Positions 1 through 64,000 of a stretch of DNA of 64,000 nt are shown one piece after another (within the stretch, counting starts at the first letter, position 1; each line of letters opens with the position of its first letter). The notes under the pieces are model-generated. The model ran no database searches, was not told the origin of the DNA, and saw only the letters and a program-made list of their open reading frames with translations. The stretch is from sequence record ON210137.1, one strand, 5' to 3'. The translations under genes and the position numbers were made by a program. This DNA comes from Escherichia phage EC150.

Positions 1-156
1 CTTTATGAGGCAAAAGGACTTATTATTGATGGAAGGCAAATTGTCTTCACGGTAGTCAGCGGAATGCATTGGTTCGTGAAGCGTGATGTCGAGGGCCGTG
101 ACATGTTTGTCGCAGGATTTCCAGAAACAAGATTCCAATTGGAGAAGGTTAAATGA
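1..156 (+). CDS. hypothetical protein, C-terminal fragment (gene starts upstream of window)
   Basis: Frame-1 ORF open from window edge to TGA at 154-156; overlaps next start in ATGA arrangement. Confidence 0.4.
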   Translation, partial: LYEAKGLIIDGRQIVFTVVSGMHWFVKRDVEGRDMFVAGFPETRFQLEKVK

Positions 157-485
157 AATTGAAATGGTACGTGGACCCTGAGACGACAGGCTCATACAGG
201 TCATTCCAACGTCGCGGCTGGCCGATTTGTTACAGCGGCAATCCCGATAAAGAAGACTGCGAGATGCTCGCCGCGATAGTAAGTCTTAATCATGACGGCT
301 ATGAAGGCCACTACGCGAGAGCAACCAACCTTCGGCTCAAGGTGCGCATCCATTTCAAGGTCGCAGGCGAGGACCGCACCGGACTCTCCAAAGAAGAGTT
401 CAGCAGCATTGCCGAAGCAAAGGCATGGCTAAAGGCGTTCTACAAGGCCAATCCTAAATTTTATCCAACTAAGGGTGCATCATGA
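153..485 (+). CDS. hypothetical protein (110 aa)
   Basis: ORF track; GGAGAAGG Shine-Dalgarno 5-12 nt upstream of ATG 153. Confidence 0.5.
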   Translation: MKLKWYVDPETTGSYRSFQRRGWPICYSGNPDKEDCEMLAAIVSLNHDGYEGHYARATNLRLKVRIHFKVAGEDRTGLSKEEFSSIAEAKAWLKAFYKANPKFYPTKGAS

Positions 486-973
486 CTAACAAAACGCAAC
501 GCATCAATTTTGAAGGTAAAGAATACGAAATAGACGCTCGTGCAAGATTCGTTGCGCGCGATTCTAACGGAACCATCTGGGCGTATGAGGGAAAGCCTGC
601 ATGGAACGATTGGTGCGGCCAGTGGGGATATGCAATTGGCGATTCACTTTGGTGTAAGCAAATTGGTGATGGAAAGATGTTCAAAGAGAATAAACCATCA
701 TCACGTGATTCATTGAAGGAAGTCGAATCAATCAAAATCCAAGACCAAGCGCCATCGACAGATAACCAATACGCAGTCGGGCAACGTGACATCGAGCAAC
801 TCGACGAGGGCGGCTATTATACGCGCCACATCTATGCCATGACGCATGAAGGACTTTGCAGCAAGTCGGACATCGCCGCTGAACTGGCCCATCGTGACTT
901 ACAAATCGACCTTCTCAAGATAGAAGTGCAGAACTTACGAAACACCCTGTTAAATACTTGGAGCTTAAAATGA
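482..973 (+). CDS. hypothetical protein (163 aa)
   Basis: ORF track; ATGA start/stop overlap with upstream gene (translational coupling). Confidence 0.5.
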   Translation: MTNKTQRINFEGKEYEIDARARFVARDSNGTIWAYEGKPAWNDWCGQWGYAIGDSLWCKQIGDGKMFKENKPSSRDSLKEVESIKIQDQAPSTDNQYAVGQRDIEQLDEGGYYTRHIYAMTHEGLCSKSDIAAELAHRDLQIDLLKIEVQNLRNTLLNTWSLK

Positions 974-1395
974 TACAACGTTACGACCTGACATATGATG
1001 TGGTATCAGAAGATTGCTCCATCACTCCCGTTCCAGAGAGTCATGAAGGACGTTTTGTTGCATATGAGGACTATGCCGCGCTGGAAGCGAAATACAGTGA
1101 AGCGCAACGCGAGTTGGTTGCATTACGCTCACAGGTCCGTGATGCATCGGTGCTTGTTAAGCAGTTGCACGACGTTGTTGCTACTATAGGCGTGGATGAT
1201 GATGCGCCGAAGGAGGAAGCGTGGACCGTGTGGCTTGGTGGCGCGAATCCGGTGCCTGGGAAGATGGTTGAGTTTGAATTACTCAACGGTTATAAATCAA
1301 AAGAGGCCGTCCCTTCGGATAATTTGAACTGGGGTGCAGTGGCAAGCCCGACTGGCGCAAAGATTGTTGCTTATCGGGTCGTTAAGGAGGGGTGA
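970..1395 (+). CDS. hypothetical protein (about 141 aa)
   Basis: ORF track frame; ATG 970 overlaps upstream TGA 971-973; track start 958 is a TTG. Confidence 0.5.
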   Translation: MIQRYDLTYDVVSEDCSITPVPESHEGRFVAYEDYAALEAKYSEAQRELVALRSQVRDASVLVKQLHDVVATIGVDDDAPKEEAWTVWLGGANPVPGKMVEFELLNGYKSKEAVPSDNLNWGAVASPTGAKIVAYRVVKEG

Positions 1396-1928
1396 TGGGC
1401 GGCTTTTGGCGTAAAGCTAAATACTCTAAAGACTTGCATTACTTCTTGGATAATGAAGGCATAAGTATATGTGGTAGGTACAGAAGGGATAATGAATCAG
1501 CGTCGCAAAGTAATAAGGCTGAATGGTTACTCAAGGAAGAATGCAAAGTTTGCCGCAAACGTTTTTGTGACAAAACTAGCATAACTGATTACATAAAGGA
1601 GCTTAGAAAAAGATGTAAAAGCCCGCAAGAGTTTGCCATAGCTCTTTGGGATGATCACCCTGAGTTGAGAAGCGAATGGTTAAAGACTGATGCAATCAAT
1701 TATATCTTCAAATCGAAATACAGGACGACAGCAAGATATAAAATGGATGAAGCAGTAATTCAGAAGGTATTTTCTTATTGGAGGGATACAGTCGATATTG
1801 TGAAAATAAAGAAATACCAAAACGAAGTGCTGCTGGAATTGGAGAGGATTGGCTATAAAGTCACCAATAAAATGATAAAAGAAGAAATAAAAAGGAGAAC
1901 GGAAAAGGGACTGATGCCTAAGATATAG
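1395..1928 (+). CDS. hypothetical Cys-rich protein (CxxC...CxxC, putative zinc-binding), AT-rich gene
   Basis: ORF track; AGGAGG at 1386-1391; ATGA overlap with upstream gene; cysteine pairs CGRY / CKVCRKRFC in translation. Confidence 0.45.
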   Translation: MGGFWRKAKYSKDLHYFLDNEGISICGRYRRDNESASQSNKAEWLLKEECKVCRKRFCDKTSITDYIKELRKRCKSPQEFAIALWDDHPELRSEWLKTDAINYIFKSKYRTTARYKMDEAVIQKVFSYWRDTVDIVKIKKYQNEVLLELERIGYKVTNKMIKEEIKRRTEKGLMPKI

Positions 1929-2177
1929 TGAATAAACGAACACTGTTTACGTGTTTTGAAGAATGGAATGTGTGCAATGGGTCGCTTTATGCGGCCTTTT
2001 GTCGTTTGGGTCGTGTTTTGCGATGGAATAATTATGATGAGGTGTTTTATTTATTGATTGTGCGGAAATATTTAGAAATATATTTCATAGGTCGTGTCTA
2101 TTGGTCCGTGGTGTTTGTTAGATTATATCTATGGATTGAAATTTTAGTGTCGTGAAACGTGGTGTTTGAACACATTT

Positions 2178-2540
2178 GATACGCCTAAAATACGGCTAAA
2201 AATTAAGCGTATCATGGCTGCAGGCCGCGTCGTTCCTGGATTCTTCTTTTTAAAATTGGTACACCCTTACGTCATGATACGTCATGGTTTTTTATCCGTA
2301 TCAGTGTACAGCCCTTGCCGCGCCTGGCTTGTACATTAATCTTACGGATGATACGGATAAAACTGGGCATCGTTATATATAAAACTCCAAAAATAAATAA
2401 ACTCCATTTTAAAAACATTTATATTAATTTTTTTCATATCCTCATACTTATGTTAATTTATATATTTAACGTATCATCCGTAAGATATAAGTAAAAACAA
2501 AGACTTGCGGCAATACGGATGATACGTCATGATACGCTTC
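2178..2540. repeat. Repeat locus A: inverted GATACGG/CCGTATC-type repeats (CTTACGGATGATACGGATAAAA at 2341-2362; inverse CGTATCATCCGTAAG at 2470-2484) flanking a ~105 bp AT-rich core
   Basis: Read directly; further copies at 2178-2196, 2208-2218, 2269-2304, 2511-2537. Confidence 0.6.
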
Positions 2541-2763
2541 AACCAGCCAGCAGCGGCTAAGTCATTGATTTGCATAACAAGCGGCGAAAGGGATGGATTT
2601 CTTTTATACGTATCAAACAGTACACCACGCACCACGGTCCGCTATTCATTCAGTACTATGATTTGTGTACGTTTACAGCCAATTTGAACATCAATCTGCA
2701 CTTGAATATAATGTTCATTCATTGTATAATTCACACTATTAATTTGCACTATGGGATTTGCAC

Positions 2764-3238
2764 TATGAGTCAAGATTATGTAGCAATGCCTGAAGACTTT
2801 GAAGACCCGCGATTTGCAGAGCATAATCAGGCATTATTCGATGAGTTCATTGACCTTGTTATTCAGGGCCATGACATGCGCGCAGCTTTTGCACTAGTAT
2901 TTGGCATGGAGGTTGCGACCGATAACTACACTGGCCAGCGAGTCCTCTGCACGCAACGCAATCCGTACTACAAGATGCGCTACAAAAAGCGTATGGAAGA
3001 GATGCCATTGAAGGAATTGTGGAGCGTAAAGAGTTCCATCCACAATTTAGTGAAGCTTGTGCGTGATCCAGAAGTCGCGGCGTCAGCCAAGCTTAATGCC
3101 ATTCGTGAACTGAATATCATCTACGGCATCACGATGATTGATGAGAATGGCAATAGTAAAATGGGCCGTTCCATGGACGATTTCTACAAGGATTTTGGAG
3201 AGGCAGCCAAAGAGGGTGAGCAATTCTCCCGCCACTAG
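2764..3238 (+). CDS. hypothetical protein (158 aa)
   Basis: In-frame ATG 2764 (MSQDYVAMPEDFED...) inside track ORF 2570..3238; upstream extension starts at TTG and is low-complexity; start codon overlapped by an ATTTGCACTAT copy. Confidence 0.5.
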
Positions 3239-3258
3239 CCAATTTGCACTATAAAACG

Positions 3259-3291
3259 GCCCTAGAACACATTTTCTCCACTTCTAGGGCC
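3259..3291. terminator. Perfect 10-bp stem hairpin (GGCCCTAGAA / TTCTAGGGCC, 13-nt loop) between convergent genes
   Basis: Inverted repeat read directly; 20 nt after stop of CDS 2764..3238; weak U-tract on minus strand only. Confidence 0.45.
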
Positions 3292-3666
3292 ATCGGTAAT
3301 ACGACGGGGAAGGTTACAACCATAAACGCGTTAGAAAGTGTATTATTATAAGTCATCTTTTAGTCACTTTACGTAACAATTTACGACCTTCCGCCGTCCA
3401 GTCGAACGACTCCACCAGCAGATTTGCACTATAACCTAAGACGATGCGCCCTTTCTCGTTATCGACCCGCCAACAAGTCTCGAATAGCATTCGATTTGCA
3501 CTATTAACTATCGCCGCAACGCGCGCTGGGTAAGCGCAATTTGCACTATGGTCGTAAAGGGATAAGGTGCGACCACTTCCGATGGACAACGTAGCGATGA
3601 GAATAAGCGTATTCATAAGCCACCAATTTGCACTATGAAAAGCGACCCCGAAGGGCCGCCATTCGA

Positions 3667-4293
3667 TTAGATGATCTGGAATGTGTATGACTTGTTGCCG
3701 AACTCGAAGTTCAAGCGCCCAGCTTCCTTAAGCTTCATGCGGAAGCGAATGTGCTTGCTATCCGGTAATCCCAGCGCGATGAAAGCTACGCGGACCGATT
3801 TGAACTCGCCTACACCCTCGACCATAACGCCGTTACGGGTGAGACGCTTTTGCGCCACTTCCTTATTATCCCAACTTTTTGCAATGCCTTCGCTATTCGA
3901 ACGGCGATGGGAAGAAGTTCCATTTTGCACTACGCAATTTGCACTATCGTTTAGGCCGCTCTTAACGAAGGCTTCATACTCTTCGTCGGTCATCGCGTCG
4001 AGTTCTTCCTGAGTCGGCTCAGACTTTTTAACGACCGCACGCGCCTTATGCGTTTTTACATCGCTGGGCACTTCCTCGCGCGGCTTCGCGTCGGGAATGG
4101 GCGATTCGTTGGACGGCTCATCGAGCGCGTTCAAGGACTCGATTAACGCGATTACGCGAGTCTCGGCGGTCCGGCGGTCCGCGAACTTTTTAATCGGCTT
4201 CGAACCGGAATTTGCGTTGTAAAATGCAACGAGGTCGGCGGTCTTAGTTGCGATAACGTCGCCGCTAGTCGAGAAGCGATTTAAGCTAACCAT
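3667..4293 (-). CDS. hypothetical protein (208 aa)
   Basis: ORF track; long ORF; no recognised motif. Confidence 0.5.
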   Translation of the reverse strand: MVSLNRFSTSGDVIATKTADLVAFYNANSGSKPIKKFADRRTAETRVIALIESLNALDEPSNESPIPDAKPREEVPSDVKTHKARAVVKKSEPTQEELDAMTDEEYEAFVKSGLNDSANCVVQNGTSSHRRSNSEGIAKSWDNKEVAQKRLTRNGVMVEGVGEFKSVRVAFIALGLPDSKHIRFRMKLKEAGRLNFEFGNKSYTFQII

Positions 4294-4373
4294 AATAAAC
4301 TCCTATTTGTTAGGGCGCTAAGCGCGAAAGAATTTTATTAAAGCGCCGCGCACGACGCTCTTAAAATCCTCTC

Positions 4374-4658
4374 TTACGCTTCGACGAGGGAGAAGGTTTC
4401 AAATTCTTCTTCGCCCATAACGAGTAAAATATTCCCGATTTCGACCGCTTCGAAGAAGTATCCGTTAACGTTTACTTCGAAGGCTTCGCGGTCCGATTCC
4501 GGTAACGCCGCGTAAAGTTTAAAAGCCTCGGCGACCGTTACCCCACCCGCTTCGATAGTTTGGTCTACGTTCGCGGCGTAGACTTCGGATAAATTTTGTT
4601 TTACGCCGTAGTTCTCGACGATAGCGTTACGGATAGAAGAAACGTTAAGAATAGCCAT
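4374..4658 (-). CDS. small acidic protein, paralog family member 1 (94 aa)
   Basis: ORF track; shares EVYAANVDQTIE / VNVNGYFFEAVEIG blocks with CDS 5292..5582; conserved promoter and leader upstream. Confidence 0.6.
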   Translation of the reverse strand: MAILNVSSIRNAIVENYGVKQNLSEVYAANVDQTIEAGGVTVAEAFKLYAALPESDREAFEVNVNGYFFEAVEIGNILLVMGEEEFETFSLVEA

Positions 4659-4726
4659 TTTAAACTCCTAGTTGGGAGAGGCGTTAACGACCTATTCGTT
4701 AACTCATCCCGTCCCGATATGAGTAC

Positions 4727-4756
4727 ATTATAATATAGTGTAGAAAAAAGTAAAGC
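4727..4756 (-). promoter_or_regulatory. sigma70-like promoter TTTACT-16-TATAAT for CDS 4374..4658
   Basis: Reverse complement of 4727-4756 reads TTTACTTTTTTCTACACTATATTATAAT; same architecture as the two promoters below. Confidence 0.5.
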
Positions 4757-4798
4757 ACTTTTTCGATAAAAATGCGATAAATTATTTTATCTTTTTCC

Positions 4799-4826
4799 TT
4801 TACTTCTTCGTACACTCGCGTATACT
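4799..4826 (+). promoter_or_regulatory. sigma70-like promoter TTTACT-16-TATACT for CDS 4882..5184
   Basis: CCTTTACTTCTTCGTACACT...TATACT read directly; followed by TATATCGAGACGGG leader element. Confidence 0.5.
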
Positions 4827-4881
4827 TGTTTATATCGAGACGGGCGATGGCCTTCCTTCTACTAGCATCGGGAGTTTTATT

Positions 4882-5184
4882 ATGACTACTTTAATCTCTT
4901 CTATCCTTACTTACGACGAAGACCGTTTAACCGTTCGTTCTCTTATCGCCGCCGTTAACGCGGAACTAGAATCCACCATCATTAAGGTCCGCGCGGTCGC
5001 TTTCGTCGGCCTTTCCTTCGACGATATTAAGTATGCCGAACGTAGCGCCATCCGCTTCGCGAAGACCGACGACGAAGCCGTTACCCTTATCGAGACGGTT
5101 ACGCCGCGCGGCGAAGCGTTAATTATCGTCGAGTATATCGACGTAGAGGGCGATAAGGCTTATAAATATTTTATCGCAAAATAA
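4882..5184 (+). CDS. small protein, paralog cassette member (100 aa), distant relative of the other two
   Basis: ORF track; GGGAG Shine-Dalgarno; shares the promoter/leader element. Confidence 0.55.
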   Translation: MTTLISSILTYDEDRLTVRSLIAAVNAELESTIIKVRAVAFVGLSFDDIKYAERSAIRFAKTDDEAVTLIETVTPRGEALIIVEYIDVEGDKAYKYFIAK

Positions 5185-5196
5185 CGAAAAAGTGCT

Positions 5197-5224
5197 TTAC
5201 TTCTTCGTACACTAAGACTATAAT
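5197..5224 (+). promoter_or_regulatory. sigma70-like promoter TTTACT-16-TATAAT for CDS 5292..5582
   Basis: GCTTTACTTCTTCGTACACT...TATAAT read directly; leader shares ATATCGAGAGGGG, GAATAGGTCG and CTCCCAACTAGGAG with the leader of CDS 4374..4658. Confidence 0.5.
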
Positions 5225-5291
5225 GTTTTATATCGAGAGGGGAGAGGAAGCGAATAGGTCGCCTTCCCGCCCTCCCAACTAGGAGAATATT

Positions 5292-5582
5292 ATGATTACT
5301 TTATCCGCTATCCGTTCCGCTCGCGTCGAGACTTCCGAAAACTCTAACGTATTTGGCGAAACCTTAGAGAGCGTTTATCTCTCTAACGTCGACGCGACTA
5401 TCGAATCTATTTATGAGCCGATCAACTTCCTCGACCTTTACAAGTATCGCGACGAGGACATCGTATCATCCCGCGTAACTATCAACGGCTTCGTCTATAC
5501 GATTACCGAAATCGGCGGCGAATATATCGCGGTCCCGCAACTCGGCGGCGAAGTAACTTATTTTAAAATCGTCTCCTTATAA
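5292..5582 (+). CDS. small acidic protein, paralog family member 2 (96 aa)
   Basis: ORF track; AGGAG Shine-Dalgarno; paralog of CDS 4374..4658. Confidence 0.6.
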   Translation: MITLSAIRSARVETSENSNVFGETLESVYLSNVDATIESIYEPINFLDLYKYRDEDIVSSRVTINGFVYTITEIGGEYIAVPQLGGEVTYFKIVSL

Positions 5583-5602
5583 TACCCTTCCGTTACTAAT
5601 AG

Positions 5603-5628
5603 GCCGCGCTTAGTCGCGGCTTTTCTTC
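5603..5628 (+). terminator. rho-independent terminator (GCCGCG-CTTAGT-CGCGGC then TTTTCTT)
   Basis: GC hairpin followed by T-tract, 20 nt after stop of CDS 5292..5582. Confidence 0.6.
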
Positions 5629-5746
5629 GTCCCTATCCCGATGCGCGTCTACGCGAAAACTCCTTTATCCTTCCCTTCGTCGTCGCATAATCTTCTTCGA
5701 GATGCTCCTTAGTTCGCATAACAGGTATTACGTTAAATGGAGAACA

Positions 5747-5820
5747 TCGCGTAAGTCCTTGTTTTATATAGACACCTATATCGGACCGTTAGGGCGGGTC
5801 GCGTAAGTCGTTGTTTTATA
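5747..5820. repeat. 22-bp direct repeat pair TCGCGTAAGTC(C/G)TTGTTTTATA (5747-5768, 5799-5820)
   Basis: Read directly; one mismatch; non-coding region. Confidence 0.55.
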
Positions 5821-5945
5821 AAGGCGCAAAACTTTCCCTTCGTTCCGAACTAAAACGAGAAATGTGCCGACCCTTCGCCCGAAAATAGTACGTATGCGAA
5901 ATTACATGCATCTCGAATAATCCCTCCCGATATTATCCTACACGC

Positions 5946-6008
5946 AATCATTCGCTTTCGAATCATTATGCTTCATATTGTTATGCGTCGAATCATTCGC
6001 TTTCGAAT
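5946..6008. repeat. 18-bp perfect direct repeat pair AATCATTCGCTTTCGAAT (5946-5963, 5991-6008)
   Basis: Read directly; non-coding region. Confidence 0.55.
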
Positions 6009-6096
6009 TGTAACGCTGGAAACTGTAACGGCGATTGATTATTGCGTTCGTGTGGTTTTTATGGCATGGGTCTTTTGGTGCGTTTTGGTACTTGAT

Positions 6097-6210
6097 GAAA
6101 TTTGCAGTACACTAATCAAAATACGACACATTTGGTCCACTAACTTTTCAAAGAAAAAGTCCTAGACAGTACCGTACTATTTTGTACCCACAGGAAATTT
6201 GCAGTACACT
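6097..6210. repeat. 17-bp perfect direct repeat pair GAAATTTGCAGTACACT (6097-6113, 6194-6210), related to the ATTTGCACTAT motif
   Basis: Read directly; shares ATTTGCA core with the 2.7-3.9 kb array. Confidence 0.55.
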
Positions 6211-6280
6211 CCTGCGCGGCAGGCAAAACAAAGGGCCGCACTAAGCGACCCACGATTCACGGTTAAATCAGCAACACCCA

Positions 6281-6661
6281 CTATTCGCTCTTATGGGCAT
6301 CACCAAAGCCATCCGCAATCTGGCTGATCAATGATTCAATGGACACAGTTTTACCAATTGATCGAGCGGTAATAGCAAGCATATTATCAATCAAACCATG
6401 ATTGGATGCGTATGGTTCAGGTTTTGAATCATCTTCAGGACAACCAAAAAGCTGGTCGCGCAAACTTTCGAGAGAACGCTCAACATTTTCCAACTTCTCT
6501 TCTAAATCGGATTGGCGACGTAAAACCCATGTCAAGTCACGGTTGCCAACTTCCAATCCATCAGAATAGCAAGGTGGAGCGTCAATTTTGTTGCTGGAAC
6601 CAAAAGCAGTGCCGCTGCCTTTAGTATAAGTATGGCTCATAGAATCATTTTTATTTGACAT
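6281..6661 (-). CDS. hypothetical protein (126 aa)
   Basis: ORF track; no recognised motif. Confidence 0.5.
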   Translation of the reverse strand: MSNKNDSMSHTYTKGSGTAFGSSNKIDAPPCYSDGLEVGNRDLTWVLRRQSDLEEKLENVERSLESLRDQLFGCPEDDSKPEPYASNHGLIDNMLAITARSIGKTVSIESLISQIADGFGDAHKSE

Positions 6662-6735
6662 ATCATTACCTTTAATATTTGGTGATTAACAATAACTATA
6701 ATAAAGCCGCATAGCGCGGCATTCAAATCGATTTA

Positions 6736-6984
6736 TTAATTGTGACGATTGGATTCATCAATCGATACCAATTGTGCAGGGTTGCCGGATACCGTTGCGC
6801 CGATGATTCCCATTTGAGAGAAAAATTCTGAATAAACCTCTTTCCAGTACTTGCGCGCTGCTTTCTGGGCTTGACCTTTGCGCTTATAACTTTTGCCTTG
6901 AAAGATGAAGCGGTCTTTTGGAGCGTAATACTCCACCACACCTTCCAGCCATTGTAAGAATGCTACTGATTCATTTTTATTCAT
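6736..6984 (-). CDS. hypothetical protein (82 aa)
   Basis: ORF track. Confidence 0.45.
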   Translation of the reverse strand: MNKNESVAFLQWLEGVVEYYAPKDRFIFQGKSYKRKGQAQKAARKYWKEVYSEFFSQMGIIGATVSGNPAQLVSIDESNRHN

Positions 6985-6991
6985 GTTAACC

Positions 6992-7387
6992 TCAATATTT
7001 TAATAAGAAAGCGCCCAACCAACTTTCCTCAATCTCGCGGCCAGTAGCCACACGGTCGGTCTTTGATATGGGTCTGGATTCGCCACAGGGCAACCCGTCC
7101 TGTAGTTGTGTACTATTGCCAATCCTCACCAGAACCTTTCCATCAGGGTCGATATAAGCGCGACAACCCATGATTTCGAGTCGTTGTAGACACTGGCGAA
7201 TCGTTTTCAGCTTCTCACCGGACCTGATAGAGCGCGGTCGCGACCGCTGACCGTTCTTATTCACTTTGCGCTTTGCAACCGGAATATCATTGATGCGCTG
7301 CGACTTGGGTCGATAATAGGCTTCTTCGCCAGGAGTTGCACCTGGCGTCAGTTCGCGTTTGAGATCCTTTTCAATATCGATGATCAT
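6992..7387 (-). CDS. hypothetical basic protein (about 131 aa; track start 7459 possible)
   Basis: ORF track; internal ATG at 7387 preferred because the N-terminal extension is Cys-rich low-complexity. Confidence 0.4.
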   Translation of the reverse strand: MIIDIEKDLKRELTPGATPGEEAYYRPKSQRINDIPVAKRKVNKNGQRSRPRSIRSGEKLKTIRQCLQRLEIMGCRAYIDPDGKVLVRIGNSTQLQDGLPCGESRPISKTDRVATGREIEESWLGAFLLKY

Positions 7388-7488
7388 GATTATGCCGCTG
7401 CAGCGTAAACAATTGCATAAGCAATTCCAAACAGCGCAGCAATACATACCGTGCCCCAAAATGCAAAGCGTCGTGACTCTTTATCCAT

Positions 7489-7722
7489 TTATTTATCCCC
7501 CAACGTCCATGAATTAAACACTAATTTTGCCATTTCATCTTGTGAAACCACATTATAGTGCTTAGGCAAATCGCTTTCTGATAATACCTTCTGGGCTTCT
7601 TCTTTTGTCTCAAAGAGAGGGATGAAAAAGACCAAGCGGTTATCTTCAGGATCAATGCCGCAGATGACGTATTTTGGCAATGCTTTTGCTTTTTGAGTCT
7701 TATCAATATCTTCAAATTTCAT
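7489..7722 (-). CDS. hypothetical protein (about 77 aa)
   Basis: ORF track; start set at MKFEDIDK methionine. Confidence 0.4.
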   Translation of the reverse strand: MKFEDIDKTQKAKALPKYVICGIDPEDNRLVFFIPLFETKEEAQKVLSESDLPKHYNVVSQDEMAKLVFNSWTLGDK

Positions 7723-7777
7723 AATACACCTCACTTGTTAACGTATAATGAGTATAACTTAATCGAGCATAAAGTAA

Positions 7778-7797
7778 AGGCGCTTTTCAGCGCCTTG
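7778..7797 (-). terminator. hairpin (GGCGC-TTTTCA-GCGCC) downstream of the minus-strand tail fibre gene
   Basis: Palindrome 7 nt below the stop of CDS 7804..10119; moderately T-rich downstream on the minus strand. Confidence 0.5.
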
Positions 7798-7803
7798 AGT
7801 GAA

Positions 7804-10119
7804 TTATTTTGCTGATTTCAGCACGGCTATCTCTGCCTTGAGTTCATCAATCTGATCCATCAATGCGAGAATAGCCTCGTGGTGCAATGCCGCTGCAACG
7901 CCGTAAGTGTCAACTGACTTGATATCTTCGACAACAGTCCCATCCTTGAGTTCCGTGTTTGAATATTTCAAAGTTTTTACTGCGTCAGGAAATACACCTT
8001 CTACATCTTGAGCTATAAATCCGATGCCATTCGGTTTCTCTGACTTATCAAGGCGCTCCCAAGTCACACCCTTGATCAATCTCATCTTTCCTAACGGGTC
8101 GGAAATCCTTTGAATATTTGTTTTGACCCTCTCATCAGACGTGCTGACCCAGTTCCCTGCAGTAGCAGTACCATCAGGCATAAATTTGAAATCTGCTGCA
8201 GCGCCTTGCCCATTGTTTATGGATATTTGCGCGTGCATCAAATCAGTTCCAGTACCTCGAACGCCTCCGAATGTATAGCTGCCAGCATACCAATCCCCTG
8301 AAAAATATGATACATACCCAGGCGTTGACTGGTTGAAGTTTATCATCCTCATACCGTTGCTTTCATACGCTGAAACGCCTACTGAATTCAACGGTTGCAC
8401 AACAAGGTCTTTTGGTCTGAGATATGCATTAACATTCAGCGCCCCGTCTGTCCTTTCCGTACTAATTTGATTTATGGAGTTAGGGAAATAAAATGTGCCA
8501 TCTTGCGCAAACTTCCATTCTTGCACCCCATTAGATATCACAGCACCTTGTTCAGACGTTAATCCATCAATCTTACCGTATGCTTGCAAGAATGCTTGAT
8601 ACGCAATGTTGGTGCCAATTTTATATTCAGATTTTACACTGCCGCCACTGACAAGCGTTCCGGTTGCAGGTTTTACTGCGTCACCATTAATAACGCTCCA
8701 AGTCGTATTCGCAGCAGCAAATCCACCCGATGCACGAATCACCCAAACGCCTACAAAGTTACGACCCATTATTTCACTGTTTGAACGGCCATAAACCGGA
8801 CTTACTCGCGAAGCATCAAAACTCACCCTAATAACACCATTACCAGTTACCGGTTCTGGTGACAATGGTGTTTCTACCTGACCCGGTACAATAGCACCCG
8901 TCTGCCCGTAGGCGACGACGCCACCAATATCCCCGTAAATGTTTGGTGCAGCTGAATCAAACACAACACCATCAGCGTTGGAGTTTGCGGTGCCATTTCC
9001 TGCGCCGTCACCTCGTCCATAAAGAGCGGCTAATGAACCGACTTGAACGCCGTTTTTGTCGGGCACACGGAAAGTCGTTGAGCCATTACCAAGAGAATAC
9101 TTTCCGCGCTTTGTTGGGTCCGCAAGCCAATCCGCATCAGCAATAGGAGTCAGCATTTGAGCATATGCCCAAAGCTCAGGCCAGTCTGCGCGGTTAAGCA
9201 ATTGCCCGTCTGCAACAACTTCATATGGCTGGATGTAAGCACGGCTATCACGAAGATGAAAATCACCAACACCATAGTTCATTACACCGTTCATGTTCGG
9301 TCCAACGGTGCCAGTGTTGATAAGGTTTTCAACCCAACGTTTAGTCGCAGCATCATAATCATTCACAGGGTCACCAGCAAGCGGAGTTGGGCCTGTCGGT
9401 CGAATATTCAACCAAGCCTGCGCATTATCCCCTGATCCTGTGCCGCCCATGGAAGTGGGCACGATATTTTGATCAGCGACTTGTCCGAATCCAAAAGCAG
9501 ACTTCATGCCCTGAATAGTACTCTGCCCTGTGCCACCGTTTGCCACTGGTACTACATCAAGTTCGCTATAAACCTTTTTCCAAGGTGACCAAAAGTCGCC
9601 ATTAAATACCCTGTTGTATTCAGGGCCAACCGTTGCTGTGTATTTTTGTGAACAAGCATTTGCTGAAATTTGGATTACTTCCAATACTCCAGACGATAAG
9701 GTTGGGTAGTTCAAAGCAGGTGATGCTGATAGACTGTTCGGCTGGTAATATTGGCCAAACCATGAACCAGTCAAAGCATTGAGATTTATTCCGTTAGGAA
9801 TCTCTCCAAAGTTTCGGACAGTACCCGTCAAAGTCGCAGCAGTAGTTCGAATGGAAAGCATGTCGCCAGCCGCCCATGCACGCGCTGCAGTTCCTTCCTG
9901 TGCACGCTGCACGGTCAGGACGTTTCCAACAACGGCTGTTACTGTGACGATTTCGAATTGGAGGCCTGTCGCAGCGTCTACGATTGTCGCCACTACACGC
10001 TCGTTTGCAGCCAAGGTCGGAAATCCCGACCCTGAGCGAATTGTGATTGTGGTGTCTGAAGTCGTCGTTGGCTGAGCGAGCGCGACCTCAAAGTTGTTTT
10101 TGAATATTAGCCTTGGCAT
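7804..10119 (-). CDS. tail fibre / tailspike protein with C-terminal intramolecular chaperone (peptidase S74-type) domain
   Basis: 771 aa; C-terminus contains SDERVKTNI and GIGFIAQDVEGVFP, which I recognise as intramolecular chaperone motifs of phage tail spikes/fibres; Gly-rich central region. Confidence 0.75.
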   Translation of the reverse strand: MPRLIFKNNFEVALAQPTTTSDTTITIRSGSGFPTLAANERVVATIVDAATGLQFEIVTVTAVVGNVLTVQRAQEGTAARAWAAGDMLSIRTTAATLTGTVRNFGEIPNGINLNALTGSWFGQYYQPNSLSASPALNYPTLSSGVLEVIQISANACSQKYTATVGPEYNRVFNGDFWSPWKKVYSELDVVPVANGGTGQSTIQGMKSAFGFGQVADQNIVPTSMGGTGSGDNAQAWLNIRPTGPTPLAGDPVNDYDAATKRWVENLINTGTVGPNMNGVMNYGVGDFHLRDSRAYIQPYEVVADGQLLNRADWPELWAYAQMLTPIADADWLADPTKRGKYSLGNGSTTFRVPDKNGVQVGSLAALYGRGDGAGNGTANSNADGVVFDSAAPNIYGDIGGVVAYGQTGAIVPGQVETPLSPEPVTGNGVIRVSFDASRVSPVYGRSNSEIMGRNFVGVWVIRASGGFAAANTTWSVINGDAVKPATGTLVSGGSVKSEYKIGTNIAYQAFLQAYGKIDGLTSEQGAVISNGVQEWKFAQDGTFYFPNSINQISTERTDGALNVNAYLRPKDLVVQPLNSVGVSAYESNGMRMINFNQSTPGYVSYFSGDWYAGSYTFGGVRGTGTDLMHAQISINNGQGAAADFKFMPDGTATAGNWVSTSDERVKTNIQRISDPLGKMRLIKGVTWERLDKSEKPNGIGFIAQDVEGVFPDAVKTLKYSNTELKDGTVVEDIKSVDTYGVAAALHHEAILALMDQIDELKAEIAVLKSAK

Positions 10120-10157
10120 TTTACGGTCCTCGTTTTGTCGACAACCGTATTATAACC

Positions 10158-10499
10158 TTAATTTCTTTTGAGAGGAATATGGCGGTTGCTGTCATTATTT
10201 GGTTTAATAATGAGCATAAAAACGATTAGAAAGATGATGGCTGATATACTTAATTCAATCAGCGCGGCTTGAGATATAGATTGATCTTCATGATACTGCT
10301 TTTGCATTTCTGCTTTCTTCTGAGCGCAAACTTCAGGTGATATGTAATCGCCTTTTGAGTTGCCATAATAAATCTCGCCATTCTCAGAAATAAGCCTGCC
10401 GCAAATATCCGTGTCAGCCTTTGCGCTTGACATCATAATAACGGTGCCGATGATAGCGGCAATTGTCCAGATTAGCAGTTGTGATAAGGTATTATTCAT
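10158..10499 (-). CDS. membrane-anchored exported protein (N-terminal signal peptide, C-terminal transmembrane helix)
   Basis: ORF track; hydrophobic N- and C-termini; AAAGAGG Shine-Dalgarno on minus strand. Confidence 0.5.
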   Translation of the reverse strand: MNNTLSQLLIWTIAAIIGTVIMMSSAKADTDICGRLISENGEIYYGNSKGDYISPEVCAQKKAEMQKQYHEDQSISQAALIELSISAIIFLIVFMLIIKPNNDSNRHIPLKRN

Positions 10500-10694
10500 G
10501 ATAACCTCTTTAATTCCCTTCCCATATCGGGAAGGGTGAATATTATTTTACGCGAAAGAATAGGCGCGTGCCACACAGCGAGTCCCAACGGCCCTCACCA
10601 TCCCATATCGACCCAACACCAGCGGTGATTGGGCCAGCAGAATTGGCGGCATTGGCCCAGGCTAGACGTTTCAACTTCCAACTGCACCAACGAT

Positions 10695-10928
10695 TCACAT
10701 TTCATCTCCAGATTGCAAAACAAGTCCCGCATAGATGATTGCTAAAGCTAAAGGCGCACCACTTCCCGCCTCTCTGTTCTCTTTAATCTGAAGAGCATCC
10801 TTAAGGAATTGCAACTGAACGTTGAATTCATTTTCAATTCCAAGCACTCCAGACAATCCTTTTACAGAATCTGCATATGCCTTGTCTAGCACTTCTTTTG
10901 GTACTGTTAAAGTCAATTCATTTGCCAT
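10695..10928 (-). CDS. small protein with C-terminal hydrophobic segment
   Basis: ORF track; internal Met start chosen to limit overlap with upstream gene. Confidence 0.4.
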   Translation of the reverse strand: MANELTLTVPKEVLDKAYADSVKGLSGVLGIENEFNVQLQFLKDALQIKENREAGSGAPLALAIIYAGLVLQSGDEM

Positions 10929-11139
10929 TTTCTTTCCACTCCACGAATGTACTGCCACTTGTTTCTCTATTTAGCAGGTATCTGCCGCGCATTCCATGAA
11001 GGCTGAACTCAACCGTCGATGGATTAGATTTTGAAAGCCACATCACTTGACCGTCGAATGGTCCGCCGATGCATGTGTATTTGGCCTTTGGCTCACTCCT
11101 TTTGGGTCGCTTTGCCCGCTCTTTGATTGATAGTCTCAT
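10918..11139 (-). CDS. hypothetical small basic protein (73 aa)
   Basis: ORF track. Confidence 0.35.
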   Translation of the reverse strand: MRLSIKERAKRPKRSEPKAKYTCIGGPFDGQVMWLSKSNPSTVEFSLHGMRGRYLLNRETSGSTFVEWKENGK

Positions 11140-11354
11140 CAGTCTTCACCTTGAGATTCAAGACAAGTAAGGACAAGCCACGTCATCGGAAGAATCAAAA
11201 CCAGAGAAATAAGTGACCAAATGGACCAACACAAGATGACAGACTTGAATGTGTGAACGTCGCCAAACGTAGCAGTGAAACAAAATCCCATTACGAAAGC
11301 AATCGCTGTGGAGTGATTATCAATGGCTTTGATGGCGCGGTCGATGAGTTTCAT
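11139..11354 (-). CDS. small membrane protein with two predicted transmembrane helices (71 aa)
   Basis: ORF track; two hydrophobic stretches. Confidence 0.45.
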   Translation of the reverse strand: MKLIDRAIKAIDNHSTAIAFVMGFCFTATFGDVHTFKSVILCWSIWSLISLVLILPMTWLVLTCLESQGED

Positions 11355-11435
11355 ATTACCTCCGGTTTTGAGTTAATATGATTATAATGCAGAATTTCAG
11401 AAAGGCAAACTTTTTGTGAATTTAAATTAAAAAAA

Positions 11436-11456
11436 TGGCCAGAAATAATCTGGCCA
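11436..11456. other. palindromic hairpin TGGCCAG-AAATAAT-CTGGCCA flanked by A-tracts on both sides
   Basis: Read directly; T-tract follows on the minus strand; lies at the boundary between the minus-strand block and terL. Confidence 0.4.
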
Positions 11457-11502
11457 AAAAGATCACCCTTTATCCACTACTAAGCTGGAATCATAATTTT
11501 AC

Positions 11503-11532
11503 TTGATATAGCTGTCTCAAGCAAACTATAAT
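11503..11532 (+). promoter_or_regulatory. putative sigma70 promoter TTGATA-18-TATAAT upstream of terL
   Basis: Hexamers read directly; TATAAT ends 1 nt before ATG 11533, which argues for ATG 11566 as the real start. Confidence 0.4.
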
Positions 11533-11565
11533 ATGAATAAAATATTAACACATAATTGGAAAGTC

Positions 11566-12993
11566 ATGTACCAGTTGAATCCTGCTTTAAGAGAAGTCTG
11601 GAAGACGAAAGCGCGATACAAAGTCATATACGGCGGTCGTGCATCTTCCAAATCGCACGATGCCGCTGGTTTTGCTATTTATTTGGCGGCAAACTTCAAA
11701 TTAAAATTCCTTTGCGTTCGACAATTCCAGAACAAGATTTCTGAATCAGTATATACGCTATTAAAAGACAAAATAGAAATTTCTGATTTCAAAGACGAGT
11801 TCAACTTATTAAAGAACTCTATTGAACACAAAAGAACAAAATCTGAATTCTTATTTTACGGTATCGCACGCAACGTTGATGAAATCAAATCAACAGAAGG
11901 CGTTGATGTTCTTTGGCTTGAAGAAGCGCATGCGCTGACTGAAGAGCAGTGGGACATCATTGAGCCGACAATTCGTAAGGAAGGGTCCGAAATATGGATC
12001 ATATTTAACCCTGATGAAGAGGCTGATTTTGTCTACCAGAACTTTGTCATGCGACCGCCGAAGAATGCCATCGTTAAGAAGATTAACTGGCAAGACAACC
12101 CATTCTTGTCGCAAACAATGCTGGATGTTATCGCTGGCATGTATGAGCGCGACCCGAAAAAGGCAGAACACGTTTATGGCGGAGTACCGAAGACTGGCGG
12201 CGACAAGTCGGTAATCAACCGTGCATTCGTCAAGGCCGCGCTAAACCTCCACAAACACCCTACGCTGGGATGGAGCTTGTCAGGGTCTAACCGTATAGGC
12301 TTTGACGTGGCGGACGACGGCGACGACTTAAACGCCACAGCATTTGTCACTGGCAACGTATTGCGCGGCATCAAGACATGGGAAGGTCTGGAGGATGAAT
12401 TGCTTAAGTCCGCAAGCGGAGTCTGGAAAGACGCATTGACATTCGGCGCATCAATCACCTATGACGCCATCGGTGTTGGTGCATTTGCTGGTTCAAAATT
12501 TGATGAGCTTAATGAGTGTGCAATCCATGAAAATCCAACATTCCCAAGAATCGAATTTAATGCGTTCAACGCGCAAGGTGCTGTTGATGATCCTGATGAC
12601 GTTTTCCTTGAGTTACCACACGTTGAAATACTCAATAAAGACCATTTCGCAAACATAAAAGCGCAAAAATGGACTGAGATTGCCGAACGATTCAGAAAGA
12701 CATATGAGTATGCGACAGGGCAAGCCGTATATCCGACCGATGAGTTGATTTCCATCGACACAGACGGCATCCCAGAACTTGGTATTCCCGCTTGGTCTGC
12801 GGAAGAGATTGAGACGTTTCTTTTTGAGATGTCAGCGCCGCGCAAAGATACGTCTGTTCTTGGTAAGTTCAAAGTTGAATCGAAAAAAGATATGGCAAAG
12901 CGTGGAGTCAAATCGCCTAACAAAGCGGACGCAGCAATCATGGCATTGATGAAACCAATTGTTGCAGCATCCGGCTTCTTCTCTAACCTTTAA
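11566..12993 (+). CDS. terL: terminase large subunit
   Basis: Walker A-like YGGRASSKSHD near N-terminus, Walker B-like VLWLEEAH; start of morphogenesis module; GGAAAG Shine-Dalgarno before ATG 11566 (track start 11533 has none). Confidence 0.8.
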   Translation: MYQLNPALREVWKTKARYKVIYGGRASSKSHDAAGFAIYLAANFKLKFLCVRQFQNKISESVYTLLKDKIEISDFKDEFNLLKNSIEHKRTKSEFLFYGIARNVDEIKSTEGVDVLWLEEAHALTEEQWDIIEPTIRKEGSEIWIIFNPDEEADFVYQNFVMRPPKNAIVKKINWQDNPFLSQTMLDVIAGMYERDPKKAEHVYGGVPKTGGDKSVINRAFVKAALNLHKHPTLGWSLSGSNRIGFDVADDGDDLNATAFVTGNVLRGIKTWEGLEDELLKSASGVWKDALTFGASITYDAIGVGAFAGSKFDELNECAIHENPTFPRIEFNAFNAQGAVDDPDDVFLELPHVEILNKDHFANIKAQKWTEIAERFRKTYEYATGQAVYPTDELISIDTDGIPELGIPAWSAEEIETFLFEMSAPRKDTSVLGKFKVESKKDMAKRGVKSPNKADAAIMALMKPIVAASGFFSNL

Positions 12994-12996
12994 CAA

Positions 12997-13236
12997 TTAA
13001 ATCATTCCGTGCTGAAGGTCGAGCTTTCTTGCGGCAAACGACCTGGCACGGAATCGCTTACCCGCCCTTACTGCCTGTCGAATTTTCTTTTGCAAACACT
13101 TACGGTCAAAATCGTTGCGGTCGACGGCTTCGAGTAAATCGCGACGCAGTGCACCCAGTGTCGACTTTTCGGAGACTTCAACGCCCAGCGCGGCTGCAAC
13201 ATCTTTCAAAACATCGAGTTCGGTTAAAGTTCTCAT
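12997..13236 (-). CDS. hypothetical small basic protein (79 aa)
   Basis: ORF track; second gene of an opposite-strand pair between terL and portal. Confidence 0.4.
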   Translation of the reverse strand: MRTLTELDVLKDVAAALGVEVSEKSTLGALRRDLLEAVDRNDFDRKCLQKKIRQAVRAGKRFRARSFAARKLDLQHGMI

Positions 13237-13649
13237 TTGATAATCCCCTTGATGTCTGATTCTGCCATAAAGATTGGAGTGCCGCCGCCAGGAACAATAG
13301 AGCGCGTGACCTTGTCAAACATATCGTTTTCTTCAACTTGAATACGATAAAATTTATTTTTGGATGAAGATGGGCACAATCCCATAAATTTTCCGATGCC
13401 GCGAACGCATTCATCTTCAAAGTATACTGTTTCACCTTGAATGGAGTCGATGTCGTCTACTGGATAGACCTTGCGACCCAATAGCCACTCATCCAAAGTC
13501 GCCTGCAAGACGTTGCGCGCATCTAAAATCCACGGGTCAATAGTAGCACCTTCATATCGCGCAGCAGTGGCCTTTGCCAGTTCTTCATATTCGCATACGT
13601 TAACGACTTCGCCGTTGTGCAAGACGACAAATACAATTGTTGTGCTCAT
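13233..13649 (-). CDS. hypothetical protein (138 aa)
   Basis: ORF track; 4-nt overlap with downstream gene; AT-rich divergent promoter region upstream. Confidence 0.5.
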   Translation of the reverse strand: MSTTIVFVVLHNGEVVNVCEYEELAKATAARYEGATIDPWILDARNVLQATLDEWLLGRKVYPVDDIDSIQGETVYFEDECVRGIGKFMGLCPSSSKNKFYRIQVEENDMFDKVTRSIVPGGGTPIFMAESDIKGIIK

Positions 13650-13744
13650 TTCAATCTCCTTTCGTTTGGTTAACTAAAATATAACTCAAAATGATACAAA
13701 AGCAAAATATTTTATGAACTATTTATGATCACCATACATATCAT

Positions 13745-13773
13745 TTGCTTACAAACACATGAATATTTATAAT
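13745..13773 (+). promoter_or_regulatory. putative sigma70 promoter TTGCTT-17-TATAAT upstream of portal gene
   Basis: Hexamers read directly. Confidence 0.45.
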
Positions 13774-13811
13774 ATAGATTGATTCCCTTTCACTGTCAGG
13801 TGGCGTTAACA

Positions 13812-16187
13812 ATGAAAATTCTTGGCATAAAACTCTGGGAGAAGACGCAACCAGAAGCCGAACCAGCGGAGATGCCGCCAGGCGACCCATTGGCACCGTT
13901 TGAACGCCTTGAAAGGCGCGGCAGCGGTCAACGCTGGGAAAAGACTGAAAGCAATCGACCGACCTTTAAAACGGTTGATGACTTCCCTTTATATGAGCCT
14001 GATATTAATGGCGATGGTGTTGCAATCATAAAAGGTCGTTCAGTCGATTCCGCAACAGTATCCAAAAAGGTTATGGATAATGCCTTAAAGAACATCAGTT
14101 CAGAAGGGCAAGTCAACCCATACACAGTACCTATTCAACTTCAAAACTGGTATTTGTCACAGTCATTCATCGGCTATCAAGCTTGTGCCATCATCGCACA
14201 GCATTGGCTGGTGAACAAGGCATGTTCCATGGTAGGCCGCGATGCGGTCCGTAAAGGTTGGGAAGTCAAATCCAGTTCTGAGTCAGAATTGTCAGTACAG
14301 GCAAGCGAACGCCTAAAGCAAATTGATAAAGAATTTAATATCAAAGAGCACTTAGTTGAAGCCGAACGATTCAAAAATATTTTTGGTATCCGCGTCATCA
14401 TATTTGATGTGCGTAGTGATGACCCAGAATATTACAGCAAGCCTTTTAACATTGATGGTGTGACAAAGGGGTCTTATAAGGGAATCATTCAGGTTGACCC
14501 TTATTGGATGATGCCGTTTCTGACGTCTGAAAACACAGCAGACCCTGCATCACAGCACTTCTATGACCCAGAATATTGGGTAATCAGCGGACAACGTTAT
14601 CATCGCAGCCACCTCATAATCTTGCGCAACGATGAGCCAGCTGATATTCTCAAGCCGACTTATATTTACGGCGGCATTCCTCTGACTCAGCAGATTTATG
14701 AACGCATCTATGCCGCTGAACGTACCGCCAACGAAGCGCCATTGCTGGCGATGTCCAAGCGTACAACGACGCTGCGGACCGACGTTGACAAGGCTATTGC
14801 CAATGAGCGGTCTTTTGCAGAACGTCTGATGATGTGGATCAAGTACCGCGACAACTATGCAGTCAAAGTGCTTGGCCAAAAAGAAGAGATGGACCAGTTT
14901 GACATCAACTTGTCAGACTTCGACAGCATCATCATGAACCAGTACCAGCTTGTGGCCGCAATCGCAAAAGTTCCGTCGACCAAACTGCTTGGGACTTCGC
15001 CAAAAGGCTTTAACGCCACTGGTGAATTCGAGATGGTCAGCTATCACGAAGAGTTGGAAACGTGCCAGCAGCATGACCTGACAAAAATTCTCGACCGCCA
15101 TTACAAAATCCTTCTCAAATCAGAAGGGGTGGATGTCGATGTTAAGGTTGCATGGGAACCAGTTGGCTCACTTACTGCTACTCAACTTGCAGAAATCAAT
15201 GATAAGCGAGCCAACACTGGCAAAACTCTTATTGATGCTGGCGTCATTTCTCCTGATGAAGAGCGCGACCGCATCAAAGACGACAAAAACAGCGGCTACA
15301 ACCGTCTGCCGGAAGACGCAGCAGAAGAAACCCCAGGGATGTCTCCAGAGAATATGGCATTGCTTGGCAAGTCTGCTGGTGAAGTCCTGCAAGGTAAGGC
15401 CGATATTGAACAGGCGAAAGCTGATGTCGTTAAGATGGGCGGCCAGTTCTATAGCGAAACAGGTATTATGCCAGAGGGTGCCGCGCGCGGTGAGTTGGCG
15501 GAAAACCCTGACAAAGCGCCTGTCGAAATCAACATGGACGATACCGATGATGAATCGAGCCATCACATTGATGTCCTAACGCAGTTGAAAGAAGGGCTGG
15601 AGGGTATTGCGGATTACTACCTGAAAGAAGGTCAGGATGTGGATTTTGACCCTCAAAAAGATTCACGGTCGGTGCAACCGTCTACCCTTCCAAGCGTTAA
15701 AGGACACGTAGTCAACTTACGCCACAACGTGGGTAAAATGGACGCAGCATCATTACCTAAGATGAAGTTGCACGGAATGATTCTTGGCATTGAGAATCCG
15801 CGAAACAGCATTCGTAGAGGAAACAGCATTGACGGTGAATGGGCCGTGAAGATGCCGCACCACTACGGATTCATCAAGGGCACCAAGGGCGCAGACGGTG
15901 ATGAAGTCGACTGCTTTGTGGGTCCAAATCTGAAGTCGCCGAAAGTCTTTATTGTGAACCAAAACGATAACTACTCTGGCGAGTTTGATGAACACAAGTG
16001 TATGCTTGGATTCGATTCAGCAGAAGAAGCGAAAGAAGCTTATCAAGCATCATTTGGTAACGGTTGGAACGGCTTCGACTCAATCCACGAATTAGATGTG
16101 AACTCATTCAAGGAGTGGTTGAAGGGTGATTGCTCTCAAGCATACGGAGCACTCAATAATCCTACTAATTCACCGAAGCAAGGTTGA
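13812..16187 (+). CDS. portal protein (putative)
   Basis: About 790 aa ORF just after terL and before a MuF-like head morphogenesis gene; GGTGG Shine-Dalgarno before ATG 13812; track start 13779 is a TTG. Confidence 0.6.
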   Translation: MKILGIKLWEKTQPEAEPAEMPPGDPLAPFERLERRGSGQRWEKTESNRPTFKTVDDFPLYEPDINGDGVAIIKGRSVDSATVSKKVMDNALKNISSEGQVNPYTVPIQLQNWYLSQSFIGYQACAIIAQHWLVNKACSMVGRDAVRKGWEVKSSSESELSVQASERLKQIDKEFNIKEHLVEAERFKNIFGIRVIIFDVRSDDPEYYSKPFNIDGVTKGSYKGIIQVDPYWMMPFLTSENTADPASQHFYDPEYWVISGQRYHRSHLIILRNDEPADILKPTYIYGGIPLTQQIYERIYAAERTANEAPLLAMSKRTTTLRTDVDKAIANERSFAERLMMWIKYRDNYAVKVLGQKEEMDQFDINLSDFDSIIMNQYQLVAAIAKVPSTKLLGTSPKGFNATGEFEMVSYHEELETCQQHDLTKILDRHYKILLKSEGVDVDVKVAWEPVGSLTATQLAEINDKRANTGKTLIDAGVISPDEERDRIKDDKNSGYNRLPEDAAEETPGMSPENMALLGKSAGEVLQGKADIEQAKADVVKMGGQFYSETGIMPEGAARGELAENPDKAPVEINMDDTDDESSHHIDVLTQLKEGLEGIADYYLKEGQDVDFDPQKDSRSVQPSTLPSVKGHVVNLRHNVGKMDAASLPKMKLHGMILGIENPRNSIRRGNSIDGEWAVKMPHHYGFIKGTKGADGDEVDCFVGPNLKSPKVFIVNQNDNYSGEFDEHKCMLGFDSAEEAKEAYQASFGNGWNGFDSIHELDVNSFKEWLKGDCSQAYGALNNPTNSPKQG

Positions 16188-16188
16188 T

Positions 16189-17040
16189 ATGGCTTTTAAA
16201 GCTTCGAAAAAACGTGAACGCCGCTCACCCGATAGAGTCGGGCGCGGCAGTCCGATAATCCCATCCAACGCTATTGCGATGGCCTATCGTCGTGAGATGA
16301 AAGGTCTTTGCTATGCGATGATTGACGACTATCAAGCAGGAATTGCTGAGTGGCTTGAAAAGAAGCAGGTTAAAAAGTTCTTTGCGCAAGACTCTGCTGA
16401 TTCAACTTTTCAGACCTTGATGAAGCGACTGCAACTGAAATGGGCAAAAGCTTTCGCCCGTGTCGGGTCAAAGATTGCCGCAGATTTCATCAAGTCAGTT
16501 GAAAAGGGCGCCACTTCTGCTACATTTGCAAGTCTTAAATCTGCAGGAATAGAAGCGCCAAAAGCCACATATAATAAATTCGTTGAGAACACTCTTAAAA
16601 CAAGCGAGACGTTCAACACGACTTTAGTGACTAAGGTTGGCGAAGATATTCACAACAGGGTGTACGAAGCGGTGATGCTTTCGCTGACTTCGCCAGACCC
16701 AGCACAACAAGGCACGTCAGGCATTCAGGCGGCATTGCGAAACGTAAAACACTTCTCTGCAAAGAGAGTCGACTTGATCGCTAAAGACCAGACAAGCAAG
16801 TTGTATTGCGTTCTAAGCGATGAAAGGATGCGCCAGAATGGAGTCGAAGAATTTGAGTGGGCGCACTCAGGAGCAGGAAAGGAGCCGCGAATCTCTCATG
16901 AACACGTCGACGGAATGAGATTCAAACTTGATGACAAGCGCCTATGGGAAGTTGGCGGCGAATTGAAGTTCAAAAAGGGTGACATCGGTCCTCCTGGATG
17001 GGCAATACACTGCAAGTGCAGAAAAATACCAATCATTTGA
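16189..17040 (+). CDS. head morphogenesis protein (Mu gpF / SPP1 gp7-like)
   Basis: Position after portal; C-terminal HEHVDG...CKCRKIP pattern typical of MuF-like proteins; ATG 16189 directly after portal stop. Confidence 0.6.
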   Translation: MAFKASKKRERRSPDRVGRGSPIIPSNAIAMAYRREMKGLCYAMIDDYQAGIAEWLEKKQVKKFFAQDSADSTFQTLMKRLQLKWAKAFARVGSKIAADFIKSVEKGATSATFASLKSAGIEAPKATYNKFVENTLKTSETFNTTLVTKVGEDIHNRVYEAVMLSLTSPDPAQQGTSGIQAALRNVKHFSAKRVDLIAKDQTSKLYCVLSDERMRQNGVEEFEWAHSGAGKEPRISHEHVDGMRFKLDDKRLWEVGGELKFKKGDIGPPGWAIHCKCRKIPII

Positions 17041-17047
17041 GGTCATT

Positions 17048-17968
17048 ATGACGATACCAATCAGCACGTTTCCTCTATCTGGACAAACGCCAGTATTGCC
17101 TGCTGTATATGCTAACGGTTTGGCGATTGTTTCAGAATTTACATCCGATAAAAACCTGATTGTTCCATTGAGTCCGCCATTGGCATCTGGATACAATTCA
17201 GTTGGTCAATTCTTTATGATCGGTAATGATGGCGATTCTACCAGCAAGCCGAATCTGACACTTTCAGTTCCCAAAATGAACATAACAGACGTGCAGACTG
17301 GTTTAACTGCATCTACAATCACCATCGCTTTTGGAGAAGCAGTGATTATAGGCATGGAGTCTGGAGGGTCCAAGAATGCTGTCGCCGTTAAGGTAGTCAA
17401 ATCCAGCGGCAACCAATACACGTTACCAGCGGCAACGGCTTCTGTTCTCGGCGGCGTCAAGATAGGAAGTGGCATAAGTGTTGCAGGTGACGGTACAATT
17501 AGTGTTACTCAATACTCGTTACCGATTGCATCAGCATCAACCTTGGGTGGCGTAAAAGTAGGAACGACACTATCAATTGATGGTTCTGGAGTTCTTAATG
17601 CTGCTGCAAGCAATGTGCAAAACACAAGCAATAGTGTAAGCAATCCTCCGACAACTCTGGTGAATCTGGCAACATTAAACCTGCCTGCAGGGAAATGGCT
17701 TGTGACAGCAAGTCAGTTGACTGTCGCAACAGAAGGAGTTCAAGCGAATACCGGAATTACAGTAAAATTGTCAACAAGTAATTCAGATATTACGGATGAT
17801 GCATTCACGATGTCTGCTGGCATTCGGGCTGCAGGTCGTTTCGGCGGCAATATTCCAACAAAGATAATTACTCTTGCCGCGCCTGGCAACGTGTATCTAA
17901 ACTATCAATGCACAGACGCATTGACATCTACCGTTTACGGACAGATCACCGCAATTAAGTTGAACTAA
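17048..17968 (+). CDS. structural protein with internal tandem repeat (putative head fibre/decoration or Ig-like)
   Basis: GAGG Shine-Dalgarno; tandem ~30 aa repeat YTLPAATASVLGGVKIGSGISVAGDG / YSLPIASASTLGGVKVGTTLSIDGSG. Confidence 0.45.
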   Translation: MTIPISTFPLSGQTPVLPAVYANGLAIVSEFTSDKNLIVPLSPPLASGYNSVGQFFMIGNDGDSTSKPNLTLSVPKMNITDVQTGLTASTITIAFGEAVIIGMESGGSKNAVAVKVVKSSGNQYTLPAATASVLGGVKIGSGISVAGDGTISVTQYSLPIASASTLGGVKVGTTLSIDGSGVLNAAASNVQNTSNSVSNPPTTLVNLATLNLPAGKWLVTASQLTVATEGVQANTGITVKLSTSNSDITDDAFTMSAGIRAAGRFGGNIPTKIITLAAPGNVYLNYQCTDALTSTVYGQITAIKLN

Positions 17969-18149
17969 AGAGGAAGTTATGCAAAAGATTATGCAGTCAC
18001 GTTACGTTAAAGTGCGAAATATTAATTGCAACTCTTTGCTTTCTTGGAAATGGGCTGTTTACGACTCGATGCTGATTGGCGTTTTAGTTGCTGGAGTGCT
18101 TTTTAATATTCACTGAATCGCCTGGCAATGGATTGCCGCAGGATTTCAC

Positions 18150-18425
18150 GCGTATAATGACGTATCATCCGTATCAAGTAAGTAGTTGTTTTCAAAAGAA
18201 TCTTACGGATGATACGGATGATACGCGTTGCCGCGATACTTTATAGGAATTCAAATAAATTAATTTAAAATTATATATCTAATTTAATTTTATTTTTTTA
18301 TAAACTCTTATATATGAAAAGTATCCGTATCATCCGTATCATCCGTAGCACACCAGTGATAGCGCGGCTTATACACCGATACGGATAAAAATACGCCTCA
18401 TTTTATCCGTATCATCCGTATCACA
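18150..18425. repeat. Repeat locus B: inverted arrays of GGATGATACG / CGTATCATCC units (CTTACGGATGATACGGATGATACG at 18202-18225; GTATCCGTATCATCCGTATCATCCGTA at 18321-18347) flanking a ~95 bp AT-rich core
   Basis: Read directly; shares the 17-mer CTTACGGATGATACGGA and TTTTATCCGTATCA with locus A at 2.3 kb. Confidence 0.6.
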
Positions 18426-18540
18426 CTAATTAAGGCGCGCGGCTATATCGGTTGTTATACATATTCAAACCATAATTATTGTTTGCCTAAGTTTTTTTCA
18501 TTAGATATAATACACAATACTTATTTGAGGGTGGATGCGA

Positions 18541-19953
18541 ATGCAAACGGCACGCGAAATTGACAAAAATGGATTCTTGACGATTGTGGGTTGTCCCATT
18601 TCGTCATTTGGCATTTTTGATTATTCTGCAGGTCAGGTTGGACTTGATGGTGATCCGAATCGCATCGTAAAAGTTTATCGCCCAGAGTCAGCGGTGAAAG
18701 ACCCCGAAGCGATAGATTCATTCAAAAATATCCCTTTCATCGACAATCACGAAATGCTTTCTGGATTCGAAGGTGATGAGGATAACACAGCACCCGAAGA
18801 GTATGGCGTTGATGGCGTTCTAACTGGCAATGTTTATTATGACAAGCCATGGATGCGCGGCGACCTTAAAGTTTTTAGCCGTCGTCTGAAGAAAGCCATC
18901 GATTCTGGAAAGGTTGACTTGTCTTTGGGCTATGACTGTGAATTCATCATACAGTCTGGAGAGTTTGACGGGCAGCCGTATGAAGTGGTACAGACAACTC
19001 TTCGCGGCAACCACATTGCTCTCGTGGACGTTGGTCGAGTACCAGGTGCACGGGTGCTGGATGGTCGTTGCTTTGACCATCTTTGTTTGACGACTGTAAC
19101 ACCATCCAACGAGGATTTAGACATGCCAAAACCGTTAAAAGGTAAAGCGCGTGATAATGCTGTTGAACAGCTGAAGTCGCTGATCCCTGCGCTCGAACAA
19201 TTTCTGAATGAAGAGAGCACCGAAGCTGCTCATCAGGACGAAGTTGAAGTGAAAGCAGAAGAGAAGGATTCAACCGAAGAACGTGAAGAAGTGATGGTTG
19301 ATCCAGAAGTCAAAGCAGAAGCTGAAGAGACTCCAGAAGGTGAAGAGAAGTTTGAAGTTGAAACTGAATCTCACGCTGGCGGCGAGCTTCCGCAACTGAT
19401 CAGCCAAATCGAAGCACTTATTGCAAAACTGAAAGGTGGCGCGGTAGGTGATGAAGAAGAAGTTGAAGCCGAAGTCAAAGACGAAGAAGTTGAAGTCAAG
19501 GCTGAAGATGTATCACCTTGCGACAAAGCTGAAGATGTGGTTAGCGGCCTGCAAAACAGCAACGTAAAGGGGGCTTCGGTCGAAAAAGATGACAAACCGA
19601 CAAAAGCGGCGAAAGCGTCGCCAGGTCCAGCAAAAGGGGAACACTCAATGGCATCTGATTCAGCAGTTGCTGCTTTCTACGCTGATTCTGCTCGTAAGAA
19701 TAGCCTCTACCAGCGCCTGTCTAAAGTTGTTGGTGCCTTTGATCATGCAACTATGGACTCCAAGTCCGTAGCGAAATATGGCGCTAAAAAGTTAGGCTTG
19801 AAGTGCGTTGATGGTGCTGAGTTTGACGTGGTGGATAATTATCTGCGCGGCGTTGAACACGGTCAAAAACAGCGTGTAGTCGCAAAACAAAAGGCTGCTG
19901 CGGATTCTGCAGCAACTGACGAAGCGTTTGAAGCTTGGTTGAAAGGGGAATAA
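18541..19953 (+). CDS. prohead protease / scaffolding fusion protein (putative)
   Basis: Globular N-terminal domain followed by long acidic Glu-rich coiled-coil region; immediately upstream of capsid genes; GAGGGTGG Shine-Dalgarno. Confidence 0.55.
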   Translation: MQTAREIDKNGFLTIVGCPISSFGIFDYSAGQVGLDGDPNRIVKVYRPESAVKDPEAIDSFKNIPFIDNHEMLSGFEGDEDNTAPEEYGVDGVLTGNVYYDKPWMRGDLKVFSRRLKKAIDSGKVDLSLGYDCEFIIQSGEFDGQPYEVVQTTLRGNHIALVDVGRVPGARVLDGRCFDHLCLTTVTPSNEDLDMPKPLKGKARDNAVEQLKSLIPALEQFLNEESTEAAHQDEVEVKAEEKDSTEEREEVMVDPEVKAEAEETPEGEEKFEVETESHAGGELPQLISQIEALIAKLKGGAVGDEEEVEAEVKDEEVEVKAEDVSPCDKAEDVVSGLQNSNVKGASVEKDDKPTKAAKASPGPAKGEHSMASDSAVAAFYADSARKNSLYQRLSKVVGAFDHATMDSKSVAKYGAKKLGLKCVDGAEFDVVDNYLRGVEHGQKQRVVAKQKAAADSAATDEAFEAWLKGE

Positions 19954-19955
19954 AC

Positions 19956-20573
19956 ATGACTTTCCAAACTAGTGTAGGCCGTCAATATACAACTGGCTTT
20001 CCTGGCGACATCGTTCGCGACGGCCCACAGCGTGGGAAGCCAGGCCGAATTGCCAACGCTAACGAAGGCGCAAACGTAAACGCCATCAGCCGTGTGTTCG
20101 GTTTTAAGACTGACGTATCCTTAATGGGTACTGGTCAAACCAAAACTTTGGGCGCGCAGGACTTTGAAGTTGAGCTGGGCGGCACTAACTACTACGGCAT
20201 CCTCGGCAATAGCAAGCGTTACGCGCTGTATGGCAACTCTACTGGCCCTTTGGGTGCCAGCATGGTTCTGCCTCAATATAGCGAAGGCGAGTTCTATGAT
20301 ATGTGCACGGGCCTCGTAGTTGAAGTATTCAACCCAAGCACCAGTCCGCAGACGCTTAACTATGGCGACCTGCTTGCTTATGTACCTAAAGGCATTTCCA
20401 GCGGTAACAACCCGAACAACTTGCCTATTGGTGCAATTATCGCCTATACTGGCTCATTGCCAACTGGCATGGTTGCCATCCCAGGCGGTATTGTGATTGA
20501 CCCGACGACTATTGCCCTTTCCGGCCCAAGCGTCCAGTCTTCCACTTATACCATTGTACAATTGACTCGTTAA
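19956..20573 (+). CDS. capsid-associated protein (putative decoration/minor capsid)
   Basis: Position between scaffold and major capsid genes; Gly-rich. Confidence 0.4.
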   Translation: MTFQTSVGRQYTTGFPGDIVRDGPQRGKPGRIANANEGANVNAISRVFGFKTDVSLMGTGQTKTLGAQDFEVELGGTNYYGILGNSKRYALYGNSTGPLGASMVLPQYSEGEFYDMCTGLVVEVFNPSTSPQTLNYGDLLAYVPKGISSGNNPNNLPIGAIIAYTGSLPTGMVAIPGGIVIDPTTIALSGPSVQSSTYTIVQLTR

Positions 20574-20587
20574 TAGGCAGGTGAATA

Positions 20588-21727
20588 ATGACTCGCATTA
20601 GCCAAACACACTCTCGCCTCCCAGCGAGCAAGGTGCGCCCTTTTGATATGCAATCCGTGACCGACGCGGCTGTTTCCCAGCTTGCGCGTATCGGTATTGT
20701 GTTTGATTCCGCGATTGTGCGTGATCAGATTGAGCACTTAAACCGTGCAGGCGCTTTCCGCGTAGGTGACGCCGCATTTACTGCGCCGCAGACCACGCCA
20801 TCAATCCCGACCCCGCTGCAGTTCCTGCAACAGTGGCTGCCTGGCTTCGTCAAAATCATGACCGCTGCCCGTAAAATTGACGAGCTGGTTGGTATTGATA
20901 CTGTTGGTCAGTGGGAAGATGCAGAAATCGTTCAGGGCATCGTTGAACCAGCTGGCACCGCAGTTGAATATGGTGATTTCACCTCTATTCCTCTGGCAAG
21001 CTGGAACGTGAACTTTGAACGCCGTTCCATCGTTCGCGGTGAAATGGGCATGGCAGTCGGCATGCTGGAAGAAGGCCGCGCGTCTGCGATGCGTCTGAAC
21101 TCTGCAGAGACCAAGCGCCAGCAGGCTGCTGTATCTCTGGAAATCATGCGTAACGCAATCGGCTTCTATGGTTGGTATAACGGGAACAACCGCACGTTCG
21201 GCTTCCTGAATGATCCAAACCTGCCAGCGGCAATGACTTCAAACACCACTTCCGGCTGGGCTACTGCGACCTTCCAACAGGTGACTGCAGACATCCGTTT
21301 GATGGTTCGTCAAATCCGTGTCAACTCTCAGGACCAGATTGATCCAGAGAAGGTTGATATGACTCTGGCGCTGCCGACCAACTCTATTGATTGGCTGTCA
21401 AACACCACCGACTTCGGTATTTCTGTACGTGACTGGATCACCCAGACTTATCCGAAGATGAAGATCAAATCTGCACCGGAACTCAACGGCGCACTTGGCA
21501 GTGACCCGACTTTCCTGAACGTGGCATATCTGTACGCTGATCACATCGATTCCTCAATTGATGGCTCAAGCGATGATGGTTCCGTATTCAGTCAACTGGT
21601 CCAGACTAAGTTTATGACTCTGGGCGTTGAGAAACGCGCTAAGAGCTACGTTGAAGACTACGCAAACGCAACAGCAGGCGTTCTGCTCAAGCGTCCTTTC
21701 GCAGTCGTCCGTATGACTGGTATCTAA
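20588..21727 (+). CDS. major capsid protein (putative)
   Basis: 379 aa ORF after protease/scaffold; followed by a strong hairpin. Confidence 0.6.
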
Positions 21728-21752
21728 TTGCTGTGATTACACAGTAAAACAC

Positions 21753-21782
21753 ATGGGGCGTGGTCGAAAGGCTTCGCCCCAT
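21753..21782 (+). terminator. GC-rich hairpin (ATGGGGCG ... CGCCCCAT) after major capsid gene
   Basis: Inverted repeat read directly; weak T-tract, so may be partial terminator or processing site. Confidence 0.45.
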
Positions 21783-21842
21783 ATCAATAGACCTCAAGGG
21801 CTGTAGGGGCTTATCTGAGGCTTATATAAATAGGACTACAAA

Positions 21843-22307
21843 ATGCCAAAATACATCGTTTCAACTATGTCTATGTCAGTCAACTACACTTTCTATACGG
21901 AAGTGAAAGAAAACCCGAATGCAAAAGCTGGTTCAGGCGCTCTTCCAAATATTCGCAAACAGATTCTGATCAAGGGCGGTGCTGGTCTTACTTCGGCAAC
22001 TTCCGGCTTTGGTGAAATGGCAAAAGGCGCTGATGGTGCACCTTTGTGGACTCCTGAAGGAATCGTCACCGTTGTAAGCGATGCTGATTTTGAACATTTA
22101 AAAGATCATCACGTATTCAAGCAGCACCTTGAAAAAGGTCTGGTTAAAGTGGTTAACCACGACATCGTTGGCAATCATAAAGCTGTCGCTAAAGAAGCGC
22201 GCGGCATGTCAGATGACCCGTTCGCACCTATGACGCGTGAGACGGCTGACAAGCGCATCAAGGTTAAATTGAGCGGCGAACAAGAAGATGATTTGTTCCG
22301 CGTTTAA
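21843..22307 (+). CDS. hypothetical virion protein (154 aa)
   Basis: ORF track; position in head-tail joining region. Confidence 0.5.
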   Translation: MPKYIVSTMSMSVNYTFYTEVKENPNAKAGSGALPNIRKQILIKGGAGLTSATSGFGEMAKGADGAPLWTPEGIVTVVSDADFEHLKDHHVFKQHLEKGLVKVVNHDIVGNHKAVAKEARGMSDDPFAPMTRETADKRIKVKLSGEQEDDLFRV

Positions 22308-22321
22308 ATAAGGTGAATGCC

Positions 22322-22777
22322 ATGTCATTAGATTACGAAAAGTTCAGAATAAAATTTCCACAGTTTGCTGATCAGGTAAAATTCCCTGACACAACGCTTC
22401 AAGTATTCTATGACATGGCATGTGAATTTATTGAATCACAAGACAGTCCTTGTCGTGTTTTAAATGGCAGTAAATTGGAGCTGGCATTGGAATATATGAC
22501 GGCTCATCTTTTATGCATAGCCACAGACCAACAGGTGTCTGTGTCTTCTGGTGACGGAGTTGAACAAGGCGGCTTCGTGACTGGTGCAACAATCGGTGAC
22601 ATCACCGTGAATAAGGTAGCGCCGCCTGCAAGTGATGGTTGGGAATACTGGCTTTCAAGCACTCCTTATGGCATGGCGCTTTGGGCGCTTCTGCAAGCAC
22701 TGGCTGTCGGCGGCTTGTCGTTTGGCGGTCTTCCAGAGCGCGAAGGATTTCGTAAAATTGGTGGGGTATTCTGGTGA
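22322..22777 (+). CDS. head-tail connector/adaptor region protein (hypothetical)
   Basis: ORF track; AAGGTG Shine-Dalgarno before ATG 22322. Confidence 0.45.
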   Translation: MSLDYEKFRIKFPQFADQVKFPDTTLQVFYDMACEFIESQDSPCRVLNGSKLELALEYMTAHLLCIATDQQVSVSSGDGVEQGGFVTGATIGDITVNKVAPPASDGWEYWLSSTPYGMALWALLQALAVGGLSFGGLPEREGFRKIGGVFW

Positions 22778-23160
22778 GGATTCCTGGCGTAAACTTATAT
22801 CGAGTTGCGACAAAGGTCATCGGTCGCCAACCGATTCAATATTACATGTACAAGGGGCGCACTCTTGATAAAATGCGCAACTACGTTACCACTTATGAAG
22901 AACCAATCACGCTACTTGCTTCGGTGCAGGCTGTTCTTCGAAATCAATACGTCGAGCTTGGATTGGAGCTTCAAAAGAACTATGTCAAAATCTGGGTAGA
23001 CAAAGACATTGTTGACCTTGACCGCGACGCTTCCGGCGACTATTTTGTGTTTGGTGGGAAAACGTATAAAATGGAAGATGAAACGACATGGTTTGACCAA
23101 GATGGTTGGACGACTTGCCTTGCCGTGGAAATAAAACAAAGCTTTCCAGTGTCTACTTGA
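22774..23160 (+). CDS. hypothetical virion protein
   Basis: ORF track; GTG start overlapping upstream stop; in-frame ATG 22846 is an alternative. Confidence 0.45.
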   Translation: MRIPGVNLYRVATKVIGRQPIQYYMYKGRTLDKMRNYVTTYEEPITLLASVQAVLRNQYVELGLELQKNYVKIWVDKDIVDLDRDASGDYFVFGGKTYKMEDETTWFDQDGWTTCLAVEIKQSFPVST

Positions 23161-23167
23161 GGTGTAT

Positions 23168-23743
23168 ATGACAGATGTCGACCTGATTGACATGCTGGCA
23201 ACGCGAATTGAAGAAGGTCTGGCGGCGTATAGTCGTGCAGACCTTTCTGCTGTTCCGGTCCAGAAAAAGTATCAACCGACTCAACAGGGTATTCCGACTG
23301 GTGACCAAATTTGGTTTAACCTTTTATTCTCAGTTCCGTTTGGATGGTCCATGAGGAAAAGTGAATTTGTCAATGATGAGTCTCAATTTGTAAACGGAAA
23401 ATTCAAAGATATTGAAGATCAAATATACGCTACACGTTTTCAAATCAGCGGCTTATTTCCAGAAGTTCCTGGCAATCCAGAAAAGCCTACTGCTAATGAC
23501 GTATTGACTTATTTGGCAAGATTCATAACTCATAAAGCGAATTTGAGGGATTGGTTCAAAAAGCATCAGGCATCAGTATATCGAATCGACATGAATAATA
23601 ATGAAAAGTTTTATGATGACATGTCGCAATTTGAATCATTCCCTTCTTTTGATTTGGTAATACTTCACAGAAACGCAATTTCAATTGATACTCCTGCTGT
23701 TGCAAGAGCTGTTAATAATGATTTGGGTGATATTCCGGTGTAA
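23168..23743 (+). CDS. hypothetical virion protein
   Basis: ORF track; GAGGTG Shine-Dalgarno before ATG 23168. Confidence 0.45.
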   Translation: MTDVDLIDMLATRIEEGLAAYSRADLSAVPVQKKYQPTQQGIPTGDQIWFNLLFSVPFGWSMRKSEFVNDESQFVNGKFKDIEDQIYATRFQISGLFPEVPGNPEKPTANDVLTYLARFITHKANLRDWFKKHQASVYRIDMNNNEKFYDDMSQFESFPSFDLVILHRNAISIDTPAVARAVNNDLGDIPV

Positions 23744-23744
23744 T

Positions 23745-24230
23745 ATGACAAAATCAAAAATGATAGAAAAACAGATTAAGGCGCTTCAGTCTATGAAGGG
23801 TCTTACTGTTGAGGCAGGATGGTTTGATTCTACCAGATACCCTTCAGAAACTGGTGGAGAAGGAATACTGGTGTCAGAAGTCGCGCGACTTAACGAGTTT
23901 GGTCACATAGCTGTTTTGAACTTTGGACAAGGCCCAGTCAGGGTAGAAGTGCCACCCAGACCATTCATGAGATATGCCTATGAATTATTCGTTAGTGAGC
24001 GCAGTGAAATAGAGAATAAAATTGCTAAAAAGATTTTTTCCGGTAAAATAGACGCTAGACAGGCATTGGGTCAAATTGGGCTTGCGATGGAAGCAAAGAT
24101 TGTCGAATCAATTAAAAACGGACCGTGGCAACCAAATGCCAGATATACTGTACGTGTGAAGGGATTCGACAAGCCTTTGATTCACACTAGCCTCATGTGG
24201 CAATCTGTCAGCAGCCAAGTCATTAAATAA
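23745..24230 (+). CDS. virion morphogenesis / tail completion protein (putative)
   Basis: ATG 23745 directly after upstream stop; position immediately before tail sheath. Confidence 0.45.
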   Translation: MTKSKMIEKQIKALQSMKGLTVEAGWFDSTRYPSETGGEGILVSEVARLNEFGHIAVLNFGQGPVRVEVPPRPFMRYAYELFVSERSEIENKIAKKIFSGKIDARQALGQIGLAMEAKIVESIKNGPWQPNARYTVRVKGFDKPLIHTSLMWQSVSSQVIK

Positions 24231-24242
24231 GAGGACACCGAC

Positions 24243-25781
24243 GTGATCAGTCAATCTCGTTATATTAAAATTGTATCAGGGGTCGGAGCAGGCGCGGCTG
24301 TTGCAGTTCGCAAACTGTCGCTTCGCGTCATGACTTCTAATACAGTTCTGCCGCCGGGCATTGTAGCAGAATTTTCAACGGCTGATGCTGTTGGATCATA
24401 TTTCGGTTATTCTTCCGAAGAATATAAGCGCGCAGCATTATATTTTGGATTCATCAGCAAGCAAATTAACTCGCCTGATTCAATCAGCTTCTCGCGTATT
24501 GTTTCAACTGCGATTCCAGCAATGGTCATCGGTGATACTGAGCCTAAAGTGCTTGCTACGTTTCAAGCATTCACTGGCGCTATTTTAAGCATCACTTATG
24601 ATGGCACAGACTACCTGACTGACGCAATTAACCTTTCAGCGGCAACAAGTCTGGCGAATGTGGCTGAACTTCTGGAAACGGCAATCAATACTAAATTTGC
24701 AGCAGAAGGTGGCACGTCGGTGCCTGCACTTGCTGATGCAGAAGTGTATTGGAACGCTAATACTCAGCAGTTCACGCTGGAAGCAGCGCCGTCGACCGCT
24801 GGCGCAGGCAACCTGTCTATCAACGTCACAGGCCAACCGACCGACCCGTCTCAAGCATTGGGTTGGACCACCACTGGCACCGTAACCGTTGCAGGCCAGG
24901 GCGTTTCAAGTCCGGTAGAAGCAATCGCAGCATCTGTGGAAATCTCCAACAACTTCGGCTCATTCCTTTTTGCTGGGGCTGACCGAACTCTGGAAGAAAT
25001 TACCGCTGTGGCAGCGTGGAATCATTCGCAGAATAATATGTACATGTATTTATTCTCGACTTCGTTTGCTAATATCGGGTCATACTACACCGCTCTGAAA
25101 GGGTACTCAGGCGTTGGCATGATGATTCGCGCAACTAACCTTGCCAACGATTACATCGACCAAGCACCTGCTGAAATCCTCGCGGCAACAAACTATAATA
25201 CTGTGAATGCGACTCAAAACTACATGTATTATCAGTTTGATACTCGCAACGTGACTGTTTCAACTGACTCTCGCGCAGATACTGCTGATCAAAACCGTGC
25301 GAACTACATCGGCGCTACTCAGCAGGCCGGACAAACCTTGGCATTCTTCCAGCGCGGCGTATTGATGGGCGGGTCAACAGCAGCAGTTGATATGAACACT
25401 TATGCCAACGAAATGTGGCTCAAGTCTGCTATTACATCTCAGCTGTTCAGCATGTTCTTGAATCTTGGTCGCGTCCCTGCTAACGAAGAAGGGAAAGCGA
25501 CTGTGCAAGCCATGATTCAGGTTGCTGTGGATAACGCAAAAGTGAACGGCACCATCTCTGTTGGCAAGGCGCTGACTGAGATTCAGAAACAATACATCAC
25601 GCAAACTTCCGGTGACAACACTGCTTGGCGGCAGGTTGAAACTATCGGTTACTGGCTGACTGTAGATTTTGATACTGAAACCACTTCCGATGGGCGCACC
25701 GAATACTATGCAACATACACGCTAATCTACTCTAAAGATGATGCTGTGCGTCGCGTTGAAGGTCGTGACGTTCTTATCTAA
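24243..25781 (+). CDS. tail sheath protein (putative)
   Basis: 512 aa ORF followed by a small tube-like gene; AAGAGGA Shine-Dalgarno; GTG start. Confidence 0.6.
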   Translation: MISQSRYIKIVSGVGAGAAVAVRKLSLRVMTSNTVLPPGIVAEFSTADAVGSYFGYSSEEYKRAALYFGFISKQINSPDSISFSRIVSTAIPAMVIGDTEPKVLATFQAFTGAILSITYDGTDYLTDAINLSAATSLANVAELLETAINTKFAAEGGTSVPALADAEVYWNANTQQFTLEAAPSTAGAGNLSINVTGQPTDPSQALGWTTTGTVTVAGQGVSSPVEAIAASVEISNNFGSFLFAGADRTLEEITAVAAWNHSQNNMYMYLFSTSFANIGSYYTALKGYSGVGMMIRATNLANDYIDQAPAEILAATNYNTVNATQNYMYYQFDTRNVTVSTDSRADTADQNRANYIGATQQAGQTLAFFQRGVLMGGSTAAVDMNTYANEMWLKSAITSQLFSMFLNLGRVPANEEGKATVQAMIQVAVDNAKVNGTISVGKALTEIQKQYITQTSGDNTAWRQVETIGYWLTVDFDTETTSDGRTEYYATYTLIYSKDDAVRRVEGRDVLI

Positions 25782-25787
25782 ATAATT

Positions 25788-25805
25788 GCCGCCGTAACTG
25801 GCGGC
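25788..25805 (+). other. hairpin GCCGCC-GTAACT-GGCGGC between sheath and tube genes
   Basis: Inverted repeat read directly; no T-tract. Confidence 0.35.
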
Positions 25806-25828
25806 CATCTCTCTGAGAGGAATCTGTA

Positions 25829-26296
25829 ATGATTAACGTTTCCGGTTTTGGCGCTTCGATTCGTTTAGTGGCATCAAACACTTTTCCAAATGGTGTAACC
25901 CTTTCTGATTTCGCAGATGATGCTGATCCGATTGACGCGCCTGATCTTCAAATCTCTGAAGCCGCAATGGGGCTTAACGGTGACCTGGTAGTCTGGAACC
26001 GTGCCAACCCTCTTGAAGTAGGCGTCAACATCATCCCTACTTCTGAAAGCGATGTAAACTTAGATGTTCTGGCAGCGGCTAACCGTGTAGGCAAGCGCAA
26101 GAACTCTGCGAAAGACGTGATCACCCTTATTCTGACCTACCCTTCTGGCATGGTCATTACACTGAACAAGGGCACTTTGACGACTGGTTCAGTAATTCCT
26201 GGCATCCAGTCTCAGGGTCGTGTAAAAACACGTCAATATCGCTTTAAGTTTGAGAACGTAGTCAAAACTGGCGTGAGCAACCAAGAGATTTTATAA
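25829..26296 (+). CDS. tail tube protein (putative), paralog A
   Basis: 155 aa directly after sheath; N-terminus MINVSGFGASIRLVA closely matches CDS 27247..27744. Confidence 0.55.
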   Translation: MINVSGFGASIRLVASNTFPNGVTLSDFADDADPIDAPDLQISEAAMGLNGDLVVWNRANPLEVGVNIIPTSESDVNLDVLAAANRVGKRKNSAKDVITLILTYPSGMVITLNKGTLTTGSVIPGIQSQGRVKTRQYRFKFENVVKTGVSNQEIL

Positions 26297-26625
26297 TGTA
26301 TCAAATACCACTTGACAGCGTACCTAACCAGAATATCAGCTTTAACGTTGACGGGGCTTATTGGCAGCTGCACATATTCGCCGCAATTGAGCACATGTGC
26401 GCAGATGTTTACCGCAATGGCGAATTGTTGATTCAAGGGGTGCGCTGTTTTGGTGGTATACCAATGGTGCCTTATAAATATCTCATGATTGGGTACGGCA
26501 ATTTTATTTTTGACAGCACGCCCGATTATGAGAACTTTAATTCTGGCGGCTGTAATTTATATTACATGTCAGAATCTGAGTTGGCTGAATTCCAGAAAAC
26601 TGCTGAAGCGGAGTTTGCAATTTGA
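26296..26625 (+). CDS. hypothetical tail protein (109 aa)
   Basis: ORF track; start overlaps upstream stop. Confidence 0.45.
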   Translation: MYQIPLDSVPNQNISFNVDGAYWQLHIFAAIEHMCADVYRNGELLIQGVRCFGGIPMVPYKYLMIGYGNFIFDSTPDYENFNSGGCNLYYMSESELAEFQKTAEAEFAI

Positions 26626-26978
26626 CAACTCTAACGATTGAAGTTAATGATAACAACGACCTGTTTCTGCCTGATGGAAGAAATTTGAATATTCTGTCAG
26701 GAGAAAAGGCCATGGTACAAGTTATCAAGGCAGCGCATCAAATGCGACTTGGTGAAGACTTGTACGATGTTGAAAACGGAGTCGATTATTTAGGCACTGT
26801 TTTCAAATCGCCCGTTGATGAAGACGGTGCGAGAAAGTCGATTGCAGATGCTATTCTGAAGAAAGCAGACGTTGCCGGAATCGACTCATTGACTGTCACC
26901 ATCCAAAACGGTATTCTTGGATTCACCGCTGAAGTGGTGACTATTTATGGCGAACGTATAAAGGTGAGTAATCAATAA
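26622..26978 (+). CDS. hypothetical tail protein (118 aa)
   Basis: ORF track; TTG start overlapping upstream stop. Confidence 0.4.
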   Translation: MTTLTIEVNDNNDLFLPDGRNLNILSGEKAMVQVIKAAHQMRLGEDLYDVENGVDYLGTVFKSPVDEDGARKSIADAILKKADVAGIDSLTVTIQNGILGFTAEVVTIYGERIKVSNQ

Positions 26979-27244
26979 TGGCACAAGTAATTCATTTTGC
27001 TAATGGCGTCATGAAATTTGGCGAAAAATTTGAAGACGCATCTGAATTATTTAACAAGACTTCAAAGCCTGTTGTGGAGAAGAAAGAACAGGTTGAAGAG
27101 AAGGCAGTAGAATCGAAAGTTGATTTTGATTCGATGAGCGTCTCTGAATTGAAGGCTTATGCAAAGGAACATGAGATTGACATCAAAGGTCTTTCTTATA
27201 AGGATGAAATTCTTGCAGCAGTTAAATCTGCATCTGCGGAGTAA
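26978..27244 (+). CDS. small protein with C-terminal HeH/SAP-like motif (88 aa)
   Basis: C-terminal MSVSELKAYAKEHEIDIKGLSYKDEILAAV resembles HeH/Rho-N type helix-extension-helix motif. Confidence 0.45.
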   Translation: MAQVIHFANGVMKFGEKFEDASELFNKTSKPVVEKKEQVEEKAVESKVDFDSMSVSELKAYAKEHEIDIKGLSYKDEILAAVKSASAE

Positions 27245-27246
27245 AC

Positions 27247-27744
27247 ATGGTCAATATTAGTGGATTTGGCACAAGCATTAGAATTGTCGCTCTCCAATCT
27301 TTTCCTGTTGGGCTGAATATCAGTTCTTTGTCTGATGACCAGGATTCGCTAATTATTGAGGAAGTTGAATCAGTAGGCTATCAACTTACTTATGACGGCG
27401 GCATTTGTATTTATGACAAGGCCGCCGTCGTTCGCGTATCCATTGCGGTGATCCCAAACACTGAAGATGACATAAACCTAAAGCTTTTGCTTTCCGCTCG
27501 TAAAGGCGGATTCAAGTGGCTTCCTATACAGGATGTCACGTCAATGCTTATTACATATCCTGATGGCGGCAGAGTAGCATTTTCGAACGGGACCATAATC
27601 AGCGGTCCGCTTGGCGACTCCATTGAGCAATCCGGTCGTCGCAAGACAAACAGATATACATTCGTGTTTGCCAGCTACGGCGGCGCACAGAGCACATCGC
27701 AAATTGCAAAAGGCGTGGTGCAGAGCATATTGGGGTCAATTTAA
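27247..27744 (+). CDS. tail tube-like protein, paralog B (putative tube initiator)
   Basis: 165 aa; N-terminus MVNISGFGTSIRIVA and overall pattern parallel CDS 25829..26296. Confidence 0.5.
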   Translation: MVNISGFGTSIRIVALQSFPVGLNISSLSDDQDSLIIEEVESVGYQLTYDGGICIYDKAAVVRVSIAVIPNTEDDINLKLLLSARKGGFKWLPIQDVTSMLITYPDGGRVAFSNGTIISGPLGDSIEQSGRRKTNRYTFVFASYGGAQSTSQIAKGVVQSILGSI

Positions 27745-28277
27745 TGGCTATCGATTTATTGTCATATAGTCTTTCAAACAGAAGCTTCAAAATAAGAAGC
27801 TTCAACCTTGGGGAAGTGTCAACGCTTGGTTGGGCTATTGTTAACGTAAAAATAAGACTCCAAGCAAAGATATTCAAAAACCAAAGGGAAGACGGAAGCT
27901 ATATCGTCGATGGCAGAGTCAAAATGCCTAGAATATTGACTGTGACTGTAATAGCACAGACAAAAAGCGCGTCCGACGCAATCGCAAAGATGTTGCAGAA
28001 CAGGTCCACGATATACACAATAAATTCTCGTGGGCTAATCTTTGAACGTATGGTACTGCAAAATAACAATTTCAGCCAAGATGCTGACAATATAACCTCA
28101 CAACCCATACAACTAGTCTTCCATGAGATATTAACACAGCAGGATGTGTCTATTCAAACAGCGCAAGCAGCCGACTCAACTGTCATTGAGCGCGGCATCG
28201 CTTACATAAAAGAGACTACTGCCAGCGTCACTGGCGTTGCAACAAAGGTGATGAATGGCATCAAGGGGATGTTCTGA
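27744..28277 (+). CDS. hypothetical tail protein (177 aa)
   Basis: ORF track; start/stop overlap. Confidence 0.45.
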   Translation: MAIDLLSYSLSNRSFKIRSFNLGEVSTLGWAIVNVKIRLQAKIFKNQREDGSYIVDGRVKMPRILTVTVIAQTKSASDAIAKMLQNRSTIYTINSRGLIFERMVLQNNNFSQDADNITSQPIQLVFHEILTQQDVSIQTAQAADSTVIERGIAYIKETTASVTGVATKVMNGIKGMF

Positions 28278-28837
28278 TGGACTTTGTTTCGATTCTGCTT
28301 TCTGGTCAATCTCTGACCATAACGAATGAGTCGACAGGGCTTCCTGTCTGGACAAGGCTTTCTCCAGTGTCTGCAGAAATAACATCACCAGCAGAAACTA
28401 CTCAATTTCCACTTGCTGGAACGGCGATGCAGGTGGTGGAAGTATCAAGCACATCCTCAGTAAGCAATTTACAGGCGGCAAAAGTAATAATGCCAGCGCA
28501 CATGGCGCTAAACGTAATTTGCAACGACCAATCGACTATTGAAAACATAATTAATACATTCGACAATGATGAAGTCACATTTTCAATAGCTTCTCGAAGC
28601 ATAATTGCAAGTAAAATGTCGATGTCTGATGTCGAAATAACTCAGTCAGAAGAAAACCTGAATGGAGTCTCAATTGTAATAACATTTGAACAGACGTCAT
28701 TTAGTATTCAAGGAAGCTTTGACCCTAAACAGTCCGCAGATGAATCGTCAAATGGCGTGGCTATTAAAGAGCCAGTCAGTTTGACTACAACTGTGAGTTC
28801 GTTATATAATAAAATAAAATCAACAGTAGGAATATAA
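28277..28837 (+). CDS. hypothetical tail protein (186 aa)
   Basis: ORF track; start/stop overlap. Confidence 0.45.
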   Translation: MDFVSILLSGQSLTITNESTGLPVWTRLSPVSAEITSPAETTQFPLAGTAMQVVEVSSTSSVSNLQAAKVIMPAHMALNVICNDQSTIENIINTFDNDEVTFSIASRSIIASKMSMSDVEITQSEENLNGVSIVITFEQTSFSIQGSFDPKQSADESSNGVAIKEPVSLTTTVSSLYNKIKSTVGI

Positions 28838-28838
28838 A

Positions 28839-29255
28839 ATGAAGATCACCAATAAACAAACTGGTCGTAAAGTAGAAATTAAAATCAGCAAAATGACTGC
28901 GATGGAAGGTTGGAACATACAGCGCCGATTTATCGAATTTGCAATGTCAAAAGACCCTGCATTCCGTTCAGAATACACAATGGAAGTATTAAGCTTTGCA
29001 AAGGTTGAACTTGATGTCGGGCAAGAAATTCCGCTGAGCACTGGCGCACTTATTGACAACCATCTTGGCGACTGGGAAAACTTGAAATTGGTTTTCGAAG
29101 CGGTGTTGATGGAAAACGGAATCAACCCAGAGACTCACGCTGAACGTGAAGGATACTGGGAACAAGCTGGCGGCGAAATGGCTGCAGCATTTATTGGCGA
29201 ATCGATGCGATTAATCGCGCCATTCCTCAGCGGCGAGACTCCAAACAAGGGGTAA
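28839..29255 (+). CDS. tail assembly chaperone (putative)
   Basis: Small acidic protein immediately upstream of tape measure gene. Confidence 0.4.
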   Translation: MKITNKQTGRKVEIKISKMTAMEGWNIQRRFIEFAMSKDPAFRSEYTMEVLSFAKVELDVGQEIPLSTGALIDNHLGDWENLKLVFEAVLMENGINPETHAEREGYWEQAGGEMAAAFIGESMRLIAPFLSGETPNKG

Positions 29256-29258
29256 ACT

Positions 29259-31439
29259 GTGTCTGACTCATTAGAAAAATTTGTTCTTCAATATACGGTG
29301 GACTTGAAAGAGTCCATCAATCGTCTTGAGCAATTGCAAGATAAGGTTGATCGGTTGATCAGACAAATAAAGGCCGCTGGTAAGGACTTCACCGGAGCAT
29401 TCAAAGATGTGTTTGGTGAGCTGAAGCCTCTCACAGCTGAACTGGGGTCCATTGACGGAATCCTTGCGCGGCTTACTTATCGCTTTGCCGCGCTCGTTCC
29501 TGTTGTCGCAGGATTGGCTGTCGTAGTCAAATCCATTGTTGATGTTCGAAAAGAATACGAAGCGCAAAGGAAGCTGGGTTTTGAAGCAGGACTTTCACCA
29601 ATTGGCGTGGAGCAACTACAGCGACAATTGAATGAGAGTTCAGGCGGAGTTCTTGGTGCGCAAGGGTCAAGGGATTTGATCAGCAAGGCTTCTAATCTCG
29701 CATTCAACGCATACACCAACCCAGATGTTATGAACAAGGACAACTTGTTACTTAACAAGATGGGAACCAGTCCTTTCAACAGTAACGGCGGCATCAAAGA
29801 CACAAACCGGCTGCTTGATGAAATTGGCACAAAGCTGAGAAGTGTGAATGAGCAAACCGCTCGTGCTATTGGTGCTCTGGCAGGTTTTACCGCTGATGAA
29901 GTCCGTGCGCTTCGTGAGCGAAATCAATCAGTCAAAGAAAGCACCCGTATAAGCGACGAAGAAACCGCGAAGCTGCAAAGACAGCAGGTCGCACTTGAAA
30001 CGATACGAAACAGCATGGGCCAAATTCAAGAAGACTGGCGACGCATTGAACTGGTAATCGGCGAGAACGTGATGCCGGCATTCTCGACGCTTGTCAGCAA
30101 GACTGCCGATACAGTCGAAGGATTCCAGATGATGTTTCAAAGAATGTCTGATGGATGGTCTGAATTTGTCGACAATTTCATCGCTGACTTGAAACACCCG
30201 TTTGATAAACAGGCGGCTGTCAACGAGCGCCACGAGCGTGCCGTTGATAGATGGATCACTCAGATGGCTGACGGCGATGTGAAACGCCAGAGGAGTCAGG
30301 AGCAAAACGCGGCTGAACAACGTTCTGCGCAAGCACTTTTCACTCGCGATATAAACCTGTTTTCAAGCGCCGTTTCAACCTTTGCTGGTGTTATTGATGA
30401 GCGACAAGCGTGGGCTGCATGGGCTGGTGAGATAGGACGAAGCGCAGGCCAATCCGCAATGCCTGGCACGCCAGCACTAAGCACTGGTGCGACCGTAGGC
30501 AACAACTTGGGGTCAGGAAATCCGACTGCATATGACTCAATCTATGAGGAAGCCTCCAAGCGTTATGGAATCCCTGTTGCGATGATGAAGGCCGTCACAG
30601 AAGTCGAATCTGGATTCAACCCTAATGCCGTAAGCGGAGCAGGCGCGACCGGACTGATGCAAATAATGCCTTCCAACTTCAAGGGACTTGGTATCACAGA
30701 CGGTAATGACCCAAGACAAAACATTATGGGCGGCGCTCAACTTCTCAAGGAATATTTAACTGCTGCCAATGGCGATTGGAATCTTGCACTGACTATGTAT
30801 CACGGCGGATATGACCGCAGCGGATGGGGAAAGAACACCCGTGCATACCCTGGCAAGGTGATGGCCGCTCTCGAACGACAGGCGAATGGAGAATACGCCA
30901 CGGGAGCGCCGCAAGGTGCACCAGTTACTCCAGTGCTTAGCGGTAGCGGAGTAGAAGCGTCAAAAGGCAGCTACGCTCCAGTACAGGGCCAATCCCGCCA
31001 AACGGTGCAATACAGACAGTTGCAAGAAGCCATTGCAGGATACCTAAACGTGCCAGTTGAGCAGCTGATGCAAGGACAAGTCAACAAAGGTGATATTGAC
31101 TTTGCTCAAACTTACCTTAAACTTGGAACGCAAAGGGATTATATTAAAAACATGCAGCTGGCTTCAACTCCAGGTGTAAGGCCGAACATTCAGGCCGAAG
31201 CCATGAAGAATGCTCGTCTCGCGGCATTCCAGCTTGAAGCATTCCAGAAATACGGCGGCGACCTTTCCGCGAATAGTCGACCTGGTGGGCGTGATATTAC
31301 TATGGGTCAGAAAAACGTTGTCATCAACGTCAACGGCGCTCAAGACCCAAGAAGCACGGCGATTGAGACTAAGCGTGTGCTTGAACAAGATGATATAAAC
31401 GACATAAACAACCTTACTGCTACACCTTTGAAGTGGTGA
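29259..31439 (+). CDS. tail tape measure protein with C-terminal lytic transglycosylase (SLT) domain
   Basis: Coiled-coil N-terminal part with hydrophobic segment; SLT motifs TEVESGFNPNAVS and GLMQIMP; GTG start with AAGGGG Shine-Dalgarno. Confidence 0.7.
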   Translation: MSDSLEKFVLQYTVDLKESINRLEQLQDKVDRLIRQIKAAGKDFTGAFKDVFGELKPLTAELGSIDGILARLTYRFAALVPVVAGLAVVVKSIVDVRKEYEAQRKLGFEAGLSPIGVEQLQRQLNESSGGVLGAQGSRDLISKASNLAFNAYTNPDVMNKDNLLLNKMGTSPFNSNGGIKDTNRLLDEIGTKLRSVNEQTARAIGALAGFTADEVRALRERNQSVKESTRISDEETAKLQRQQVALETIRNSMGQIQEDWRRIELVIGENVMPAFSTLVSKTADTVEGFQMMFQRMSDGWSEFVDNFIADLKHPFDKQAAVNERHERAVDRWITQMADGDVKRQRSQEQNAAEQRSAQALFTRDINLFSSAVSTFAGVIDERQAWAAWAGEIGRSAGQSAMPGTPALSTGATVGNNLGSGNPTAYDSIYEEASKRYGIPVAMMKAVTEVESGFNPNAVSGAGATGLMQIMPSNFKGLGITDGNDPRQNIMGGAQLLKEYLTAANGDWNLALTMYHGGYDRSGWGKNTRAYPGKVMAALERQANGEYATGAPQGAPVTPVLSGSGVEASKGSYAPVQGQSRQTVQYRQLQEAIAGYLNVPVEQLMQGQVNKGDIDFAQTYLKLGTQRDYIKNMQLASTPGVRPNIQAEAMKNARLAAFQLEAFQKYGGDLSANSRPGGRDITMGQKNVVINVNGAQDPRSTAIETKRVLEQDDINDINNLTATPLKW

Positions 31440-31443
31440 TAAT

Positions 31444-32316
31444 TTGAAAAAGAGAATCCTTAAGGTCACCTTATCTATGCCGGATGGCACAAGCCAAGTT
31501 CTTGATGAAGGATTGATGCTCAGATGCCGAATCAAAAAGGCAGCACTTTCCGTTCAGAATAAGGCCACGATTGAAGTCGCAGGATTAACAGGGTACTTGA
31601 GAGAGTACCTGCTTTCCAACTTCACGGCATTCAACAAACGTCTGCGTGATCAAGGTCAGTTGGCGGCGAACTACGTTAATGTGACTATTGAAGCTGGATA
31701 CAGAGAAGGGAGCGTAATCAGCAGCAACTTGGTATACAAGGGACAGGTGACTACGGTGGAGATAACAGCGCCGCCGCCGAATATCGTCATCAGAATCACG
31801 TGTTATACAAACCAAATAAACAGAACGAAGTTCATAACTCAAGCCGCGCCATCCAACCCGACTTTCAAAGAGTTTGTGGAATGGTCTGCAAAGCAAATGG
31901 ACATTGATACTGTTATTTGCGACACGTCGATTAACAATCAGCGCCTTGTAAACCCAGGAAGAACGACATATGTTGCTGCTGCGCTGCTGCTTGAGATCCA
32001 GAACTATCAACGCAACTCCATCGCGGCATACATTGATGACGATACGTTAATTGTTAAGGATAAAGACAAAATTCTAAATCCAGACCAGATTACGGTCATT
32101 GAGGAATTTGTCGGAATACCGATGTGGAACGAGTGGGGTGCAGACTTCACTTGTATGTATAACGCAGATTTGAAGCTTGCACAAGGTGTTAAATTCAAAT
32201 CAGTCTTAAACCCAAGCTTGAACGACACCACATTTGTCATCATGCAACTTGAATATGATTTAGCGAGTCGTGATGACATATTTACGGTGACGGGCGGCGT
32301 TGCACCATCGGCATAA
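31444..32316 (+). CDS. baseplate protein (putative)
   Basis: ORF track (TTG start; in-frame ATG 31477 is an alternative); position after tape measure. Confidence 0.4.
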   Translation: MKKRILKVTLSMPDGTSQVLDEGLMLRCRIKKAALSVQNKATIEVAGLTGYLREYLLSNFTAFNKRLRDQGQLAANYVNVTIEAGYREGSVISSNLVYKGQVTTVEITAPPPNIVIRITCYTNQINRTKFITQAAPSNPTFKEFVEWSAKQMDIDTVICDTSINNQRLVNPGRTTYVAAALLLEIQNYQRNSIAAYIDDDTLIVKDKDKILNPDQITVIEEFVGIPMWNEWGADFTCMYNADLKLAQGVKFKSVLNPSLNDTTFVIMQLEYDLASRDDIFTVTGGVAPSA

Positions 32317-32318
32317 AT

Positions 32319-32840
32319 ATGAGAAAGAATAAAATAATCGACTTGTTTGGCGTAACTTATGAAATTCATCAATTCAGCGCAATAGATGCATTTGAAATGG
32401 TCGATGACATAAGTATATTAACCCCACTTGAATTATTGAGTGAATGTTATGTAATAAAATACGACGGGTCCAAAGTAAGGCTTAATTCTGAAAAAGTAAT
32501 TAGTGAAGAAGTGAAAAGTATTCCTAATCACTTGCCGCCTAATCTTGTGTTGAAAGTGTTAATGGAAGCCGTTAAAAAGCACAACTTTGGATTCCTTAGC
32601 GATTGGAAAAGCACCAAAATTCCAAATAGATTCTTGGCGGATGCACCGACAGTAGAGCCTAATTATCTTGAGCCAATGGTTGCAAGTCTAATAAATAACG
32701 GCCTTGCATCTTTAAAGGAGTTGGAAGAATACTATTCACTGCGTGATGCATTTGCTATGTTTGATGGTTTAATAGCAAAATCACTTAATGAAGCCTACTC
32801 AAACGAAGCTGCCATTAAAGAATCAAAGTCAAATCGCTAA
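32319..32840 (+). CDS. hypothetical baseplate-region protein (173 aa)
   Basis: ORF track. Confidence 0.45.
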   Translation: MRKNKIIDLFGVTYEIHQFSAIDAFEMVDDISILTPLELLSECYVIKYDGSKVRLNSEKVISEEVKSIPNHLPPNLVLKVLMEAVKKHNFGFLSDWKSTKIPNRFLADAPTVEPNYLEPMVASLINNGLASLKELEEYYSLRDAFAMFDGLIAKSLNEAYSNEAAIKESKSNR

Positions 32841-32898
32841 AATATTGCTTATAGACTCCTTATAGATTATAATTTGTTGATCAGATATAAGGAGTCTA

Positions 32899-33626
32899 TG
32901 ATGGCAGAAAAGTTAACCCAACTTACAAGCCCCAACCAAACTGACAAATCAAGTATGTTTGCCGCGCTTCAGGGAATGCTGGACCGTGGCAAGTATACCA
33001 CTGATGGCATGATTCCTGCGCAAGTAATATCTTATGACCGCAAGAAAAATTTAGCAGTCATAAAACCTGTTATTCATTTCGTAAGTCTTGATGATAAGCC
33101 AGTGGAGCGTCAACCTTTGGTGTCAATTCCGGTACTGGCAATCGGCGGCGGCGGATTCGTGATCAACTTCCCTTTGAAGGAAGGCGACTTGGGCTGGATA
33201 TTCGCTGGCGACCGCGAGTTGTCGACATTCCTTGAAGAATTGAAGCCGGCCGCGCCTACCAATGGCCGTGTAAAAACTTTCGCTGATGGACTGTTCATAC
33301 CGGATGTATTCCGAAAATACACCATAAGCGGAGAGGATGCAGGGTCAATGGTAATTCAATCCCTCAGCGGCGCTGTGAGAATTGCACTAAGCGATGACTC
33401 AATAAACATAATTGCGTCTGCTGGAGTAAACGTCAAGACCCCGATAACCACTATCGATCAACAATTGATAGTAAATGGAAAGGCAACATTCAATGGTGGG
33501 ATAGAAGGCAAAGAAGGAACGACGGCAACGCTTCCGACTGGCACAACGGTCGGTGGCATTGATGTATCCACTCACGGGCATATCGGTAACGGGCCTGGAA
33601 ACAGAACTGGGAATATGATAGAATGA
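32899..33626 (+). CDS. baseplate spike/hub protein (gpV-like, putative)
   Basis: AAGGAG Shine-Dalgarno before ATG 32899; position before baseplate J-like gene; Gly-rich beta-type sequence. Confidence 0.4.
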
Positions 33627-34894
33627 GTGCACAATATTCTTACATAGTAAGCACTGGTGTGATCACCATTGACACGGCAGATTTATTGGCTGATATTCAA
33701 GGTGAATGGATTGAGTCTTTAGGGGTCGGGCTTGATGTTGATGCTTCGACGCCGCAAGGCACGCTAATCGCAACAGAGACGTTGGCAAGAACTTCAGTGA
33801 TGAAGAATAATGCCGAATTGGGAAGTCTCATCAACCCTAACTACTCATATGGAGTATACCTTGATGCAATAGCGGCGCTTCTTGGCATCGAGCGCACAAA
33901 GAATGTAAGCACAATGTTGAAAGGTGTGACTGCAGAGGGAACGCCGCTGCTGGAAATTCCTGCTGGAAGTCTTCTTACTGATTCAAATGGTACATACTGG
34001 TATGTGCTGGAAGACGTTCAAATCACTTCGACTGGCAAGACAAGCAATATGACTCTTGCTTCAAAAGAGTATGGCTCATTCACTGTTGCGCCTGATGAAG
34101 AGTTTACAGTTGTGCAAGGTTATGACGTCATCGGATGGTCAAGAACTTATTCAACATCATCAACGACGACCGTGCCAGGCACGCAATACATGGGCGACGG
34201 AGCATTAAAGGCCGCTCGCGTTAAGCGTCTTTACCAGCAGGGAATCGCATCGCTTGGTGCCATTCGCGCTCGCGCCATGTCGGTCGACGGTGTAGAATCT
34301 GTGATGGTCGTGGAGAATGACACGGGAGTCCCTGGAACGGTGCGCGGCATTACGTTCTCAACGCCTAACGGTGTTTGGGTATGTGCAAGCGGAACATTTG
34401 ACAAGCAGGTGTTTGCGGAGACGATATTCAAGGCGAAGATGGGCGGTCAACCTTGGGACTTTGGTGCTACTAATCAAGGGAATCCGGTAAACTCGCCTGA
34501 TGGAATCGAAGTGGTCGATGCAGAATCACAGTTGTCTTATTTCGTCAAATTTAACACTGCAGTGATATATGATTTGTATGTTGACATAACCGTTTCAAGA
34601 GGAACGGCGACCGCTGATGCAGAGTCCATTATTGCCGCTGTACTAAATTACGGAAATGGCAATTTTAACGGTGAGCAGGGATATACAGTAGGCCAATCTC
34701 AATCTTCTTTTGAAATTGCTTCGGCAGTATCCTGCGAATATCCAGGACTTTATATCAAAGATTGCAAAATTGCAGCAGTTAAAAGCGGACAGGCAGCGCC
34801 AACTTATCCTTCCGATTATGGCAGCGAGTGGATTGCCAATCCTTGGGACAAGGCCAATACTATGCGCGGCTTCATCAACGTTAAATTTGTGTGA
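33623..34894 (+). CDS. baseplate J-like protein (putative)
   Basis: 423 aa; position between spike-like protein and fibre genes; start overlaps upstream stop. Confidence 0.5.
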   Translation: MSAQYSYIVSTGVITIDTADLLADIQGEWIESLGVGLDVDASTPQGTLIATETLARTSVMKNNAELGSLINPNYSYGVYLDAIAALLGIERTKNVSTMLKGVTAEGTPLLEIPAGSLLTDSNGTYWYVLEDVQITSTGKTSNMTLASKEYGSFTVAPDEEFTVVQGYDVIGWSRTYSTSSTTTVPGTQYMGDGALKAARVKRLYQQGIASLGAIRARAMSVDGVESVMVVENDTGVPGTVRGITFSTPNGVWVCASGTFDKQVFAETIFKAKMGGQPWDFGATNQGNPVNSPDGIEVVDAESQLSYFVKFNTAVIYDLYVDITVSRGTATADAESIIAAVLNYGNGNFNGEQGYTVGQSQSSFEIASAVSCEYPGLYIKDCKIAAVKSGQAAPTYPSDYGSEWIANPWDKANTMRGFINVKFV

Positions 34895-34900
34895 GGAACT

Positions 34901-37639
34901 ATGCAAAAGTTTGACACAAACCTGTTGCAAAACCTTAAGTGGATGCAGAACAACGCGCCAAACATCACATCTTTGGTTCAGAAGAAGAGTGATTGGTATG
35001 AGCGATATCAAGATCAGTTTTGGATTGACTGGTACAAAAACATATTCAACATTGATACTTGTGATGCAATGGGCATCTATATTTGGTGCGACATCCTATG
35101 CATACCAAGAGACTTTGTTGACTTAAGTAACTATGAGCACAACTGGGCATTCGGGCCAACACGCGACAACTTTGAAGGGCCGGACAATATCGGCGGCAAC
35201 TTCTTTGGTGCTGGCGGAAAGGTTGTGAAAAACATTGAAGAAGCGCGCATCCTTCTGAAGCTTCGTTATCTGACGCTTACAAGTGATGGCCGCATCGAAA
35301 GCATCAACCGTATGCTTAAGTGGATTTTTAACCGTGGGGAAGCTTGGGATTACTCTTCATCCCGATACGCATATGTGACAGACAATACTCAAGGCGCGGT
35401 GTCTTCTTCTGAATCAACAAACGGTTCATTCCTTCTGTATGACTGGCAGGGGTCGACTGAGATTCAGCACGATTATAAACAAATTCTTTTGAGTCACGGC
35501 AACAACGCAGGACTTACCATAAGTGGGGTGGCAGGGACTGTTTCGCGAATGGCACACCCAGACTGGTATTCATGGGGTAATGGGTCCGGCGCTGGTATTG
35601 TCGGCGGTGATACACGCCAATATGGCGGCCCTGACTATTACGGCCAACTGTGCGGTGATTACCCAGGAGAGGCCATAGAGAATTTCGCCAACGCAGTACG
35701 GGTCATCAAGACTGCTTCCAGCGGCGAGCCTGTGTATTCTTTGGCCAGTAATCCAAGTGCCCAATCTATTGCGCTTCCTTCTCAGGCTGGTGTCAACGTT
35801 TGCTATAGCTTCTACATAAAAGTGCTTTCTGAAAACGTGGCTTCTGTTTCCGTAACAGAGAACAGTGATGCATCGAGTAATGGAAAACTTTTCGACCCAG
35901 TGACTGGGCAGTTCAACCTTGACTCTTCTTTGAGTTATTTCATCACAGGCAAGTTCGACGGTGTGAGAAGGGAATCAAACCGTGGTGGCATCAAGGCAAT
36001 CGGCGGCGATTGGTACAGAATCTGGATTGTAGAACAAACTGCGAACGCGACAGCTGGGGTAAACACAAGCTTTTCAATTGAGTTGAAAGCAACTGCCGCT
36101 GGATCAACCCAGACTCGCGAATTGCCTGAAGGGTCTGATGCACTTCTTTTTGGATACTCCATTTGCGTTTGCGACCCTGTTCAGAATCCTAATGGGCCTG
36201 AGCCTTATTTCTATGGGACTCAAAATCCGCCTGCAGATGGAACAGCAATTTTGTCTGTCACGGCAGGAACGCTCAACAGCATTTCTTGCGCAAACGGTCC
36301 GTTGACGACAAGAAATGGCGTGGTGGGCGAGTCATTTATGCAGCCTGGGTCATCACTTGCGTACTCTGGTTCAATCGGCGGCTACCCGTACCCAGGAAAC
36401 GCCACTCTAATCGCAGAAACAGACGGAATCAGACGCTCATGGAACGTTAGCCGATTGGACGGAGTACCGCCGCCGCCGACCGCTGACTATTACATGGAAT
36501 ACGTCATCGGGCCTTATTTCGCCAACAACTTGTCTGATAACTTTAAGACGCTAGTTGGTGACAGGAATGAAGGATTCTTGCCAGCAAATGCCGGAATACG
36601 TTGGCAGCTTTACCAAGAAGTCGCAGACTTATCTGATATTGATTTGACTGTCAGCAACATAACAGACACGCGAGTAGGATTCGAAACGGAAGGTGTCGCA
36701 TGGATTAACACTGACGGCATCATCAGAGTTGGCGGCATTAACGAGTGGCCGTTGAACAACTTCAAAGGTGTTATACGACAGCTTGAGTCTTTGAAAGGTG
36801 TGAACCAAGTTATCGACGGCGCACTTGTCAACGACTATTCAATCTCAAAAGCATCAAGAGATGACTTTGGTCGTGAAATCCCACGTGCCGCGATCACAAA
36901 CTACTGGCGATACACACAGCCCAATGACGGCACATCTTTTGGCAACATCGTCAAGGACGGAGACAACACGGTAACGGCAACGCCAATAAGCGGTGTGCCC
37001 AACCAGTTTCCATCATTCAAGCTTTCCGCTACAATAGGGACTGTGCCAGCGTCCGGCTATGCACGCGCTGTACTTGCTACTAAATACACTGGCAGCCTGA
37101 CTGGTCCTTTGTCATTTATCGCAATAGTTAAAAACAACACGGTAAACGGTCAAAAACTTTTCGTAACCGTACCGGATGGTATGGGCGGCTATATCCCTAA
37201 ATTCTACAGCATAGGCGCAGGTGATTTGCAACGTATCGAAATTGACCTTGCCGCTGAGATTGTTGCAGGAACGACTTGGGATGGTTCGACGGGTGGAGTC
37301 AGTATTGGTTTGATATCAGGGAAAGACTTGCCGACCGAAGTTGGTACGACTCTTGAACTTGATATTTTAAGCTTGATGCTTGTTTCTGGTAATACGATGA
37401 ATGCGCTTGCGATTTCAACAAGCGAAGATTTTGCAAAGAAAACTGCAACTTCTATATACATCAAAAACCCAGGGTCACTGGCGACTGGAGTGCAATTGAT
37501 AGCTTCGAATGGGGATGTTGTAGCGACAGTAAACTTTCCAAGAAGTGCTGCTGGCGGTTATGTTTCAAGCATGAATATAACTGACTTAACTGGTGATTGG
37601 GCATCAACCCTTTTATCAAAAATTAAATACATCGTGTAG
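34901..37639 (+). CDS. large baseplate wedge / tail fibre-associated protein (912 aa)
   Basis: GTGAGGAA Shine-Dalgarno; large Gly/Ser/Thr-rich protein preceding tail fibre. Confidence 0.5.
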   Translation: MQKFDTNLLQNLKWMQNNAPNITSLVQKKSDWYERYQDQFWIDWYKNIFNIDTCDAMGIYIWCDILCIPRDFVDLSNYEHNWAFGPTRDNFEGPDNIGGNFFGAGGKVVKNIEEARILLKLRYLTLTSDGRIESINRMLKWIFNRGEAWDYSSSRYAYVTDNTQGAVSSSESTNGSFLLYDWQGSTEIQHDYKQILLSHGNNAGLTISGVAGTVSRMAHPDWYSWGNGSGAGIVGGDTRQYGGPDYYGQLCGDYPGEAIENFANAVRVIKTASSGEPVYSLASNPSAQSIALPSQAGVNVCYSFYIKVLSENVASVSVTENSDASSNGKLFDPVTGQFNLDSSLSYFITGKFDGVRRESNRGGIKAIGGDWYRIWIVEQTANATAGVNTSFSIELKATAAGSTQTRELPEGSDALLFGYSICVCDPVQNPNGPEPYFYGTQNPPADGTAILSVTAGTLNSISCANGPLTTRNGVVGESFMQPGSSLAYSGSIGGYPYPGNATLIAETDGIRRSWNVSRLDGVPPPPTADYYMEYVIGPYFANNLSDNFKTLVGDRNEGFLPANAGIRWQLYQEVADLSDIDLTVSNITDTRVGFETEGVAWINTDGIIRVGGINEWPLNNFKGVIRQLESLKGVNQVIDGALVNDYSISKASRDDFGREIPRAAITNYWRYTQPNDGTSFGNIVKDGDNTVTATPISGVPNQFPSFKLSATIGTVPASGYARAVLATKYTGSLTGPLSFIAIVKNNTVNGQKLFVTVPDGMGGYIPKFYSIGAGDLQRIEIDLAAEIVAGTTWDGSTGGVSIGLISGKDLPTEVGTTLELDILSLMLVSGNTMNALAISTSEDFAKKTATSIYIKNPGSLATGVQLIASNGDVVATVNFPRSAAGGYVSSMNITDLTGDWASTLLSKIKYIV

Positions 37640-37649
37640 AGGAACGGCA

Positions 37650-39437
37650 ATGCCAACACTTATTAACAGACCTTTCGCGCAAAGCGGTGATGTATCCGTG
37701 GTGCCGGATGCAAGCCCAAGCGGTTATGTGAACTTCCAGCGCGGCTACACCCCTGACTATGCACTTGCCCTGGAGGCTGGAAACGTCGCCGCGAAAGCTG
37801 TTGAGCGCGAATCAATGAACTGGTTGCTGAATTTGATTACAGACAACCTTATGTTTATTCAAGATCATGGCGCTCAACAATATTTCTCTTCTGACTTGAA
37901 GCCGGATGGATACCCGAAAAACGCCATCGTAGTAAGCAACTCTGGAACGCCTTCAGCGCCTGAGTGGCGCATCTTTCAAAGCGTGGTCGACGGCAACACA
38001 AGCGCCGTACCAGCTAACGGAGAAACGGAATCTTGGCAGGAATTAACGTTGCCCAGCGAAGCGCGAAAATACATTCCGATGCCTGCTGGCGGCGATGCGC
38101 AAAACCCGTACTTTGTTCGCGGATTGATTTCAAGTTTTGTGGACTTCGATAATATTACGACTTCCACCACTATTGTAATTCAATCCGATTCCGTCGCTGC
38201 TCTGTGCTCTAACATCCCGAATGCGGTTGGCGCAACGAAGGTTGCAGGTCGGCTGCAGGTCTGCGCTTGGCAGGTCGATGCACAAACATTTGCCTTGCAG
38301 CAATATACATCAATGAATGGCTATTTGTTTACTCGCTCTTACACTTCTGGTGCTTGGAGTGCTTGGATTCAAAATGCCACTGTTCAAGACGTGCAAATCG
38401 GAACTCCAAACCTTGCATCTGGTAAAGGCGCGCAAGATATAATCCTCACCGTTCCAGCAGGGTATTCATGGCCACCTTCTGCGGGTAGTCGTTTGACCAT
38501 CGTCAATGACGTGACTACTACCGGACCTGTCACCGTGACCATTGGTGTAAACAAAGTTGCCGTTCTTGGATTCGACGGCGGCGAGTTACCAGCTGGCGCT
38601 ATCGTAGGCTTGTTGCCATTCACCATCATTTATGACGGCGCTGTTTGGCGTCTCCTTCAGGCATTTGGCGCGGCGCAAATCGGCGTTGATGCTACTGAGC
38701 CGCAACAGTTTGTTACAAAGCGCCAACTCGATGCTTTGGCTGCGAAGTTGATCACTATGGGTGATGTATTCGAAGTAGGTGAGACTCGATTCCTCACCAA
38801 CGGGACCAACCCAAACACTAAACTGGGCGCTTACGGTCAGGTATGGACACGACTTCCTGATAACATGGTCATCAGAACATCTGGCACGGCGCGAAACGGT
38901 CTTGCCACTGGCGGCGCGGACTCTGTTACTCTTACCGCCGCCATGCTTCCTCTCCACAATCACAGCGTCAACATAACAACGCGCCAGAGCGGACCATGGT
39001 CCAATACAACTGGAGACGCAGGTAACCATAACCACACAGGCGATACAAGCCAAAACGGCGCTCACGTCCACGGTATGGATGCAGCAGGGAATCACCATCA
39101 CGACAGCGGTTGGGGAGAGTCAAACGTTCAAGATGCAAGGTACGGCGTTTATGATGGAACGCAAAACAACTTCGGAAGTCGAAAGGGCGGCGACTGGGAT
39201 AACTACAAATACAATACTTCAACTAATGGCAACCATGTCCATAATATTCAATCTTCTGGATCACACACCCATGGTTTGAATATAAATTACGCTGGTAATC
39301 ATAGCCATGGCTATACACTTCCCGCTCACACTCACGATGTGGTCGGGAATACTGGCGATGCAGGACAGTTGGTGCCAACGGCTGTTGCGACTTTGCCGCG
39401 ATACGTTGTTTTGAATGGCTGGTACAGAAGCGCATAA
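37650..39437 (+). CDS. tail fibre protein with His-rich HxH repeats in distal part
   Basis: GAGGAA Shine-Dalgarno before ATG 37650; repeated HxH motifs (NHNHTGD, AHVHG, GNHHHD, NHVHN, SHTHG, NHSHG, AHTHD) as in metal-binding fibre tips. Confidence 0.7.
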   Translation: MPTLINRPFAQSGDVSVVPDASPSGYVNFQRGYTPDYALALEAGNVAAKAVERESMNWLLNLITDNLMFIQDHGAQQYFSSDLKPDGYPKNAIVVSNSGTPSAPEWRIFQSVVDGNTSAVPANGETESWQELTLPSEARKYIPMPAGGDAQNPYFVRGLISSFVDFDNITTSTTIVIQSDSVAALCSNIPNAVGATKVAGRLQVCAWQVDAQTFALQQYTSMNGYLFTRSYTSGAWSAWIQNATVQDVQIGTPNLASGKGAQDIILTVPAGYSWPPSAGSRLTIVNDVTTTGPVTVTIGVNKVAVLGFDGGELPAGAIVGLLPFTIIYDGAVWRLLQAFGAAQIGVDATEPQQFVTKRQLDALAAKLITMGDVFEVGETRFLTNGTNPNTKLGAYGQVWTRLPDNMVIRTSGTARNGLATGGADSVTLTAAMLPLHNHSVNITTRQSGPWSNTTGDAGNHNHTGDTSQNGAHVHGMDAAGNHHHDSGWGESNVQDARYGVYDGTQNNFGSRKGGDWDNYKYNTSTNGNHVHNIQSSGSHTHGLNINYAGNHSHGYTLPAHTHDVVGNTGDAGQLVPTAVATLPRYVVLNGWYRSA

Positions 39438-39445
39438 GGTGATTT

Positions 39446-40090
39446 ATGATTAATGCAAACGTAATATCTAAAGGGACCGGATGCAGCATGGATGTTGCAG
39501 AGAAATGGGTGGACCCTTTCAAGCAGGCTTGTGAGCACTACGGAATCAAAAGCAAGAATGCCATCGCGGCATTCCTTGCAAACGTAGGAGTAGAGACGGG
39601 CAGCTTGAAGACCTTTGTGGAAAATCTCAACTACTCTGCTCAAGGTCTTGCCAATACATGGCCTAGTCGTTACAGCGTCAGCGGTCGCTCTGGAAGTGCC
39701 CCGAACTCATTGGCCCTGTCGATTGCCCGTAAACCTGTGGAAATCGCCAATAATACATATGCAAACCGCATGGGCAACGGTTCAGTAGCATCTGGCGACG
39801 GTTGGAAGTACCGTGGCCGTGGTGCCATTCAGCTGACTGGAAAGGCCAACTATGCGGAATATACGCGTCAATCAGGCTATGATGCATTGAACAATCCTGA
39901 TATTCTGACTGAACCAAAATACATTGCTGACAGCGCGGCATGGTTCTTTAAGAATAGCGGCTGTATTCCTCTTGCGGATGCAGGAAATTTTGATTCAACC
40001 GTTAAGCGGATTAACGGGGCCGCGCCGAACGCAGCAAACCACGGTGAGTTGCGAAGAAAGCGTTACAAAGATGCACTAGCAGTTATGTAA
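39446..40090 (+). CDS. endolysin, glycoside hydrolase family 19-like
   Basis: Motifs AAFLANVGVETGSL and YRGRGAIQLTGKANY match GH19 chitinase/lysozyme catalytic region; last gene of late operon. Confidence 0.8.
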   Translation: MINANVISKGTGCSMDVAEKWVDPFKQACEHYGIKSKNAIAAFLANVGVETGSLKTFVENLNYSAQGLANTWPSRYSVSGRSGSAPNSLALSIARKPVEIANNTYANRMGNGSVASGDGWKYRGRGAIQLTGKANYAEYTRQSGYDALNNPDILTEPKYIADSAAWFFKNSGCIPLADAGNFDSTVKRINGAAPNAANHGELRRKRYKDALAVM

Positions 40091-40092
40091 GA

Positions 40093-40122
40093 AAAAGGCC
40101 CATATGGGCCTTTGTTTATTTT
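40093..40122. terminator. bidirectional rho-independent terminator (GGCCCA-TA-TGGGCC flanked by A-tract and T-tract)
   Basis: Perfect palindrome 40097-40110 with AAAAA upstream and TTTGTTTATTTT downstream; between convergent endolysin and minus-strand genes. Confidence 0.7.
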
Positions 40123-40328
40123 ACGGCTTCAACTTGGACGGGCGGAGCGGAACTTGTATCAATGTCTGGTAAGTCGAAATAATACCCCGCCATACCAATT
40201 GCACCCACAATCGCGGCCCGTGCCACCTTGCTGCTAATTGACTCCCCAATAAGCTTTACCAACAGGGATAAGATTTGAGACATCAAAGCCTTTTTCAGCC
40301 TTTTGTTTTCTTCCAAATCTTTCTGCAT
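40116..40328 (-). CDS. small membrane protein (one transmembrane helix), possible holin-like
   Basis: ORF track, internal Met start; hydrophobic AAIVGAIGMAGYYF; convergent with endolysin. Confidence 0.35.
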   Translation of the reverse strand: MQKDLEENKRLKKALMSQILSLLVKLIGESISSKVARAAIVGAIGMAGYYFDLPDIDTSSAPPVQVEAVK

Positions 40329-40342
40329 AACTACCACCCATG

Positions 40343-40885
40343 TCAACGCACTTCCTGTGTCTTAACATTACCTGAAGCATCTCTCAAGGGCAGTGGATAG
40401 TAGGCCATTTGGTAGTCTGATACGCCTTCAATGTGATAAAACACGATTACGTCTTTGCTGTTGATGAGCATGTTAACGATATCTGATTTATCTTCTGGAG
40501 TGAGTATTAGTGCGCCGCCTGTCCTGCTGTCTACTGCAACAGGGTATGTCTTGTCGACAAGGCCGCTGTCCAATGTATTATACCTGACAACGATTTCAGG
40601 GGCATCAACTTTTTCCATTGACATTCCGAACACAAACGACACGACCTGCCGACCGCGATCATTCATTACGCACATCTTTTCTTTGTCAAATCTTTCTTTT
40701 ATTGCGTCGTATTTATTCCAGCAAAACTCAAATGACTGCCCATTGTTGAAATATCTTGTCAAAACTTTTGCACTTCCATTCGGCGGCGTAAACATATTTT
40801 CAGCCGATGCAGTCTTGGTGAAGAATATAACTGTCAGCACAGCCATGATGATGATCAAAACAATCTTTAACTTGTTCGCTTTCAT
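40343..40885 (-). CDS. exported protein with N-terminal signal peptide (180 aa)
   Basis: N-terminal hydrophobic stretch then ASAEN (signal peptidase-like site). Confidence 0.5.
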   Translation of the reverse strand: MKANKLKIVLIIIMAVLTVIFFTKTASAENMFTPPNGSAKVLTRYFNNGQSFEFCWNKYDAIKERFDKEKMCVMNDRGRQVVSFVFGMSMEKVDAPEIVVRYNTLDSGLVDKTYPVAVDSRTGGALILTPEDKSDIVNMLINSKDVIVFYHIEGVSDYQMAYYPLPLRDASGNVKTQEVR

Positions 40886-40965
40886 TATAATTCACCTTTT
40901 GATTATGAATATTAATAGTATAGGCTCAAGGTTTTGAAAGTAAATACGCCGAAAGTAAATAAAAG

Positions 40966-40990
40966 AAAAGCCGGAAATTTCCGGCTTTAT
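40966..40990 (-). terminator. rho-independent terminator (AAAGCCGGAAATTTCCGGCTTT palindrome, T-tract on minus strand)
   Basis: Palindrome read directly; about 70 nt downstream of stop of CDS 41061..42038. Confidence 0.6.
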
Positions 40991-41060
40991 GTATACACTG
41001 TATATTAAATTCTAGAAAACGGCGCGATAGATTATACGCACCAATTATTTATCCAGTGTG

Positions 41061-42038
41061 TTAAAAATACTCCATATCGGTAATATCACGGAAGCATTTA
41101 TACAAGGCAGAGCGCGGCACGTCAACGATGCCAAAGTTGAAGAATTTATATGTCAGATACTTGTTGCGATAATTCTCGCGATTCTCCCAAAGCATTTTTC
41201 TCTCTGCCATAGGCATTGAACCAGCGGATACGCGGAAAGGAATCATTTCACCTTTCTCATCAACATATTTTGGATTGACAACCACAAATGATCCAAGGTA
41301 TCCTTTTGCAACTAAGCCTTCAGCCTCTTTCGAACGCTTAGTGCGACCCAACTCATCAATGAATGCTTCGTTGTTATTCTCCATCATCTCAACGAAGTCT
41401 ATGATCAGACCTTCTTCATCGGTCCACGGCTTGTCCTTCCACACATCACGTGACTTTGGCGTCGCGCGGCCATGCTTGTATTTGCCCGTCCAAGACTTGC
41501 CATACAAGCCTTCATAGCCAAGCTGGTCTGCTTCGATTTGCATCGCCGCGTACTGTTCCATATTTTCGATGTTTCGATATTCGAGAGCGCGAAGGAATGG
41601 GCGTCGACCATGGTTGAGGAGGTGCTGATTGACTTCAGCAACTCTAGCGCGATAGTTTGCATAACGCTTTTCAAAAGGCAAATCAGGGTCGCTGAAGTCA
41701 TCAAACACCCACCATGTAAAGTTAGTGATTGCATCAGTGTTCATGCATGCAGTATAGGCCTGTTGCATGACGTTCTTGTCGTTCGGATTACCGTCAATTA
41801 GCTCTCCATCAAGTCCGTGAATCAATTCACCCAAGAATAGGAACTCTTTTTTGATTTGAATATTGCGCAGCGCCATGCCGGACGTGCCCATTGGCAAGTT
41901 GTCATACGCCATCGCGCGTATGCCATCGACCTTGAAGGATAATCCGCAAGGCAGCGGCACATCTTCGCCGCGCTCGATGATTTGTTTACGCTGACAGCCT
42001 TTCATTGGTTTTAATGCTTTGATTTCTCCTGCCATCAC
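41061..42038 (-). CDS. ATP-dependent DNA ligase (putative)
   Basis: Nucleotidyltransferase motif I KVDGIR (KxDGxR) with downstream motif III-like FLGELIHGLDGELI. Confidence 0.55.
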   Translation of the reverse strand: MMAGEIKALKPMKGCQRKQIIERGEDVPLPCGLSFKVDGIRAMAYDNLPMGTSGMALRNIQIKKEFLFLGELIHGLDGELIDGNPNDKNVMQQAYTACMNTDAITNFTWWVFDDFSDPDLPFEKRYANYRARVAEVNQHLLNHGRRPFLRALEYRNIENMEQYAAMQIEADQLGYEGLYGKSWTGKYKHGRATPKSRDVWKDKPWTDEEGLIIDFVEMMENNNEAFIDELGRTKRSKEAEGLVAKGYLGSFVVVNPKYVDEKGEMIPFRVSAGSMPMAERKMLWENRENYRNKYLTYKFFNFGIVDVPRSALYKCFRDITDMEYF

Positions 42039-42628
42039 TCAAACTCCTTATTCATCACTTGTTCCAGCGCATAGGCATAAGCCTGATCAGTCGATTTGAT
42101 AAACGTTCCGTTGTACATCACACCTTTACGGTCCTTGATGTCTTCATAGGCGGCTTGAGCGCAATCAGACAGTCGAAGTCCATAATCATGTGCTACGCCG
42201 GAAAGATAATCGACTGCGCCCATGATGGTGACATCAATATCCATACTTTGATTTTTAGCAATGGCGTCACCAAGCCGTCCAAGAGTCTTTGCCAAGCGAA
42301 GGATAAACGAGTGAGGGTGAGCGCCTTTGTCAGCGCAACCGCCGCCGTTGATGTCTTCGATTTTTGCACCGTTTTGCGCGGCAAGAATAGTTAACACAAC
42401 AAGGCAATCGCCGATGTCATCCTTGATTGCGGATTGTAAATCACAGATGGCCTGCTCTGTATATCCGATTTCAGGGTCAAAGAACACAAGGTCATGTAAT
42501 TGATCAACGTGGTCGGTCAACTCCCCAAACTCGCTAATAAGCTTCGGGTATTGGTCCTTAAGGTCGCAGCCTTGGATGATGTTACGTTCAGAAGCCCACT
42601 GGCGAATGTTTGCATAAATCTGGTTCAT
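42035..42628 (-). CDS. MazG-like nucleotide pyrophosphohydrolase (putative)
   Basis: All-alpha protein with EFGELTDHVDQLHD and DIGDCLVVL acidic motifs reminiscent of MazG EExxE/D boxes. Confidence 0.45.
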   Translation of the reverse strand: MNQIYANIRQWASERNIIQGCDLKDQYPKLISEFGELTDHVDQLHDLVFFDPEIGYTEQAICDLQSAIKDDIGDCLVVLTILAAQNGAKIEDINGGGCADKGAHPHSFILRLAKTLGRLGDAIAKNQSMDIDVTIMGAVDYLSGVAHDYGLRLSDCAQAAYEDIKDRKGVMYNGTFIKSTDQAYAYALEQVMNKEFE

Positions 42629-43143
42629 TTATTTTCCTTTGATGCGTTGAATTGATCGATTTTAATTTTAGCCTGATTATAAGTATCAATCAAGCTATTA
42701 ACCTTCTCTTTTAATCGGTTTGTTTCTGCGGCGAACTGAACAAGAAATCTGACATCGTCTTCTGATAGTCCACAGTTTCCTTCTGGGATAGAGAGGCGTC
42801 CAGTGGTCGCAGAGTCGGGCACACTCCTGAGTAACTCACGGGAGCAGCTGAGTTGCTCGCGCAGCTTGATATTCCCAGACTTGTAACGAGCAATAGTGTC
42901 ATCAGCAACCAGTTGCGCTTCCTGGCGACCCTTCTCATATGCCGATGCCGATTCAACCTGTAAAGATGCAATTTGCTCTTCGAGTGCATTTATCTTGTCC
43001 TTACGCTCATTAAGCGATGTCAGATATTGATTATCCTTTGCCAGTGATGCGTTGGTTTGCTGCAGGTCTTCAACGTATGATCCAGCGGCAAACGCGCCAA
43101 CAAGGGCAAGAATCTTCAGGAGCGGTACAATTCTTTCTATCAT
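42625..43143 (-). CDS. Rz-like inner-membrane spanin (i-spanin, putative)
   Basis: N-terminal transmembrane helix IVPLLKILALVGAFAAGSYV then coiled-coil region; embedded alternative-frame lipoprotein ORF. Confidence 0.5.
   Translation of the reverse strand: MIERIVPLLKILALVGAFAAGSYVEDLQQTNASLAKDNQYLTSLNERKDKINALEEQIASLQVESASAYEKGRQEAQLVADDTIARYKSGNIKLREQLSCSRELLRSVPDSATTGRLSIPEGNCGLSEDDVRFLVQFAAETNRLKEKVNSLIDTYNQAKIKIDQFNASKENK
42711..42938 (-). CDS. Rz1-like outer-membrane lipoprotein spanin (o-spanin, putative), embedded in alternate frame
   Basis: Alternate-frame ORF inside CDS 42625..43143; signal MRRVARKRNWLLMTLLLVTSLGISS followed by Cys (lipobox-like ISSC). Confidence 0.4.
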   Translation of the reverse strand: MRRVARKRNWLLMTLLLVTSLGISSCASNSAAPVSYSGVCPTLRPLDASLSQKETVDYQKTMSDFLFSSPQKQTD

Positions 43144-43155
43144 GATGCACCAGAT

Positions 43156-43182
43156 AAATAAAAGGCCGCCAATCGGCAGCCT
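43156..43182 (-). terminator. rho-independent terminator on minus strand (GGCTGCC-GATT-GGCGGCC then TTTTATTTAT)
   Basis: Hairpin with one mismatch plus T-tract when read on the minus strand; downstream of CDS 43201..44061. Confidence 0.5.
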
Positions 43183-43200
43183 TGTTGATTTGATTGTCGA

Positions 43201-44061
43201 TTAAAACTCTTCTGCGTCGGTCGGAGTTTCATTGACAGGACCAGCGGCACCGCTTGCTTCTTCCTGCTTGCTGCGGTCAATGTTAACGTTGCCGCCAACT
43301 ACGTCGTTGTGGAATGCTTTGGCGACTTCGTACAAACCTTTGTCCTGCACCAGACCTTCCAGCTCAAACTTCAGAACTGACCATGTGTTGCCGTCTTTGG
43401 ACTGGGATGCAGTACCCATGCGAACGATGTTCATAAAGGTCGGCGGCGTTTTCAGACCCTGCGGAGTCTGAACTTTCTTCTGCTGCAGAGCGGTCATCAG
43501 CATGCGAGACGGCTTGATCATGGAAGAAGTCAGAGACAGCATTGCGCTACCAAATTCACCAGTTTCTTCGTTCAACAGAATCACAAAGTGGTTGCGTGTA
43601 TCTGCGTAGTAAGGCGATTTCTTCTCGTGCACCTTGCCGTTTTCGTCCGGCACGAATACCTTACCGTTGATCTCAACAGCGCGGCCTGCCGCGACTTCTG
43701 CATCAACGTGCTCTTTGGTGAATTCACCTTTAAAGCCTTTATCGTCGGACTCGCGACCGCCCCAAAGGATGAAGGTGCGTTTGAATGCGCAAGGGATGAT
43801 CTGCACGCCTTTCTTACCGTCATACAACTCACCAGTAACGGTGTTGTAAAGCATTCCGGCTTTTGCGCCAGGAACGTGTTTTGGATCATCTTCGTCGACC
43901 ATAGGAGACATCTTCTGCAGGACGACGATAAAAGGAATGGCATACGCATCGGCATCGGCACCTTCAAAACCAGCGCCAAAATCGGTCATGTCGACAAAAT
44001 CAGCCATAGCGGACATCTGGGTGTTTTTCACTGCAACTTCGGTAGTTTCTTTCTTAGACAT
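43201..44061 (-). CDS. putative single-stranded DNA-binding protein (acidic C-terminal tail ending in Phe)
   Basis: 286 aa; C-terminus ...ETPTDAEEF resembles acidic tails of SSB/T7 gp2.5-type proteins; replication module context. Confidence 0.35.
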   Translation of the reverse strand: MSKKETTEVAVKNTQMSAMADFVDMTDFGAGFEGADADAYAIPFIVVLQKMSPMVDEDDPKHVPGAKAGMLYNTVTGELYDGKKGVQIIPCAFKRTFILWGGRESDDKGFKGEFTKEHVDAEVAAGRAVEINGKVFVPDENGKVHEKKSPYYADTRNHFVILLNEETGEFGSAMLSLTSSMIKPSRMLMTALQQKKVQTPQGLKTPPTFMNIVRMGTASQSKDGNTWSVLKFELEGLVQDKGLYEVAKAFHNDVVGGNVNIDRSKQEEASGAAGPVNETPTDAEEF

Positions 44062-44120
44062 TTGATATTTTCCTATAGTATCAAGTTTCGTGGCAACCTG
44101 ATTTCAAGATAAAGGTTAAA

Positions 44121-44678
44121 TTACTTTTTGCTTTTAGGCAAGGTTATTTTAGCTTCTTTGTATTCAAAAACGCTAATATCTTCACTAACTGGATTGCCTG
44201 CTTCCAGCTGTTCTTTTACAAATGACTTCAGTGTAGCAGAATGAACGCCTTGTTTCAAGGTGGCTTCAACACCATCTTCACGCAGCGCGGCAACAATCTC
44301 TTGCGCCTGTTCGATTTCTTCGCGACCAAACTCAGCCGTGACGCTGGACTTGATCAGGCCGCCGTAACCGTTGTTTACAAGCCAATCGAAAACTTTTAAT
44401 TCGTTTTCTTTCTTGATTGAAGCGTTCACCTTGGACTCGACCTTGATTTTGGTCTTGTCCTCAAGCTTGATTTCGGACACGCCAAGCTCATCCATAACGC
44501 CAGGAAGCAAAACAGTTTTGATTTCACTGATACGCTGCTTTTGCATATCAGCTTCATCTTCAAGCTCTGTCAAAGCTTCTTGGCGTTCTGCCAGTTCAGA
44601 TACTAAGCGCGCAAGGCGCTCTTGAATGCTCTCAGGAGCAACCTGCGGCAAATCATCTTCCCAATTAATATTGCTCAT
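44121..44678 (-). CDS. hypothetical acidic coiled-coil protein (185 aa)
   Basis: ORF track. Confidence 0.5.
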   Translation of the reverse strand: MSNINWEDDLPQVAPESIQERLARLVSELAERQEALTELEDEADMQKQRISEIKTVLLPGVMDELGVSEIKLEDKTKIKVESKVNASIKKENELKVFDWLVNNGYGGLIKSSVTAEFGREEIEQAQEIVAALREDGVEATLKQGVHSATLKSFVKEQLEAGNPVSEDISVFEYKEAKITLPKSKK

Positions 44679-44938
44679 ATTTTACCTTCTTGCATTAGCC
44701 CTTCAACACGGGTCATTTGATAACGTTCAGGTTTCCAAGCCGCCAAAGCCTTCTCAGCGCCTTTTAAGGTTTTATACGCCTTGATGCCAGGCGTGATAAC
44801 AGTATTCACCCCAGCACCGTTGCCATAATCAAACTCTTTAACAACGCGAAACATTCCGTCAATTTCTTTGACCAAAAGACGTTTGAAAGCGATTGCGCCA
44901 GTAGCTTCATTTTTGTAACGTTCAAGGATGCGTACCAT
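44675..44938 (-). CDS. hypothetical protein (87 aa)
   Basis: ORF track; 4-nt overlap with downstream gene. Confidence 0.45.
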   Translation of the reverse strand: MVRILERYKNEATGAIAFKRLLVKEIDGMFRVVKEFDYGNGAGVNTVITPGIKAYKTLKGAEKALAAWKPERYQMTRVEGLMQEGKI

Positions 44939-45012
44939 TTTGTATTCCTCTGTTTCGTTTCGATGAAGTAATTATGACTCATCTTCCATGACAAGTCAAA
45001 TTATTTTTGATA

Positions 45013-46536
45013 TTAATTCATCTTTTTGCCGTCGAGGATGTGATCAGCAAGCATAGATTTCATGCTCAGTGAACGCTGAATTTCTTCGTCGATGGTATCA
45101 ACGCCAATAAAATCAACATACAACACGCTTGATTTGGTGCCGATGCGGTGATTTCGGTCTTCGGATTGTTTGCGCAGCTCGTTGTCGTAGTTGCAAGAAT
45201 AATAAATTGCCAAGTCAGCGGCGGTAAGCGTGATTCCGATGCCTGCCGCTGCAGCGTGACAAACCAAGACTTGCGTTCCACCGTTCTCGACTGTGTTTTT
45301 CTGGAAGTCATCAATCAAGAACTCGCGCTGCTCTTTTGACGTCTCACCGTTATATACACCAGTGACCACGCCTTCAGACTCAAGCCAATCCTTAATCTGG
45401 TTCATCTCTTCCTTAAAGATGGCCCAAACGATGAATTTGCGCTCTGGGTCGTCTTCCAGCACCCCTTCCACATAATCCTTAAAGGCCGTGAATCGTGGGT
45501 TGTCTTCCATGTAAACCATCTCATCATACACCTTAACAAAGCCTGATGTCACCTGCTTCATCTTAGTGCGCGACGCGATCATCTCAAACTTGACGTTTTC
45601 TTCTTCGCCCTTGTATTCCATCAAATAGTTGTACTCATTCTTGAGTTCATCGTAAACATCACGTTGTTTAGGCGACAACTCGAAGTCAATAAACTTGTAC
45701 ACCTTCTCTGGAAGGTCAGGCAAGTATTCTGCTTTTGTTGCACGAAAATAGTGCGGTTCCATCAGCCGGATAAGCTTGTCAAGGTTTTTGTACATCGGTC
45801 GGCCAAACTGGTCTTTGCGCGGCACTTGCGGAATCCCATAGCCATTGCCGCCGATTTTCTTGAGGATGGCTTGCATCTCTGGGTCGTGCGCTTCAAGCAG
45901 CACTGTAAATTCAGAGTTAAAGGCACGGAATGATTTAGTGCCGAGCAATCCTGCTTCAAGGAAGTGGTATTGCATGTAAATATCCGCAGGCGAGCGCGGC
46001 AACGGCGTGCCAGAAAGGATTCGACGGGCCTTTGCCAGCCGTCCCAATTCCACAACCTTGATGGAGCGTTTGGCTGTGTTATTCTTGATGCGCGTTGATT
46101 CGTCGATGATCATCAGGCAGCGGTACTTCTTCAAGACCGACTCGATGTGTTGATAACCGACTGGTGTGTTGACAGTGTCGATGTTGAATGAGAAGATGCG
46201 CGCAGGCACTTCGCCTTCGGGGTAGTGATCAGCAAACATCTTCTCCCAAAGCGCCTTGCCCTTTTTAGTTTTCATCTTATCGTTGCCGCGCCAGTAGTGT
46301 CCAATCCACTTGATGGAAAGGTGCTCTGGTGCTTCACGACGAATCCAGTTTGAGTGGACACCGTTTGGAGCGATGACGACCATGGCATCGAACGCGCCAG
46401 CGGCGAAGTGCTTTTCAAACTCTGCCAAAGCGGTCCAAGTTTTACCAAGACCCTGTTCCATGAAATAGGCAAAGTATTTTCTGCGGCCTGCTTTATCAAG
46501 CGCCAGAAGCTGGTGGCGCATCCCTTGTGTTTTCAT
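45013..46536 (-). CDS. SNF2-family (DEAD/DEAH-like) helicase
   Basis: Walker A EQGLGKT, DExx box MIIDESTRIKN, helicase C-terminal region. Confidence 0.75.
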   Translation of the reverse strand: MKTQGMRHQLLALDKAGRRKYFAYFMEQGLGKTWTALAEFEKHFAAGAFDAMVVIAPNGVHSNWIRREAPEHLSIKWIGHYWRGNDKMKTKKGKALWEKMFADHYPEGEVPARIFSFNIDTVNTPVGYQHIESVLKKYRCLMIIDESTRIKNNTAKRSIKVVELGRLAKARRILSGTPLPRSPADIYMQYHFLEAGLLGTKSFRAFNSEFTVLLEAHDPEMQAILKKIGGNGYGIPQVPRKDQFGRPMYKNLDKLIRLMEPHYFRATKAEYLPDLPEKVYKFIDFELSPKQRDVYDELKNEYNYLMEYKGEEENVKFEMIASRTKMKQVTSGFVKVYDEMVYMEDNPRFTAFKDYVEGVLEDDPERKFIVWAIFKEEMNQIKDWLESEGVVTGVYNGETSKEQREFLIDDFQKNTVENGGTQVLVCHAAAAGIGITLTAADLAIYYSCNYDNELRKQSEDRNHRIGTKSSVLYVDFIGVDTIDEEIQRSLSMKSMLADHILDGKKMN

Positions 46537-46955
46537 GACAATTCCTCTAAATACTTGATGATGTGGTGAATAGTTCCCTTCACGATTATCTCACGTTGAA
46601 CGTCTGCAATATTATAACGCTTTAATTCAATCGAAGGGTGGACTAAATAAAACATCTTCTCAGAATCGACTTTAAGCAAAACAAATGATGGGTATTTCCA
46701 ATCATTCCACGAAGAAAGAAAGCTGCACTGACCTTTCTCAAATGCATTTCTGAAAGGTGCAGTGGTGGCCCTTGCAGGCCACGATTCAAAGAACTTCATT
46801 TCAAGCCAAAAGCCGCGCCCTTTCCGGTTGGTGCCGATTACATCCGGCACACCATCACCCGTCATGGATTCGATTCTTTGAAGCTTCAATGCTGATTCTG
46901 AATGCTTCTTCAGGGGCACAAAAATGTATTTTTGTTCACGGTTGTTTGTTGCCAT
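46533..46955 (-). CDS. VRR-NUC domain nuclease (putative)
   Basis: GDGVPDVIG...GRGFWLEMK pattern resembles VRR-NUC; adjacent to SNF2 helicase as often seen; track start 47006 is an alternative. Confidence 0.5.
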   Translation of the reverse strand: MATNNREQKYIFVPLKKHSESALKLQRIESMTGDGVPDVIGTNRKGRGFWLEMKFFESWPARATTAPFRNAFEKGQCSFLSSWNDWKYPSFVLLKVDSEKMFYLVHPSIELKRYNIADVQREIIVKGTIHHIIKYLEELS

Positions 46956-49839
46956 CTGGATACACCTGTTTGATAACGTCGACGATGAACATATCAATGC
47001 CTTCAAGCTTGCGGCCTTTCATCAGGAAGAATGCACCGTTCCCGACGTACTCTGCAATGTACTTCCCGTATTTCTGGAACTTCTCTGGGCGAATCCTGAA
47101 GCGCATTGGCGAGTCGGTCGAATCGTCCTTGCACATAAGGTCGATGAATTGAGTTTCAAGCTTGTTTCCATACTGGTCAAATTCTGCGTAGCGGCCATCG
47201 GCCTGAAGACCCTTTTTAAGCTTGCCGTGCTTTGTATAAATGCCGCGCTCAAGACGTTTACGGATGCGTGTTGCTTCGTTCTCGTCTGCCAGCACTTTCT
47301 TGGTCAGCTTGCCGATTACTATTGCACGCTCATCATCGCCTACTTCCTTCATCTGGCGTATTGAAGCGCCGGAAGTGACGCCAATCAGATATGGGTCATT
47401 ATATGCCCAGCCGAACTTGGTGTGCATCTCTGTAAGGTCGCCGTATTTAACTTCAGCATTGGCCAATGCATCCTTCTGCTTTTGCGTTAAGGTTCCGGCT
47501 TCACGTGCTTCGATGTACTTCATCGCCTTCACCATTCCGTACCCTTTAGCGTTCATGATGCCGCCGATTAGCTTTCCGTTAGCGATGGTCCAGTTCATTG
47601 AAGAGTGATCAGGGTCGATTGGCACATAATCCACGCCTTCCTTCGCAAGTTCACGTAATATCGCAATCGTCTGGTCTTCGTCCTTAGCAGCGCGTAAGCA
47701 AGCAGCGGCAAATTCCAACGGGTAGTGTCGTTTAAGCCACAAGGTCCAGTAGGTTACGACCGCGTATGACACGGAGTGTGACTTGTTAAAGCCCCATGAC
47801 CCGAACGTCGCCATCGCCTGCCAAAGCTTTCTTGCATCCGCTTCCGGTACGCCGTTATTTATTGCGCCTGCAACGAAGTCTTCGCCAAGCTTGTTAAAGT
47901 ATTCCTCGCCCTTACGACCTGACATCGCCTTACGCACGGCTGATGTTTTCGCCCAGTCGAATGAACCAATCTCTTTAACCACGGCCATGATTTGCTCTTG
48001 GTAAAGAAACACGCCGTAAGTCTCTTTTAAGTACGGCTCAAGCTGCGGCACGTCGTACTCAATCGGCGCACGCCCTGCCGCGCGTTCAATGTATTTCTGG
48101 GCCATACCGGATGACAACGGGCCAGGTCGACCAAGTGCTGTCAGGTTATCGATTTTGTTGAAGTTGTCAACGTGCACAAAGTTGGTTACTGAGCGCACAG
48201 CGTCACCTTCAAACTGAAAGATTCCTGACATCTTGTTTTCGTTAAGGATATCAAGGACGCTTTGGTCATCAAGCTTGATTCCGTATAGCGTTTCAGCATC
48301 TATCACGCCAGTATCAGAAATGATTCCGAGGGTGCGAAGACCCAACGCATCAAGCTTCAAAAGGTTAAGGTATTCGCTGTCAGGCTTATCAATTTGCGCA
48401 ATCCCTTCCGCCGTTACCGTACAGTAATCAGAGATTGGGTCATTACACACGATGATTCCCGCTGCGTGAACGCCAGTGTGGGAAGGGTGAATCTCAAGGT
48501 CACCCATGCATCGCGCGGCGTCAGGATATTTCGCCACGAACTCTTGGCCCGTGGTCGTTGTTGCAAAAGTATCCTCCAGGCCGTGACCATAACGGGCGTC
48601 ACCGGATGAGTATTCAAGCAATGCGTTTTTAATGTTGGCCGTTTCGTGATATCCAATGTTGAACTTCTTACCAACCTGAGCCATTACTGAGTTGGCCTTA
48701 AGCGTGTTGATGTTGCCAAGCTTTGCAACGTTCATTTCGCCATATTTTTCTTTAAGGTAATCAAACACCATATAACGTTTGGTGTCCTCAAAGTCAATAT
48801 CAATATCAGGGAGGTCGGCGCGGCTTACGTCGATGAATCGGGCAAATAGCAGCTTATACGGGATTGGGTCAACTTCCGTGATGCCGAGGCAATAACAAAC
48901 CAGTGAACCAGCCGATGAGCCGCGTGCAGGACCGACAAGCATTTTTGTTTTTGCGAATCGTACAAGGTCCGCTACTACCAGAAAGTATGAGTCGAAATCT
49001 TTCAACTGAATCTGGTGAATTTCTTCGTTGAAGCGGTCCTCATATTCCTGAGTCCATTCTTTGATGTGACCTGCTTTGAGACGGTACTCCATCCCCTCAC
49101 GCGCAAGCTTTACCATATCACCAGCAAGGTGAATAATCGGTGCCTTGCGTAATTTCAGGTCAAGTCCGACTATGCCGTTTGCTATGTCAACAGCATTGGC
49201 CGTTGCCTGATTCAGCTCATCTTCCGTCAAGATGCCTTTAAGCTGTTTGCGCAAGTCTTCCGCGTCAACGATGCAGTGCGGCTTGACCGTGTCGCGCACT
49301 TCCCAAGCATAAGCAAAGTCAACGTGCTCAGGTGAAGGCATGTGGTTGTATCCGGTTAAAACCAGCGGCCTTCCGTTGCTGCGGTGAGCCAACACCTGGC
49401 GCTTAGCCAAAAGGAACGATGATGGGTTGACGTCTATATAATCGTAGTCCTCTGGCCGCAGCAGCTCAACGGCACCGCCACAGAATTTAACGACGCCATC
49501 AAGCGCACCGAACTCTTCACGGGTAAGCCCACCGCGCTGCGTTGAAAGTGTTGTAGCGTTGTAAAAAGATTTTAAGTCAAGGGACAGTATCCAAGCCTTC
49601 GGTTTGAATCCCTTTTTCGGGTCCGCATCAGGGTCGATGATTGGAATCTCCATCCCAAACATAGGCTTAATATCATTTTTCTGGCATTCCTTTTCCCAGC
49701 GGACGTGACCCCATGTGTTGTTATCAACTAATGCCGCGACTTCGCAGCCCAACTCTTTGAGCCGTGCTATAATTTCAGGATGCCGTCCATAAACTTCTTT
49801 GAACGTGTAACCGCTGCGAACTCTCAATTGTGGAAACAT
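46936..49839 (-). CDS. dnaE: DNA polymerase III alpha subunit-like replicative polymerase (DnaE family) with N-terminal PHP domain
   Basis: 967 aa; N-terminal PHP-like region; polymerase core motifs; adjacent DnaQ-like exonuclease. Confidence 0.8.
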   Translation of the reverse strand: MFPQLRVRSGYTFKEVYGRHPEIIARLKELGCEVAALVDNNTWGHVRWEKECQKNDIKPMFGMEIPIIDPDADPKKGFKPKAWILSLDLKSFYNATTLSTQRGGLTREEFGALDGVVKFCGGAVELLRPEDYDYIDVNPSSFLLAKRQVLAHRSNGRPLVLTGYNHMPSPEHVDFAYAWEVRDTVKPHCIVDAEDLRKQLKGILTEDELNQATANAVDIANGIVGLDLKLRKAPIIHLAGDMVKLAREGMEYRLKAGHIKEWTQEYEDRFNEEIHQIQLKDFDSYFLVVADLVRFAKTKMLVGPARGSSAGSLVCYCLGITEVDPIPYKLLFARFIDVSRADLPDIDIDFEDTKRYMVFDYLKEKYGEMNVAKLGNINTLKANSVMAQVGKKFNIGYHETANIKNALLEYSSGDARYGHGLEDTFATTTTGQEFVAKYPDAARCMGDLEIHPSHTGVHAAGIIVCNDPISDYCTVTAEGIAQIDKPDSEYLNLLKLDALGLRTLGIISDTGVIDAETLYGIKLDDQSVLDILNENKMSGIFQFEGDAVRSVTNFVHVDNFNKIDNLTALGRPGPLSSGMAQKYIERAAGRAPIEYDVPQLEPYLKETYGVFLYQEQIMAVVKEIGSFDWAKTSAVRKAMSGRKGEEYFNKLGEDFVAGAINNGVPEADARKLWQAMATFGSWGFNKSHSVSYAVVTYWTLWLKRHYPLEFAAACLRAAKDEDQTIAILRELAKEGVDYVPIDPDHSSMNWTIANGKLIGGIMNAKGYGMVKAMKYIEAREAGTLTQKQKDALANAEVKYGDLTEMHTKFGWAYNDPYLIGVTSGASIRQMKEVGDDERAIVIGKLTKKVLADENEATRIRKRLERGIYTKHGKLKKGLQADGRYAEFDQYGNKLETQFIDLMCKDDSTDSPMRFRIRPEKFQKYGKYIAEYVGNGAFFLMKGRKLEGIDMFIVDVIKQVYPDGNKQP

Positions 49840-50381
49840 TATTTACTCCAGATGTCATATACGCCAATTTGTTGGCAGACTTTGTGCAGTAATATTACGT
49901 CGTCTAATGCACGGTGCTTCTGTTCATATTTTCCGAAATATAATTCATACAGCTCTTGAAGCTTAACTCTTCGGCCAAAAATAGGCAAGGTTTGCTCAAC
50001 TGTACATATGTTTATTTCTGGAAAATTAACATCATCAAGCGTAAGTCCTTCGCGCTGTAGTGCATAATCAAGAATGTTTTTATCGAACGCATGGTTGTGC
50101 GCGATAGTTGCATCAGTCTTCTTGAAGATTTCTTTTAGCTGCGGGACGAAATTGATGAACGGTGGATTGCACTCAAGGTCTTCATTAGTTAATCCGGTAA
50201 TCTTTGTGATGATTTCTTCAATCACAATTTCAGGATTAATTATGAATTCAAACGTTTCAAGAATCTCTTTGCCGTCTGTCAACAGACCTGCAAATTCAAT
50301 AGGACGCGGCTGCATCCCAAGCGGCGCTTTCGGGTGCACGGTCAATCCGGTTGTTTCGAAGTCATAAGGGAGAAATAACAC
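49839..50381 (-). CDS. DnaQ-like 3'-5' exonuclease (proofreading subunit)
   Basis: Exo I motif YDFETTG near N-terminus; Exo III-like HRALDDV near C-terminus; 1-nt overlap with dnaE start. Confidence 0.8.
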   Translation of the reverse strand: MLFLPYDFETTGLTVHPKAPLGMQPRPIEFAGLLTDGKEILETFEFIINPEIVIEEIITKITGLTNEDLECNPPFINFVPQLKEIFKKTDATIAHNHAFDKNILDYALQREGLTLDDVNFPEINICTVEQTLPIFGRRVKLQELYELYFGKYEQKHRALDDVILLHKVCQQIGVYDIWSK

Positions 50382-50394
50382 ATTAGCCTCCTAC

Positions 50395-50419
50395 AAAAAG
50401 GCCGCCCATTAGGACGGCC
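50395..50419 (-). terminator. rho-independent terminator on minus strand (GGCCG stem, T-tract)
   Basis: Minus strand reads GGCCGTCCTAATGGGCGGCC then TTTTTGTAGG; between CDS 50436..50987 and the DnaQ gene. Confidence 0.5.
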
Positions 50420-50435
50420 ACAGATTCACGATTCG

Positions 50436-50987
50436 TTATACGGTGTACGGAGTACCGTCTTGATTCAAGCGCACGATAAACTTAAGGTCGACGCCAATAA
50501 TATCACGCGTGTCAAAGATCACATAGTTGTAGCGACGTTGACCAGCAATGTTAGGATTGGTGTGGGAGTCGGTGATGACTTCCTGCGCAACCTGAATATG
50601 TTCGTTCTTAAAGAACTCACGCCATTCGGCAAGTTCTGCGGCAGTCACGTGCATGCCAAGGTGGCTAACCTGATTATCGTGCGCATCGATGTATTCAATG
50701 TTTTCGTTAATCCAGTTGCAGCCCTTTGTGTAGTCAAGGATTTCAAGCTCAAGAGGCTTACCAGCGCTGCCATCAGTTCCGTTTCCAGCTTGATAGTTGA
50801 AGCGTAAATCAGCTTCGTTGGTGCAATCGCCGCGCTGGCCTTTAAAGTCATCAGATTCAAATACGCGACCAGTAGCAACAACGTGATCATGGAACCATTC
50901 TGTCAGGCCGATTTTAGCCAGGAAATTCTGTGCGCGCTGAGCACCTGGGATTGACAGGGCGATTTGTTCAATTTTAAAATGTGGCAT
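50436..50987 (-). CDS. hypothetical protein, possibly VOC/glyoxalase-like
   Basis: ORF track; weak resemblance only. Confidence 0.45.
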   Translation of the reverse strand: MPHFKIEQIALSIPGAQRAQNFLAKIGLTEWFHDHVVATGRVFESDDFKGQRGDCTNEADLRFNYQAGNGTDGSAGKPLELEILDYTKGCNWINENIEYIDAHDNQVSHLGMHVTAAELAEWREFFKNEHIQVAQEVITDSHTNPNIAGQRRYNYVIFDTRDIIGVDLKFIVRLNQDGTPYTV

Positions 50988-51083
50988 TTTGTTTCCTTAA
51001 TTAAATATTATTGATTAATTACTGTGTTATCTTCGTCCTGTTTCTTTTCAGGAGCGGGTGTGACAACTTCAAATGTTCGTGAT

Positions 51084-51767
51084 TTATTTCCCAAATGGAA
51101 TATCAGTACCAGACATAAAGCGCCATGCGCCCGTAATTAAGATATGGCGAATGAAGTCAGCAATTACTTGCGGCTCAGTCTCCAATCCATTCATCAGTGC
51201 CTTTTTCTGGTATTCAGCAGCATACTCAGGAGTCCAGCCGCGAGTCGCGCAAACAGCATCTTCAATCTGTTTGGACATGCCAGTACCACGTAGCTTGTTA
51301 GGACTAATAGAGAATACCGTGATGCCGTATTTAGGCGTAAGCTCGTGAGCCATCTGCTTGCTAATCATAAGCGCAGCAGCCTTGGATGCATTATAACACA
51401 AGCTGGACGTCATAGGAATGTGCGCAGCGTTAGAAACGATATTGATCACAAAACCTTTGTTGTCGATAAGACTTTTCAGCGCGGCTTGAGTCGTGTTAAC
51501 GAAAGAGAATGCGTTGGTGTGCATAACGCGATTGAACTCTTCGTAGTTAACATCTTCGAACCAGTTGTTGGAGTTGACGCCAGCGCAGTTGATCAAGCCT
51601 TCTACATCATATGGGCTTAAAATTTCTTTCATCTGTTTAGCGTCGCGGACGTCATATCCGTATGCTGAATCGATGCCAAGCACGTTATGACCGTAAGCGC
51701 CAAGGGTGTCAAAAATAGATTTACCAAGACCGGAATTGGAACCTGTTACAACAATTACTTTTTTCAT
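51084..51767 (-). CDS. short-chain dehydrogenase/reductase (SDR) family oxidoreductase
   Basis: N-terminal cofactor-binding VTGSNSGLGKSI (TGxxxGxG) and catalytic YNASKAA (YxxxK). Confidence 0.8.
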   Translation of the reverse strand: MKKVIVVTGSNSGLGKSIFDTLGAYGHNVLGIDSAYGYDVRDAKQMKEILSPYDVEGLINCAGVNSNNWFEDVNYEEFNRVMHTNAFSFVNTTQAALKSLIDNKGFVINIVSNAAHIPMTSSLCYNASKAAALMISKQMAHELTPKYGITVFSISPNKLRGTGMSKQIEDAVCATRGWTPEYAAEYQKKALMNGLETEPQVIADFIRHILITGAWRFMSGTDIPFGK

Positions 51768-51790
51768 TTATTTATCCTTTTTGGACTTCG

Positions 51791-51820
51791 TTTCGATGAG
51801 ATAAATATAACTCATCGAAA
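51791..51820. other. perfect 10-bp stem-loop (TTTCGATGAG / CTCATCGAAA, 10-nt loop) between HAD-like and SDR genes
   Basis: Inverted repeat read directly; no T-tract. Confidence 0.4.
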
Positions 51821-51832
51821 CGCACAAGTAAA

Positions 51833-52705
51833 CTATTTATTGAAATTAATATTATGGGTGTTGACAAGACGTTCACACATGGCGCTGTAAACACCATCGT
51901 CGTGTATTGAGTCTTCGTGCTTCAGGCCGCTGATTGCGAAGCGTGTAAGCTTGACAATCTTAAGCTCGAACAGATGCCACATGTGGTAGTCTTCCGGCGT
52001 TTTCAACGTTACGCCATTAGGGAAAAGCACCTGCATAACCTGGCCTACCATCACAGCGTTATCGCCATAGACAGCGTTGCGCTCACGAAAGGTTGCTGCC
52101 ATTGCATCAAGAATATCGGCGGCAGTTGCCGGAGATTGTTCAACTTCCACAGCCTTAGTCTCTTCTTGCCCTGTTGCGCTTGGATCAATTGCTAATTGTT
52201 GCACCACTTCACCTGCCTTGCAAAGATTAAATGTAAAAGCGATTTTATTTTGAGCAACGGAATTATAATACAATGCTTCATCTTGCATCCGCGCGAGTAC
52301 GTCTTGTCGGTCGTCGAATACGTTGATGATTCGATAATCGCCGTGGCGCAATGCGTGCGATAGCCATGCAGATTTCATAATAGTTGATGGACGTTTGTCG
52401 CCATAGTCTCTCATCTTGATTGTAAATTCATCAAAAGGAAAAACATTGTCCAGACGTTCAAAAGTCACTTGTCTGTATTTTTCTGGCCTTGCAGTCCAAT
52501 ATTCAACCGCCTCACCGCGAAGAGATGCCGACTCTACTGCTGATGCAATGTGAGGATAGAACTGATCATAACCAATACCGCTATGATAGTCATCATAGTC
52601 TGACAACGGACCTGCCACCTTGATGCGGTCTAAGCGCCAACGGTCATCAAACAGCGTTCCGTCAAGGTCGAATACGTTTAAGATTTCGCTGTTTTTAATG
52701 CTCAT
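51833..52705 (-). CDS. HAD-superfamily phosphatase-like protein with C-terminal domain of unknown function
   Basis: HAD motif I VFDLDGTLFDD near N-terminus. Confidence 0.5.
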   Translation of the reverse strand: MSIKNSEILNVFDLDGTLFDDRWRLDRIKVAGPLSDYDDYHSGIGYDQFYPHIASAVESASLRGEAVEYWTARPEKYRQVTFERLDNVFPFDEFTIKMRDYGDKRPSTIMKSAWLSHALRHGDYRIINVFDDRQDVLARMQDEALYYNSVAQNKIAFTFNLCKAGEVVQQLAIDPSATGQEETKAVEVEQSPATAADILDAMAATFRERNAVYGDNAVMVGQVMQVLFPNGVTLKTPEDYHMWHLFELKIVKLTRFAISGLKHEDSIHDDGVYSAMCERLVNTHNINFNK

Positions 52706-53505
52706 CCTTTTGATACTCCATCTTTAGCAACTGGATTGTTGGTGATTGGCATCGCACTCCAAAACTGGATGCGCAACTCTTCTTGCTGTGACGTGGTATC
52801 CATCCAATCACGATACCAAGGGCAATGGGCTTTGCCATGACGAGGAAACGCGCATTTACCCATACCGATGCATTGCGGCTGTAATAATGGATTTGCCCAC
52901 GGGTGCACCTTGAGGACTTCCGCAACCATTGCGCGGAATACTTCTTGATACTCGCCTTGAGTGCGCGTGCACAAGCGGTTTGACGCCATCTGCTGCAGCG
53001 TGCGCAAGTTGAACTTTGCCATGATATGCGTTTGCATATTAGAAGGCAACACGGCACGTGCATCTTGAATCTCTGCGCCAGCCGCGCGAAGCTCTTGATA
53101 CAAAGCATCGATAGTCGCCATCGCATCATCCCACTTCTCTGCCAGTTCAGCGGCCTTCTCGTCATGACGAGTCCATCCCTTTGGATCATCCTCTGGGTAA
53201 GTGAATTTAGCAGGACGAATCGCATCAAATGCAGACGACTCCTGAGCGCGGCTGGTGCGTTCTTGATATGCGCCTGTGCGTGTGCGTACCATCTGATGGG
53301 TCATGTTCTTTGATACATCTGTGATATCAAAGATATAGTCCACAAAGTCAAAAGGCGACTTGATTGTATCAAGCATGTAGCGCCAATGCTCTTGCTTCTC
53401 TGATTCCGTCATCTCAGAGACAGGCTTACCAGTCATGCGCGTGTTCTTTGTTTCCAGCAAAAGGTCAAGTGCATCTTGGGTGTATCGAATTAATTCAACT
53501 TTCAT
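52702..53505 (-). CDS. flavin-dependent thymidylate synthase (ThyX)-like protein with divergent signature motif
   Basis: HQMVRTRTGAYQERTSR resembles ThyX HxxVRHRxxSxSQxSxRY block but with RTR in place of RHR; C-terminal NLRTL...TQGEYQEVFRAM also ThyX-like. Confidence 0.55.
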   Translation of the reverse strand: MKVELIRYTQDALDLLLETKNTRMTGKPVSEMTESEKQEHWRYMLDTIKSPFDFVDYIFDITDVSKNMTHQMVRTRTGAYQERTSRAQESSAFDAIRPAKFTYPEDDPKGWTRHDEKAAELAEKWDDAMATIDALYQELRAAGAEIQDARAVLPSNMQTHIMAKFNLRTLQQMASNRLCTRTQGEYQEVFRAMVAEVLKVHPWANPLLQPQCIGMGKCAFPRHGKAHCPWYRDWMDTTSQQEELRIQFWSAMPITNNPVAKDGVSKG

Positions 53506-53518
53506 TTTAATTATCCTA

Positions 53519-53965
53519 TTAACGGTAATTCACTAGTTGCTGATCACCAGAGAAGGTGCAATGATAAACGAATTGTGCGTTATAAAGCAACTGAAAACTT
53601 TTCTTTGGTTCATTATTAGAACTCATCGATGTAAAGATTTCTGCACCAGAACGGTTTTCACCAATCAGATTAATAAAGCCGCCAGTTGAACGAGGCTGGA
53701 CGAAAGTGAAACGTTGCATCCACGGAGTACGGTTGGCACCTTTCCCTGTGAATCCCTGAATCTGAATATTCAGACCTTCTTGCTCGTTCACACCGATGTA
53801 AGTGGTAATCTTCGCACCAGTCGTTGCTGCGGTCTTACCGTCCATCGCTTCGCAATCGTAAACAGCGATTGAATCGGAAGTACGGATGGCAGCTTCAGTC
53901 GCTTCCATATACATGGTGCCGAGAATAGCAGTTGCGGCAAGCGCGATTCCAGTGATTCGTTTCAT
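53519..53965 (-). CDS. exported protein with N-terminal signal peptide (148 aa)
   Basis: N-terminal MKRITGIALAATAILGTMYMEATEAA hydrophobic signal-like segment. Confidence 0.5.
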   Translation of the reverse strand: MKRITGIALAATAILGTMYMEATEAAIRTSDSIAVYDCEAMDGKTAATTGAKITTYIGVNEQEGLNIQIQGFTGKGANRTPWMQRFTFVQPRSTGGFINLIGENRSGAEIFTSMSSNNEPKKSFQLLYNAQFVYHCTFSGDQQLVNYR

Positions 53966-54030
53966 TTCCGTTTCCTCTATGAGTTCTGCTTCAATGATTA
54001 AAGTATACGCCCATTGAAGCAGAAAGCAAA

Positions 54031-55026
54031 TTATTTATTAGCAATATAAGCAAATTTTTGATAGTTATTTGCTTTGATGAGTTTTTCAACTTCAACAAGG
54101 TCATGAGCGACGTCATCAAGCAAAATGTTGCGCCAGGTAGCAAATCGACCGACACTAAACACGTTCAAATCCATGGTCAGCTGCAGGAGTAGGGCGTGTC
54201 GCAAGTCTTTCGGAATGTCGACAATCTTGCCATATTTCTGGTCGACCTTTTCAACTTCTTCAAGAGCAATGTCACTCCATGAGAGGCCAAAAGCTGTCAA
54301 CACTTCGTCGACTTCTGCGCGCAGCTTGATGTCACGGTAACGAGTGATGCCGCCAGCGGCTTCAACTGCAGCTTCACTCACGCTGACCAAAGGAATTGTT
54401 TCAATGATCAGTGTGTCGCCAGTGATTGATGCGCGGTAAGTTCTGACGGAGTAGTCAGGGAAGTAAATTGTTTGATACAAATCACACTTACGTTTAATCT
54501 TAAAGCGGTAAACGCGAATGTTTGCTTTATCAAATGAGAAATCAAGCTTTTGATCAATCCCAGCCAGCTTCATCATGACTGGCAGCGGCGACGTGTTGAT
54601 GATTGGCGTCTCGCTATAGCCGCAAAGAGTATCAACCGGAGTATTAAAGAATATGCGGTCACCCAGTTTGTCGACAAGCTGATCATAAAAGTCATCAGGC
54701 GCAATATAACGTGTTGCAGTCTTAAGCTTCATGATTGAACGGCTGCCAAACTGATTGGTGACCTTCATGGAATACATATTGGCAAGGTTGATTGGGCAAT
54801 GGTCGTGGTAGTAGTTGCCGCGAAAATACACAGCCTTGTCAACTGTCACGGCCTTGAAAGGGATTCCGGTAATACGGCTTACTTCTTCGCCGCGAAAGCG
54901 TAGAAGCGCCTTGTGCTGTTGCGCTCGTTCCCCTGCTTCGTACACAATAGAGTTCGGGAAGTGACACGCTGTGATAAGTCCTGCCAGTCCGCCGCCGATA
55001 ATCATTACAGGTTGTTTCATGTTCAT
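54031..55026 (-). CDS. FAD/NAD(P)-binding Rossmann-fold oxidoreductase-like protein
   Basis: N-terminal dinucleotide-binding motif VMIIGGGLAGLITA (GxGxxG). Confidence 0.55.
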   Translation of the reverse strand: MNMKQPVMIIGGGLAGLITACHFPNSIVYEAGERAQQHKALLRFRGEEVSRITGIPFKAVTVDKAVYFRGNYYHDHCPINLANMYSMKVTNQFGSRSIMKLKTATRYIAPDDFYDQLVDKLGDRIFFNTPVDTLCGYSETPIINTSPLPVMMKLAGIDQKLDFSFDKANIRVYRFKIKRKCDLYQTIYFPDYSVRTYRASITGDTLIIETIPLVSVSEAAVEAAGGITRYRDIKLRAEVDEVLTAFGLSWSDIALEEVEKVDQKYGKIVDIPKDLRHALLLQLTMDLNVFSVGRFATWRNILLDDVAHDLVEVEKLIKANNYQKFAYIANK

Positions 55027-55104
55027 TTGTCCTTTGTGGGTGATATGAGAAGTATAATAGCTAAATTATTTTACAGCAACAAGTCATTTTATTTAGTACA
55101 GATG

Positions 55105-55131
55105 AAAAAAGACCCACAACAAGTGTGGGTC
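55105..55131 (-). terminator. rho-independent terminator on minus strand (GACCCACA-ACAA-GTGTGGGTC plus T-tract)
   Basis: Palindrome with AAAAAA on + strand (T-tract on minus) just below the stop of CDS 55159..56004. Confidence 0.6.
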
Positions 55132-55158
55132 AATTACCGCTGCATAACCGTCCTAAGG

Positions 55159-56004
55159 TTATTCCGCTTGATCACCGTCTTCGGCATCTTCGTTGGATTC
55201 AACATCGACAAACTCGATGTGACCCATCTCTTCCAGCTTGCTCAGGTAGGAGCGAACTGAAGCGCCAAACAGTTGATCTTTAACTTTTTCGCCCAGCTCA
55301 TCGATAGACTGTGCCACGCCAACTTCGCCTTCTTTGATCGCCGCCAGAACGCGTCCACGGGTGGAATGCTCTTGCGGCTGACTCAGGCCATTGCCAGTGT
55401 AGATGAAGTGAGTAGCTTTTGCACGACGCTGACCATTGGCCTTTTTGGCAGCCTTACGTTCTGCGATGGCTTTGCGACGTTCTTCAGCTTCTTGCTTACG
55501 CTGTTCTTTCTGCTGTTCTGCAGCTTCTTTCGCCGCAATCTTAGCAGCTTCACGCTCTGCCTTGCGTTTCGCTTTGGCTTCTTCTTTGGCCTTCTCTTTT
55601 TCGGCCTTCGCTGCAGCACGGGCTTGATCACGCTCTGCTTTCTTAGCAGCAGCTTGTTCAGCTTTCAGGCGCTTGGCTTCTTCTTTAGCCTTTGCCTTTT
55701 CGATTTCTTTCGCTGCTTTAGCGGCTTCACGCTCTGCTTTCTTAGCAGCAGCCTTTTCTGCACGCTCTTTGGCCTTCTTGGCTGCTTCTTCAGCACGCTT
55801 CTGAGCCTTCTCATCAGCAGCCTGCTTGCGTTTCAGGGCAGCTTCTTCACGCTTGGCTTGTTTTTCCTGCTCACGCTTCTGGCGTTTTTCTTCGGCTTCT
55901 TTCTTTTTAGCCAGACGTTTTTCTTCAGCCACGCGACGACGTTCTGCTGCAGCTGCTTGTTTTTCTTCTTTAGATAATACTTTGATTGCTTCGGCCATGT
56001 TCAC
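55159..56004 (-). CDS. Lys/Ala/Glu-rich repeat protein (long charged helix, histone H1-like / TolA-like repeats) with C-terminal acidic domain
   Basis: About 190 aa of KAEEAAKKA-type imperfect repeats then a globular region and acidic tail EDAEDGDQAE; repetitive DNA 55400-55950. Confidence 0.55.
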   Translation of the reverse strand: MNMAEAIKVLSKEEKQAAAAERRRVAEEKRLAKKKEAEEKRQKREQEKQAKREEAALKRKQAADEKAQKRAEEAAKKAKERAEKAAAKKAEREAAKAAKEIEKAKAKEEAKRLKAEQAAAKKAERDQARAAAKAEKEKAKEEAKAKRKAEREAAKIAAKEAAEQQKEQRKQEAEERRKAIAERKAAKKANGQRRAKATHFIYTGNGLSQPQEHSTRGRVLAAIKEGEVGVAQSIDELGEKVKDQLFGASVRSYLSKLEEMGHIEFVDVESNEDAEDGDQAE

Positions 56005-56157
56005 AGTCCTTAAATAAATTAGTTTATTTTATATTCCCCGTTTGGGATAACTTAATTATGCCTTCAGTCGCCGCCAGTAGCAACTAAAAACTCTGGCAGC
56101 AATGCCACTTTAATTAAACTGATTTTCAGTTTTATTTTTCGTAAATTTACGTCAACA

Positions 56158-57342
56158 TTAACGCGCTTTCAAATCACGGTACACGGTCAGATTCTTTTTA
56201 GCGCGGGTAATAGCGGTGTACATCATCTTTGCATACGGAACGCCGCGCAGGATTTCTTCCAACACGCACACATTGTCCCACTCGCTGCCTTGCGATTTGT
56301 GCACCGTTATGACATAGCCATAGTCCATGCCTCCAACGGCTCGTTGGGCCTCTTTGCGCACTTCCTGATCAGTAGAGAAGGAAAGAGGATTTATCTTCAC
56401 CTTTATATCTTTGCCATCGGTAAGCGAGCGCAAGTTGACATACATGATTTCATTAGACTCGTCTTCATCCCTTTCAAAGTCCGGCACTGGCTCATAACTA
56501 ATAACAATCCCTTGCTCGCCATTACAGAATCCTGGACCGTGTTGGTTGAATGTGCAAATAACTTTCTCTCCGATTCCTGGCATCGGCGTTATACGTCCGC
56601 TCACTTGCCGCAATAATGAATTCCATTTATCTTTGGTGCTATTATATGAGCAAATAATTTGATCATCTTCGCCCATGAATTTCTTCAACGCAGTAACGCG
56701 CGGCGATTCAGCCAACACCTTGACATCATCGTATTCACGCGGAGGAAGTCGGTTGCCCTGTCGCACGAAGAAGGAAGCGCGGATGATGTTGGACTCTTTC
56801 CCTTGCCGCATGATTTCGGTTAACAGTACGTCAACGGCATCTTCAGTAAAGTAGGCGGCGGCTTTTACCGGAGGGACTTGTCCAATGTCGCCTAATGCCA
56901 GAACAGGGATGCGGTGATCAAGAAGGCGCTCTGCGTCCCACTCGCCAACCATTGAAGCTTCATCAAGGACGACAAGATGCGGCCTTTCATCAAGCGTTGA
57001 CTTCCTTGCAAAGATTGGTTCATTGTCATCGTTAACGCCGCGCACGTTATAGATGAACTGGTGAAGGGTCTTAGCGCCACGACACCCTTTCTGCTTCAAT
57101 CGGCTGGCGGCCTTTCCGGTCGGCGCAATATAAATGGCACCGTACTCACCGACACAACGGCGCACAATCTCACGCGCAATAGAGGTTTTACCTGTTCCTG
57201 CATAGCCAGCGATGAAAAACACGCGCTTCGTTGTTTTGCCGTCCTGCAATCGCTTGTACCATGCAACGGCCTTTTCGATGGCGTCAATCTGTTGCGCGTT
57301 AAACTGAATCACTGGCTCATCATTAAATTCTGGAATGTTCAT
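56158..57342 (-). CDS. Dda/RecD/Pif1-like superfamily 1 DNA helicase
   Basis: Walker A AGYAGTGKTS, Walker B VVLDEASM, C-terminal YVITVHKSQGSEW motif. Confidence 0.75.
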   Translation of the reverse strand: MNIPEFNDEPVIQFNAQQIDAIEKAVAWYKRLQDGKTTKRVFFIAGYAGTGKTSIAREIVRRCVGEYGAIYIAPTGKAASRLKQKGCRGAKTLHQFIYNVRGVNDDNEPIFARKSTLDERPHLVVLDEASMVGEWDAERLLDHRIPVLALGDIGQVPPVKAAAYFTEDAVDVLLTEIMRQGKESNIIRASFFVRQGNRLPPREYDDVKVLAESPRVTALKKFMGEDDQIICSYNSTKDKWNSLLRQVSGRITPMPGIGEKVICTFNQHGPGFCNGEQGIVISYEPVPDFERDEDESNEIMYVNLRSLTDGKDIKVKINPLSFSTDQEVRKEAQRAVGGMDYGYVITVHKSQGSEWDNVCVLEEILRGVPYAKMMYTAITRAKKNLTVYRDLKAR

Positions 57343-57668
57343 TATAACTCCACTACGCTTTCAAGGTCCAGATATACTGGAATAAAATGGCAATCTTCTT
57401 TTCGTTCAAACATCTCACCGTCAACATGACTGAAGAAAACAGTTGTGTTTGGTATCTTCCACCCTTGCTCGCCGCGCACTAGGTATGCCATGGATTCAAC
57501 AGGGATGTAAAGCGATACCGGATTTGCGGCAAAGATGAATTTGATTCTGTCTGGTTGACCAAGGAATCGCATAATTGTAAGACTTGAATTCAGTCTTGTA
57601 TTAAGGAAGGACTCAACGATGCCGACGTGTGTTGCACGTTCGCGTTGCTTCGTATCTTTTTCGTTCAT
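57342..57668 (-). CDS. hypothetical protein (108 aa)
   Basis: ORF track; 1-nt overlap with helicase start. Confidence 0.45.
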   Translation of the reverse strand: MNEKDTKQRERATHVGIVESFLNTRLNSSLTIMRFLGQPDRIKFIFAANPVSLYIPVESMAYLVRGEQGWKIPNTTVFFSHVDGEMFERKEDCHFIPVYLDLESVVEL

Positions 57669-57771
57669 TTCAGGCGACCTTTGTTAGTGCGGAAATATTT
57701 TCTGATAGTATAATTGCAGATATAGTATAAAGCAAAGTAAATCGAAATTGTGAACTAAATGGTAAATATTG

Positions 57772-57799
57772 TTGACTTTGTATCACTCAATATTATACT
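57772..57799 (+). promoter_or_regulatory. putative sigma70 promoter TTGACT-16-TATACT
   Basis: Hexamers read directly about 30 nt upstream of the GGAAAGAAAG Shine-Dalgarno of CDS 57829. Confidence 0.5.
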
Positions 57800-57828
57800 G
57801 CAGGTATTGATCACCGAAGGAAAGAAAG

Positions 57829-58911
57829 ATGGCTAGTTTAAGAGAAGAAGCAAAAATAATCGAAGAGTTTTTGACAGAACTCCAAAGAGGCATTCCAGAA
57901 GATGAACGCGTCATGACCGTGTTTGCGCCTGAAGCAACGGTGCAGACCGACGAGCGCGGCAAAAAGATTAACAGCAGCTTCTGGCCTAAGCCTTGGAAGC
58001 TTGGCAAGCCGCTGATGCAACATCAGAACGGTTACGCCTGCATAAGTTCAATGCGTAAGTCTCCCAACCCAAAGACAGGCGAGATGCGATACTGGCGCAC
58101 GGAATCGGCTTTCGGTCATGGCATGGCGATGATGGTCGACGACATCGGTCACGGTAAAGGGTCCAAAGGCGATTTAGATTTAGAGTTCTTTTTCGAGCGT
58201 CTGAAGCCAACCGTCATTGTTGAGACTTCACCGAACAACCACCAGCTGTGGTATTTCTTTAAAGACCCGATTGACCATCTTATCCAGTTCAAAGCATTCC
58301 TTGGGTCTTTCGTAAACATGGTACTCAAGAAGGGCGGCGACAACACGATTAAAGACGTGACGCGCGTGGGCCGTGTTCCTGGTTGCATCAACAACAAGCG
58401 TGTGACTCACGACGGCCCTTACAAATATGTCGATGAGAACGGCGACCCGTTCCGCTGCCGACTTGTCCATGCAGACTATTCTTTGCGATACACAATCGAA
58501 GAGATTTGCCAAGCCTTCGGTTTCCACGTCGTTATGCCGCAAAAGCGTGAAATTCAAATTGACGTTGACGAATACAAATATGATGCTGTTTGGTATAAAA
58601 TAGCCCAGCAAATCCTTTCGCGCAATAAGATGGGTGAAGGGTCCGATGGCGATGTTGTTGAAAACATGTCAGGTAAATGCCGCATCATCTGCCCTTGGGG
58701 TGAAGAGCACACCAACGGCGACCCATATGGCGCTTACTTTCGCGGCCCAATCCCTGGCGCTGAACATGAATTCGTTTTCGGTTGCGCTCACGACTGTCAC
58801 CGGAAAGGTGAAGGTAAGAAAGGCTGGACAGCTTTTGTTGAAGCAGTAGTCATGCCTTATATTGAGAATCAACTTGATATGATAAATCGTCGCGCAGGTG
58901 GCATAAAATAG
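57829..58911 (+). CDS. archaeo-eukaryotic primase (AEP)-type primase-polymerase with C-terminal Cys/His zinc-binding region (putative)
   Basis: AEP-like motifs: DxD-type MAMMVDDIGHG, His motif NNHQLWYFF, RVGRVPGCINNK; C-terminal CPWGEEH...CAHDCH. Confidence 0.5.
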   Translation: MASLREEAKIIEEFLTELQRGIPEDERVMTVFAPEATVQTDERGKKINSSFWPKPWKLGKPLMQHQNGYACISSMRKSPNPKTGEMRYWRTESAFGHGMAMMVDDIGHGKGSKGDLDLEFFFERLKPTVIVETSPNNHQLWYFFKDPIDHLIQFKAFLGSFVNMVLKKGGDNTIKDVTRVGRVPGCINNKRVTHDGPYKYVDENGDPFRCRLVHADYSLRYTIEEICQAFGFHVVMPQKREIQIDVDEYKYDAVWYKIAQQILSRNKMGEGSDGDVVENMSGKCRIICPWGEEHTNGDPYGAYFRGPIPGAEHEFVFGCAHDCHRKGEGKKGWTAFVEAVVMPYIENQLDMINRRAGGIK

Positions 58912-58912
58912 T

Positions 58913-58940
58913 TTGCTTTTATTTTTCTAGCAACTATAAT
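58913..58940 (+). promoter_or_regulatory. putative sigma70 promoter TTGCTT-16-TATAAT
   Basis: Hexamers read directly; followed by AGAGGTGA Shine-Dalgarno and ATG 58970. Confidence 0.5.
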
Positions 58941-58969
58941 CATTTTATGAACTGAAGCAGAGGTGATTT

Positions 58970-59116
58970 ATGAAAAGCGAAGAATTGAATATCGAGCTTG
59001 AAGGTCTGTTAAAGTCGTTAGAACCTAAGCCCGTAGAGCTTCCCACCCTTGAAGGTGTCATGGCTCACCACCAATCGGCTGCGGCCAAACACTACTATGA
59101 ATTTATTAAGGAATAA
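58970..59116 (+). CDS. hypothetical small protein (48 aa)
   Basis: Below track size cutoff; strong Shine-Dalgarno and promoter upstream; stop abuts next gene. Confidence 0.35.
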   Translation: MKSEELNIELEGLLKSLEPKPVELPTLEGVMAHHQSAAAKHYYEFIKE

Positions 59117-59118
59117 AA

Positions 59119-59409
59119 ATGAACGAACCAAAAATGATGACTGTTGAAGAAGCGCAAAAGCTTCGTGTTGAAAACGAGCTTAAGCTTGTCAACCAGATTC
59201 TTCCCTTGTTTGCAGGCTACGCAGTTGAGGAAGTTGTTGGTGCAATCCTTAACGTATCCACGCACGTAGCGATGAATCTTCAGGCCGAGCGATTCAACAC
59301 GCTGCTGACTATTAAAAATCTTACGGTCAGTGCAACGTTCACCGTTGAGCCAGTCAATTTTGACGAAGCTTCAGCCGCGATTCAACAGCAAAGAGATCAA
59401 GAGGTGTAG
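59119..59409 (+). CDS. hypothetical protein (96 aa)
   Basis: ORF track. Confidence 0.5.
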   Translation: MNEPKMMTVEEAQKLRVENELKLVNQILPLFAGYAVEEVVGAILNVSTHVAMNLQAERFNTLLTIKNLTVSATFTVEPVNFDEASAAIQQQRDQEV

Positions 59410-59410
59410 C

Positions 59411-59674
59411 ATGGGCGCTTTCCGTAACGAGTTCATCTGGAACGTTACTAGCAATCTCTCGACTTGTCCTAACTGTGCGAGCGATGTGATCAAGGTGCGG
59501 CAGCATCGCAACGCAGAGGAAGGTGCCTGGGAGGACGGCGACCTTGTAGAGTGCCAGTGCTGCTCTCACGAAGGCGTGGTGGAGCTTTACGCAGGAGAAG
59601 GTTGTCCACCAGCAGAACGTTCAGCACGCGTTGAATGGGATGCGACAGACTCCATCGGTGATCCTCAACAGTAA
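59411..59674 (+). CDS. small zinc-ribbon protein (CPNC ... CQCC)
   Basis: AGAGGTG Shine-Dalgarno before ATG 59411; two Cys pairs. Confidence 0.45.
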   Translation: MGAFRNEFIWNVTSNLSTCPNCASDVIKVRQHRNAEEGAWEDGDLVECQCCSHEGVVELYAGEGCPPAERSARVEWDATDSIGDPQQ

Positions 59675-59793
59675 ATTTAGGTATAGATACATATGAAAGC
59701 CGTAAAGAAATACACATTAATCATTTCCCTTGTTATCATCCTGGGGCTATTATATGTATTGGATATGGCATATTATTTGGCAGGGGTGAGTAA

Positions 59794-60084
59794 GTGAATA
59801 TTGTAATTCTTTATGGTGAGAATATCAGCGATGACGACATCGAAGTTGCCGTTGATGTTTACGGTATCGATGAGGTGAAACGTGTTGAAGAAATTAATGG
59901 CGCAAATCTTAACGAGATTGTCAAAGAAGCTGGTTGCCCTTCGGAAGAGATTCTGGTGGTTACTAACGATGACCTGTCTTCTATGGATTGTTTGCGTCGC
60001 ATCTTCACCGATTGCCAATACCTTCATGCTGTTCAGTCAGTAAACAAATTGAGAAAGGCATACGCTGACCAATTTCCTTGCTGA
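59794..60084 (+). CDS. hypothetical acidic protein (96 aa)
   Basis: ORF track; GTG start with AGGGGTGAG Shine-Dalgarno. Confidence 0.4.
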   Translation: MNIVILYGENISDDDIEVAVDVYGIDEVKRVEEINGANLNEIVKEAGCPSEEILVVTNDDLSSMDCLRRIFTDCQYLHAVQSVNKLRKAYADQFPC

Positions 60085-60134
60085 TAGTTCACCAGTTATA
60101 TTGCTTTAAACTGAGTTTTACTATATTAATATAC

Positions 60135-60160
60135 AACGCCAGATTTCTGGCGTTTATTTA
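60135..60160 (+). terminator. rho-independent terminator (ACGCCAG-ATTTC-TGGCGT then TTATTTA)
   Basis: Hairpin plus T-rich tract about 50 nt after stop of CDS 59794..60084. Confidence 0.6.
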
Positions 60161-60220
60161 CCGCACCCTGAAAGGATATATCCATGCAACAATATAACAA
60201 AGCCGTATCAGGAGGATTAA

Positions 60221-61891
60221 ATGTCAATTGAACATGACAATCTTCCAGAGGATACAGGTGATGAATTTGGTGCAATCTTTGACGAAATTCAAGATGCTGG
60301 TGTTTCAGAAGAAATGCAAGCGGCAGAGCAGCAAGGCACCAGAGCTAAAATCAGCCTCCAGCACAAGGCTGTTGAGAAAGATGCAGAGCGCATGGAATGC
60401 TACGGTGAAGAAGACTTGGTTGAAAGGGCACGTTTGCTCGCCTCACTTCAGGTAATCAAGTTCCCTCACTACAAACCGACGAAAGATGATTTTGTTCTTC
60501 AGGCGGACCGGACGAGTGACATGAACCGTTATGCGGTTTTCGACGCGTTGTTTGATAAGGGAAGTGGCGTTGTTCCATTCCCTCACAAAGATACTTTTCG
60601 TGGGCGCTTAGTCGACCATCGCGGCGAAACATTCACCGACCGGACGTTGGAAGTCACAGAGATAGTTGCCGCTGTCGACGCAGCAGGGCTGTCCAACCCA
60701 AACTCACGTCAGGTCGCTCAATCCTATAAGGAATGGGCCATGCGTTATCAGCGCGACGACCTGATGGACTTCTTCTACAAGAAGCTGCCTGAATGGGACG
60801 GTACTGCGCGCATTGAGAAATACCTTATCGAGCTATTCCGACCGTTCGATACAGAGTTAAACCGACAAATCGGTGTGTATTTTTGGCTATCGCTCTATAA
60901 CCGCCTGACCAACCCTGGCTGTCAAGCGCCAATCTCCATCGCGCTCATCGGCGGCCAGAACGCAGGGAAAAGTTATTTTAGCAAGCTGCTTTGCGAAGCT
61001 ATTATGAACGACCGCCACGCAACACCGATTCCGTTGAACTTGGCCGCGCAGAACTTCAACCCGTTCTTGCGAGCTATTACGGGTCGCTCAATTATCGCGA
61101 ACGTTGGCGAGATGACAGGCTTTAAAAAAGCTGACATCGAAAACATGAAAGCATTCCTGACTAAGACGGAAGATGACCTGGACTTCAAATTTGAAGACAC
61201 GCAGGTTAAACCACGCCAGTGGATTGCTATCATGGACGGCAACGAATACGCAGGTATGCAGCGTGACGACACGGGCAACCGTCGTGTGTACCCTATATTT
61301 GTTGGCCAACTCGCTGACAAGGACGGGCAACCGAACTGGTCCAAAGACTTCCAAGCTGACCTTTCCACTTTGAAAGAAGACGTTTGGCAGCTGATGGCTG
61401 AGTGCGCCGCATGGATGGAGAAGCACGGCGAAGCAGGTTACAATGCCTTTGTTGGTGAAACATCTCGCATGCTTACTGAGTTCAGCAAGAACGAAATGGA
61501 ACGTGCTCGCGGCGTTATCCGTGATGAGATGGTCGACAACGACCTTGTTGAAGTAGTCATTACCGCGCCTTATGACCGACATCACAGCGGACGCTGGCAC
61601 ATCACCAGTGGTGCAATTGCTATGGGATTCAGAGCTAAGTGCGGCAAGTCGCCTTTCTCACGTACCCTTGCGCCGCACATGTCGAAGCTTGGATTTGAGC
61701 CTGCGACCTATCGCAACCAGCGTGGTTACTTTACGCCGCTGATTAAGAATGAAGCAGGGGAATACATTTCTGACTTGATGACTATCTTAGCGTATCTTAT
61801 CCGCGACGAGTCTGACCCTGAAGATATTGAATTCTTGAAGAAGGTTATTGAGCGCAAACGTTCTTTAGGAAGAGATAAGGATGAATTCTGA
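60221..61891 (+). CDS. VirE-family / primase-associated P-loop NTPase (putative replicative helicase)
   Basis: Walker A IGGQNAGKSYFSKLL; Walker B-like WIAIMDGNEY; AGGAGG Shine-Dalgarno; adjacent to AEP primase. Confidence 0.55.
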   Translation: MSIEHDNLPEDTGDEFGAIFDEIQDAGVSEEMQAAEQQGTRAKISLQHKAVEKDAERMECYGEEDLVERARLLASLQVIKFPHYKPTKDDFVLQADRTSDMNRYAVFDALFDKGSGVVPFPHKDTFRGRLVDHRGETFTDRTLEVTEIVAAVDAAGLSNPNSRQVAQSYKEWAMRYQRDDLMDFFYKKLPEWDGTARIEKYLIELFRPFDTELNRQIGVYFWLSLYNRLTNPGCQAPISIALIGGQNAGKSYFSKLLCEAIMNDRHATPIPLNLAAQNFNPFLRAITGRSIIANVGEMTGFKKADIENMKAFLTKTEDDLDFKFEDTQVKPRQWIAIMDGNEYAGMQRDDTGNRRVYPIFVGQLADKDGQPNWSKDFQADLSTLKEDVWQLMAECAAWMEKHGEAGYNAFVGETSRMLTEFSKNEMERARGVIRDEMVDNDLVEVVITAPYDRHHSGRWHITSGAIAMGFRAKCGKSPFSRTLAPHMSKLGFEPATYRNQRGYFTPLIKNEAGEYISDLMTILAYLIRDESDPEDIEFLKKVIERKRSLGRDKDEF

Positions 61892-62538
61892 TGAATAAAG
61901 CAATCAACATCGCTAAATTCTTTCAACATCTCGGTGAACTGAACAAAGAGAGTGACGTTCACGGAGAAGAAATGAACCGGATGATTTCAACCGTGTTGCG
62001 TGGTTTTGGCTACGATAAGGACTCCATCACCTGCAAGCGCACGAAGCTTGTCGATGAGACATACCTTTACTACGTTGAATTGCGCGTAGGGAAAGATTTG
62101 ATGATCATCGACCCTAAATTGGAAGGGGCGCACTGTTTTGGCGCTCACCCTCGTGCAAGTGAATTCAAGGGGCGCGGTCGCAACCGACTCCAGAAGCTTG
62201 ATGATGCAGGCGACCTGAACATCTCGATGTTCCTCAAAGAGTTCCTTGCTTTGCCGAAGGTTGCATCTTCAACAGGTCGTGATGACCTGTGCAAGATTGG
62301 ATTCAGAACTAAAGATTTGCGCAATGCGCTACGCAAGAAGGGATTTGTGCCTTCTTATGATAACGTCGCCGCGCTGATGGCTTCCATGGAGGAAGCTGAA
62401 GCAATGGACAAGGTGCGCGGCTATTTCCTGAATACAGGCTACACAATGTATGAGTGGCACACCAAAGGATTGACGGTCGCCGACTTCATCTATTCATTAG
62501 AGCAGAAGTATGTACGCAATATGCAGGCCACAGGATAA
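61891..62538 (+). CDS. hypothetical protein (215 aa)
   Basis: ORF track; ATGA overlap with upstream gene. Confidence 0.5.
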   Translation: MNKAINIAKFFQHLGELNKESDVHGEEMNRMISTVLRGFGYDKDSITCKRTKLVDETYLYYVELRVGKDLMIIDPKLEGAHCFGAHPRASEFKGRGRNRLQKLDDAGDLNISMFLKEFLALPKVASSTGRDDLCKIGFRTKDLRNALRKKGFVPSYDNVAALMASMEEAEAMDKVRGYFLNTGYTMYEWHTKGLTVADFIYSLEQKYVRNMQATG

Positions 62539-62577
62539 TTATCATCAAAATATTTGCTTTTCTGACGAGGTGATATT

Positions 62578-62802
62578 ATGATTAATTTAGACAGGATTGA
62601 GTTAGCACTTAGTACCTTAATCAAATATTACCAGTTTGCTTTTAAGGCCAGTTTGTTCGGCTTGTTCAATCCTCATCAAGCAGCAAAGGCGCGAAGCAAT
62701 GCCAACCGCCTGCGTTGTACTGGTATAGTCATCCACGACCGGATATTGACAGAGGGTAGATTCAGCCATGAATACACAAGGGAGAATAACAAATCAGCGT
62801 AG
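62578..62802 (+). CDS. hypothetical protein (74 aa)
   Basis: ORF track; GAGGTGA Shine-Dalgarno. Confidence 0.4.
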   Translation: MINLDRIELALSTLIKYYQFAFKASLFGLFNPHQAAKARSNANRLRCTGIVIHDRILTEGRFSHEYTRENNKSA

Positions 62803-62977
62803 GGCTTTACAAGTCCTCATCCACTACCTGACACGCCTTTATCCAACGGCGCACGAGCAGAATCCATCAACGGGTCACCTGTTTAAGCGCCGTAACCTTT
62901 CGTTGAAAACATTCGCTTTAATCCAATACGACCGCTACCTGGACGGGCGCTACTGCGGCCCGAAGGATTCACTATGA
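62768..62977 (+). CDS. hypothetical protein (69 aa)
   Basis: ORF track; 35-nt overlap with upstream ORF makes one of the two doubtful. Confidence 0.3.
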   Translation: MNTQGRITNQRRALQVLIHYLTRLYPTAHEQNPSTGHLFKRRNLSLKTFALIQYDRYLDGRYCGPKDSL

Positions 62978-63252
62978 TTACTACATACAAAGTATTCTTT
63001 GTCAAGTGCACATCATCGATTGATGACCAGTTTACTGCTGGAAAGAATTATCCCGTGATTTCTGAGTCAAGACTAGATATAATCTTGAACGATCATGAAA
63101 TCTATGAGCCGATGCCAGCGACTGCGTTTGATGTTATCGGTCACGTTCGGATTAAGACGAATGTTGAAACGATGCATGACCCGTTGTTCAAGAAGCAGAT
63201 TAAGAATGCCATGCAAGACTTTTGCGCGGCTATGTTTAAATACTATAAGTGA
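62974..63252 (+). CDS. hypothetical protein (92 aa)
   Basis: ORF track; ATGA overlap. Confidence 0.45.
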   Translation: MITTYKVFFVKCTSSIDDQFTAGKNYPVISESRLDIILNDHEIYEPMPATAFDVIGHVRIKTNVETMHDPLFKKQIKNAMQDFCAAMFKYYK

Positions 63253-63259
63253 GTTGAAG

Positions 63260-63481
63260 ATGAGCAAGAAAACTCTTAAGGCTGGCGACCGTATCCGTTG
63301 GATGTCAGGACAGAATATGCGCGCAGGCACCATCCTTGAGCTGGATGAACACCTTACCGATTCTCGCGGTCGCAATCATTACCGTGTAAGAATCGATACA
63401 GTAAAGGAAGATGACAAGTCACTGGTTGGTGAAGTCGTCATCGTAACTCCACGTCAAATCAAGGCGGCTTGTGAAGTATGA
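63260..63481 (+). CDS. hypothetical protein (73 aa)
   Basis: In-frame ATG 63260 with GAGTTGAAG upstream; track ORF 63095 overlaps previous gene. Confidence 0.45.
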   Translation: MSKKTLKAGDRIRWMSGQNMRAGTILELDEHLTDSRGRNHYRVRIDTVKEDDKSLVGEVVIVTPRQIKAACEV

Positions 63482-63633
63482 ATAAATATCAATTTAGCGA
63501 TAATAAAATCAGTAAGGCAGATGCAATCAAGCAGCTTCGCCGCGTACTTGAAGCCAGCGGACATACGAAAGAGCGTGCACGCGTCCTGGCCAAAGAGCAT
63601 TATAAACGTTTCGTGTCACAAATCAGAGGTTGA
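63478..63633 (+). CDS. hypothetical small protein (51 aa)
   Basis: ATGA overlap with upstream stop; below track size cutoff. Confidence 0.35.
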   Translation: MNKYQFSDNKISKADAIKQLRRVLEASGHTKERARVLAKEHYKRFVSQIRG

Positions 63634-63635
63634 TT

Positions 63636-64000
63636 ATGATTATCCATCGCCCTTTAATGTTAAACAAAGAAGAAGCTAAAGAAATTTTACACGCATTGAG
63701 ACGTGCAGAAGCAGATGTCAACCTTCGTGTAAGGGTAAGAAACTTCATCATGAAGGAGTTTGAAAGTGATGATGTTGACTATGCCATTGATGAATTGCTG
63801 AAGCGCAACGTCAAGGGTGCAACAAGACCTGTGTATCATTCAAATTCTCGCTGCATTGCCTTACCTATTAAAACTTATGTTGATAAAAAGCCGCGCCTTA
63901 AGCCAATTGACATATTTGACATCAAGAACGGCGACTCAATCATAAGCAAGGACGCGGAAGAGGGTGCAATTCCTGTTAATGGCCGGGTGATTTACGTGTC
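63636..64000 (+). CDS. hypothetical protein, N-terminal fragment (runs off window)
   Basis: ATG 63636 with AGAGGTTGA upstream; frame open to window end. Confidence 0.4.
   Translation, partial: MIIHRPLMLNKEEAKEILHALRRAEADVNLRVRVRNFIMKEFESDDVDYAIDELLKRNVKGATRPVYHSNSRCIALPIKTYVDKKPRLKPIDIFDIKNGDSIISKDAEEGAIPVNGRVIYV

What the first reader, a model, noticed from the sequence alone, without database searches (positions are those of the whole stretch)
2178..2540. Repeat locus A: inverted GATACGG-type repeat arrays bracketing a 105-bp AT-rich core
CTTACGGATGATACGGATAAAA (2341-2362) and its inverse CGTATCATCCGTAAG (2470-2484) flank an AT-rich core, with extra GATACG/CGTATC units at 2178-2196, 2208-2218, 2269-2304 and 2511-2537. 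A second locus at 18.1-18.4 kb has the same architecture and shares a 17-mer. The geometry (regulator sites around an AT-rich, easily melted core) fits either a regulated promoter with activator/repressor sites or a replication origin; a MITE-like insertion is a less likely alternative because the cores differ between loci.
Basis: seen in the sequence. Interest (0 to 1): 0.6.

Follow-up and report, generated by a model that had tools for sequence, protein, structure and literature searches.

The report
Paired origin-like repeats; one is genome end
Two matching non-coding DNA elements in this E. coli phage look like replication origins of a type known from staphylococcal pathogenicity islands (SaPIs), and the packaging enzyme cuts inside one of them to make the end of the virus chromosome, so in this phage family the genome end lies inside an element built like a replication origin.

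Summary
The repeats are real and strongly non-random. 17 of the 22 TGATACG heptamers in the 64-kb window lie in two non-coding loci: A (2177-2617) and B (18161-18423).

The window is a Wifcevirus, an E. coli myovirus. A and B are colinear paralogs. Each has at least two 9-bp units on each side, pointing in opposite directions. The ~100-bp core of each is the most AT-rich and least stable DNA in the window.

The same two-locus design sits at the same two positions, upstream of terS and upstream of the prohead protease gene, in Kylevirus, Pbunavirus, Myosmarvirus and a Salmonella phage. Each lineage has its own unit sequence.

The design matches the published SaPI replication origin. The phage encodes a near-full-length structural homolog of SaPI1 Rep1 whose C-terminus has winged-helix topology.

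Separately, the left physical end of virion DNA, which is the left boundary of the ~3.7-kb direct terminal repeat, lies inside the core of locus A (AACTCC^ATTTT, 2405/2406). Myosmarvirus and Pbunavirus termini fall in the equivalent locus.

Best reading: two iteron/AT-core/iteron origins, one of which also carries the terminase cut site. The main rival is that the units are TerS-binding sites. I found no description of these loci in the papers searched.

The parts
2177..2216 (.). Locus A, outermost left units: TGATACGCC and AAATACGGC (+), then AAGCGTATCATG (-)
   Evidence: Conserved in the window-type Wifceviruses.
2268..2303 (.). Locus A, middle left units: TACGTCATGATACGTCATGG (+, 9-bp period), then TTTTATCCGTATCA (-)
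   Evidence: D4, I9. TATCCGTA is invariant in all 9 aligned genomes.
2340..2362 (+). Locus A, inner left arm: TCTTACGGATGATACGGATAAAA, two 9-bp units pointing towards the core
   Evidence: TCTTACGGATGATACGGAT is invariant in 9 Wifceviruses even though the DNA to its left falls into three unrelated sequence families.
2363..2469 (.). Locus A, AT-rich core (85% AT): putative DNA-unwinding element that also contains the terminase cut site
   Evidence: second least stable 100-bp window in the 64 kb.
2399..2410 (+). Cut-site motif AAACTCC^ATTTT. Virion DNA begins at 2406, about 6 bp from the dyad centre of the inner arms
   Evidence: WFC nucleotide 1 equals window 2406 exactly. Mansfield (PhageTerm), WFH, Ro157lw and SP13 records start at the same base. 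AACTCCATTTT is invariant in 9 genomes and in a relative whose helicase is 75% identical. The motif is absent from locus B.
2470..2484 (-). Locus A, inner right arm: CGTATCATCCGTAAG, units pointing towards the core
   Evidence: I1.
2512..2617 (.). Locus A, outer right units: AATACGGATGATACGTCATGATACGCTT (+, three units, 2512-2540) and TTTTATACGTATCAAA (-, 2602-2617)
   Evidence: Nearly invariant across 9 genomes.
2406..6075 (+). Direct terminal repeat, present once in this window
   Evidence: Mansfield's DTR is 3673 bp by PhageTerm (PMC6753283). Its last base maps to window 6075, and the Ro157lw record ends at 6075. The WFC record ends at 6156 instead.
2702..2730 (+). Sigma-70-like promoter (TTGAAT, 17-bp spacer, TATAAT) ahead of terS
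   Evidence: Invariant.
2765..3238 (+). terS, small terminase, 157 aa
   Evidence: phmmer against PDB: 7UXE small terminase, E = 1.3e-32. I assign 7UXE to phage E217 from memory; the tools did not confirm that attribution. Mansfield annotation.
18161..18176 (-). Locus B, outer left units: CGTATCATCCGTATCA
18200..18225 (+). Locus B, inner left arm: ATCTTACGGATGATACGGATGATACG
   Evidence: I1: 22-nt perfect inverted repeat with 18326-18347.
18226..18322 (.). Locus B, AT-rich core: putative DNA-unwinding element, with no cut motif
   Evidence: least stable 100 bp in the window. Nearly invariant in 7 genomes. No record terminus falls here.
18323..18349 (-). Locus B, inner right arm: ATCCGTATCATCCGTATCATCCGTAGC, three units
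18378..18423 (.). Locus B, outer right units: GATACGGATAAAAATACGCC (+) and TTTTATCCGTATCATCCGTATCA (-)
   Evidence: I9, D1.
18483..18511 (+). Sigma-70-like promoter (TTGCCT, 17-bp spacer, TATAAT) ahead of the prohead protease gene, whose ORF runs 18535-19953
   Evidence: Mansfield annotation.
60221..61891 (+). Candidate trans-acting partner: Rep1/VapE-type SF3 self-loading helicase (556 aa) whose predicted C-terminus (about residues 436-504) has winged-helix topology
   Evidence: Pfam PF05272, E = 1.6e-28. phmmer to 7PDS, SaPI1 Rep1 with DNA, E = 4e-11. AlphaFold model pLDDT 85 with a helix-strand-helix-helix-strand-strand C-terminus. Foldseek top hit 7PDS, E = 4e-17, 479 aligned columns.

Best explanation
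Loci A and B are two paralogous copies of an iteron / AT-rich core / iteron element of the SaPI-origin type. Short 9-bp units (TGATACGGA-like) sit in several layers on both sides of a ~100-bp easily melted core. The innermost units on the two sides point in opposite directions.

I infer that a phage-encoded sequence-specific protein binds the units. The most likely candidate is the Rep1/VapE-type self-loading helicase encoded at 60221-61891, acting through its C-terminal winged helix. Under this model one hexamer loads on each side, melts the core and starts bidirectional replication.

Locus A has a second job, and this part is shown rather than inferred. The terminase makes its sequence-specific initiating cut inside the A core, between 2405 and 2406 in AACTCC^ATTTT. 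That cut creates the left end of virion DNA and the left boundary of the 3.7-kb direct terminal repeat. Locus B lacks the CTCC motif and is not a terminus, so I read it as an origin only.

What is shown:
- The repeats, their clustering and their symmetry.
- The paralogy of A and B.
- Conservation of the two-locus design across lineages, with lineage-specific units.
- The terminus position inside locus A.
- The presence of a Rep1-like helicase.

What is inferred:
- That Rep, rather than TerS or another protein, binds the units.
- That either locus fires as an origin.
For: 1. Architecture. At least two units lie on each side of an AT-rich centre and point in opposite directions. PMC9371898 gives this arrangement as the conserved feature of SaPI origins.

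2. Melting potential. The two cores are the two least stable 100-bp stretches in the 64 kb.

3. A matching initiator. The 556-aa protein is PF05272 and hits SaPI1 Rep1 (7PDS) by sequence at E = 4e-11. By fold, 7PDS is the top hit over almost its whole length (E = 4e-17; the next family is at 1e-7). The model's C-terminus has winged-helix topology. The last ~115 residues are the least conserved part of a 40-sequence alignment.

4. Position relative to rep. The A-type locus lies directly downstream of this helicase gene, as a SaPI origin does, in Pbunavirus, in Myosmarvirus and in two integrase-bearing chromosomal islands.

5. Parallel change of units at both loci. Wifcevirus uses GATACGGAT. Kylevirus PA1 uses ATAACCGTT. 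Pbunavirus uses TAATTTGG-type units. Salmonella phage PCSE1 uses ATATCGGC / GCCGTTATAT. Myosmarvirus uses CGAAAAG-type units. This argues for one co-evolving trans-acting factor per lineage.

6. Terminus in locus A.
- The records of WFC, WFH, Mansfield, Ro157lw and SP13 all start at window 2406.
- In Myosmarvirus, the MTx start and the MyoSmar DTR boundary, both from PhageTerm, fall at the left edge of the equivalent core.
- Pbunavirus Ab27 nucleotide 1, a fixed read termination reported in PMC4482731, lies between the arms of the equivalent locus.

7. Orientation-correct Chi sequences cluster just inside locus A in PA1 and Hera. PA1 has none in that orientation beside its locus B; Hera's locus B was not scanned.
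Against: - No binding or replication data exist for any member of this phage group.
- In this Wifcevirus the rep gene is about 8.5 kb from locus A, by my own coordinate arithmetic, rather than adjacent. It is about 6 kb away in Kylevirus.
- terS is adjacent to locus A in every lineage and in the islands, so gene adjacency cannot separate Rep from TerS as the binder.
- The units here are 9 bp with a 9-bp period, whereas SaPI iterons are 5-6 nt.
- I know of no precedent for a terminase cut inside an origin's melting region.
- Cumulative GC skew in this window shows no signal at either locus. A published Pbunavirus skew analysis points to the replication-gene region instead.
- The high conservation of the B core may only reflect low divergence of the whole downstream segment.
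Confidence: 0.5

Rival explanations
1. The units are small-terminase (TerS) recognition sites. Locus A would then be a classical pac/cos-type packaging site built like SPP1 pacL-pacC-pacR or P1 pac, with repeated boxes on both sides of the cut. TerS rings would wrap or loop the AT-rich, bendable core and present it to TerL. Locus B would be an uncut second TerS site, for example a synapsis partner as in the T4 'twin-ring pac synapsis' model, or a TerS sink or regulator.
For: - The cut lies at the centre of the arrays.
- terS lies immediately downstream of locus A in all five phage lineages and in both chromosomal islands.
- The TerS is a clear homolog of the solved small terminase 7UXE. The review PMC9611059 describes E217 TerS as a decamer and discusses repeated contacts flanking the cut in SPP1 and two-site synapsis in T4.
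- Terminus positions in three genera fall in the A-type locus.
Against: - E217 TerS showed no appreciable DNA binding in vitro (PMC9611059).
- This model does not explain why a second, uncut copy is kept at a fixed position in every lineage examined.
- It also does not explain why both cores are the least stable DNA in the genome.
- The A-specific conserved sequence is the cut motif, not the units.
Confidence: 0.25
2. The arrays are operator or activator sites for a phage transcription factor that co-regulates the two promoters downstream of them, the terS promoter and the prohead protease/capsid operon promoter. On this reading the position of the terminus is incidental.
For: Each locus is followed 190-240 bp downstream by a near-consensus sigma-70 promoter-like site. 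Both downstream genes are late or packaging functions.
Against: - There is no good promoter match in either core.
- The arrays are centred 250-350 bp upstream of the promoters, and the paralogy stops before them.
- The chromosomal islands keep the locus between rep and terS.
- This model does not explain the precise cut at the dyad centre or the extreme AT-richness of the cores.
Confidence: 0.07
3. Locus B is a DNA-entry pause or stop signal, like the injection stop signal of phage T5, or a nucleoid-protein or partition-type binding site, and locus A merely shares the motif.
For: The T5 injection stop region is rich in direct and inverted repeats. This comes from my own knowledge plus the abstract of bioRxiv 10.1101/866236 seen. 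Locus B lies about 22% of the way into the virion DNA from the left end.
Against: There is no evidence of two-step injection in this group. The same element occurs as a single copy in non-phage islands between rep and terS. The symmetric, inward-facing arrays around a meltable core are not a known feature of such signals.
Confidence: 0.03
4. The loci are a MITE-like or other mobile insertion, or a chance repeat.
For: Terminal inverted repeats flank an AT-rich core.
Against: - There are only two copies, and they sit at the same two syntenic positions in five diverged lineages with lineage-specific units.
- I saw no target-site duplications, though no dedicated search for them was run.
- There is no third cluster in the ~4 kb of genome missing from the window.
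- The clustering is far beyond chance.
Confidence: 0.01

Closest known systems
SaPI replication origin with its Rep self-loading helicase (Ubeda et al. 2007 and 2012, as summarised in PMC9371898)
   Same: Short repeated units lie on both sides of an AT-rich centre, with at least two per side pointing in opposite directions. The unit sequence is element-specific. The locus sits immediately downstream of rep in Pbunavirus, Myosmarvirus and the chromosomal islands. The phage helicase is a near-full-length structural homolog of SaPI1 Rep1, and its C-terminus has winged-helix topology.
   Different: Units are 9 bp with a 9-bp period rather than 5-6 nt. The arrays form several alternating layers. 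There are two copies per genome. In Wifcevirus the locus is about 8.5 kb from rep. The core of one copy is also the terminase cut site. No binding or replication has been shown.
Phage P4 ori plus crr (two iteron loci bound by the alpha primase-helicase). This comparison rests on my own knowledge and was not checked here.
   Same: Two separated cis loci share the same short iterons. The initiator is an SF3 primase/helicase-family protein with a C-terminal DNA-binding domain.
   Different: P4 crr is a pair of 120-bp direct repeats rather than a symmetric AT-core element, and neither P4 locus is a genome end. Whether both loci are needed in cis here is unknown.
SPP1 pacL-pacC-pacR and P1 pac packaging sites (PMC9611059 for SPP1; my own knowledge for P1)
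   Same: Repeated short elements lie on both sides of a central region where terminase makes the initiating cut, and the site is adjacent to terS.
   Different: Packaging here yields a fixed 3.7-kb direct terminal repeat in Wifcevirus rather than headful permutation. There are no GATC/Dam elements as in P1. A second, uncut paralog exists. TerS binding is untested, and it was negative for the E217 homolog.
T7 secondary origins (phiOL, phiOR) next to the terminal repeat, and models in which replication through the repeat duplicates it. This comparison rests on my own knowledge.
   Same: An origin-like element lies at the boundary of a direct terminal repeat, which could couple replication to end formation.
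   Different: T7 origins are RNA-polymerase promoter plus AT-rich elements with no iterons or Rep, and the T7 cut is not inside the origin.
SV40 and papillomavirus core origins (PMC1779811 abstract, seen)
   Same: Inverted initiator-binding sites and AT-rich DNA serve assembly of two SF3 helicase hexamers.
   Different: [quoted passage not shown]

Membership tests
SaPI-type Rep/iteron replication origin | At least two iterons on each side of an AT-rich region, pointing in opposite directions | tested here: met
   Locus A: 2340-2362 (+) against 2470-2484 (-). Locus B: 18200-18225 (+) against 18323-18349 (-). Cores are 85% AT. The criterion comes from PMC9371898.
SaPI-type Rep/iteron replication origin | The element encodes a Rep-family self-loading helicase with a C-terminal winged-helix domain | tested here: met
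   Window 60221-61891: PF05272; 7PDS by sequence, E = 4e-11, and by fold, E = 4e-17 over 479 columns. The winged-helix assignment is my reading of the predicted secondary-structure order at 436-504; that domain was not fold-searched on its own.
SaPI-type Rep/iteron replication origin | The origin lies immediately downstream of rep | tested here: not met
   In this window rep ends at 61891 and locus A is about 8.5 kb further on around the genome; this distance is my own coordinate arithmetic, not a tool result. The feature is met in Pbunavirus LS1, Myosmarvirus and two chromosomal islands.
SaPI-type Rep/iteron replication origin | Rep binds the iterons specifically and melts the AT region; the locus supports Rep-dependent replication | not testable with these tools
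   Needs EMSA or footprinting, a plasmid origin assay, or marker-frequency analysis.
Terminase packaging-initiation site (pac/cos type) | A physical end of virion DNA maps inside the site | tested here: met
   Five GenBank records begin at window 2406. Mansfield's ends come from PhageTerm (PMC6753283). The WFC paper reports a ~3.7-kb terminal repeat found during sequencing but does not state the method. I do not know how the WFH, Ro157lw and SP13 starts were set. Myosmarvirus and Pbunavirus termini fall in the equivalent locus. No raw reads of this isolate were available.
Terminase packaging-initiation site (pac/cos type) | The site lies next to or inside the small terminase gene | tested here: met
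   terS (2765-3238) starts 359 bp to the right of the cut. The same arrangement holds in all lineages examined.
Terminase packaging-initiation site (pac/cos type) | TerS binds the repeated elements | not testable with these tools
   The literature reports no appreciable DNA binding by the homologous E217 TerS in vitro (PMC9611059).
P1 pac | Hexamer elements containing GATC, whose Dam methylation controls cutting (my own knowledge) | tested here: not met
   The units, TGATACGGA and its variants, contain no GATC.
Regulated sigma-70 promoter with flanking operators | -35 and -10 hexamers within the core between the arrays | tested here: not met
   The best matches inside the cores score 9 of 12 and have poor -10 elements; the number of sites found is no higher than in shuffles.
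MITE / mobile element | Dispersed copies at non-syntenic sites, with target-site duplications | tested here: not met
   There are two copies only, at conserved syntenic positions across five lineages. Target-site duplications were not searched for specifically.
Known structured RNA | A match to an Rfam family | tested here: not met
   No hit in either locus at E <= 1.

The most novel reading that the evidence does not exclude
Replication initiation and packaging initiation are physically coupled. The terminase would cut specifically inside the core of an origin that the Rep helicase has loaded onto and melted. Firing of that origin would send a fork through the adjacent 3.7-kb segment and so duplicate the terminal repeat that each packaged genome needs. 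Locus B would be the packaging-silent twin that drives bulk replication. The same rep / origin-pac / terS cassette would be what satellite-like chromosomal islands carry in order to hijack phages of this group.
Probability: 0.2. Interest if true: 0.8.

Novelty: new variant of a known kind. Interest (0 to 1): 0.6.

Why it matters
This group includes Pbunavirus, among the Pseudomonas phages most used for personalised therapy (PMC11990801), and Wifcevirus, reported to replicate unusually fast (same paper).

For this group the replication origin is unknown: the only published suggestion I found rests on GC skew (PMC12390725). The packaging signal is also unknown, reports on the termini conflict, and the solved TerS showed no appreciable DNA binding in vitro (PMC9611059).

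These two loci give concrete, testable candidates for both cis-acting sites. They also name a candidate initiator and offer a possible explanation for where the ends come from.

If confirmed, the findings would help three things:
- rational genome rebooting and engineering of these therapeutic phages;
- predicting their termini from sequence alone;
- recognising satellites that carry the same cassette.

Tried and rejected
- **Promoter in the core.** Scanned and rejected.
- **Structured RNA.** Rfam found nothing in either locus.
- **GC skew as origin evidence.** It is uninformative here and follows gene orientation.
- **Extra constraint on the locus B core.** It is nearly invariant in 7 genomes, but the protease gene downstream is equally invariant. 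I therefore do not count this as evidence of special constraint.
- **A second, pan-lineage motif (TTGCCGCG / CGCGGCAA) flanking the arrays.** It appeared by eye in all genera, but these 6-7-mers are common throughout the window (about 50 each), so I do not claim it.
- **A copy of the cut motif at the right boundary of the terminal repeat.** None is present.
- **Gene adjacency to decide between Rep and TerS.** Both genes flank the locus in Pbunavirus, Myosmarvirus and the islands, so this is undecidable.
- **A hypervariable C-terminal domain in the helicase.** The C-terminus is the least conserved part but still aligns at about 35% identity between Wifcevirus and Pbunavirus. This is suggestive only.
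- **Transcription-start data for Pbunavirus 14-1 (PMC10914365).** They could have tested for promoters in the equivalent loci, but the supplementary tables are not held.
- **Pbunavirus PS44 as a comparator.** The end of its record does not continue into the left arm, and another paper suspects that a 68.8-kb Pbunavirus genome, which I take to be PS44, is misassembled. I used LS1 and Ab27 for locus A instead.

Full report
**Observation**

CTTACGGATGATACGGATAAAA lies at 2341-2362 and its inverse at 2470-2484. They bracket a 107-bp AT-rich core. Further GATACG-type units lie outside them, and the array extends to 2617.

A second locus at 18161-18423 has the same plan, with longer perfect arms: a 22-nt inverted repeat 100 nt apart. 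The repeats are not chance. All nine exact GATACGGAT copies in the 64 kb are in these two loci, as are 17 of the 22 TGATACG heptamers. The unit recurs with a 9-bp period. Each locus has several layers of alternating orientation:
- Locus A: (++)(-)(++)(-)(++) core (--)(+++)(-)
- Locus B: (--)(++) core (---)(++)(--)

The two cores are the two most AT-rich (85%) and thermodynamically least stable 100-bp windows in the whole window.

**What the genome is**

The window is about 93% identical to Wifcevirus phages, E. coli and Shigella myoviruses such as WFC, WFH, ECML-117 and Mansfield. These are distant relatives of the Pseudomonas Pbunavirus (PB1-like) phages (PMC11990801).

Locus A lies just upstream of the small terminase gene terS (2765-3238). 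That protein matches the solved small terminase 7UXE at E = 1.3e-32. Locus B lies between a 45-aa ORF that follows the portal and head-morphogenesis genes and the prohead protease gene.

**The genome end is inside locus A**

The WFC record begins at window 2406 with an identical 40-mer. The Mansfield, WFH, Ro157lw and SP13 records begin at the same base. Mansfield's ends were set by PhageTerm, which predicted a 3673-bp direct terminal repeat (PMC6753283). WFC and WFH were reported with terminal repeats of about 3.7 kb (PMC6563267).

Position 2406 is in the AT-rich core, about 6 bp from the dyad centre of the inner arms, in the sequence AACTCC^ATTTT. The other repeat boundary maps to window 6075 for Mansfield and Ro157lw, and to 6156 for WFC. 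No GATACG units and no copy of the cut motif occur there.

**Conservation within the genus**

I aligned locus A from nine Wifceviruses.
- The DNA to the left of the inner left arm falls into three unrelated sequence families.
- TCTTACGGATGATACGGAT, TATCCGTA and AACTCCATTTT are nevertheless invariant.
- Everything to the right of the cut is highly conserved.
- A more distant relative, whose helicase is 75% identical, keeps GATACG-type units and the exact TTAACTCCATTTTGAA.

Locus B is 92-99% identical in all 28 records. Its core and right half are nearly invariant, but so is the adjoining protease gene, so I draw no conclusion from that.

In ECML-117-type genomes, locus A and locus B align colinearly through the arms and the core. 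B lacks the CTCC of the cut motif. A and B are therefore paralogs. No third cluster exists in the ~4 kb of genome missing from the window.

**Conservation across lineages**

The two-locus design, one locus upstream of terS and one upstream of the prohead protease, recurs in four other lineages. Each has its own unit.

| Lineage | Unit |
|---|---|
| Pantoea phage PA1 (Kylevirus) | ATAACCGTT, 9-bp period, inverted across a ~100-bp AT core |
| Pbunavirus (PS44, LS1, Ab27) | TAATTTGG-type |
| Salmonella phage PCSE1 | ATATCGGC / GCCGTTATAT |
| Myosmarvirus (Hera) | CGAAAAG-type; long identical stretches between its two loci |

Parallel change of the unit at both loci argues for a single co-evolving DNA-binding protein in each lineage.

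Termini in other genera also fall in the A-type locus:
- **MTx (Myosmarvirus).** Its first base, and the 3559-bp repeat boundary of MyoSmar, both set by PhageTerm (PMC6753285 for MyoSmar), lie at the left edge of the Myosmarvirus core.
[quoted passage not shown] It lies between the left and right elements of the Pbunavirus locus.

In PA1 and Hera, Chi sequences in the orientation that would protect a left end cluster just inside locus A: 7 in 1.6 kb and 4 in 1.1 kb. PA1 has none in that orientation beside its locus B; Hera's locus B was not scanned.

**What binds the units**

Two candidates flank the locus.

1. **TerS.** Its gene is adjacent to locus A everywhere. However, the E217 homolog showed no appreciable DNA binding in vitro (PMC9611059).

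2. **The 556-aa protein at 60221-61891.**
   - It is a VapE-like SF3 helicase (PF05272).
   - It matches SaPI1 Rep1 (PDB 7PDS) by sequence at E = 4e-11.
   - In a confident AlphaFold model (pLDDT 85), its best structural match is 7PDS over nearly the whole chain (E = 4e-17, against 1e-7 for the next family).
   - Its C-terminus has winged-helix topology (helices 436-448, 463-474 and 480-489; strands 459-462, 493-497 and 500-504). This is also the least conserved region of the family alignment.

SaPI Reps are self-loading initiator-helicases. Their C-terminal winged helix recognises iterons placed immediately downstream of rep, with an AT-rich centre and at least two iterons on each side pointing in opposite directions. 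Two hexamers are thought to load, one on each side (PMC9371898). That description fits loci A and B.

In Pbunavirus, in Myosmarvirus and in two integrase-bearing islands of Cupriavidus and Caballeronia, the A-type locus lies directly downstream of this helicase gene and directly upstream of a terS homolog. In Wifcevirus and Kylevirus, 6-8.5 kb of small genes separate rep from locus A.

**Interpretation**

The best-supported reading is that A and B are two copies of a Rep/iteron/unwinding-element origin, and that locus A additionally carries the terminase cut site that makes the left genome end. My confidence in the separate claims is:

| Claim | Confidence |
|---|---|
| The terminus lies in locus A | about 0.9 |
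| The arrays are selected protein-binding sites | about 0.95 |
| Rep is the binder and the loci are origins | about 0.55 |
| TerS is the binder | about 0.25 |

The origin reading explains the second, uncut copy and the extreme instability of both cores. The TerS reading explains the central cut and the invariable linkage to terS. The two readings are not exclusive at locus A.

A promoter in the core, a structured RNA and a mobile element are not supported (synteny). I found no paper describing these loci. For Pbunavirus the origin has only been guessed from GC skew, and reports on the termini conflict (PMC12390725).

**Limits**

- No raw reads of this isolate were available, and no binding or replication data exist.
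- The terminus is transferred from close relatives by exact sequence identity at the site.
- The comparisons with P4 ori/crr, P1 pac and the T7 secondary origins rest on my own knowledge, not on tool results.
- The attribution of PDB 7UXE to phage E217 is also from memory.

Noticed in passing
L011 19861-21433 (Pantoea phage PA1); L018 14701-15797 (Serratia phage Hera, opposite strand): Exact Chi octamers (GCTGGTGG) cluster just inside the locus-A-type element, in the orientation that would stop RecBCD entering from that end: 7 in 1.6 kb in PA1 and 4 in 1.1 kb in Hera. PA1 has none in that orientation next to its locus B; Hera's locus B was not scanned. The Wifcevirus window has only one such site, at 3412.
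   Followed up: partly
L020 6001-8854 (Cupriavidus pauculus contig); L021 6001-8859 (Caballeronia sp. contig): Integrase-bearing chromosomal islands carry the cassette rep (VapE-like helicase), then ~650 bp of non-coding DNA with inverted 9-bp unit arrays, then a terS homolog (36% identical to the window TerS, E = 2e-31). The units are CCTTAAGTG / CACTTAAGG in L020 and GTAACTC / GAGTTAC in L021. These look like phage satellites of this phage group.
   Followed up: partly
window 1975-2170, 2620-2640 and 6040-6095: The flanks are strand-asymmetric. Left of locus A lie GT-rich motifs (TGGGTCG..., CGTGGTGTTTG twice), and their complement (ACACCACGCACCACGG) lies to the right, forming an outermost inverted layer. 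A similar GT-rich stretch (GTGTGGTTTTT...GGGTCTTTTGGTGCGTTTTGG) sits exactly at the right boundary of the terminal repeat. The other genera show the same GT-rich left and CA-rich right flanks around locus A.
   Followed up: no
window 2742-2767: A tandem direct repeat, ATTTGCACTATG twice, lies immediately upstream of the terS start codon and overlaps it. There are three copies in the relative L022 (15190-15220). It may be an operator or a translational control element for terS.
   Followed up: no
window about 2100-2340 and about 18100-18240: Both loci are mosaic junctions. Left of the inner left arm of locus A, nine Wifceviruses fall into three unrelated sequence families. At locus B, sequence diversity drops from about 20 to about 1-5 variable sites per 100 bp exactly at the boundary between the left arm and the core. 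This may indicate recombination hot spots.
   Followed up: partly
window 6075 versus 6156: The right boundary of the terminal repeat differs by 81 bp between records: Mansfield and Ro157lw map to 6075, WFC to 6156. Either the boundary is not sharp, or one determination is imprecise.
   Followed up: no
window 2316-2325, 2504-2512, 18133-18142, 18228-18236, 18361-18368, 18434-18441; also in L011, L012, L014, L017, L018: TTGCCGCG-type motifs lie left of the cores and CGCGGCAA-type motifs right of them, next to the unit arrays in every genus examined. These 6-7-mers are common throughout the window (about 50 each), so significance is not established.
   Followed up: partly
L012 / L013 (Pseudomonas phage PS44, NC_028939.1): The record is 68.9 kb, and its last bases do not continue into the left arm of the locus-A equivalent. 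The gene order between terS and terL is also shorter than in LS1. This fits the suspicion in PMC12390725 that a 68.8-kb Pbunavirus record, which I take to be this one, is duplicated or misassembled.
   Followed up: no
window 57829-58911: A separate RepB-type (RSF1010-like) primase gene (PF16793, E = 4e-36) lies near the Rep1-like helicase gene. Primase and helicase are therefore split, as in SaPI1 Pri and Rep.
   Followed up: no

Follow-up and report, generated by a model that had tools for sequence, protein, structure and literature searches.

The DNA analyzed here, referred to as the window, is the whole 64,000-nucleotide stretch of Escherichia phage EC150 (ON210137.1), a Wifcevirus and virulent E. 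coli myovirus. The locus under study carries one gene on the plus strand, followed by two on the minus strand (Table 1). By homology the plus-strand gene is clearly that of the small terminase subunit (terS), related to a TerS ring of solved structure: its product matched PDB 7uxe, the TerS decamer of phage E217 (PMC9611059), with a phmmer E-value of 1.3e-32 over residues 3-147 at ~38% identity. An AF2 model of the protein (pLDDT 68.8), with helices at residues 22-33 and 38-46 and, after these, long helices and a pair of strands, retrieved 7uxe_A as the top Foldseek match (E=5.7e-6, probability 1.00), with weaker matches to the TerS proteins of PaP3, NV1 and Sf6, and the same CDS is annotated as terminase small subunit in the Mansfield record. 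The start of this CDS had previously been placed at 2764; the frame beginning there yields 15 stop codons, and the ATG is located at 2765-2767. The large terminase subunit TerL is encoded at 11533-12993, 8 kb from terS.

The 1.2 kb that hold the repeats had been described as low-coding, without a convincing gene in the interval 3292-3666. This description does not hold, because the repeat array discussed below crosses two real minus-strand genes encoding conserved proteins of 87 and 208 amino acids, the former exhibiting 33-58% identity between lineages. The 208-aa protein was considered as a DNA binder and set aside, as it had no informative match in PDB, Pfam or NCBIfam and its single-sequence model was unusable (pLDDT 37). 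Similarly, the small ORF labeled "transcriptional regulator" in ECML-117 is not conserved and was dropped. A known RNA as the identity of the array region was also rejected, since a search of positions 1-12000 against Rfam at permissive E-values returned no known RNA gene, and no tRNA was found.

Table 1. Location of the repeat array, its individual copies and the surrounding features in the window.
Feature	Position	Strand	Remarks
Direct terminal repeat, ~3.7 kb	2406..6156		left end 2406 in the WFC, WFH and Mansfield records
Two overlapping sigma-70-like promoters	2684..2730	+	TTGAAC-17-TATAAT and TTGAAT-17-TATAAT; predicted by consensus scan, directed into terS
Whole array	2742..3947	+	8 exact ATTTGCACTAT and 2 core-only copies in one orientation
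11-mer copy 1	2742..2752	+	terS leader, ~5 nt 3' of the predicted start of the second sigma-70-like promoter
11-mer copy 2	2756..2766	+	14 bp past copy 1, after GGGA ribosome-binding site
terS, small terminase subunit, 157 aa	2765..3238	+	by homology to 7uxe and Mansfield annotation
Core-only copy TTTGCACTA	2888..2896	+	inside terS, in-frame Phe-Ala-Leu
11-mer copy 3	3242..3252	+	3 nt past terS stop, abuts bidirectional terminator hairpin
87-aa conserved protein	3353..3616	-	signal-peptide-like N-terminus; three array copies as Ser-Ala-Asn codons
Chi (GCTGGTGG on - strand)	3412..3419	-	orientation active for RecBCD entering at the left end
11-mer copy 4	3422..3432	+	antisense in 87-aa ORF; codons AGT-GCA-AAT (Ser-Ala-Asn)
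11-mer copy 5	3494..3504	+	antisense in 87-aa ORF
11-mer copy 6	3539..3549	+	antisense in 87-aa ORF
11-mer copy 7	3626..3636	+	intergenic
208-aa conserved protein, phrog_4730	3667..4293	-	next to terS in every relative, Pbunavirus among them
Core-only copy (part of ATTTTGCACTAC)	3924..3932	+	inside 208-aa ORF, 14 bp ahead of copy 8
11-mer copy 8	3937..3947	+	antisense in 208-aa ORF

The eight exact plus-strand copies of ATTTGCACTAT reported by the first-pass annotation were all recovered, and chance accounts for far less than one of them, with shuffled sequences averaging 0.05 and never exceeding 1 in 64 kb. No version of the 11-mer with one mismatch was present anywhere in the 64 kb, and matches with two mismatches were at chance level overall (23 vs 27 expected), five of them being located in or near the array (2729, 2887, 3923, 6100 and 6197). 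The 9-mer core TTTGCACTA occurred ten times in the window, with the two core-only copies at 2888 and 3924 adding to the eight exact ones, and all ten were on the plus strand and none on the minus strand. Every array copy fell between 2742 and 3947, with none elsewhere in the 64 kb. The asymmetric logo and the 10/0 strand count agree with the earlier statement that the word is non-palindromic and on the plus strand throughout. Also present were the near-copy ATTTTGCACTAC (3922) and the pair of 17-mers (6097 and 6194); the 17-mers, however, had been regarded as relatives of the array word and are instead a separate, longer word that is restricted to Wifcevirus and absent from the other motif-bearing lineages, and they were excluded from the family. 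These 17-mers adjoin the right boundary of the terminal repeat.

The spacings between the ten copies in the window were irregular (14, 131, 355, 180, 72, 45, 87, 297 and 14 bp). Considering all lineages, close pairs were ~13-14 bp apart or at multiples of this distance, corresponding to a weak, short-range quantum of ~13.5 bp, beyond which no consistent signal of helical or codon phasing was detected. Four of the eight 11-mers are intergenic or in the leader, and the other four as well as both core-only copies are within genes. The final two bases of copy 2 are the AT of the terS ATG. The core copy inside terS is unchanged in 15 Wifcevirus genomes and occupies the same place in lineage L020. 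Copy 4 is immediately preceded by the Chi complement and is replaced by ATTCGCACTAT in six Wifcevirus genomes, while copy 7, viewed on the minus strand, comes after the terminator of the 208-aa gene and before the ribosome-binding site belonging to the 87-aa gene and has syntenic counterparts in L020, L021 and L023. The core copy at 3924 and copy 8 are both replaced in three of the 15 Wifcevirus genomes.

Extending the motif count from the 64 kb to related phages, as had been proposed, revealed clustering of the word at the terS locus across genera. In the form R-W-TTYGCACTA-T it was present in 2-12 copies in each of five other lineages, on the terS strand with the exception of one copy. The forward/reverse counts of TTYGCACTA at the locus were 10/0 in the window, 6/0 in L020, 5/1 in L021, 7/0 in L023, 9/0 in Pantoea phage PA1 and 2/0 in L022, against an expectation of ~0.03-0.05, and add up to 39 forward and one reverse. 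An even, codon-driven spread through the genome was not observed: the word is confined to 1.2 kb in the window, and it is clustered in PA1 as well, where nine of the 12 genome-wide copies are inside a single stretch of 660 bp. In all six lineages the array lay in or beside terS and was centered on it, with a start in the terS leader, a copy within the gene and others downstream, ~9-12 sites per lineage when copies with one mismatch were counted and a span of 0.7-1.2 kb. The logo derived over the lineages was ~12 bp long and asymmetric, with flanks that carried no information. A search for further related loci with an alignment of three sequences yielded no genera beyond those already known.

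In the plus-strand gene terS the word translates as Phe-Ala-Leu and in the two minus-strand genes as Ser-Ala-Asn or Val-Val-Gln-Asn, and it is also found in intergenic DNA and, in PA1, in differing frames. Because it thus occurs in several frames, on both coding strands and between genes, selection acts on the DNA and not on the protein. The conservation of the word across genera strongly supports the view that it is functional and read by a sequence-specific factor. Within Wifcevirus the constraint was modest, as 11 of 88 motif columns varied among 15 genomes compared to 15-21% of the flank columns, and the genus can do without one pair of copies. Pbunavirus genomes share the synteny of the window and lack the array; AATTTGGT, examined as a possible counterpart of the word there, proved to be a promoter-like doublet and was discarded.

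The array is situated inside the terminal repeat, 337-1542 bp from the mapped left end of the genome, which is near this end although farther away and wider than known terminase sites. The right boundary of the repeat is at ~6075 (Mansfield, PhageTerm) or 6156 (end of the WFC record). An AT-rich block with 19% GC (2400-2499) is found at the physical genome end, ~240 bp left of the first copy. Inverted repeats bracket the cut site and flank an AT-rich spacer of ~105-120 bp, and their type co-varies by lineage, with ACGGAT/GATACG in the window, L020, L021 and L023 and AACCGTTA in PA1. The array copies are interleaved and co-oriented with Chi sites, of which there are seven at the locus in L021, five in L023 and four in Serratia phage Hera; in PA1 all seven left-active Chi sites are inside 1.6 kb, with one site of opposite orientation elsewhere. 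The location at the left end of a terminal repeat, the small-terminase identity of the adjacent CDS and the interleaved, oriented Chi sites, which together are the most telling context of the array, were absent from the first-pass annotation, which had offered four possible roles for the array without choosing among them. The idea common to these roles, a functional array, is retained, while two of them, promoter and partition site, are effectively excluded as detailed below.

Judged from sequence, the copies are almost certainly docking sites for a protein, and a role in packaging is the most plausible one. Our tentative reading, in which we place less than even confidence, is that they form a protein-recognition array within the module for packaging and genome ends, TerS being its most probable reader. 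Each word would serve as the docking site of a sequence-specific DNA-binding protein, with the ~10 co-oriented copies providing a dispersed recognition array. TerS, which probably assembles into a ring oligomer as its decameric homologue does and whose gene is at the array center, would nucleate rings on the array sites in replicated concatemers. Occupancy of the array by TerS would single out the one terminal-repeat copy present at every genome junction and give it a direction, and TerL would be brought in to make its cut at the nearby left boundary (2406) and to package the DNA with the proper polarity. The copies in the leader and at the start codon could in addition let TerS limit its own synthesis.

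Several observations are consistent with recognition by TerS. The statistics are extreme and replicated in independent lineages, the word is confined to this locus, and selection is exerted on the DNA. The ~12 bp asymmetric logo has the footprint expected of one HTH-type domain, the array is centered on the gene for a homologue of the solved TerS ring, and it lies within the terminal repeat, close to the physical left end. The ~9-12 sites and the pairs at ~13-14 bp fit neighboring ring subunits, albeit weakly. Two residues, R65 and K70, which belong to an invariant R-N-P-Y-Y/F-K loop, were present in all seven TerS proteins of motif-bearing phages and in none of the five from word-free lineages. 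Furthermore, two copies are in the terS leader, right behind its predicted promoters, and an excess of TerS is harmful in the case of E217 (PMC9611059, review).

Other observations argue against TerS as the reader. The word is constant even though the TerS proteins of word-bearing lineages are only 42-64% identical and the predicted HTH helix 3 (residues 38-46) is variable, which counts against TerS because a co-evolving reader normally pulls its site along. Co-variation of the site with the DNA-binding domain of TerS was thus not found, and the R65/K70 loop alone tracks the presence of the word. Nor does TerS divergence sort the lineages by the word, with PA1 being 43% identical to PS44 and 42% identical to the window. 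The E217 homologue exhibited no appreciable DNA binding in vitro (PMC9611059), and Pbunavirus has the same gene order without the array. The inverted repeats at the end, since they co-vary by lineage and bracket the cut site, are a competing candidate for the site that terminase actually uses. The modest constraint within the genus and the dispensable pair of copies also weigh against TerS, as does the extent of the array, which far exceeds that of known pac or cosB sites.

Terminase recognition sites are normally located in or beside terS, as in lambda (cosB/Nu1), SPP1 (pacL/pacR/gene 1), P22, Sf6 and T4, and known pac and cosB sites do not exceed 200 bp. The sites R1-R3 of lambda cosB are bound by gpNu1, pacL and pacR of SPP1 by G1P and the hexamer clusters of P1 pac by PacA. 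Like the sites of lambda, SPP1 and P1, the array consists of a short word multiplied in or next to the small-terminase gene near a terminase-made end, and its orientation is informative; lambda's sites are just upstream of the TerS gene. In contrast to these compact sites of ~200 bp or less with 3-7 copies beside the cut, this candidate recognition array has ~10 copies over 0.7-1.2 kb, starts 337 bp from the end and is mostly within three genes of a long-terminal-repeat phage. Another parallel is provided by the SRL and SRR of T7, imperfect 7-bp direct-repeat arrays that flank the T7 terminal repeat, as reportedly described by Dunn and Studier in 1983. There as here, short direct repeats of one orientation accompany a terminal repeat and are suspected of a role in concatemer processing or packaging; the T7 repeats, however, are tandem, contiguous, imperfect, non-coding and outside the repeat, whereas those of the array are exact, dispersed, inside the repeat and in genes. 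E217 (Pbunavirus, 7UXE) resembles the window in having a TerS homologue of the same fold and terS followed by a gene of ~200 aa at the genome end; it differs in that Pbunavirus genomes are devoid of the array and E217 TerS displayed no specific binding in vitro (PMC9611059).

Among the alternatives to packaging by TerS, the foremost is an operator array for a transcriptional regulator, either phage-encoded, host-encoded or TerS acting purely as a repressor, which we consider unlikely. Expression of the left part of the terminal repeat would be switched off or timed through binding at the terS leader and close to the 87-aa gene's ribosome-binding site, and the internal sites would contribute cooperativity. 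Copies 1 and 2 are suitably placed at about +5 to +30 of the predicted terS transcript, behind two near-consensus sigma-70 promoters, a copy is found 2 nt 5' of the ribosome-binding site of the small minus-strand gene in four lineages, and the asymmetric logo of footprint size fits a regulator. The operator function suggested earlier for a DNA-binding protein is compatible with the two leader copies. Against an operator array, most copies are within genes and far from promoters, and the overlap with the terS leader and start codon is restricted to Wifcevirus and L020; in L021, L023, L022 and PA1 the nearest copies are 33-100 nt from the terS start codon. Moreover, repression does not require a strict single orientation over 1.2 kb, and no regulator gene was recognized in the terminal repeat, the ORF of ECML-117 mentioned above not being conserved. 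An antisense or translational operator, in which the word in plus-strand RNA would pair with the word in minus-strand RNA at the terS start, was rejected on account of the same restricted overlap.

A replication element, also unlikely and ranked after the operator, would provide loading sites for an initiator or a phage primase-helicase as a dispersed relative of an iteron origin, with the Chi-processed left end invading another terminal repeat and priming recombination-dependent replication there. At least six unrelated viral contigs contain iterons of 21-24 bp built around the same 9-mer; these iterons are in initiator genes (Pfam HTH_36, DnaD_N, Phage_rep_O and Phg_2220_C) beside AT-rich DNA and in one case adjoin a DnaA box. 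Of the first 120 loci listed for the 9-mer, 13 had iteron-like arrays with this core, six of them in initiator genes; since scrambled 9-mers gave such arrays as well (3/62 and 6/120 loci), sharing an iteron core is weak evidence. The copies are direct repeats of an asymmetric site as iterons are, the oriented Chi sites co-cluster with the array, Chi-stimulated invasion is able to prime replication (PMC12315714), and the replication genes are just upstream of the array on the circular map.

Compared to iterons in initiator genes of the lambda O type, the array has in common the TTTGCACTA core, the asymmetric direct repeats, the location in coding sequence and the peptide footprints Val-Val-Gln-Asn and Ser-Ala-Asn/Lys. 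Those iterons, however, number 3-5 copies with a strict 21-24 bp period in one gene with an AT-rich neighbor, whereas spacing here is irregular (14 to 608 bp over all lineages) and without helical phasing, and the central gene is terS. A search of the six-frame ORFs of the window with a profile of the iteron-associated N-terminal domains gave no winged-helix homologue (best E=0.38); none was found in the ~4 kb outside the window either, as checked in Bas100, and the candidate ORFs had no Pfam match. There is no DnaA box (TTWTNCACA) within 2-6.5 kb, and the sole AT-rich element is the genome terminus. The array word itself was discounted as a DnaA box, as ATTTGCACT always mismatches the last position of TTWTNCACA and usually the first, and carries extra invariant bases. 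Pbunavirus, in addition, has the same primases and no array. The earlier suggestion of an iteron-type origin receives an unforeseen, though weak, argument from the iteron cores elsewhere, but its defining features, namely regular spacing, a cognate initiator and DnaA boxes, were not found in these searches.

A more doubtful explanation is that the word works as a polar signal like Chi or KOPS, which a machine moving in from the left end would read and which, together with Chi, would serve to protect or process this end. Its reader might be a helicase-nuclease of host or phage origin, or the packaging motor when it terminates, as at lambda cosQ. The near-strict orientation relative to the nearby end (39 forward, one reverse in six lineages) speaks for such a signal, and dispersed, irregular spacing is typical of this class. 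In addition, array copies and Chi sites are interleaved and point the same way, and Chi clusters at this locus and nowhere else. The word has stayed constant while neighboring phage proteins diverged, as would be expected if its reader were a conserved host machine like that of Chi. The adjacency to Chi, on the other hand, is by our estimate not clearly above the expectation from site density, and the two signals are separable, with Hera having Chi without the word and L020 the word without Chi. No enterobacterial translocase is known to recognize the array word. Clusters of Chi at phage genome ends have been described for the terminal redundancy of P1 and the lambdoid phage LLS (PMC12315714). 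The array resembles them in being polar, in one orientation, near a DNA end and interleaved with genuine Chi sites; it differs in sequence, and Chi is read by the host RecBCD and abundant in the host chromosome. It is improbable, in our assessment, that the array is a previously unrecognized polar control sequence whose reader is a conserved DNA-tracking machine and not a co-evolving phage protein. Such a machine would track along the DNA from the left end, whether incoming or freshly cut, and, together with the interleaved Chi sites, yield a protected end that is proficient in recombination and replication and seeds concatemers. This would explain the irregular spacing, the orientation of 39 out of 40 copies and the constancy of the word next to phage proteins that have all diverged.

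A phage-specific promoter or promoter element, one of the roles suggested earlier, is very improbable. The word bears a superficial likeness to the -7 to -2 region of T7-type promoters (CACTAT, as in T7/SP6), matches the T4 MotA box TTTGCTTTA at eight of ten positions and contains a -10-like (C/T)ATAGT on the minus strand. However, in the ORFs tested (~30 larger ORFs for PHROGs) Pfam, PHROGs and NCBIfam revealed neither a single-subunit RNA polymerase nor a sigma factor nor a MotA-like protein, no conserved -10 or -35 partner occurs at a fixed distance in the flanks, and the copies are not placed 5' of co-oriented genes, all of which make a promoter unlikely. The A at -11 that would be critical is 62% conserved, a start within the motif would fall in the ribosome-binding site of the gene served, with the copy at 2756 overlapping the terS ATG, and the other 60 kb, including the middle and late genes and the structural and replication modules, are without copies. 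The resemblance to T7/SP6-like promoters or the MotA box was consequently dismissed for want of a matching polymerase or factor and of a -10 element, as were readings of the word as a sigma-70 promoter (no partner hexamer, uninformative flanks) or a sigma-54 promoter (-12 TTGCA without GG at -24). The partition site that had also been suggested is unlikely because the word is asymmetric, the phage is virulent, its DNA is linear, and neither ParA nor ParB was recognized among the annotated ORFs. That the repeats have no function of their own, being products of chance, of recent local duplication (as the two 14-bp doublets might suggest) or of a repeated peptide (at homologous positions, a conserved small protein has Ser-Ala-Asn encoded by several of the copies), has a negligible probability and is already refuted as far as sequence analysis reaches, given a chance expectation of 0.05, unrelated flanks, which show that the copies are not duplicated segments, and AGT-GCA-AAT codons that are fixed across lineages at 33-58% protein identity while the word is also found in further reading frames, on the opposite coding strand and between genes.

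How genome ends are marked in phages with long direct terminal repeats and what small terminases target is largely unknown, and for the TerS of E217, the only one of this family with a solved structure, no DNA target has been found. The array offers a sharply defined and conserved candidate target of ~12 bp in ~10 copies. Wifcevirus phages have been reported to replicate very fast, and relatives are used in therapy (PMC11990801); the packaging signal, if known, would aid the engineering of Wifcevirus and the assessment of transduction risk. Even if its reader should not be TerS, the array would still provide a handle on a DNA-protein system that operates at the phage end alongside Chi.

All eight exact copies of the 11-mer ATTTGCACTAT counted in the first-pass annotation were recovered, each on the + strand, against a chance level of 0.05 copies on average and one at most in dinucleotide-preserving shuffles, and in an unbiased k-mer count no other 10- to 11-mer of the window was repeated as often. 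No 1-mismatch copy occurred in the 64 kb, and 2-mismatch matches were at chance level overall, with five in or near the array. The 9-mer core TTTGCACTA had ten copies on the + strand and none on the - strand, two of them extra to the 11-mers. Four of the 11-mers are located in leader or intergenic DNA, three are antisense within an 87-aa gene and one is antisense within a 208-aa gene, while the core-only copies fall one each into the small-terminase gene terS (sense) and the 208-aa gene. Close pairs in the arrays are spaced by ~13-14 bp or multiples thereof. The region had been described as low-coding, which was an error since the array overlaps two conserved - strand genes, and the CDS start placed at 2764 was one nucleotide off the actual ATG at 2765.

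The terS product found its counterpart in PDB 7uxe, the decameric TerS of Pbunavirus E217 according to a TerS review (PMC9611059). 7uxe_A was also the sole significant Foldseek match of the AF2 model (pLDDT 69), and the annotators of phage Mansfield had arrived at the same assignment. Copies 1 and 2 lie on either side of the GGGA ribosome-binding site and extend into the terS ATG; given the position of the two promoters upstream, they occupy the ~25-nt terS leader. The 87-aa ORF is a real gene, as its homologues show. Its product was found in every motif-bearing lineage, including the metagenomic relative L021 in which no gene was called, and was absent from Pbunavirus. The N-terminus of this protein is hydrophobic and signal-peptide-like, and conserved Cys and Trp residues (...C.Y...CWR...DW...) are present. 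Terminator hairpins follow both - strand genes, and the replication genes, among them that of the primase-helicase (60221-61891), are located at 41-62 kb. The gap of 8.3 kb between terS and terL holds the rest of the direct terminal repeat (DTR) and a tail-fibre gene (7804-10119, - strand); the corresponding gap in Pbunavirus PS44 is 1.3 kb, and the "58 kb apart" quoted for terS and terL of E217 probably reflects the opening point of the linear record.

Coordinates of the array and of associated features (window positions unless preceded by the identifier of a relative or contig)
Feature	Position	Strand	Remark
Exact 11-mers, copies 1-8	2742, 2756, 3242, 3422, 3494, 3539, 3626, 3937	+	
Core-only copies	2888, 3924	+	
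Two near-consensus sigma-70-like promoters of terS	2684-2730	+	sequence scan
terS, small terminase	2765-3238	+	phmmer vs PDB 7uxe, E=1.3e-32
87-aa ORF	3353-3616	-	downstream of and convergent with terS; homologues 33-58% identical
208-aa ORF, phrog_4730	3667-4293	-	adjoins terS in all relatives
TerL	11533-12993		portal, protease and capsid genes come next
Chi	3412-3419	-	one site in the window; abuts array copy 4
Chi clusters in relatives	L003:3861-5433; L021:323-1824; L023:411-1836; L006:3737-4833		
Sigma-70-like promoters, mid-DTR	4727-4754; 4799-4826; 5196-5224	-; +; +	shared extended consensus GTGCTTTACTTCTTCGTACACT...TATAAT
Arms of the inverted repeat	2329-2355, 2470-2496		centre ~2412
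GATACGGAT/ATCCGTATC family	2177-2617, 18161-18423	both	
Perfect 22-nt inverted repeat	18204-18225, 18326-18347		in the second cluster of this family
GAAATTTGCAGTACACT	6097-6113, 6194-6210	+	
Iteron contigs (IMG/VR)	L076:7455-7553; L061:3456-3531; L114; L241; L090; L234		3-5 iterons each

The window belongs to a Wifcevirus, a ~68 kb myovirus of E. coli and Shigella, and its segment 1900-6300 was matched by 28 phage records at 93-97% identity. The records of WFC, WFH and Mansfield, which have defined ends, all start at window position 2406. The annotation of Mansfield gives a PhageTerm-predicted DTR of 3673 bp, and Korf et al. gave a repeat of ~3.7 kb for WFC and WFH (PMC6563267); on the right, the repeat ends at ~6075 (Mansfield) or 6156 (WFC) of the window. 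With the left end at 2406 the array is situated 337-1542 bp inside it, and it is present in both ends of the virion DNA and once per concatemer junction. The 17-mer GAAATTTGCAGTACACT had been listed as a related word but does not belong to the 11-mer family; its two copies lie right of the PhageTerm boundary, one on each side of the WFC record end. It is kept in Wifcevirus and absent from the metagenomic relatives L020, L021 and L022 as well as from Pantoea phage PA1. Just right of the DTR, Mansfield carries a 7-bp tandem repeat, CGACCCA, in 5-6 copies (L001:3843-3878); the matching site of the window (~6249) holds one unit. The three mid-DTR promoters drive small divergent genes (94, 100 and 96 aa) without family hits, a layout that resembles the early or host-takeover genes in the terminal repeats of T5 and SPO1. 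By eye, CG dinucleotides (...TTCGACG..., ...CGCG...) are unusually frequent in the DTR centre (3250-5900) compared with its flanks, so that its origin or codon usage may differ.

The cut site itself is surrounded by inverted repeats flanking an AT-rich spacer of ~105-120 bp. These 27-nt arms belong to a second repeat family, GATACGGAT/ATCCGTATC, which occurs in both orientations, and they bracket a 19%-GC block that holds the left terminus. The other cluster of this family, upstream of the head protease gene (18535), contains 9-bp tandem copies in addition to a perfect inverted repeat. Equivalent inverted repeats with an AT-rich spacer were present upstream of terS in L020, L021, L023 and PA1 with lineage-specific sequence, being of the GATACG/ACGGAT type in the window and the three metagenomic relatives and of the AACCGTTA type in PA1. 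The element is a candidate for a terminase cut-site element and/or a regulator site common to terS and the head genes.

TerS homologues were ~38% identical in Pbunavirus, 42% in PA1 (Kylevirus), 24-31% by alignment in phages of Xanthomonas, Serratia/Erwinia, Salmonella and Aeromonas, and 44-64% by alignment (45-69% by BLASTP) in four metagenomic relatives, L020 to L023. The array-flanking DNA of PA1 and these four relatives is too diverged to align; all five nevertheless carry the core again, oriented as terS and clustered between a point shortly ahead of this gene and the 3' end of the ~200-aa gene. TTYGCACTA gave forward/reverse counts of 9/0 (PA1), 6/0 (L020), 5/1 (L021), 2/0 (L022) and 7/0 (L023) with ~0.03-0.05 expected per locus, and 9 of the 12 occurrences in the complete PA1 genome fall within one 660 bp stretch. 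A logo of 39 copies reads R-[A/T]-T-T-Y-G-C-A-C-T-A-[T>C,G] and carries no information beyond these positions. Including 1-mismatch variants, among which TCTGCACTA recurs, the arrays comprise 10, 9, 9, 4, 11 and 12 sites. Translated, the word gives Phe-Ala-Leu in terS; in the genes on the - strand it gives Val-Val-Gln-Asn or Ser-Ala-Asn, the latter with the codons AGT-GCA-AAT throughout. Its PA1 copies are in different frames, and it is also found in intergenic DNA; selection therefore acts on the nucleic acid and not on the peptide. Among 15 Wifcevirus genomes 11 of 88 motif columns vary compared with 15-21% of flank columns; constraint within the genus is only modest. The sole recurrent variant, ATTCGCACTAT, agrees with the Y of the logo, and the 3923/3937 pair is replaced in three of the 15 genomes. 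Despite common synteny, the array was absent from Pbunavirus, XcP1, Hera, PCSE1 and Gekk3-15.

We tentatively read the array as a packaging site recognized by TerS. A TerS ring would recognize the ~10-site array just inside the genome end, by which terminase would find the DTR and its orientation, and the copies in the terS leader would provide autoregulation. The array is centred on terS just inside the genome end, the word is asymmetric and footprint-sized, the number of sites (~10) and the ~13-14 bp pair spacing suit a ring, and R65 and K70, two residues of an invariant loop in TerS, follow the presence of the word. On the other hand, the word stays the same across lineages in which HTH helix 38-46 of TerS varies, TerS divergence fails to split word-bearing from wordless lineages, and the inverted repeats that bracket the cut site co-vary by lineage. 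Known pac and cosB sites are also far smaller than this array. In addition, E217 TerS exhibited no appreciable DNA binding in vitro (PMC9611059). Because of these points, recognition by TerS is held with a confidence well short of even.

An operator array, one of the roles initially proposed, would plausibly account for both copies in the terS leader and for the one that precedes the small gene's ribosome-binding site by 2 nt and is kept in four lineages. Most copies are intragenic, however, and the leader overlap is not kept in the more distant lineages; overall, this role is rather unlikely.

A role in replication, suggested before as an iteron-type origin, was followed by scanning viral contigs for closely spaced core pairs. 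Many arrays of the core with a 21-24 bp period were found, making TTTGCACTA a recurrent iteron core. In six contigs of unrelated viruses the iterons, all with this core, lie inside the virus's own initiator gene (HTH_36, DnaD_N, Phage_rep_O, Phg_2220_C) and adjoin AT-rich DNA, a DnaA box following once; they share the peptide footprints of the word and, owing to their period, alternate between Val-Val-Gln-Asn and Gly-Ser-Ala-Asn/Lys frames. One iteron subfamily holds the palindrome GTGCA-N5-TGCAC. Viral contigs also yielded arrays with a 66-bp period (L169:7624-8154, also L162, L230, L190 and L178) that look like CRISPR arrays: unique spacers of ~30 nt separate copies of a ~36-nt repeat (...CTATACTGGTGCGATTTTGCACTAGTCTAAAAC), and the 9-mer seems to occur in them by accident. 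Scrambled 9-mers also gave iteron-like arrays, at 3/62 and 6/120 loci compared with 13/120 for the real core, so that the enrichment is at most 2-4 fold. Moreover, the spacing in the window is irregular, no homologue of the iteron-linked winged-helix initiators was found in the window or the 4 kb it lacks, and no DnaA box is near the array. While the core thus recurs in iterons elsewhere, a replication function here is unlikely.

The word co-clusters in the same orientation with CCACCAGC, which is Chi (GCTGGTGG) on the - strand. In PA1, seven Chi sites within 1.6 kb are all those on that strand of the 69 kb genome, with one in the opposite orientation elsewhere. L021 and L023 have seven and five per locus, most around terS, and Hera and Gekk3-15, which lack the array, four and two. 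In several of these phages the Chi cluster surrounds terS at the left end of the DTR. By the rule in PMC12315714, Chi in this orientation acts on RecBCD that has entered at the left end. This co-clustering shows that the DNA stretch is arranged with reference to the left end close by. Chi clusters at genome termini are not new in themselves, as they are known in P1 and some lambdoid phages (PMC12315714); by analogy with proposals for P1 and LLS (PMC12315714), the clusters would fit a role in protecting the end or in forming concatemers through the DTR with stimulation by Chi. That the word is itself a Chi-like polar signal is improbable.

The promoter role put forward earlier is very doubtful: the annotated window ORFs included no recognizable RNA polymerase or sigma factor of phage type, a partner element is missing, the copies are not distributed as promoters would be, and transcription starting within the motif would begin inside the ribosome-binding site of the gene served. 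A partition site was rejected given the asymmetric word, the virulent phage with linear DNA and the lack of a visible ParA/ParB among the annotated ORFs. An artefact with no function of its own deserves next to no credence.

A full-text literature search for the word returned no relevant paper, and the Wifcevirus literature searched made no mention of it. Recognition arrays of short repeats are known from packaging regions and ends of phage genomes, and the present array is a variant of these. It stands apart in its spread over ~1 kb, its near-strict polarity, its overlap with three genes, its invariance across genera and its interleaving with Chi sites. For the TerS family, in which the solved member has no known DNA target, it constitutes a well-defined, testable candidate.

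Follow-up and report, generated by a model that had tools for sequence, protein, structure and literature searches.

A TG/CA-poor module of small acidic genes in the terminal repeat of a Wifcevirus genome: a candidate immediate-early region

What purpose does a phage serve by keeping three small genes side by side, each behind its own, nearly identical promoter and leader? The question is raised by a locus in Escherichia phage EC150 (record ON210137.1), of which a stretch of 64,000 nucleotides (the window) was analysed and which is a Wifcevirus (family Lindbergviridae). A previous, sequence-only reading had taken the three genes (here A, B and C) for an early-type accessory block of individually promoted, small acidic genes. 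This description holds. The promoters resemble those read by sigma-70, the coding content differs between close relatives, and the position of the cassette is within the direct terminal repeat (DTR, ~3.7 kb) of the phage genome, one copy of which is contained in the window (Table 1). The bounds of the DTR were taken by homology from the PhageTerm-defined 3673-bp DTR of phage Mansfield; for WFC and WFH, too, a terminal repeat of ~3.7 kb has been described (PMC6563267). The earlier reading had missed that the cassette lies in the terminal repeat, that its promoter is conserved in several genera and that its DNA is purged of TG and CA dinucleotides.

We lean towards regarding the region as the immediate-early module of Wifcevirus, placed in the ~3.7-kb DTR, devoted to host takeover or counter-defence and written in a sequence that evades a TG/CA-dependent agent. 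An extended sigma-70 promoter that is conserved in the clade (A-tract AAAAAGTG, −35 region CTTTACT, TACACT in the spacer, −10 hexamer TATAAT or TATACT, start region TATATCGARA) is present in three copies, which would fire both ways from the centre of the module. Leftward transcription would cover A, gp208 and gp87, and rightward transcription B and then C, stopping at the predicted terminator. Each mRNA would begin with a few unpaired bases followed by a stem-loop, the loop being the invariant CGAAUAGGUCG in the case of A and C. The most likely role of the small acidic proteins would be in host takeover or counter-defence during the first minutes of infection.

Table 1. Features of the terminal repeat and the cassette (window coordinates; a dot marks features without strand).
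Feature	Position	Strand	Remarks
DTR of the phage genome	2406..6075	.	One copy in the window; homology to Mansfield DTR
gp87, 87 aa, basic	3353..3616	-	Last gene of the leftward unit
gp208, 208 aa, basic	3667..4293	-	Next gene 3′ of A, same strand; phrog_4730 (1.8e-88)
TG/CA-poor island, core	4100..5700	.	Depletion, though weaker, already from about 3300
Protein A, 94 aa, pI 4.05	4374..4658	-	Variable "slot A"; paralogue of C
Leader of A	4659..4720	-	ATATCGGGACGGG, hairpin 4681-4705 with loop AAUAGGU, then CUCCCAACUAGGAG; folding and covariation
Promoter P_A (predicted)	4727..4770	-	A-tract AAAAAGTG, −35 TTTACT, spacer TACACT, −10 TATAAT
Promoter P_B (predicted)	4771..4831	+	−35 TTTACT (4799-4804), TACACT, −10 TATACT (4821-4826)
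Leader of B	4832..4881	+	ATATCGAGACGGG and 5′-proximal hairpin, sequence differing among isolates
Protein B, 100 aa, pI 4.67	4882..5184	+	Separate family
Promoter P_C (predicted)	5185..5229	+	AAAAAGTG, −35 TTTACT (5196-5201), TACACT, −10 TATAAT (5219-5224)
Leader of C	5230..5291	+	ATATCGAGAGGGG, hairpin 5244-5269 with loop AAUAGGU, then CUCCCAACUAGGAG; folding and covariation
Protein C, 96 aa, pI 4.23	5292..5582	+	Paralogue of A
Predicted intrinsic terminator	5601..5622	+	End of the rightward unit; also annotated in Mansfield and WFH
Repeat-rich non-coding stretch	5640..6075	.	Reaches the inner DTR boundary

The three small open reading frames were confirmed, and all of their products are acidic, with net charges of −12 (A, 94 residues), −5 (B, 100 residues) and −8 (C, 96 residues), which is a moderate acidity. 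That they are three paralogues, B being a more distant relative, was borne out for A and C, which share 33% identity (BLASTP E = 2e-6; hhalign probability 84–91%, E about 1e-6; alignment z = 8.4 against 2000 shuffles), but not for B. Neither pairwise nor profile alignment revealed similarity of B to A or C: BLASTP found no match to A and one of E = 2.1 to C, hhalign gave E values of 0.2–0.8 even with broader family alignments, and the z-scores against shuffles were −0.8 (A) and −1.0 (C). A distant homologue of B, 125 amino acids long, is encoded by the relative L081 (z = 8.8). The resemblance of B to the other proteins (AAVNAELES vs SNVDATIES) may result in part from the reduced amino-acid alphabet that TG/CA-poor DNA forces on all of them; low-confidence AF2 models, in which the secondary-structure elements come in the same order, leave room for a common fold. 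No known family or fold was matched by A, B or C; the first reading had likewise recognised no family. Searches of A, B, C, gp208 and gp87 against PHROGs, Pfam, NCBIfam and PDB sequences yielded nothing except phrog_4730 for gp208, and AF2 models (low confidence, pLDDT 66 and 59) had no significant structural neighbour. When C and B were compared with 5.8 billion proteins, only Wifcevirus proteins were returned; two further relatives (P0038 and P0042) came from a full HMM search over a set of 1.84 billion representatives. Ig-repeat adhesins, which also surfaced in the HMM search, were rejected as repeat and composition artefacts. A/C, B and the protein A′ (see below) are lineage-restricted families of small acidic proteins.

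The idea that these proteins are DNA mimics, or of the anti-restriction or anti-CRISPR type, found no backing in sequence or fold matches to such families (Ocr and ArdA included), and their acidity is moderate, that of Ocr being stronger; such a role is plausible from context only. Fully spelled out, this alternative holds that three paralogous DNA-mimic-type anti-restriction or anti-CRISPR proteins were multiplied for dosage or broader specificity. We consider it unlikely, although A, B and C are all small, acidic and individually promoted, A and C are indeed paralogous, and Wifcevirus does resist most restriction-modification systems. A comparable system is T7, the class I region of which carries several strong host promoters (A1–A3) at the entering end, with a DTR of only about 160 bp that is non-coding; as is presumed for the cassette, strong host promoters drive a small acidic protein early. 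This first product, Ocr of gene 0.3, is an anti-restriction protein (PMC7064336), and no similarity links it to A, B or C.

In BASEL, Wifcevirus was insensitive to nearly all restriction-modification and defence systems tested, the protection mechanism not being known; EcoKI, EcoCFT_I, EcoRI and EcoRV were among the systems without effect, and sensitivity was confined to EcoP1_I (PMC11990801). The window contains sites for EcoKI (6), EcoCFT_I (5), EcoRI (15) and EcoRV (8). In the DTR, there is one EcoKI site, no site for the other three, and AGACC six times, in both orientations, with copies at 4240, 4562, 4920 and 5063 among them; the statistical power of this pattern is little, because just 0.3–0.9 sites are expected in 3.7 kb. 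It is the pattern to be expected if only the early DNA were unprotected, by analogy with T5, where EcoRI and CRISPR sites count only in the first-step-transfer region (10.1101/866236). The site content of the DTR would predict which system should still work, namely EcoP1_I, and the cassette is the obvious place to seek the genes behind Wifcevirus resistance.

With regard to the promoters, the 19-nt core CTTTACTTNTTNNTACACT occurs without mismatch only at 4737–4755 (minus strand), 4798–4816 (plus strand) and 5195–5213 (plus strand) in the 64 kb; when up to three mismatches were allowed, 0.49 matches were expected and no shuffle reached five. An element TTTACT-16-TATAAT had been proposed to precede each gene. 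The repeat is real, and the spacing of 16 was recovered by the consensus scan for P_A (TTTACT-16-TATAAT) and P_B (TTTACT-16-TATACT), but not for P_C (TTTACT-17-TATAAT). Compared with the sigma-70 hexamers TTGACA and TATAAT, 9–10 of the 12 positions fit, at spacings of 16, 16 and 17, as expected for sigma-70 promoters. An A-tract lies directly 5′ of the −35 hexamer in P_A and P_C, and the start region ATATCGRGA is invariant behind all three predicted promoters. The core of P_B is identical in the distant relative L081, and the promoter was also found in phages of other genera (Pantoea, Serratia) and in two metagenomic relatives. Modules homologous to the cassette have the same element on their 5′ side in L081, L098, Serratia phage Hera and Pantoea phage PA1, the last with about four related copies, although the proteins of these modules are just ~35–45% identical. 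Scanning IMG/VR and a metagenome collection for the core returned only Wifcevirus plus chance matches. For Pbunavirus 14-1, which belongs to the same family, 26 promoters have been mapped, and these are sigma-70-like (PMC10914365).

The leaders carry the motif ATATCG(A/G)GA(C/G)GGG in front of all three genes, and those of A and C additionally share GAATAGGTCG and CTCCCAACTAGGAG, both as first described. For the further suggestion of a shared RNA regulatory structure, folding and covariation gave support in the leaders of A and C, whereas that of B lacks their hairpin motif. In the A/C hairpin, 94% of the cells are paired, five of the eight pairs show double changes and none of 500 shuffles reached the score, the sample being small and its sequences related. 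The loop, CGAAUAGGUCG, is invariant in eight of nine variants; in Hera, the identical loop occurs on a different stem, and a related hairpin lies between cistrons, without a promoter. In the A leader, the CUCCCAACUAGGAG that follows the hairpin includes the Shine-Dalgarno sequence. No covariance model of Rfam matched the leaders, only sub-threshold chance matches (E > 1) being returned. Probably, the A/C hairpin stabilises the mRNA or binds a factor. The nut sites of lambda, which consist of boxA and the boxB hairpin 3′ of divergent early promoters, resemble the A/C leaders in that a short conserved sequence precedes a hairpin whose loop is invariant and whose stem varies, in the leaders of divergent and, here, presumably early transcripts; however, the AAUAGGU loop is unlike the GAAAA-type boxB loops, and no N-like protein was identified. 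For expression in E. coli, the conserved promoter and the leader hairpin offer compact elements that are probably very strong.

Between these elements, the genes themselves are exchangeable: regulatory DNA is 92–100% identical between clades, whereas the coding content varies. P_A and the following leader are 100% identical between the window and WFH, yet the genes in slot A are unrelated and C is only 75% identical. Within C, the 3′ three quarters have 68% nucleotide identity to WFH, flanked by sequence of more than 92%. In other Wifcevirus genomes, slot A is occupied by an unrelated protein of 104 amino acids (A′), or is empty (ECML-117, FEC19), and in RCIP0363 an additional ORF of 50 amino acids is inserted. 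Exchangeable coding slots sit between fixed regulatory DNA.

Predicted divergent promoters in the middle of the repeat and a repeat-rich, non-coding inner end give the DTR a topology resembling that of T5. Like the cassette, the first-step-transfer (pre-early) region of T5 lies inside a long direct terminal repeat; divergent promoters for host RNA polymerase (RNAP) in its middle drive small, mostly dispensable or ORFan genes, and its inner end has a terminator and a repeat-rich untranslated stretch (10.1101/866236). In T5, this stretch is the injection stop signal, for which an arrangement of DnaA boxes has been described. The two differ in that the T5 region comprises 10.2 kb instead of 3.7 kb, that terS is inside the DTR here, and that the dinucleotide bias of T5 is milder and of another kind (GA, AG, TC and CT low, GC and CG high), without a TG/CA purge. 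Families of the A1, A2 or dmp type were not found in Pfam, PHROG and NCBIfam scans of the six DTR proteins. A second counterpart is Bacillus phage SPO1, in the terminal redundancy of which a host-takeover module of 24 genes occupies 13 kb, each or nearly each gene behind a strong early promoter for host RNAP and a ribosome-binding site. It likewise is a cluster of small genes without known relatives in a terminal repeat; host and sigma factor are different, there is no sequence relationship, and we know of no dinucleotide purge in the SPO1 module.

The most conspicuous property of the region is its composition. Observed/expected ratios in the island are 0.22 (TG), 0.28 (CA), 2.17 (CG) and 1.24 (TA), as compared with 1.18, 1.19, 1.08 and 0.65 elsewhere in the window, and no other such island exists in the 64 kb. 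The genes A, B and C contain 6, 7 and 9 TG+CA, respectively, where about 36 (sd about 5) are expected; the C-like and B-like genes of L081 have only one each (expected, 37 and 46), this one being the TG of ATG. Among about 55 unrelated viral contigs, the minimum was 12 TG+CA per 300 bp, compared with 0–7 here. TG and CA are avoided by the choice of synonymous codons, at codon junctions and by the choice of amino acids alike: TTG, CCA and ACA are not used once in the island genes while being common in terL and the tail fibre gene, and the proteins are nearly devoid of internal Met, Cys, Trp, His and Gln. Beside the gp208 homologues of Pbunavirus 14-1 and Salmonella phage PCSE1, there is no such island, and no description of a TG/CA-purged composition was found in the literature searched. 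The purge is a very strong, strand-symmetric constraint at the nucleotide level that overrides codon and amino-acid choice across several genera, and the agent selecting for it must be powerful.

Several simple causes were rejected. Selection at the amino-acid level alone, e.g., against oxidisable residues, does not account for the purging of synonymous codons and junctions, and the location in the DTR as such does not account for the normal composition of terS, presumably a late gene, in the same repeat. General avoidance of restriction sites is at odds with the enrichment of TCGA, GCGC, TTCGAA and AACGTT in the island; by our own count, roughly every second conceivable type I site of the 3+4 kind is compatible with the removal of TG/CA.

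In the scheme that we favour, the early DNA, or the RNA made from it, has to withstand an agent acting via TG/CA, candidates being a nuclease of the host or one with which the phage itself destroys its host. The same logic underlies Davison's proposal for T5, where the escape of first-step-transfer DNA from the A1 nuclease is an old puzzle for which site avoidance has been put forward. Against the scheme, a nuclease that needed just a dinucleotide step would be nearly non-specific, terS has normal composition although it lies in the DTR, and the island is missing from Pbunavirus 14-1 and PCSE1. Tentatively, the early modules of enterobacterial Lindbergviridae-like phages might be written in a TG/CA-free "dialect" with a 15-letter amino-acid alphabet, as a consequence of a dinucleotide-dependent destructive activity early in infection. 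This activity could be a near-non-specific nuclease or RNase with which the phage wipes out its host, or an undescribed immune activity of the host. If true, avoidance of a dinucleotide would confer immunity in a natural bacterial setting; the idea would also give a testable answer to the T5 question of how the first-entering DNA escapes the destruction of host DNA, and might explain both the restriction resistance of Wifcevirus and its selective sensitivity to EcoP1_I.

Alternatively, the purge could operate on RNA, early mRNAs without UG and CA surviving an endoribonuclease. This could be a toxin of the host that infection activates, for instance MazF with its specificity for ACA, or a host-shutoff RNase of the phage. 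To this RNA-level reading we would give a rather small chance. Transcribed segments show the strongest depletion, and the spacers between promoters, which are not transcribed, a weaker one; this would suit an agent acting on RNA and, equally, a need for intact transcription units. The island has 11 ACA instead of the expected 54; and the 5′ stem-loops, too, point to selection on mRNA stability. However, UG and CA are equally depleted on the sense strands in both directions, which takes two independent RNA specificities but a single step in double-stranded DNA. To our knowledge, a general requirement for UG or CA is not a property of any E. coli RNase. Moreover, depletion in the window extends about 80 bp past the terminator, and later phage genes, which have normal composition, would be exposed to the RNase. 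There is a precedent in the MazF-based single-protein-production system, where mRNAs made ACA-less by synonymous recoding survive a motif-specific nuclease. That system is engineered and concerns one trinucleotide in RNA, whereas the cassette is natural and is purged of a dinucleotide on both strands, at the expense of five amino acids as well.

It is improbable that the virion DNA bears an undescribed modification at TG/CA motifs, which would block restriction and hinder the host RNAP in its unmodified form, the first-read genes being motif-free for that reason. Such a modification would explain the insensitivity to restriction despite many sites, and the island does coincide with the units presumably read by host RNAP. 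Yet EcoRI and EcoRV sites do not contain TG/CA, the promoters themselves retain TACACT and GTGC, the host core RNAP also transcribes the middle and late genes, and no modification enzyme is annotated in positions 1–45,000 of the 68,355 in the carefully annotated Bas99 record. About as little credit is due to regulatory insulation, according to which DNA without TG/CA offers, on either strand, no ATG, GTG or TTG, no TTGACA, no TGn and few factor sites, so that only the dedicated promoters and starts work. The TG/CA left in the island are indeed mostly ATG starts and promoter elements, and the −35 hexamer is TTTACT rather than TTGACA, but spurious sites normally meet with far too little counter-selection for five amino acids to disappear from proteins and for TG/CA to reach zero over 1.3 kb, and the purge is absent from the rest of the genome and from the control contigs. 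Recent horizontal transfer of an ordinary moron from a donor of like composition is the least credible explanation, for despite the sharp contrast to the rest of the genome and the exchangeable slots, the bias recurs in at least four other lineages, whose homologous modules have diverged to 35–45% protein identity, and in inserted or swapped genes, and we know of no genome with TG/CA near zero. Maintenance of the bias across diverged lineages implies continuing selection in place.

The surroundings of the cassette are conserved as well. A scan of the window detected no terminator between A and gp208; the latter, of a family (phrog_4730) of unknown function, is conserved across Lindbergviridae, with tblastn matches in 355 phage records, Pbunavirus among them. 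The homologue of gp87 in WFH is annotated with predicted terminators on both sides, and homologues are in the equivalent position in L081, L098 and PA1. At the inner end, L081 has arrays of AAYCATT units and a conserved TTTGGTAC..GATGAAA boundary comparable to the repeat-rich stretch of the window, and similar arrays are present in L098 and PA1.

A megablast search with the region from 3300 to 6100 gave 28 phage records, which were 90-97% identical and all came from Wifcevirus or close relatives, i.e., E. coli and Shigella myoviruses of ∼68 kb (e.g., Mansfield, WFC, WFH, ECML-117, and Bas98-101). In Mansfield, the homologous stretch falls within the 3673-bp direct terminal repeat (DTR) defined by PhageTerm, and the terminal repeat of WFC and WFH was published as ∼3.7 kb (PMC6563267). 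Thus, the cassette occupies a central position in the terminal repeat. There, terS is followed by the leftward genes gp87, gp208, and A, divergent promoters, the rightward genes B and C, a terminator, and ∼430 bp of repeat-rich non-coding DNA that extends to the inner repeat boundary. The three ORFs A, B, and C of the sequence-only reading were confirmed, and the anatomy it described is real and of more interest than was stated, except that the proteins are not three paralogs. The cassette is probably an immediate-early module driven by the host RNA polymerase; for a role in takeover or counter-defence, the balance is about even. An immediate-early module is itself of a known type, comparable with the pre-early region of T5 and the host-takeover module of SPO1. 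Two further features, for which no description was found in the literature searched, are a promoter-leader unit with a covarying hairpin that is shared across genera, and the almost complete elimination of one dinucleotide step, by which the encoded proteins are reshaped.

Features of the terminal repeat and its surroundings, with nucleotide identity of segments to phage WFH
Feature	Coordinates	Strand	Properties	Identity to WFH
DTR	2406-6075		by alignment with the Mansfield DTR
terS	2765-3238	+	annotated terminase small subunit in Mansfield; TG/CA content normal; TTG start of the mechanically listed ORF (2570-3238) probably too far upstream
gp87	3353-3616	-	basic	99%
gp208	3667-4293	-	basic	94%
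TG/CA-poor island (core)	∼4100-5700
Gene A (slot A)	4374-4658	-	94 aa, pI 4.05	52% (unrelated)
P_A + leader				100%
TCGATAAAAA and GCGATAAATT	4762-4785		between P_A and P_B
P_B				96%
Gene B	4882-5184	+	100 aa, pI 4.67	90%
P_C				92%
Gene C	5292-5582	+	96 aa, pI 4.23	75% (whole); 68% (nt 76-291)
Terminator	5601-5622		3′ of C
Repeat-rich non-coding stretch	5640-6075		between terminator and inner DTR boundary
17-nt direct repeat	6097-6113, 6194-6210		perfect; immediately outside DTR

Relatedness among the three proteins held for A and C (BLASTP E=2e-6; hhalign E ∼1e-6; z=8.4 vs shuffles) but not for B, which failed all tests, even when distant relatives had been added to the profiles. In two AF2 models of low confidence (pLDDT 66 and 59), helices and strands come in the same order; a common fold is possible. 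P0038 and P0042, both distantly C-like, were recovered by a full HMM search, and Foldseek added one protein of 94 aa from Pantoea phage Kyle (Kylevirus, of the same family as the window phage, Lindbergviridae). The contigs encoding P0038 and P0042 (L081 and L098) are syntenic, with terS, gp87-like and gp208-like genes, the promoter, C-like and B-like genes, a terminator, and then a repeat array; L081 adds a 97-aa gene ahead of the terminator. Large Ig-like repeat adhesins (P0039-P0041), which the A/C profile matched via the motif VTVNGxxYT (present in 5-11 repeats), were rejected as repeat and composition artefacts. A, B, and C are indeed acidic, and nothing was found that marks any of them as the DNA mimics they had been suggested to be. 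gp208 is conserved across Lindbergviridae, Pbunavirus included. The matches of its residues 12-79 to the NusA N-terminal region (E=0.28) and of gp87 to the winged-helix Pfam family DNA_binding_1 (E=0.09) were weak and non-significant.

The repeated promoter is real: CTTTACTTNTTNNTACACT occurs perfectly at three sites in the 64 kb, one ahead of each gene, with 0.49 matches expected in the window at up to three mismatches. In a consensus scan, the spacing previously claimed for all three was found for P_A (TTTACT-16-TATAAT) and P_B (TTTACT-16-TATACT), but P_C reads TTTACT-17-TATAAT. All three share (T/C)ATATCG(A/G)GA(C/G)GGG directly downstream of the -10 element, as had been noted, and P_A and P_C also AAAAAGTG directly upstream. 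L081 has an identical 19-nt core; in L098, the core differs at one specified position, and in Pantoea phage PA1, which has three looser copies besides, it carries two changes. Serratia phage Hera has a related form. Constant in all four are an A-tract, GTG, CTTTACT, TACAC, TATAAT or TATACT, and then TATATCGAAA. Because the promoter is kept while the proteins of these phages are only ∼35-45% identical to those of the window, the spacer and start region must be selected beyond the two hexamers, possibly as an operator for early shut-off or for special promoter kinetics. The two motifs between the divergent P_A and P_B resemble the high-affinity motif of H-NS, TCGATAAATT. For Pbunavirus 14-1, a member of the same family, 26 promoters have been mapped that are sigma-70-like; other promoters carry a second motif, which is phage-specific (PMC10914365).

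The combination of fixed regulatory DNA and swapped coding sequence, apparent from the identities to WFH, is typical of arms-race accessory genes, short of proof. Slot A of WFH-type phages holds a different acidic protein of 104 aa (A′), with homologs in PA1 (z=7.0) and, by eye, in Hera. ECML-117 (L005 4379) has no gene in the slot, and its P_A leader abuts the gp208 start codon; the leader type is the same in FEC19 (L025 9004), the contig of which stops at the ATG. An extra basic ORF of 50 aa, with its own ribosome-binding site and without a promoter, lies between B and P_C in RCIP0363 (L069 2084-2275), AV128, and ECO71P1; in RCIP0363, it is flanked by duplicated AATAACGAAAAAG and is TG/CA-poor (4 vs 18 expected).

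Upon folding, a 5′-proximal stem-loop, preceded by 5-10 unpaired bases, formed in all Wifcevirus leaders. The A and C leaders have the loop region CGAAUAGGUCG in common and vary in the stem (GUUAACG/CGUUAAC, GGUAGCG/CGCUACC, and GGAAGCG/CGCCUUCC), with intermediates containing G-U pairs or single mismatches. Among nine distinct sequences, one of them from Hera (identical loop on a GGGCG/CGCCC stem), 94.4% of the cells pair and five of the eight pairs are changed on both sides; the covariation score was reached by none of 500 shuffles, and slid registers pair to only 22-53%. The shared leader structure, previously raised as a possibility, is supported for A and C; the B leaders keep the hairpin, not its sequence. 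Related loops (AAUAGA, AAUAAC, AAUAU, and AUAA) are present in PA1, Hera, and L098, one of them between cistrons without a promoter. Because the sense orientation of the loop is kept in leftward and rightward units, we argue that the hairpin is an RNA element, which could serve in 5′-end protection, as a processing site, or in protein binding. A comparison of the leader with Rfam gave no match. In Hera (L097 1265-1771), a second gp208 paralog, with the same promoter type upstream, opens a separate TG/CA-poor island, and the leader of the following gene has the identical hairpin loop, CGAAUAGGUCG.

In the island, the observed/expected ratios of TG and CA are 0.22 and 0.28, compared with 1.18 and 1.19 in the rest of the window; those of CG and TA are 2.17 and 1.24 (1.08 and 0.65 in the rest). 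The window has no second island of this kind; this one fades over ∼3300-4100 and stops near 5700. TG+CA counts are 6 in A, 7 in B, and 9 in C vs ∼36 expected (sd ∼5), and 52 vs 78 in gp208; gp87, terS, terL, and the tail fibre gene show no depletion. For L081, one TG/CA (the ATG start) was counted in the C-like gene (37 expected) and one in the B-like gene (46 expected), and the ratio over L081 6001-7000 is 0.00-0.11. Equivalent islands, each starting at the same promoter, are present in PA1, L098, and Hera; none was found beside the gp208 homologs of Pseudomonas phage 14-1 and Salmonella phage PCSE1. The lowest TG+CA count per 300 bp is 0-7 in this clade vs at least 12 in ∼55 unrelated viral contigs. 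TG/CA-bearing synonymous codons, common in other genes of the phage, are nearly unused (TTG 0, CTG 1, GTG 1, TCA 2, CCA 0, ACA 0, and GCA 5), codon junctions are also purged, and the swapped A′ and the inserted 50-aa ORF follow the same avoidance, which argues that the constraint acts on nucleotides. Internal Met, Cys, Trp, His, and Gln are almost absent from the proteins. Most of the TG/CA left in this window belong to ATG starts and promoter elements; the divergent part of C contains a further cluster. The constraint is strand-symmetric, has been maintained at this location in different genera, and is so strong that it limits the protein alphabet.

Since CA and TG are one step in double-stranded DNA, a DNA-level agent explains this symmetry most economically. 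Evasion of a nuclease is a tentative candidate for the cause of the purge; a nuclease acting on RNA is unlikely to be behind it, and avoidance of DNA modification and regulatory insulation are both very improbable. Selection at the amino-acid level (synonymous codons and junctions are purged too), the terminal repeat as such (terS, within it, is of normal composition), horizontal transfer (the bias is maintained in place across genera), and general restriction-site avoidance were rejected.

The closest precedent is T5, in which the pre-early genes, situated in the terminal repeat, are the first to enter; A1 destroys the host chromosome within minutes, and the escape of the unmodified first-step-transfer DNA is treated as unsolved (10.64898/2026.04.02.716235). 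Davison proposed that this DNA lacks sites for the nuclease; EcoRI sites and CRISPR targets are attacked in the first-step-transfer region only, a pre-early function protecting the rest of the genome (10.1101/866236). The T5 repeat shares the topology of the DTR of the window and also has a dinucleotide signature of its own, albeit milder and different in kind: in the left repeat (L088 1-10219), CG is 1.3-1.5, GC ∼1.6, and GA/AG/TC/CT 0.6-0.8, vs roughly 0.8-1.2 for the same dinucleotides beyond 10 kb. No description of this signature was found in the literature searched.

The window contains 15 EcoRI, 8 EcoRV, 6 EcoKI, and 5 EcoAI-type sites, yet in BASEL, Wifcevirus is reported as insensitive to all of these systems and strongly sensitive to EcoP1_I only (PMC11990801). 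The DTR contains a single EcoKI site, none for EcoRI, EcoRV, or EcoAI-type systems, and six AGACC sites (both orientations), of which the island contains four. This content matches the phenotype and fits the T5 logic, with zeros often expected by chance alone. No DNA-modification enzyme is annotated in Bas99 (L087, bases 1-45,000); the same bases encode a polynucleotide kinase/phosphatase and an ATP-dependent ligase, possibly a nucleic-acid repair pair, as well as a MazG-like pyrophosphatase, ThyA, and a FabG-like reductase. Across the whole window, GATC is scarce (103 vs 247 expected), and CAGCAG (69 vs 27) and GCGC (397 vs 180) are over-represented.

The repeat-rich stretch contains two copies of TCGCGTAAGTC(C/G)TTGTTTTATA plus TCGAATCATT-type units. 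Arrays of AAYCATT units occupy the equivalent place in relatives (L081 7190-7510, L098 3330-3700, and L083 1080-1400), and the boundary sequence TTTGGTAC(T/G)TGATGAAA is kept in L081. The stretch could correspond to the injection stop signal of T5 or, alternatively, be a site for the terminase. The 17-nt direct repeat beyond it, GAAATTTGCAGTACACT, has GTACACT in common with the spacer of the three promoters.
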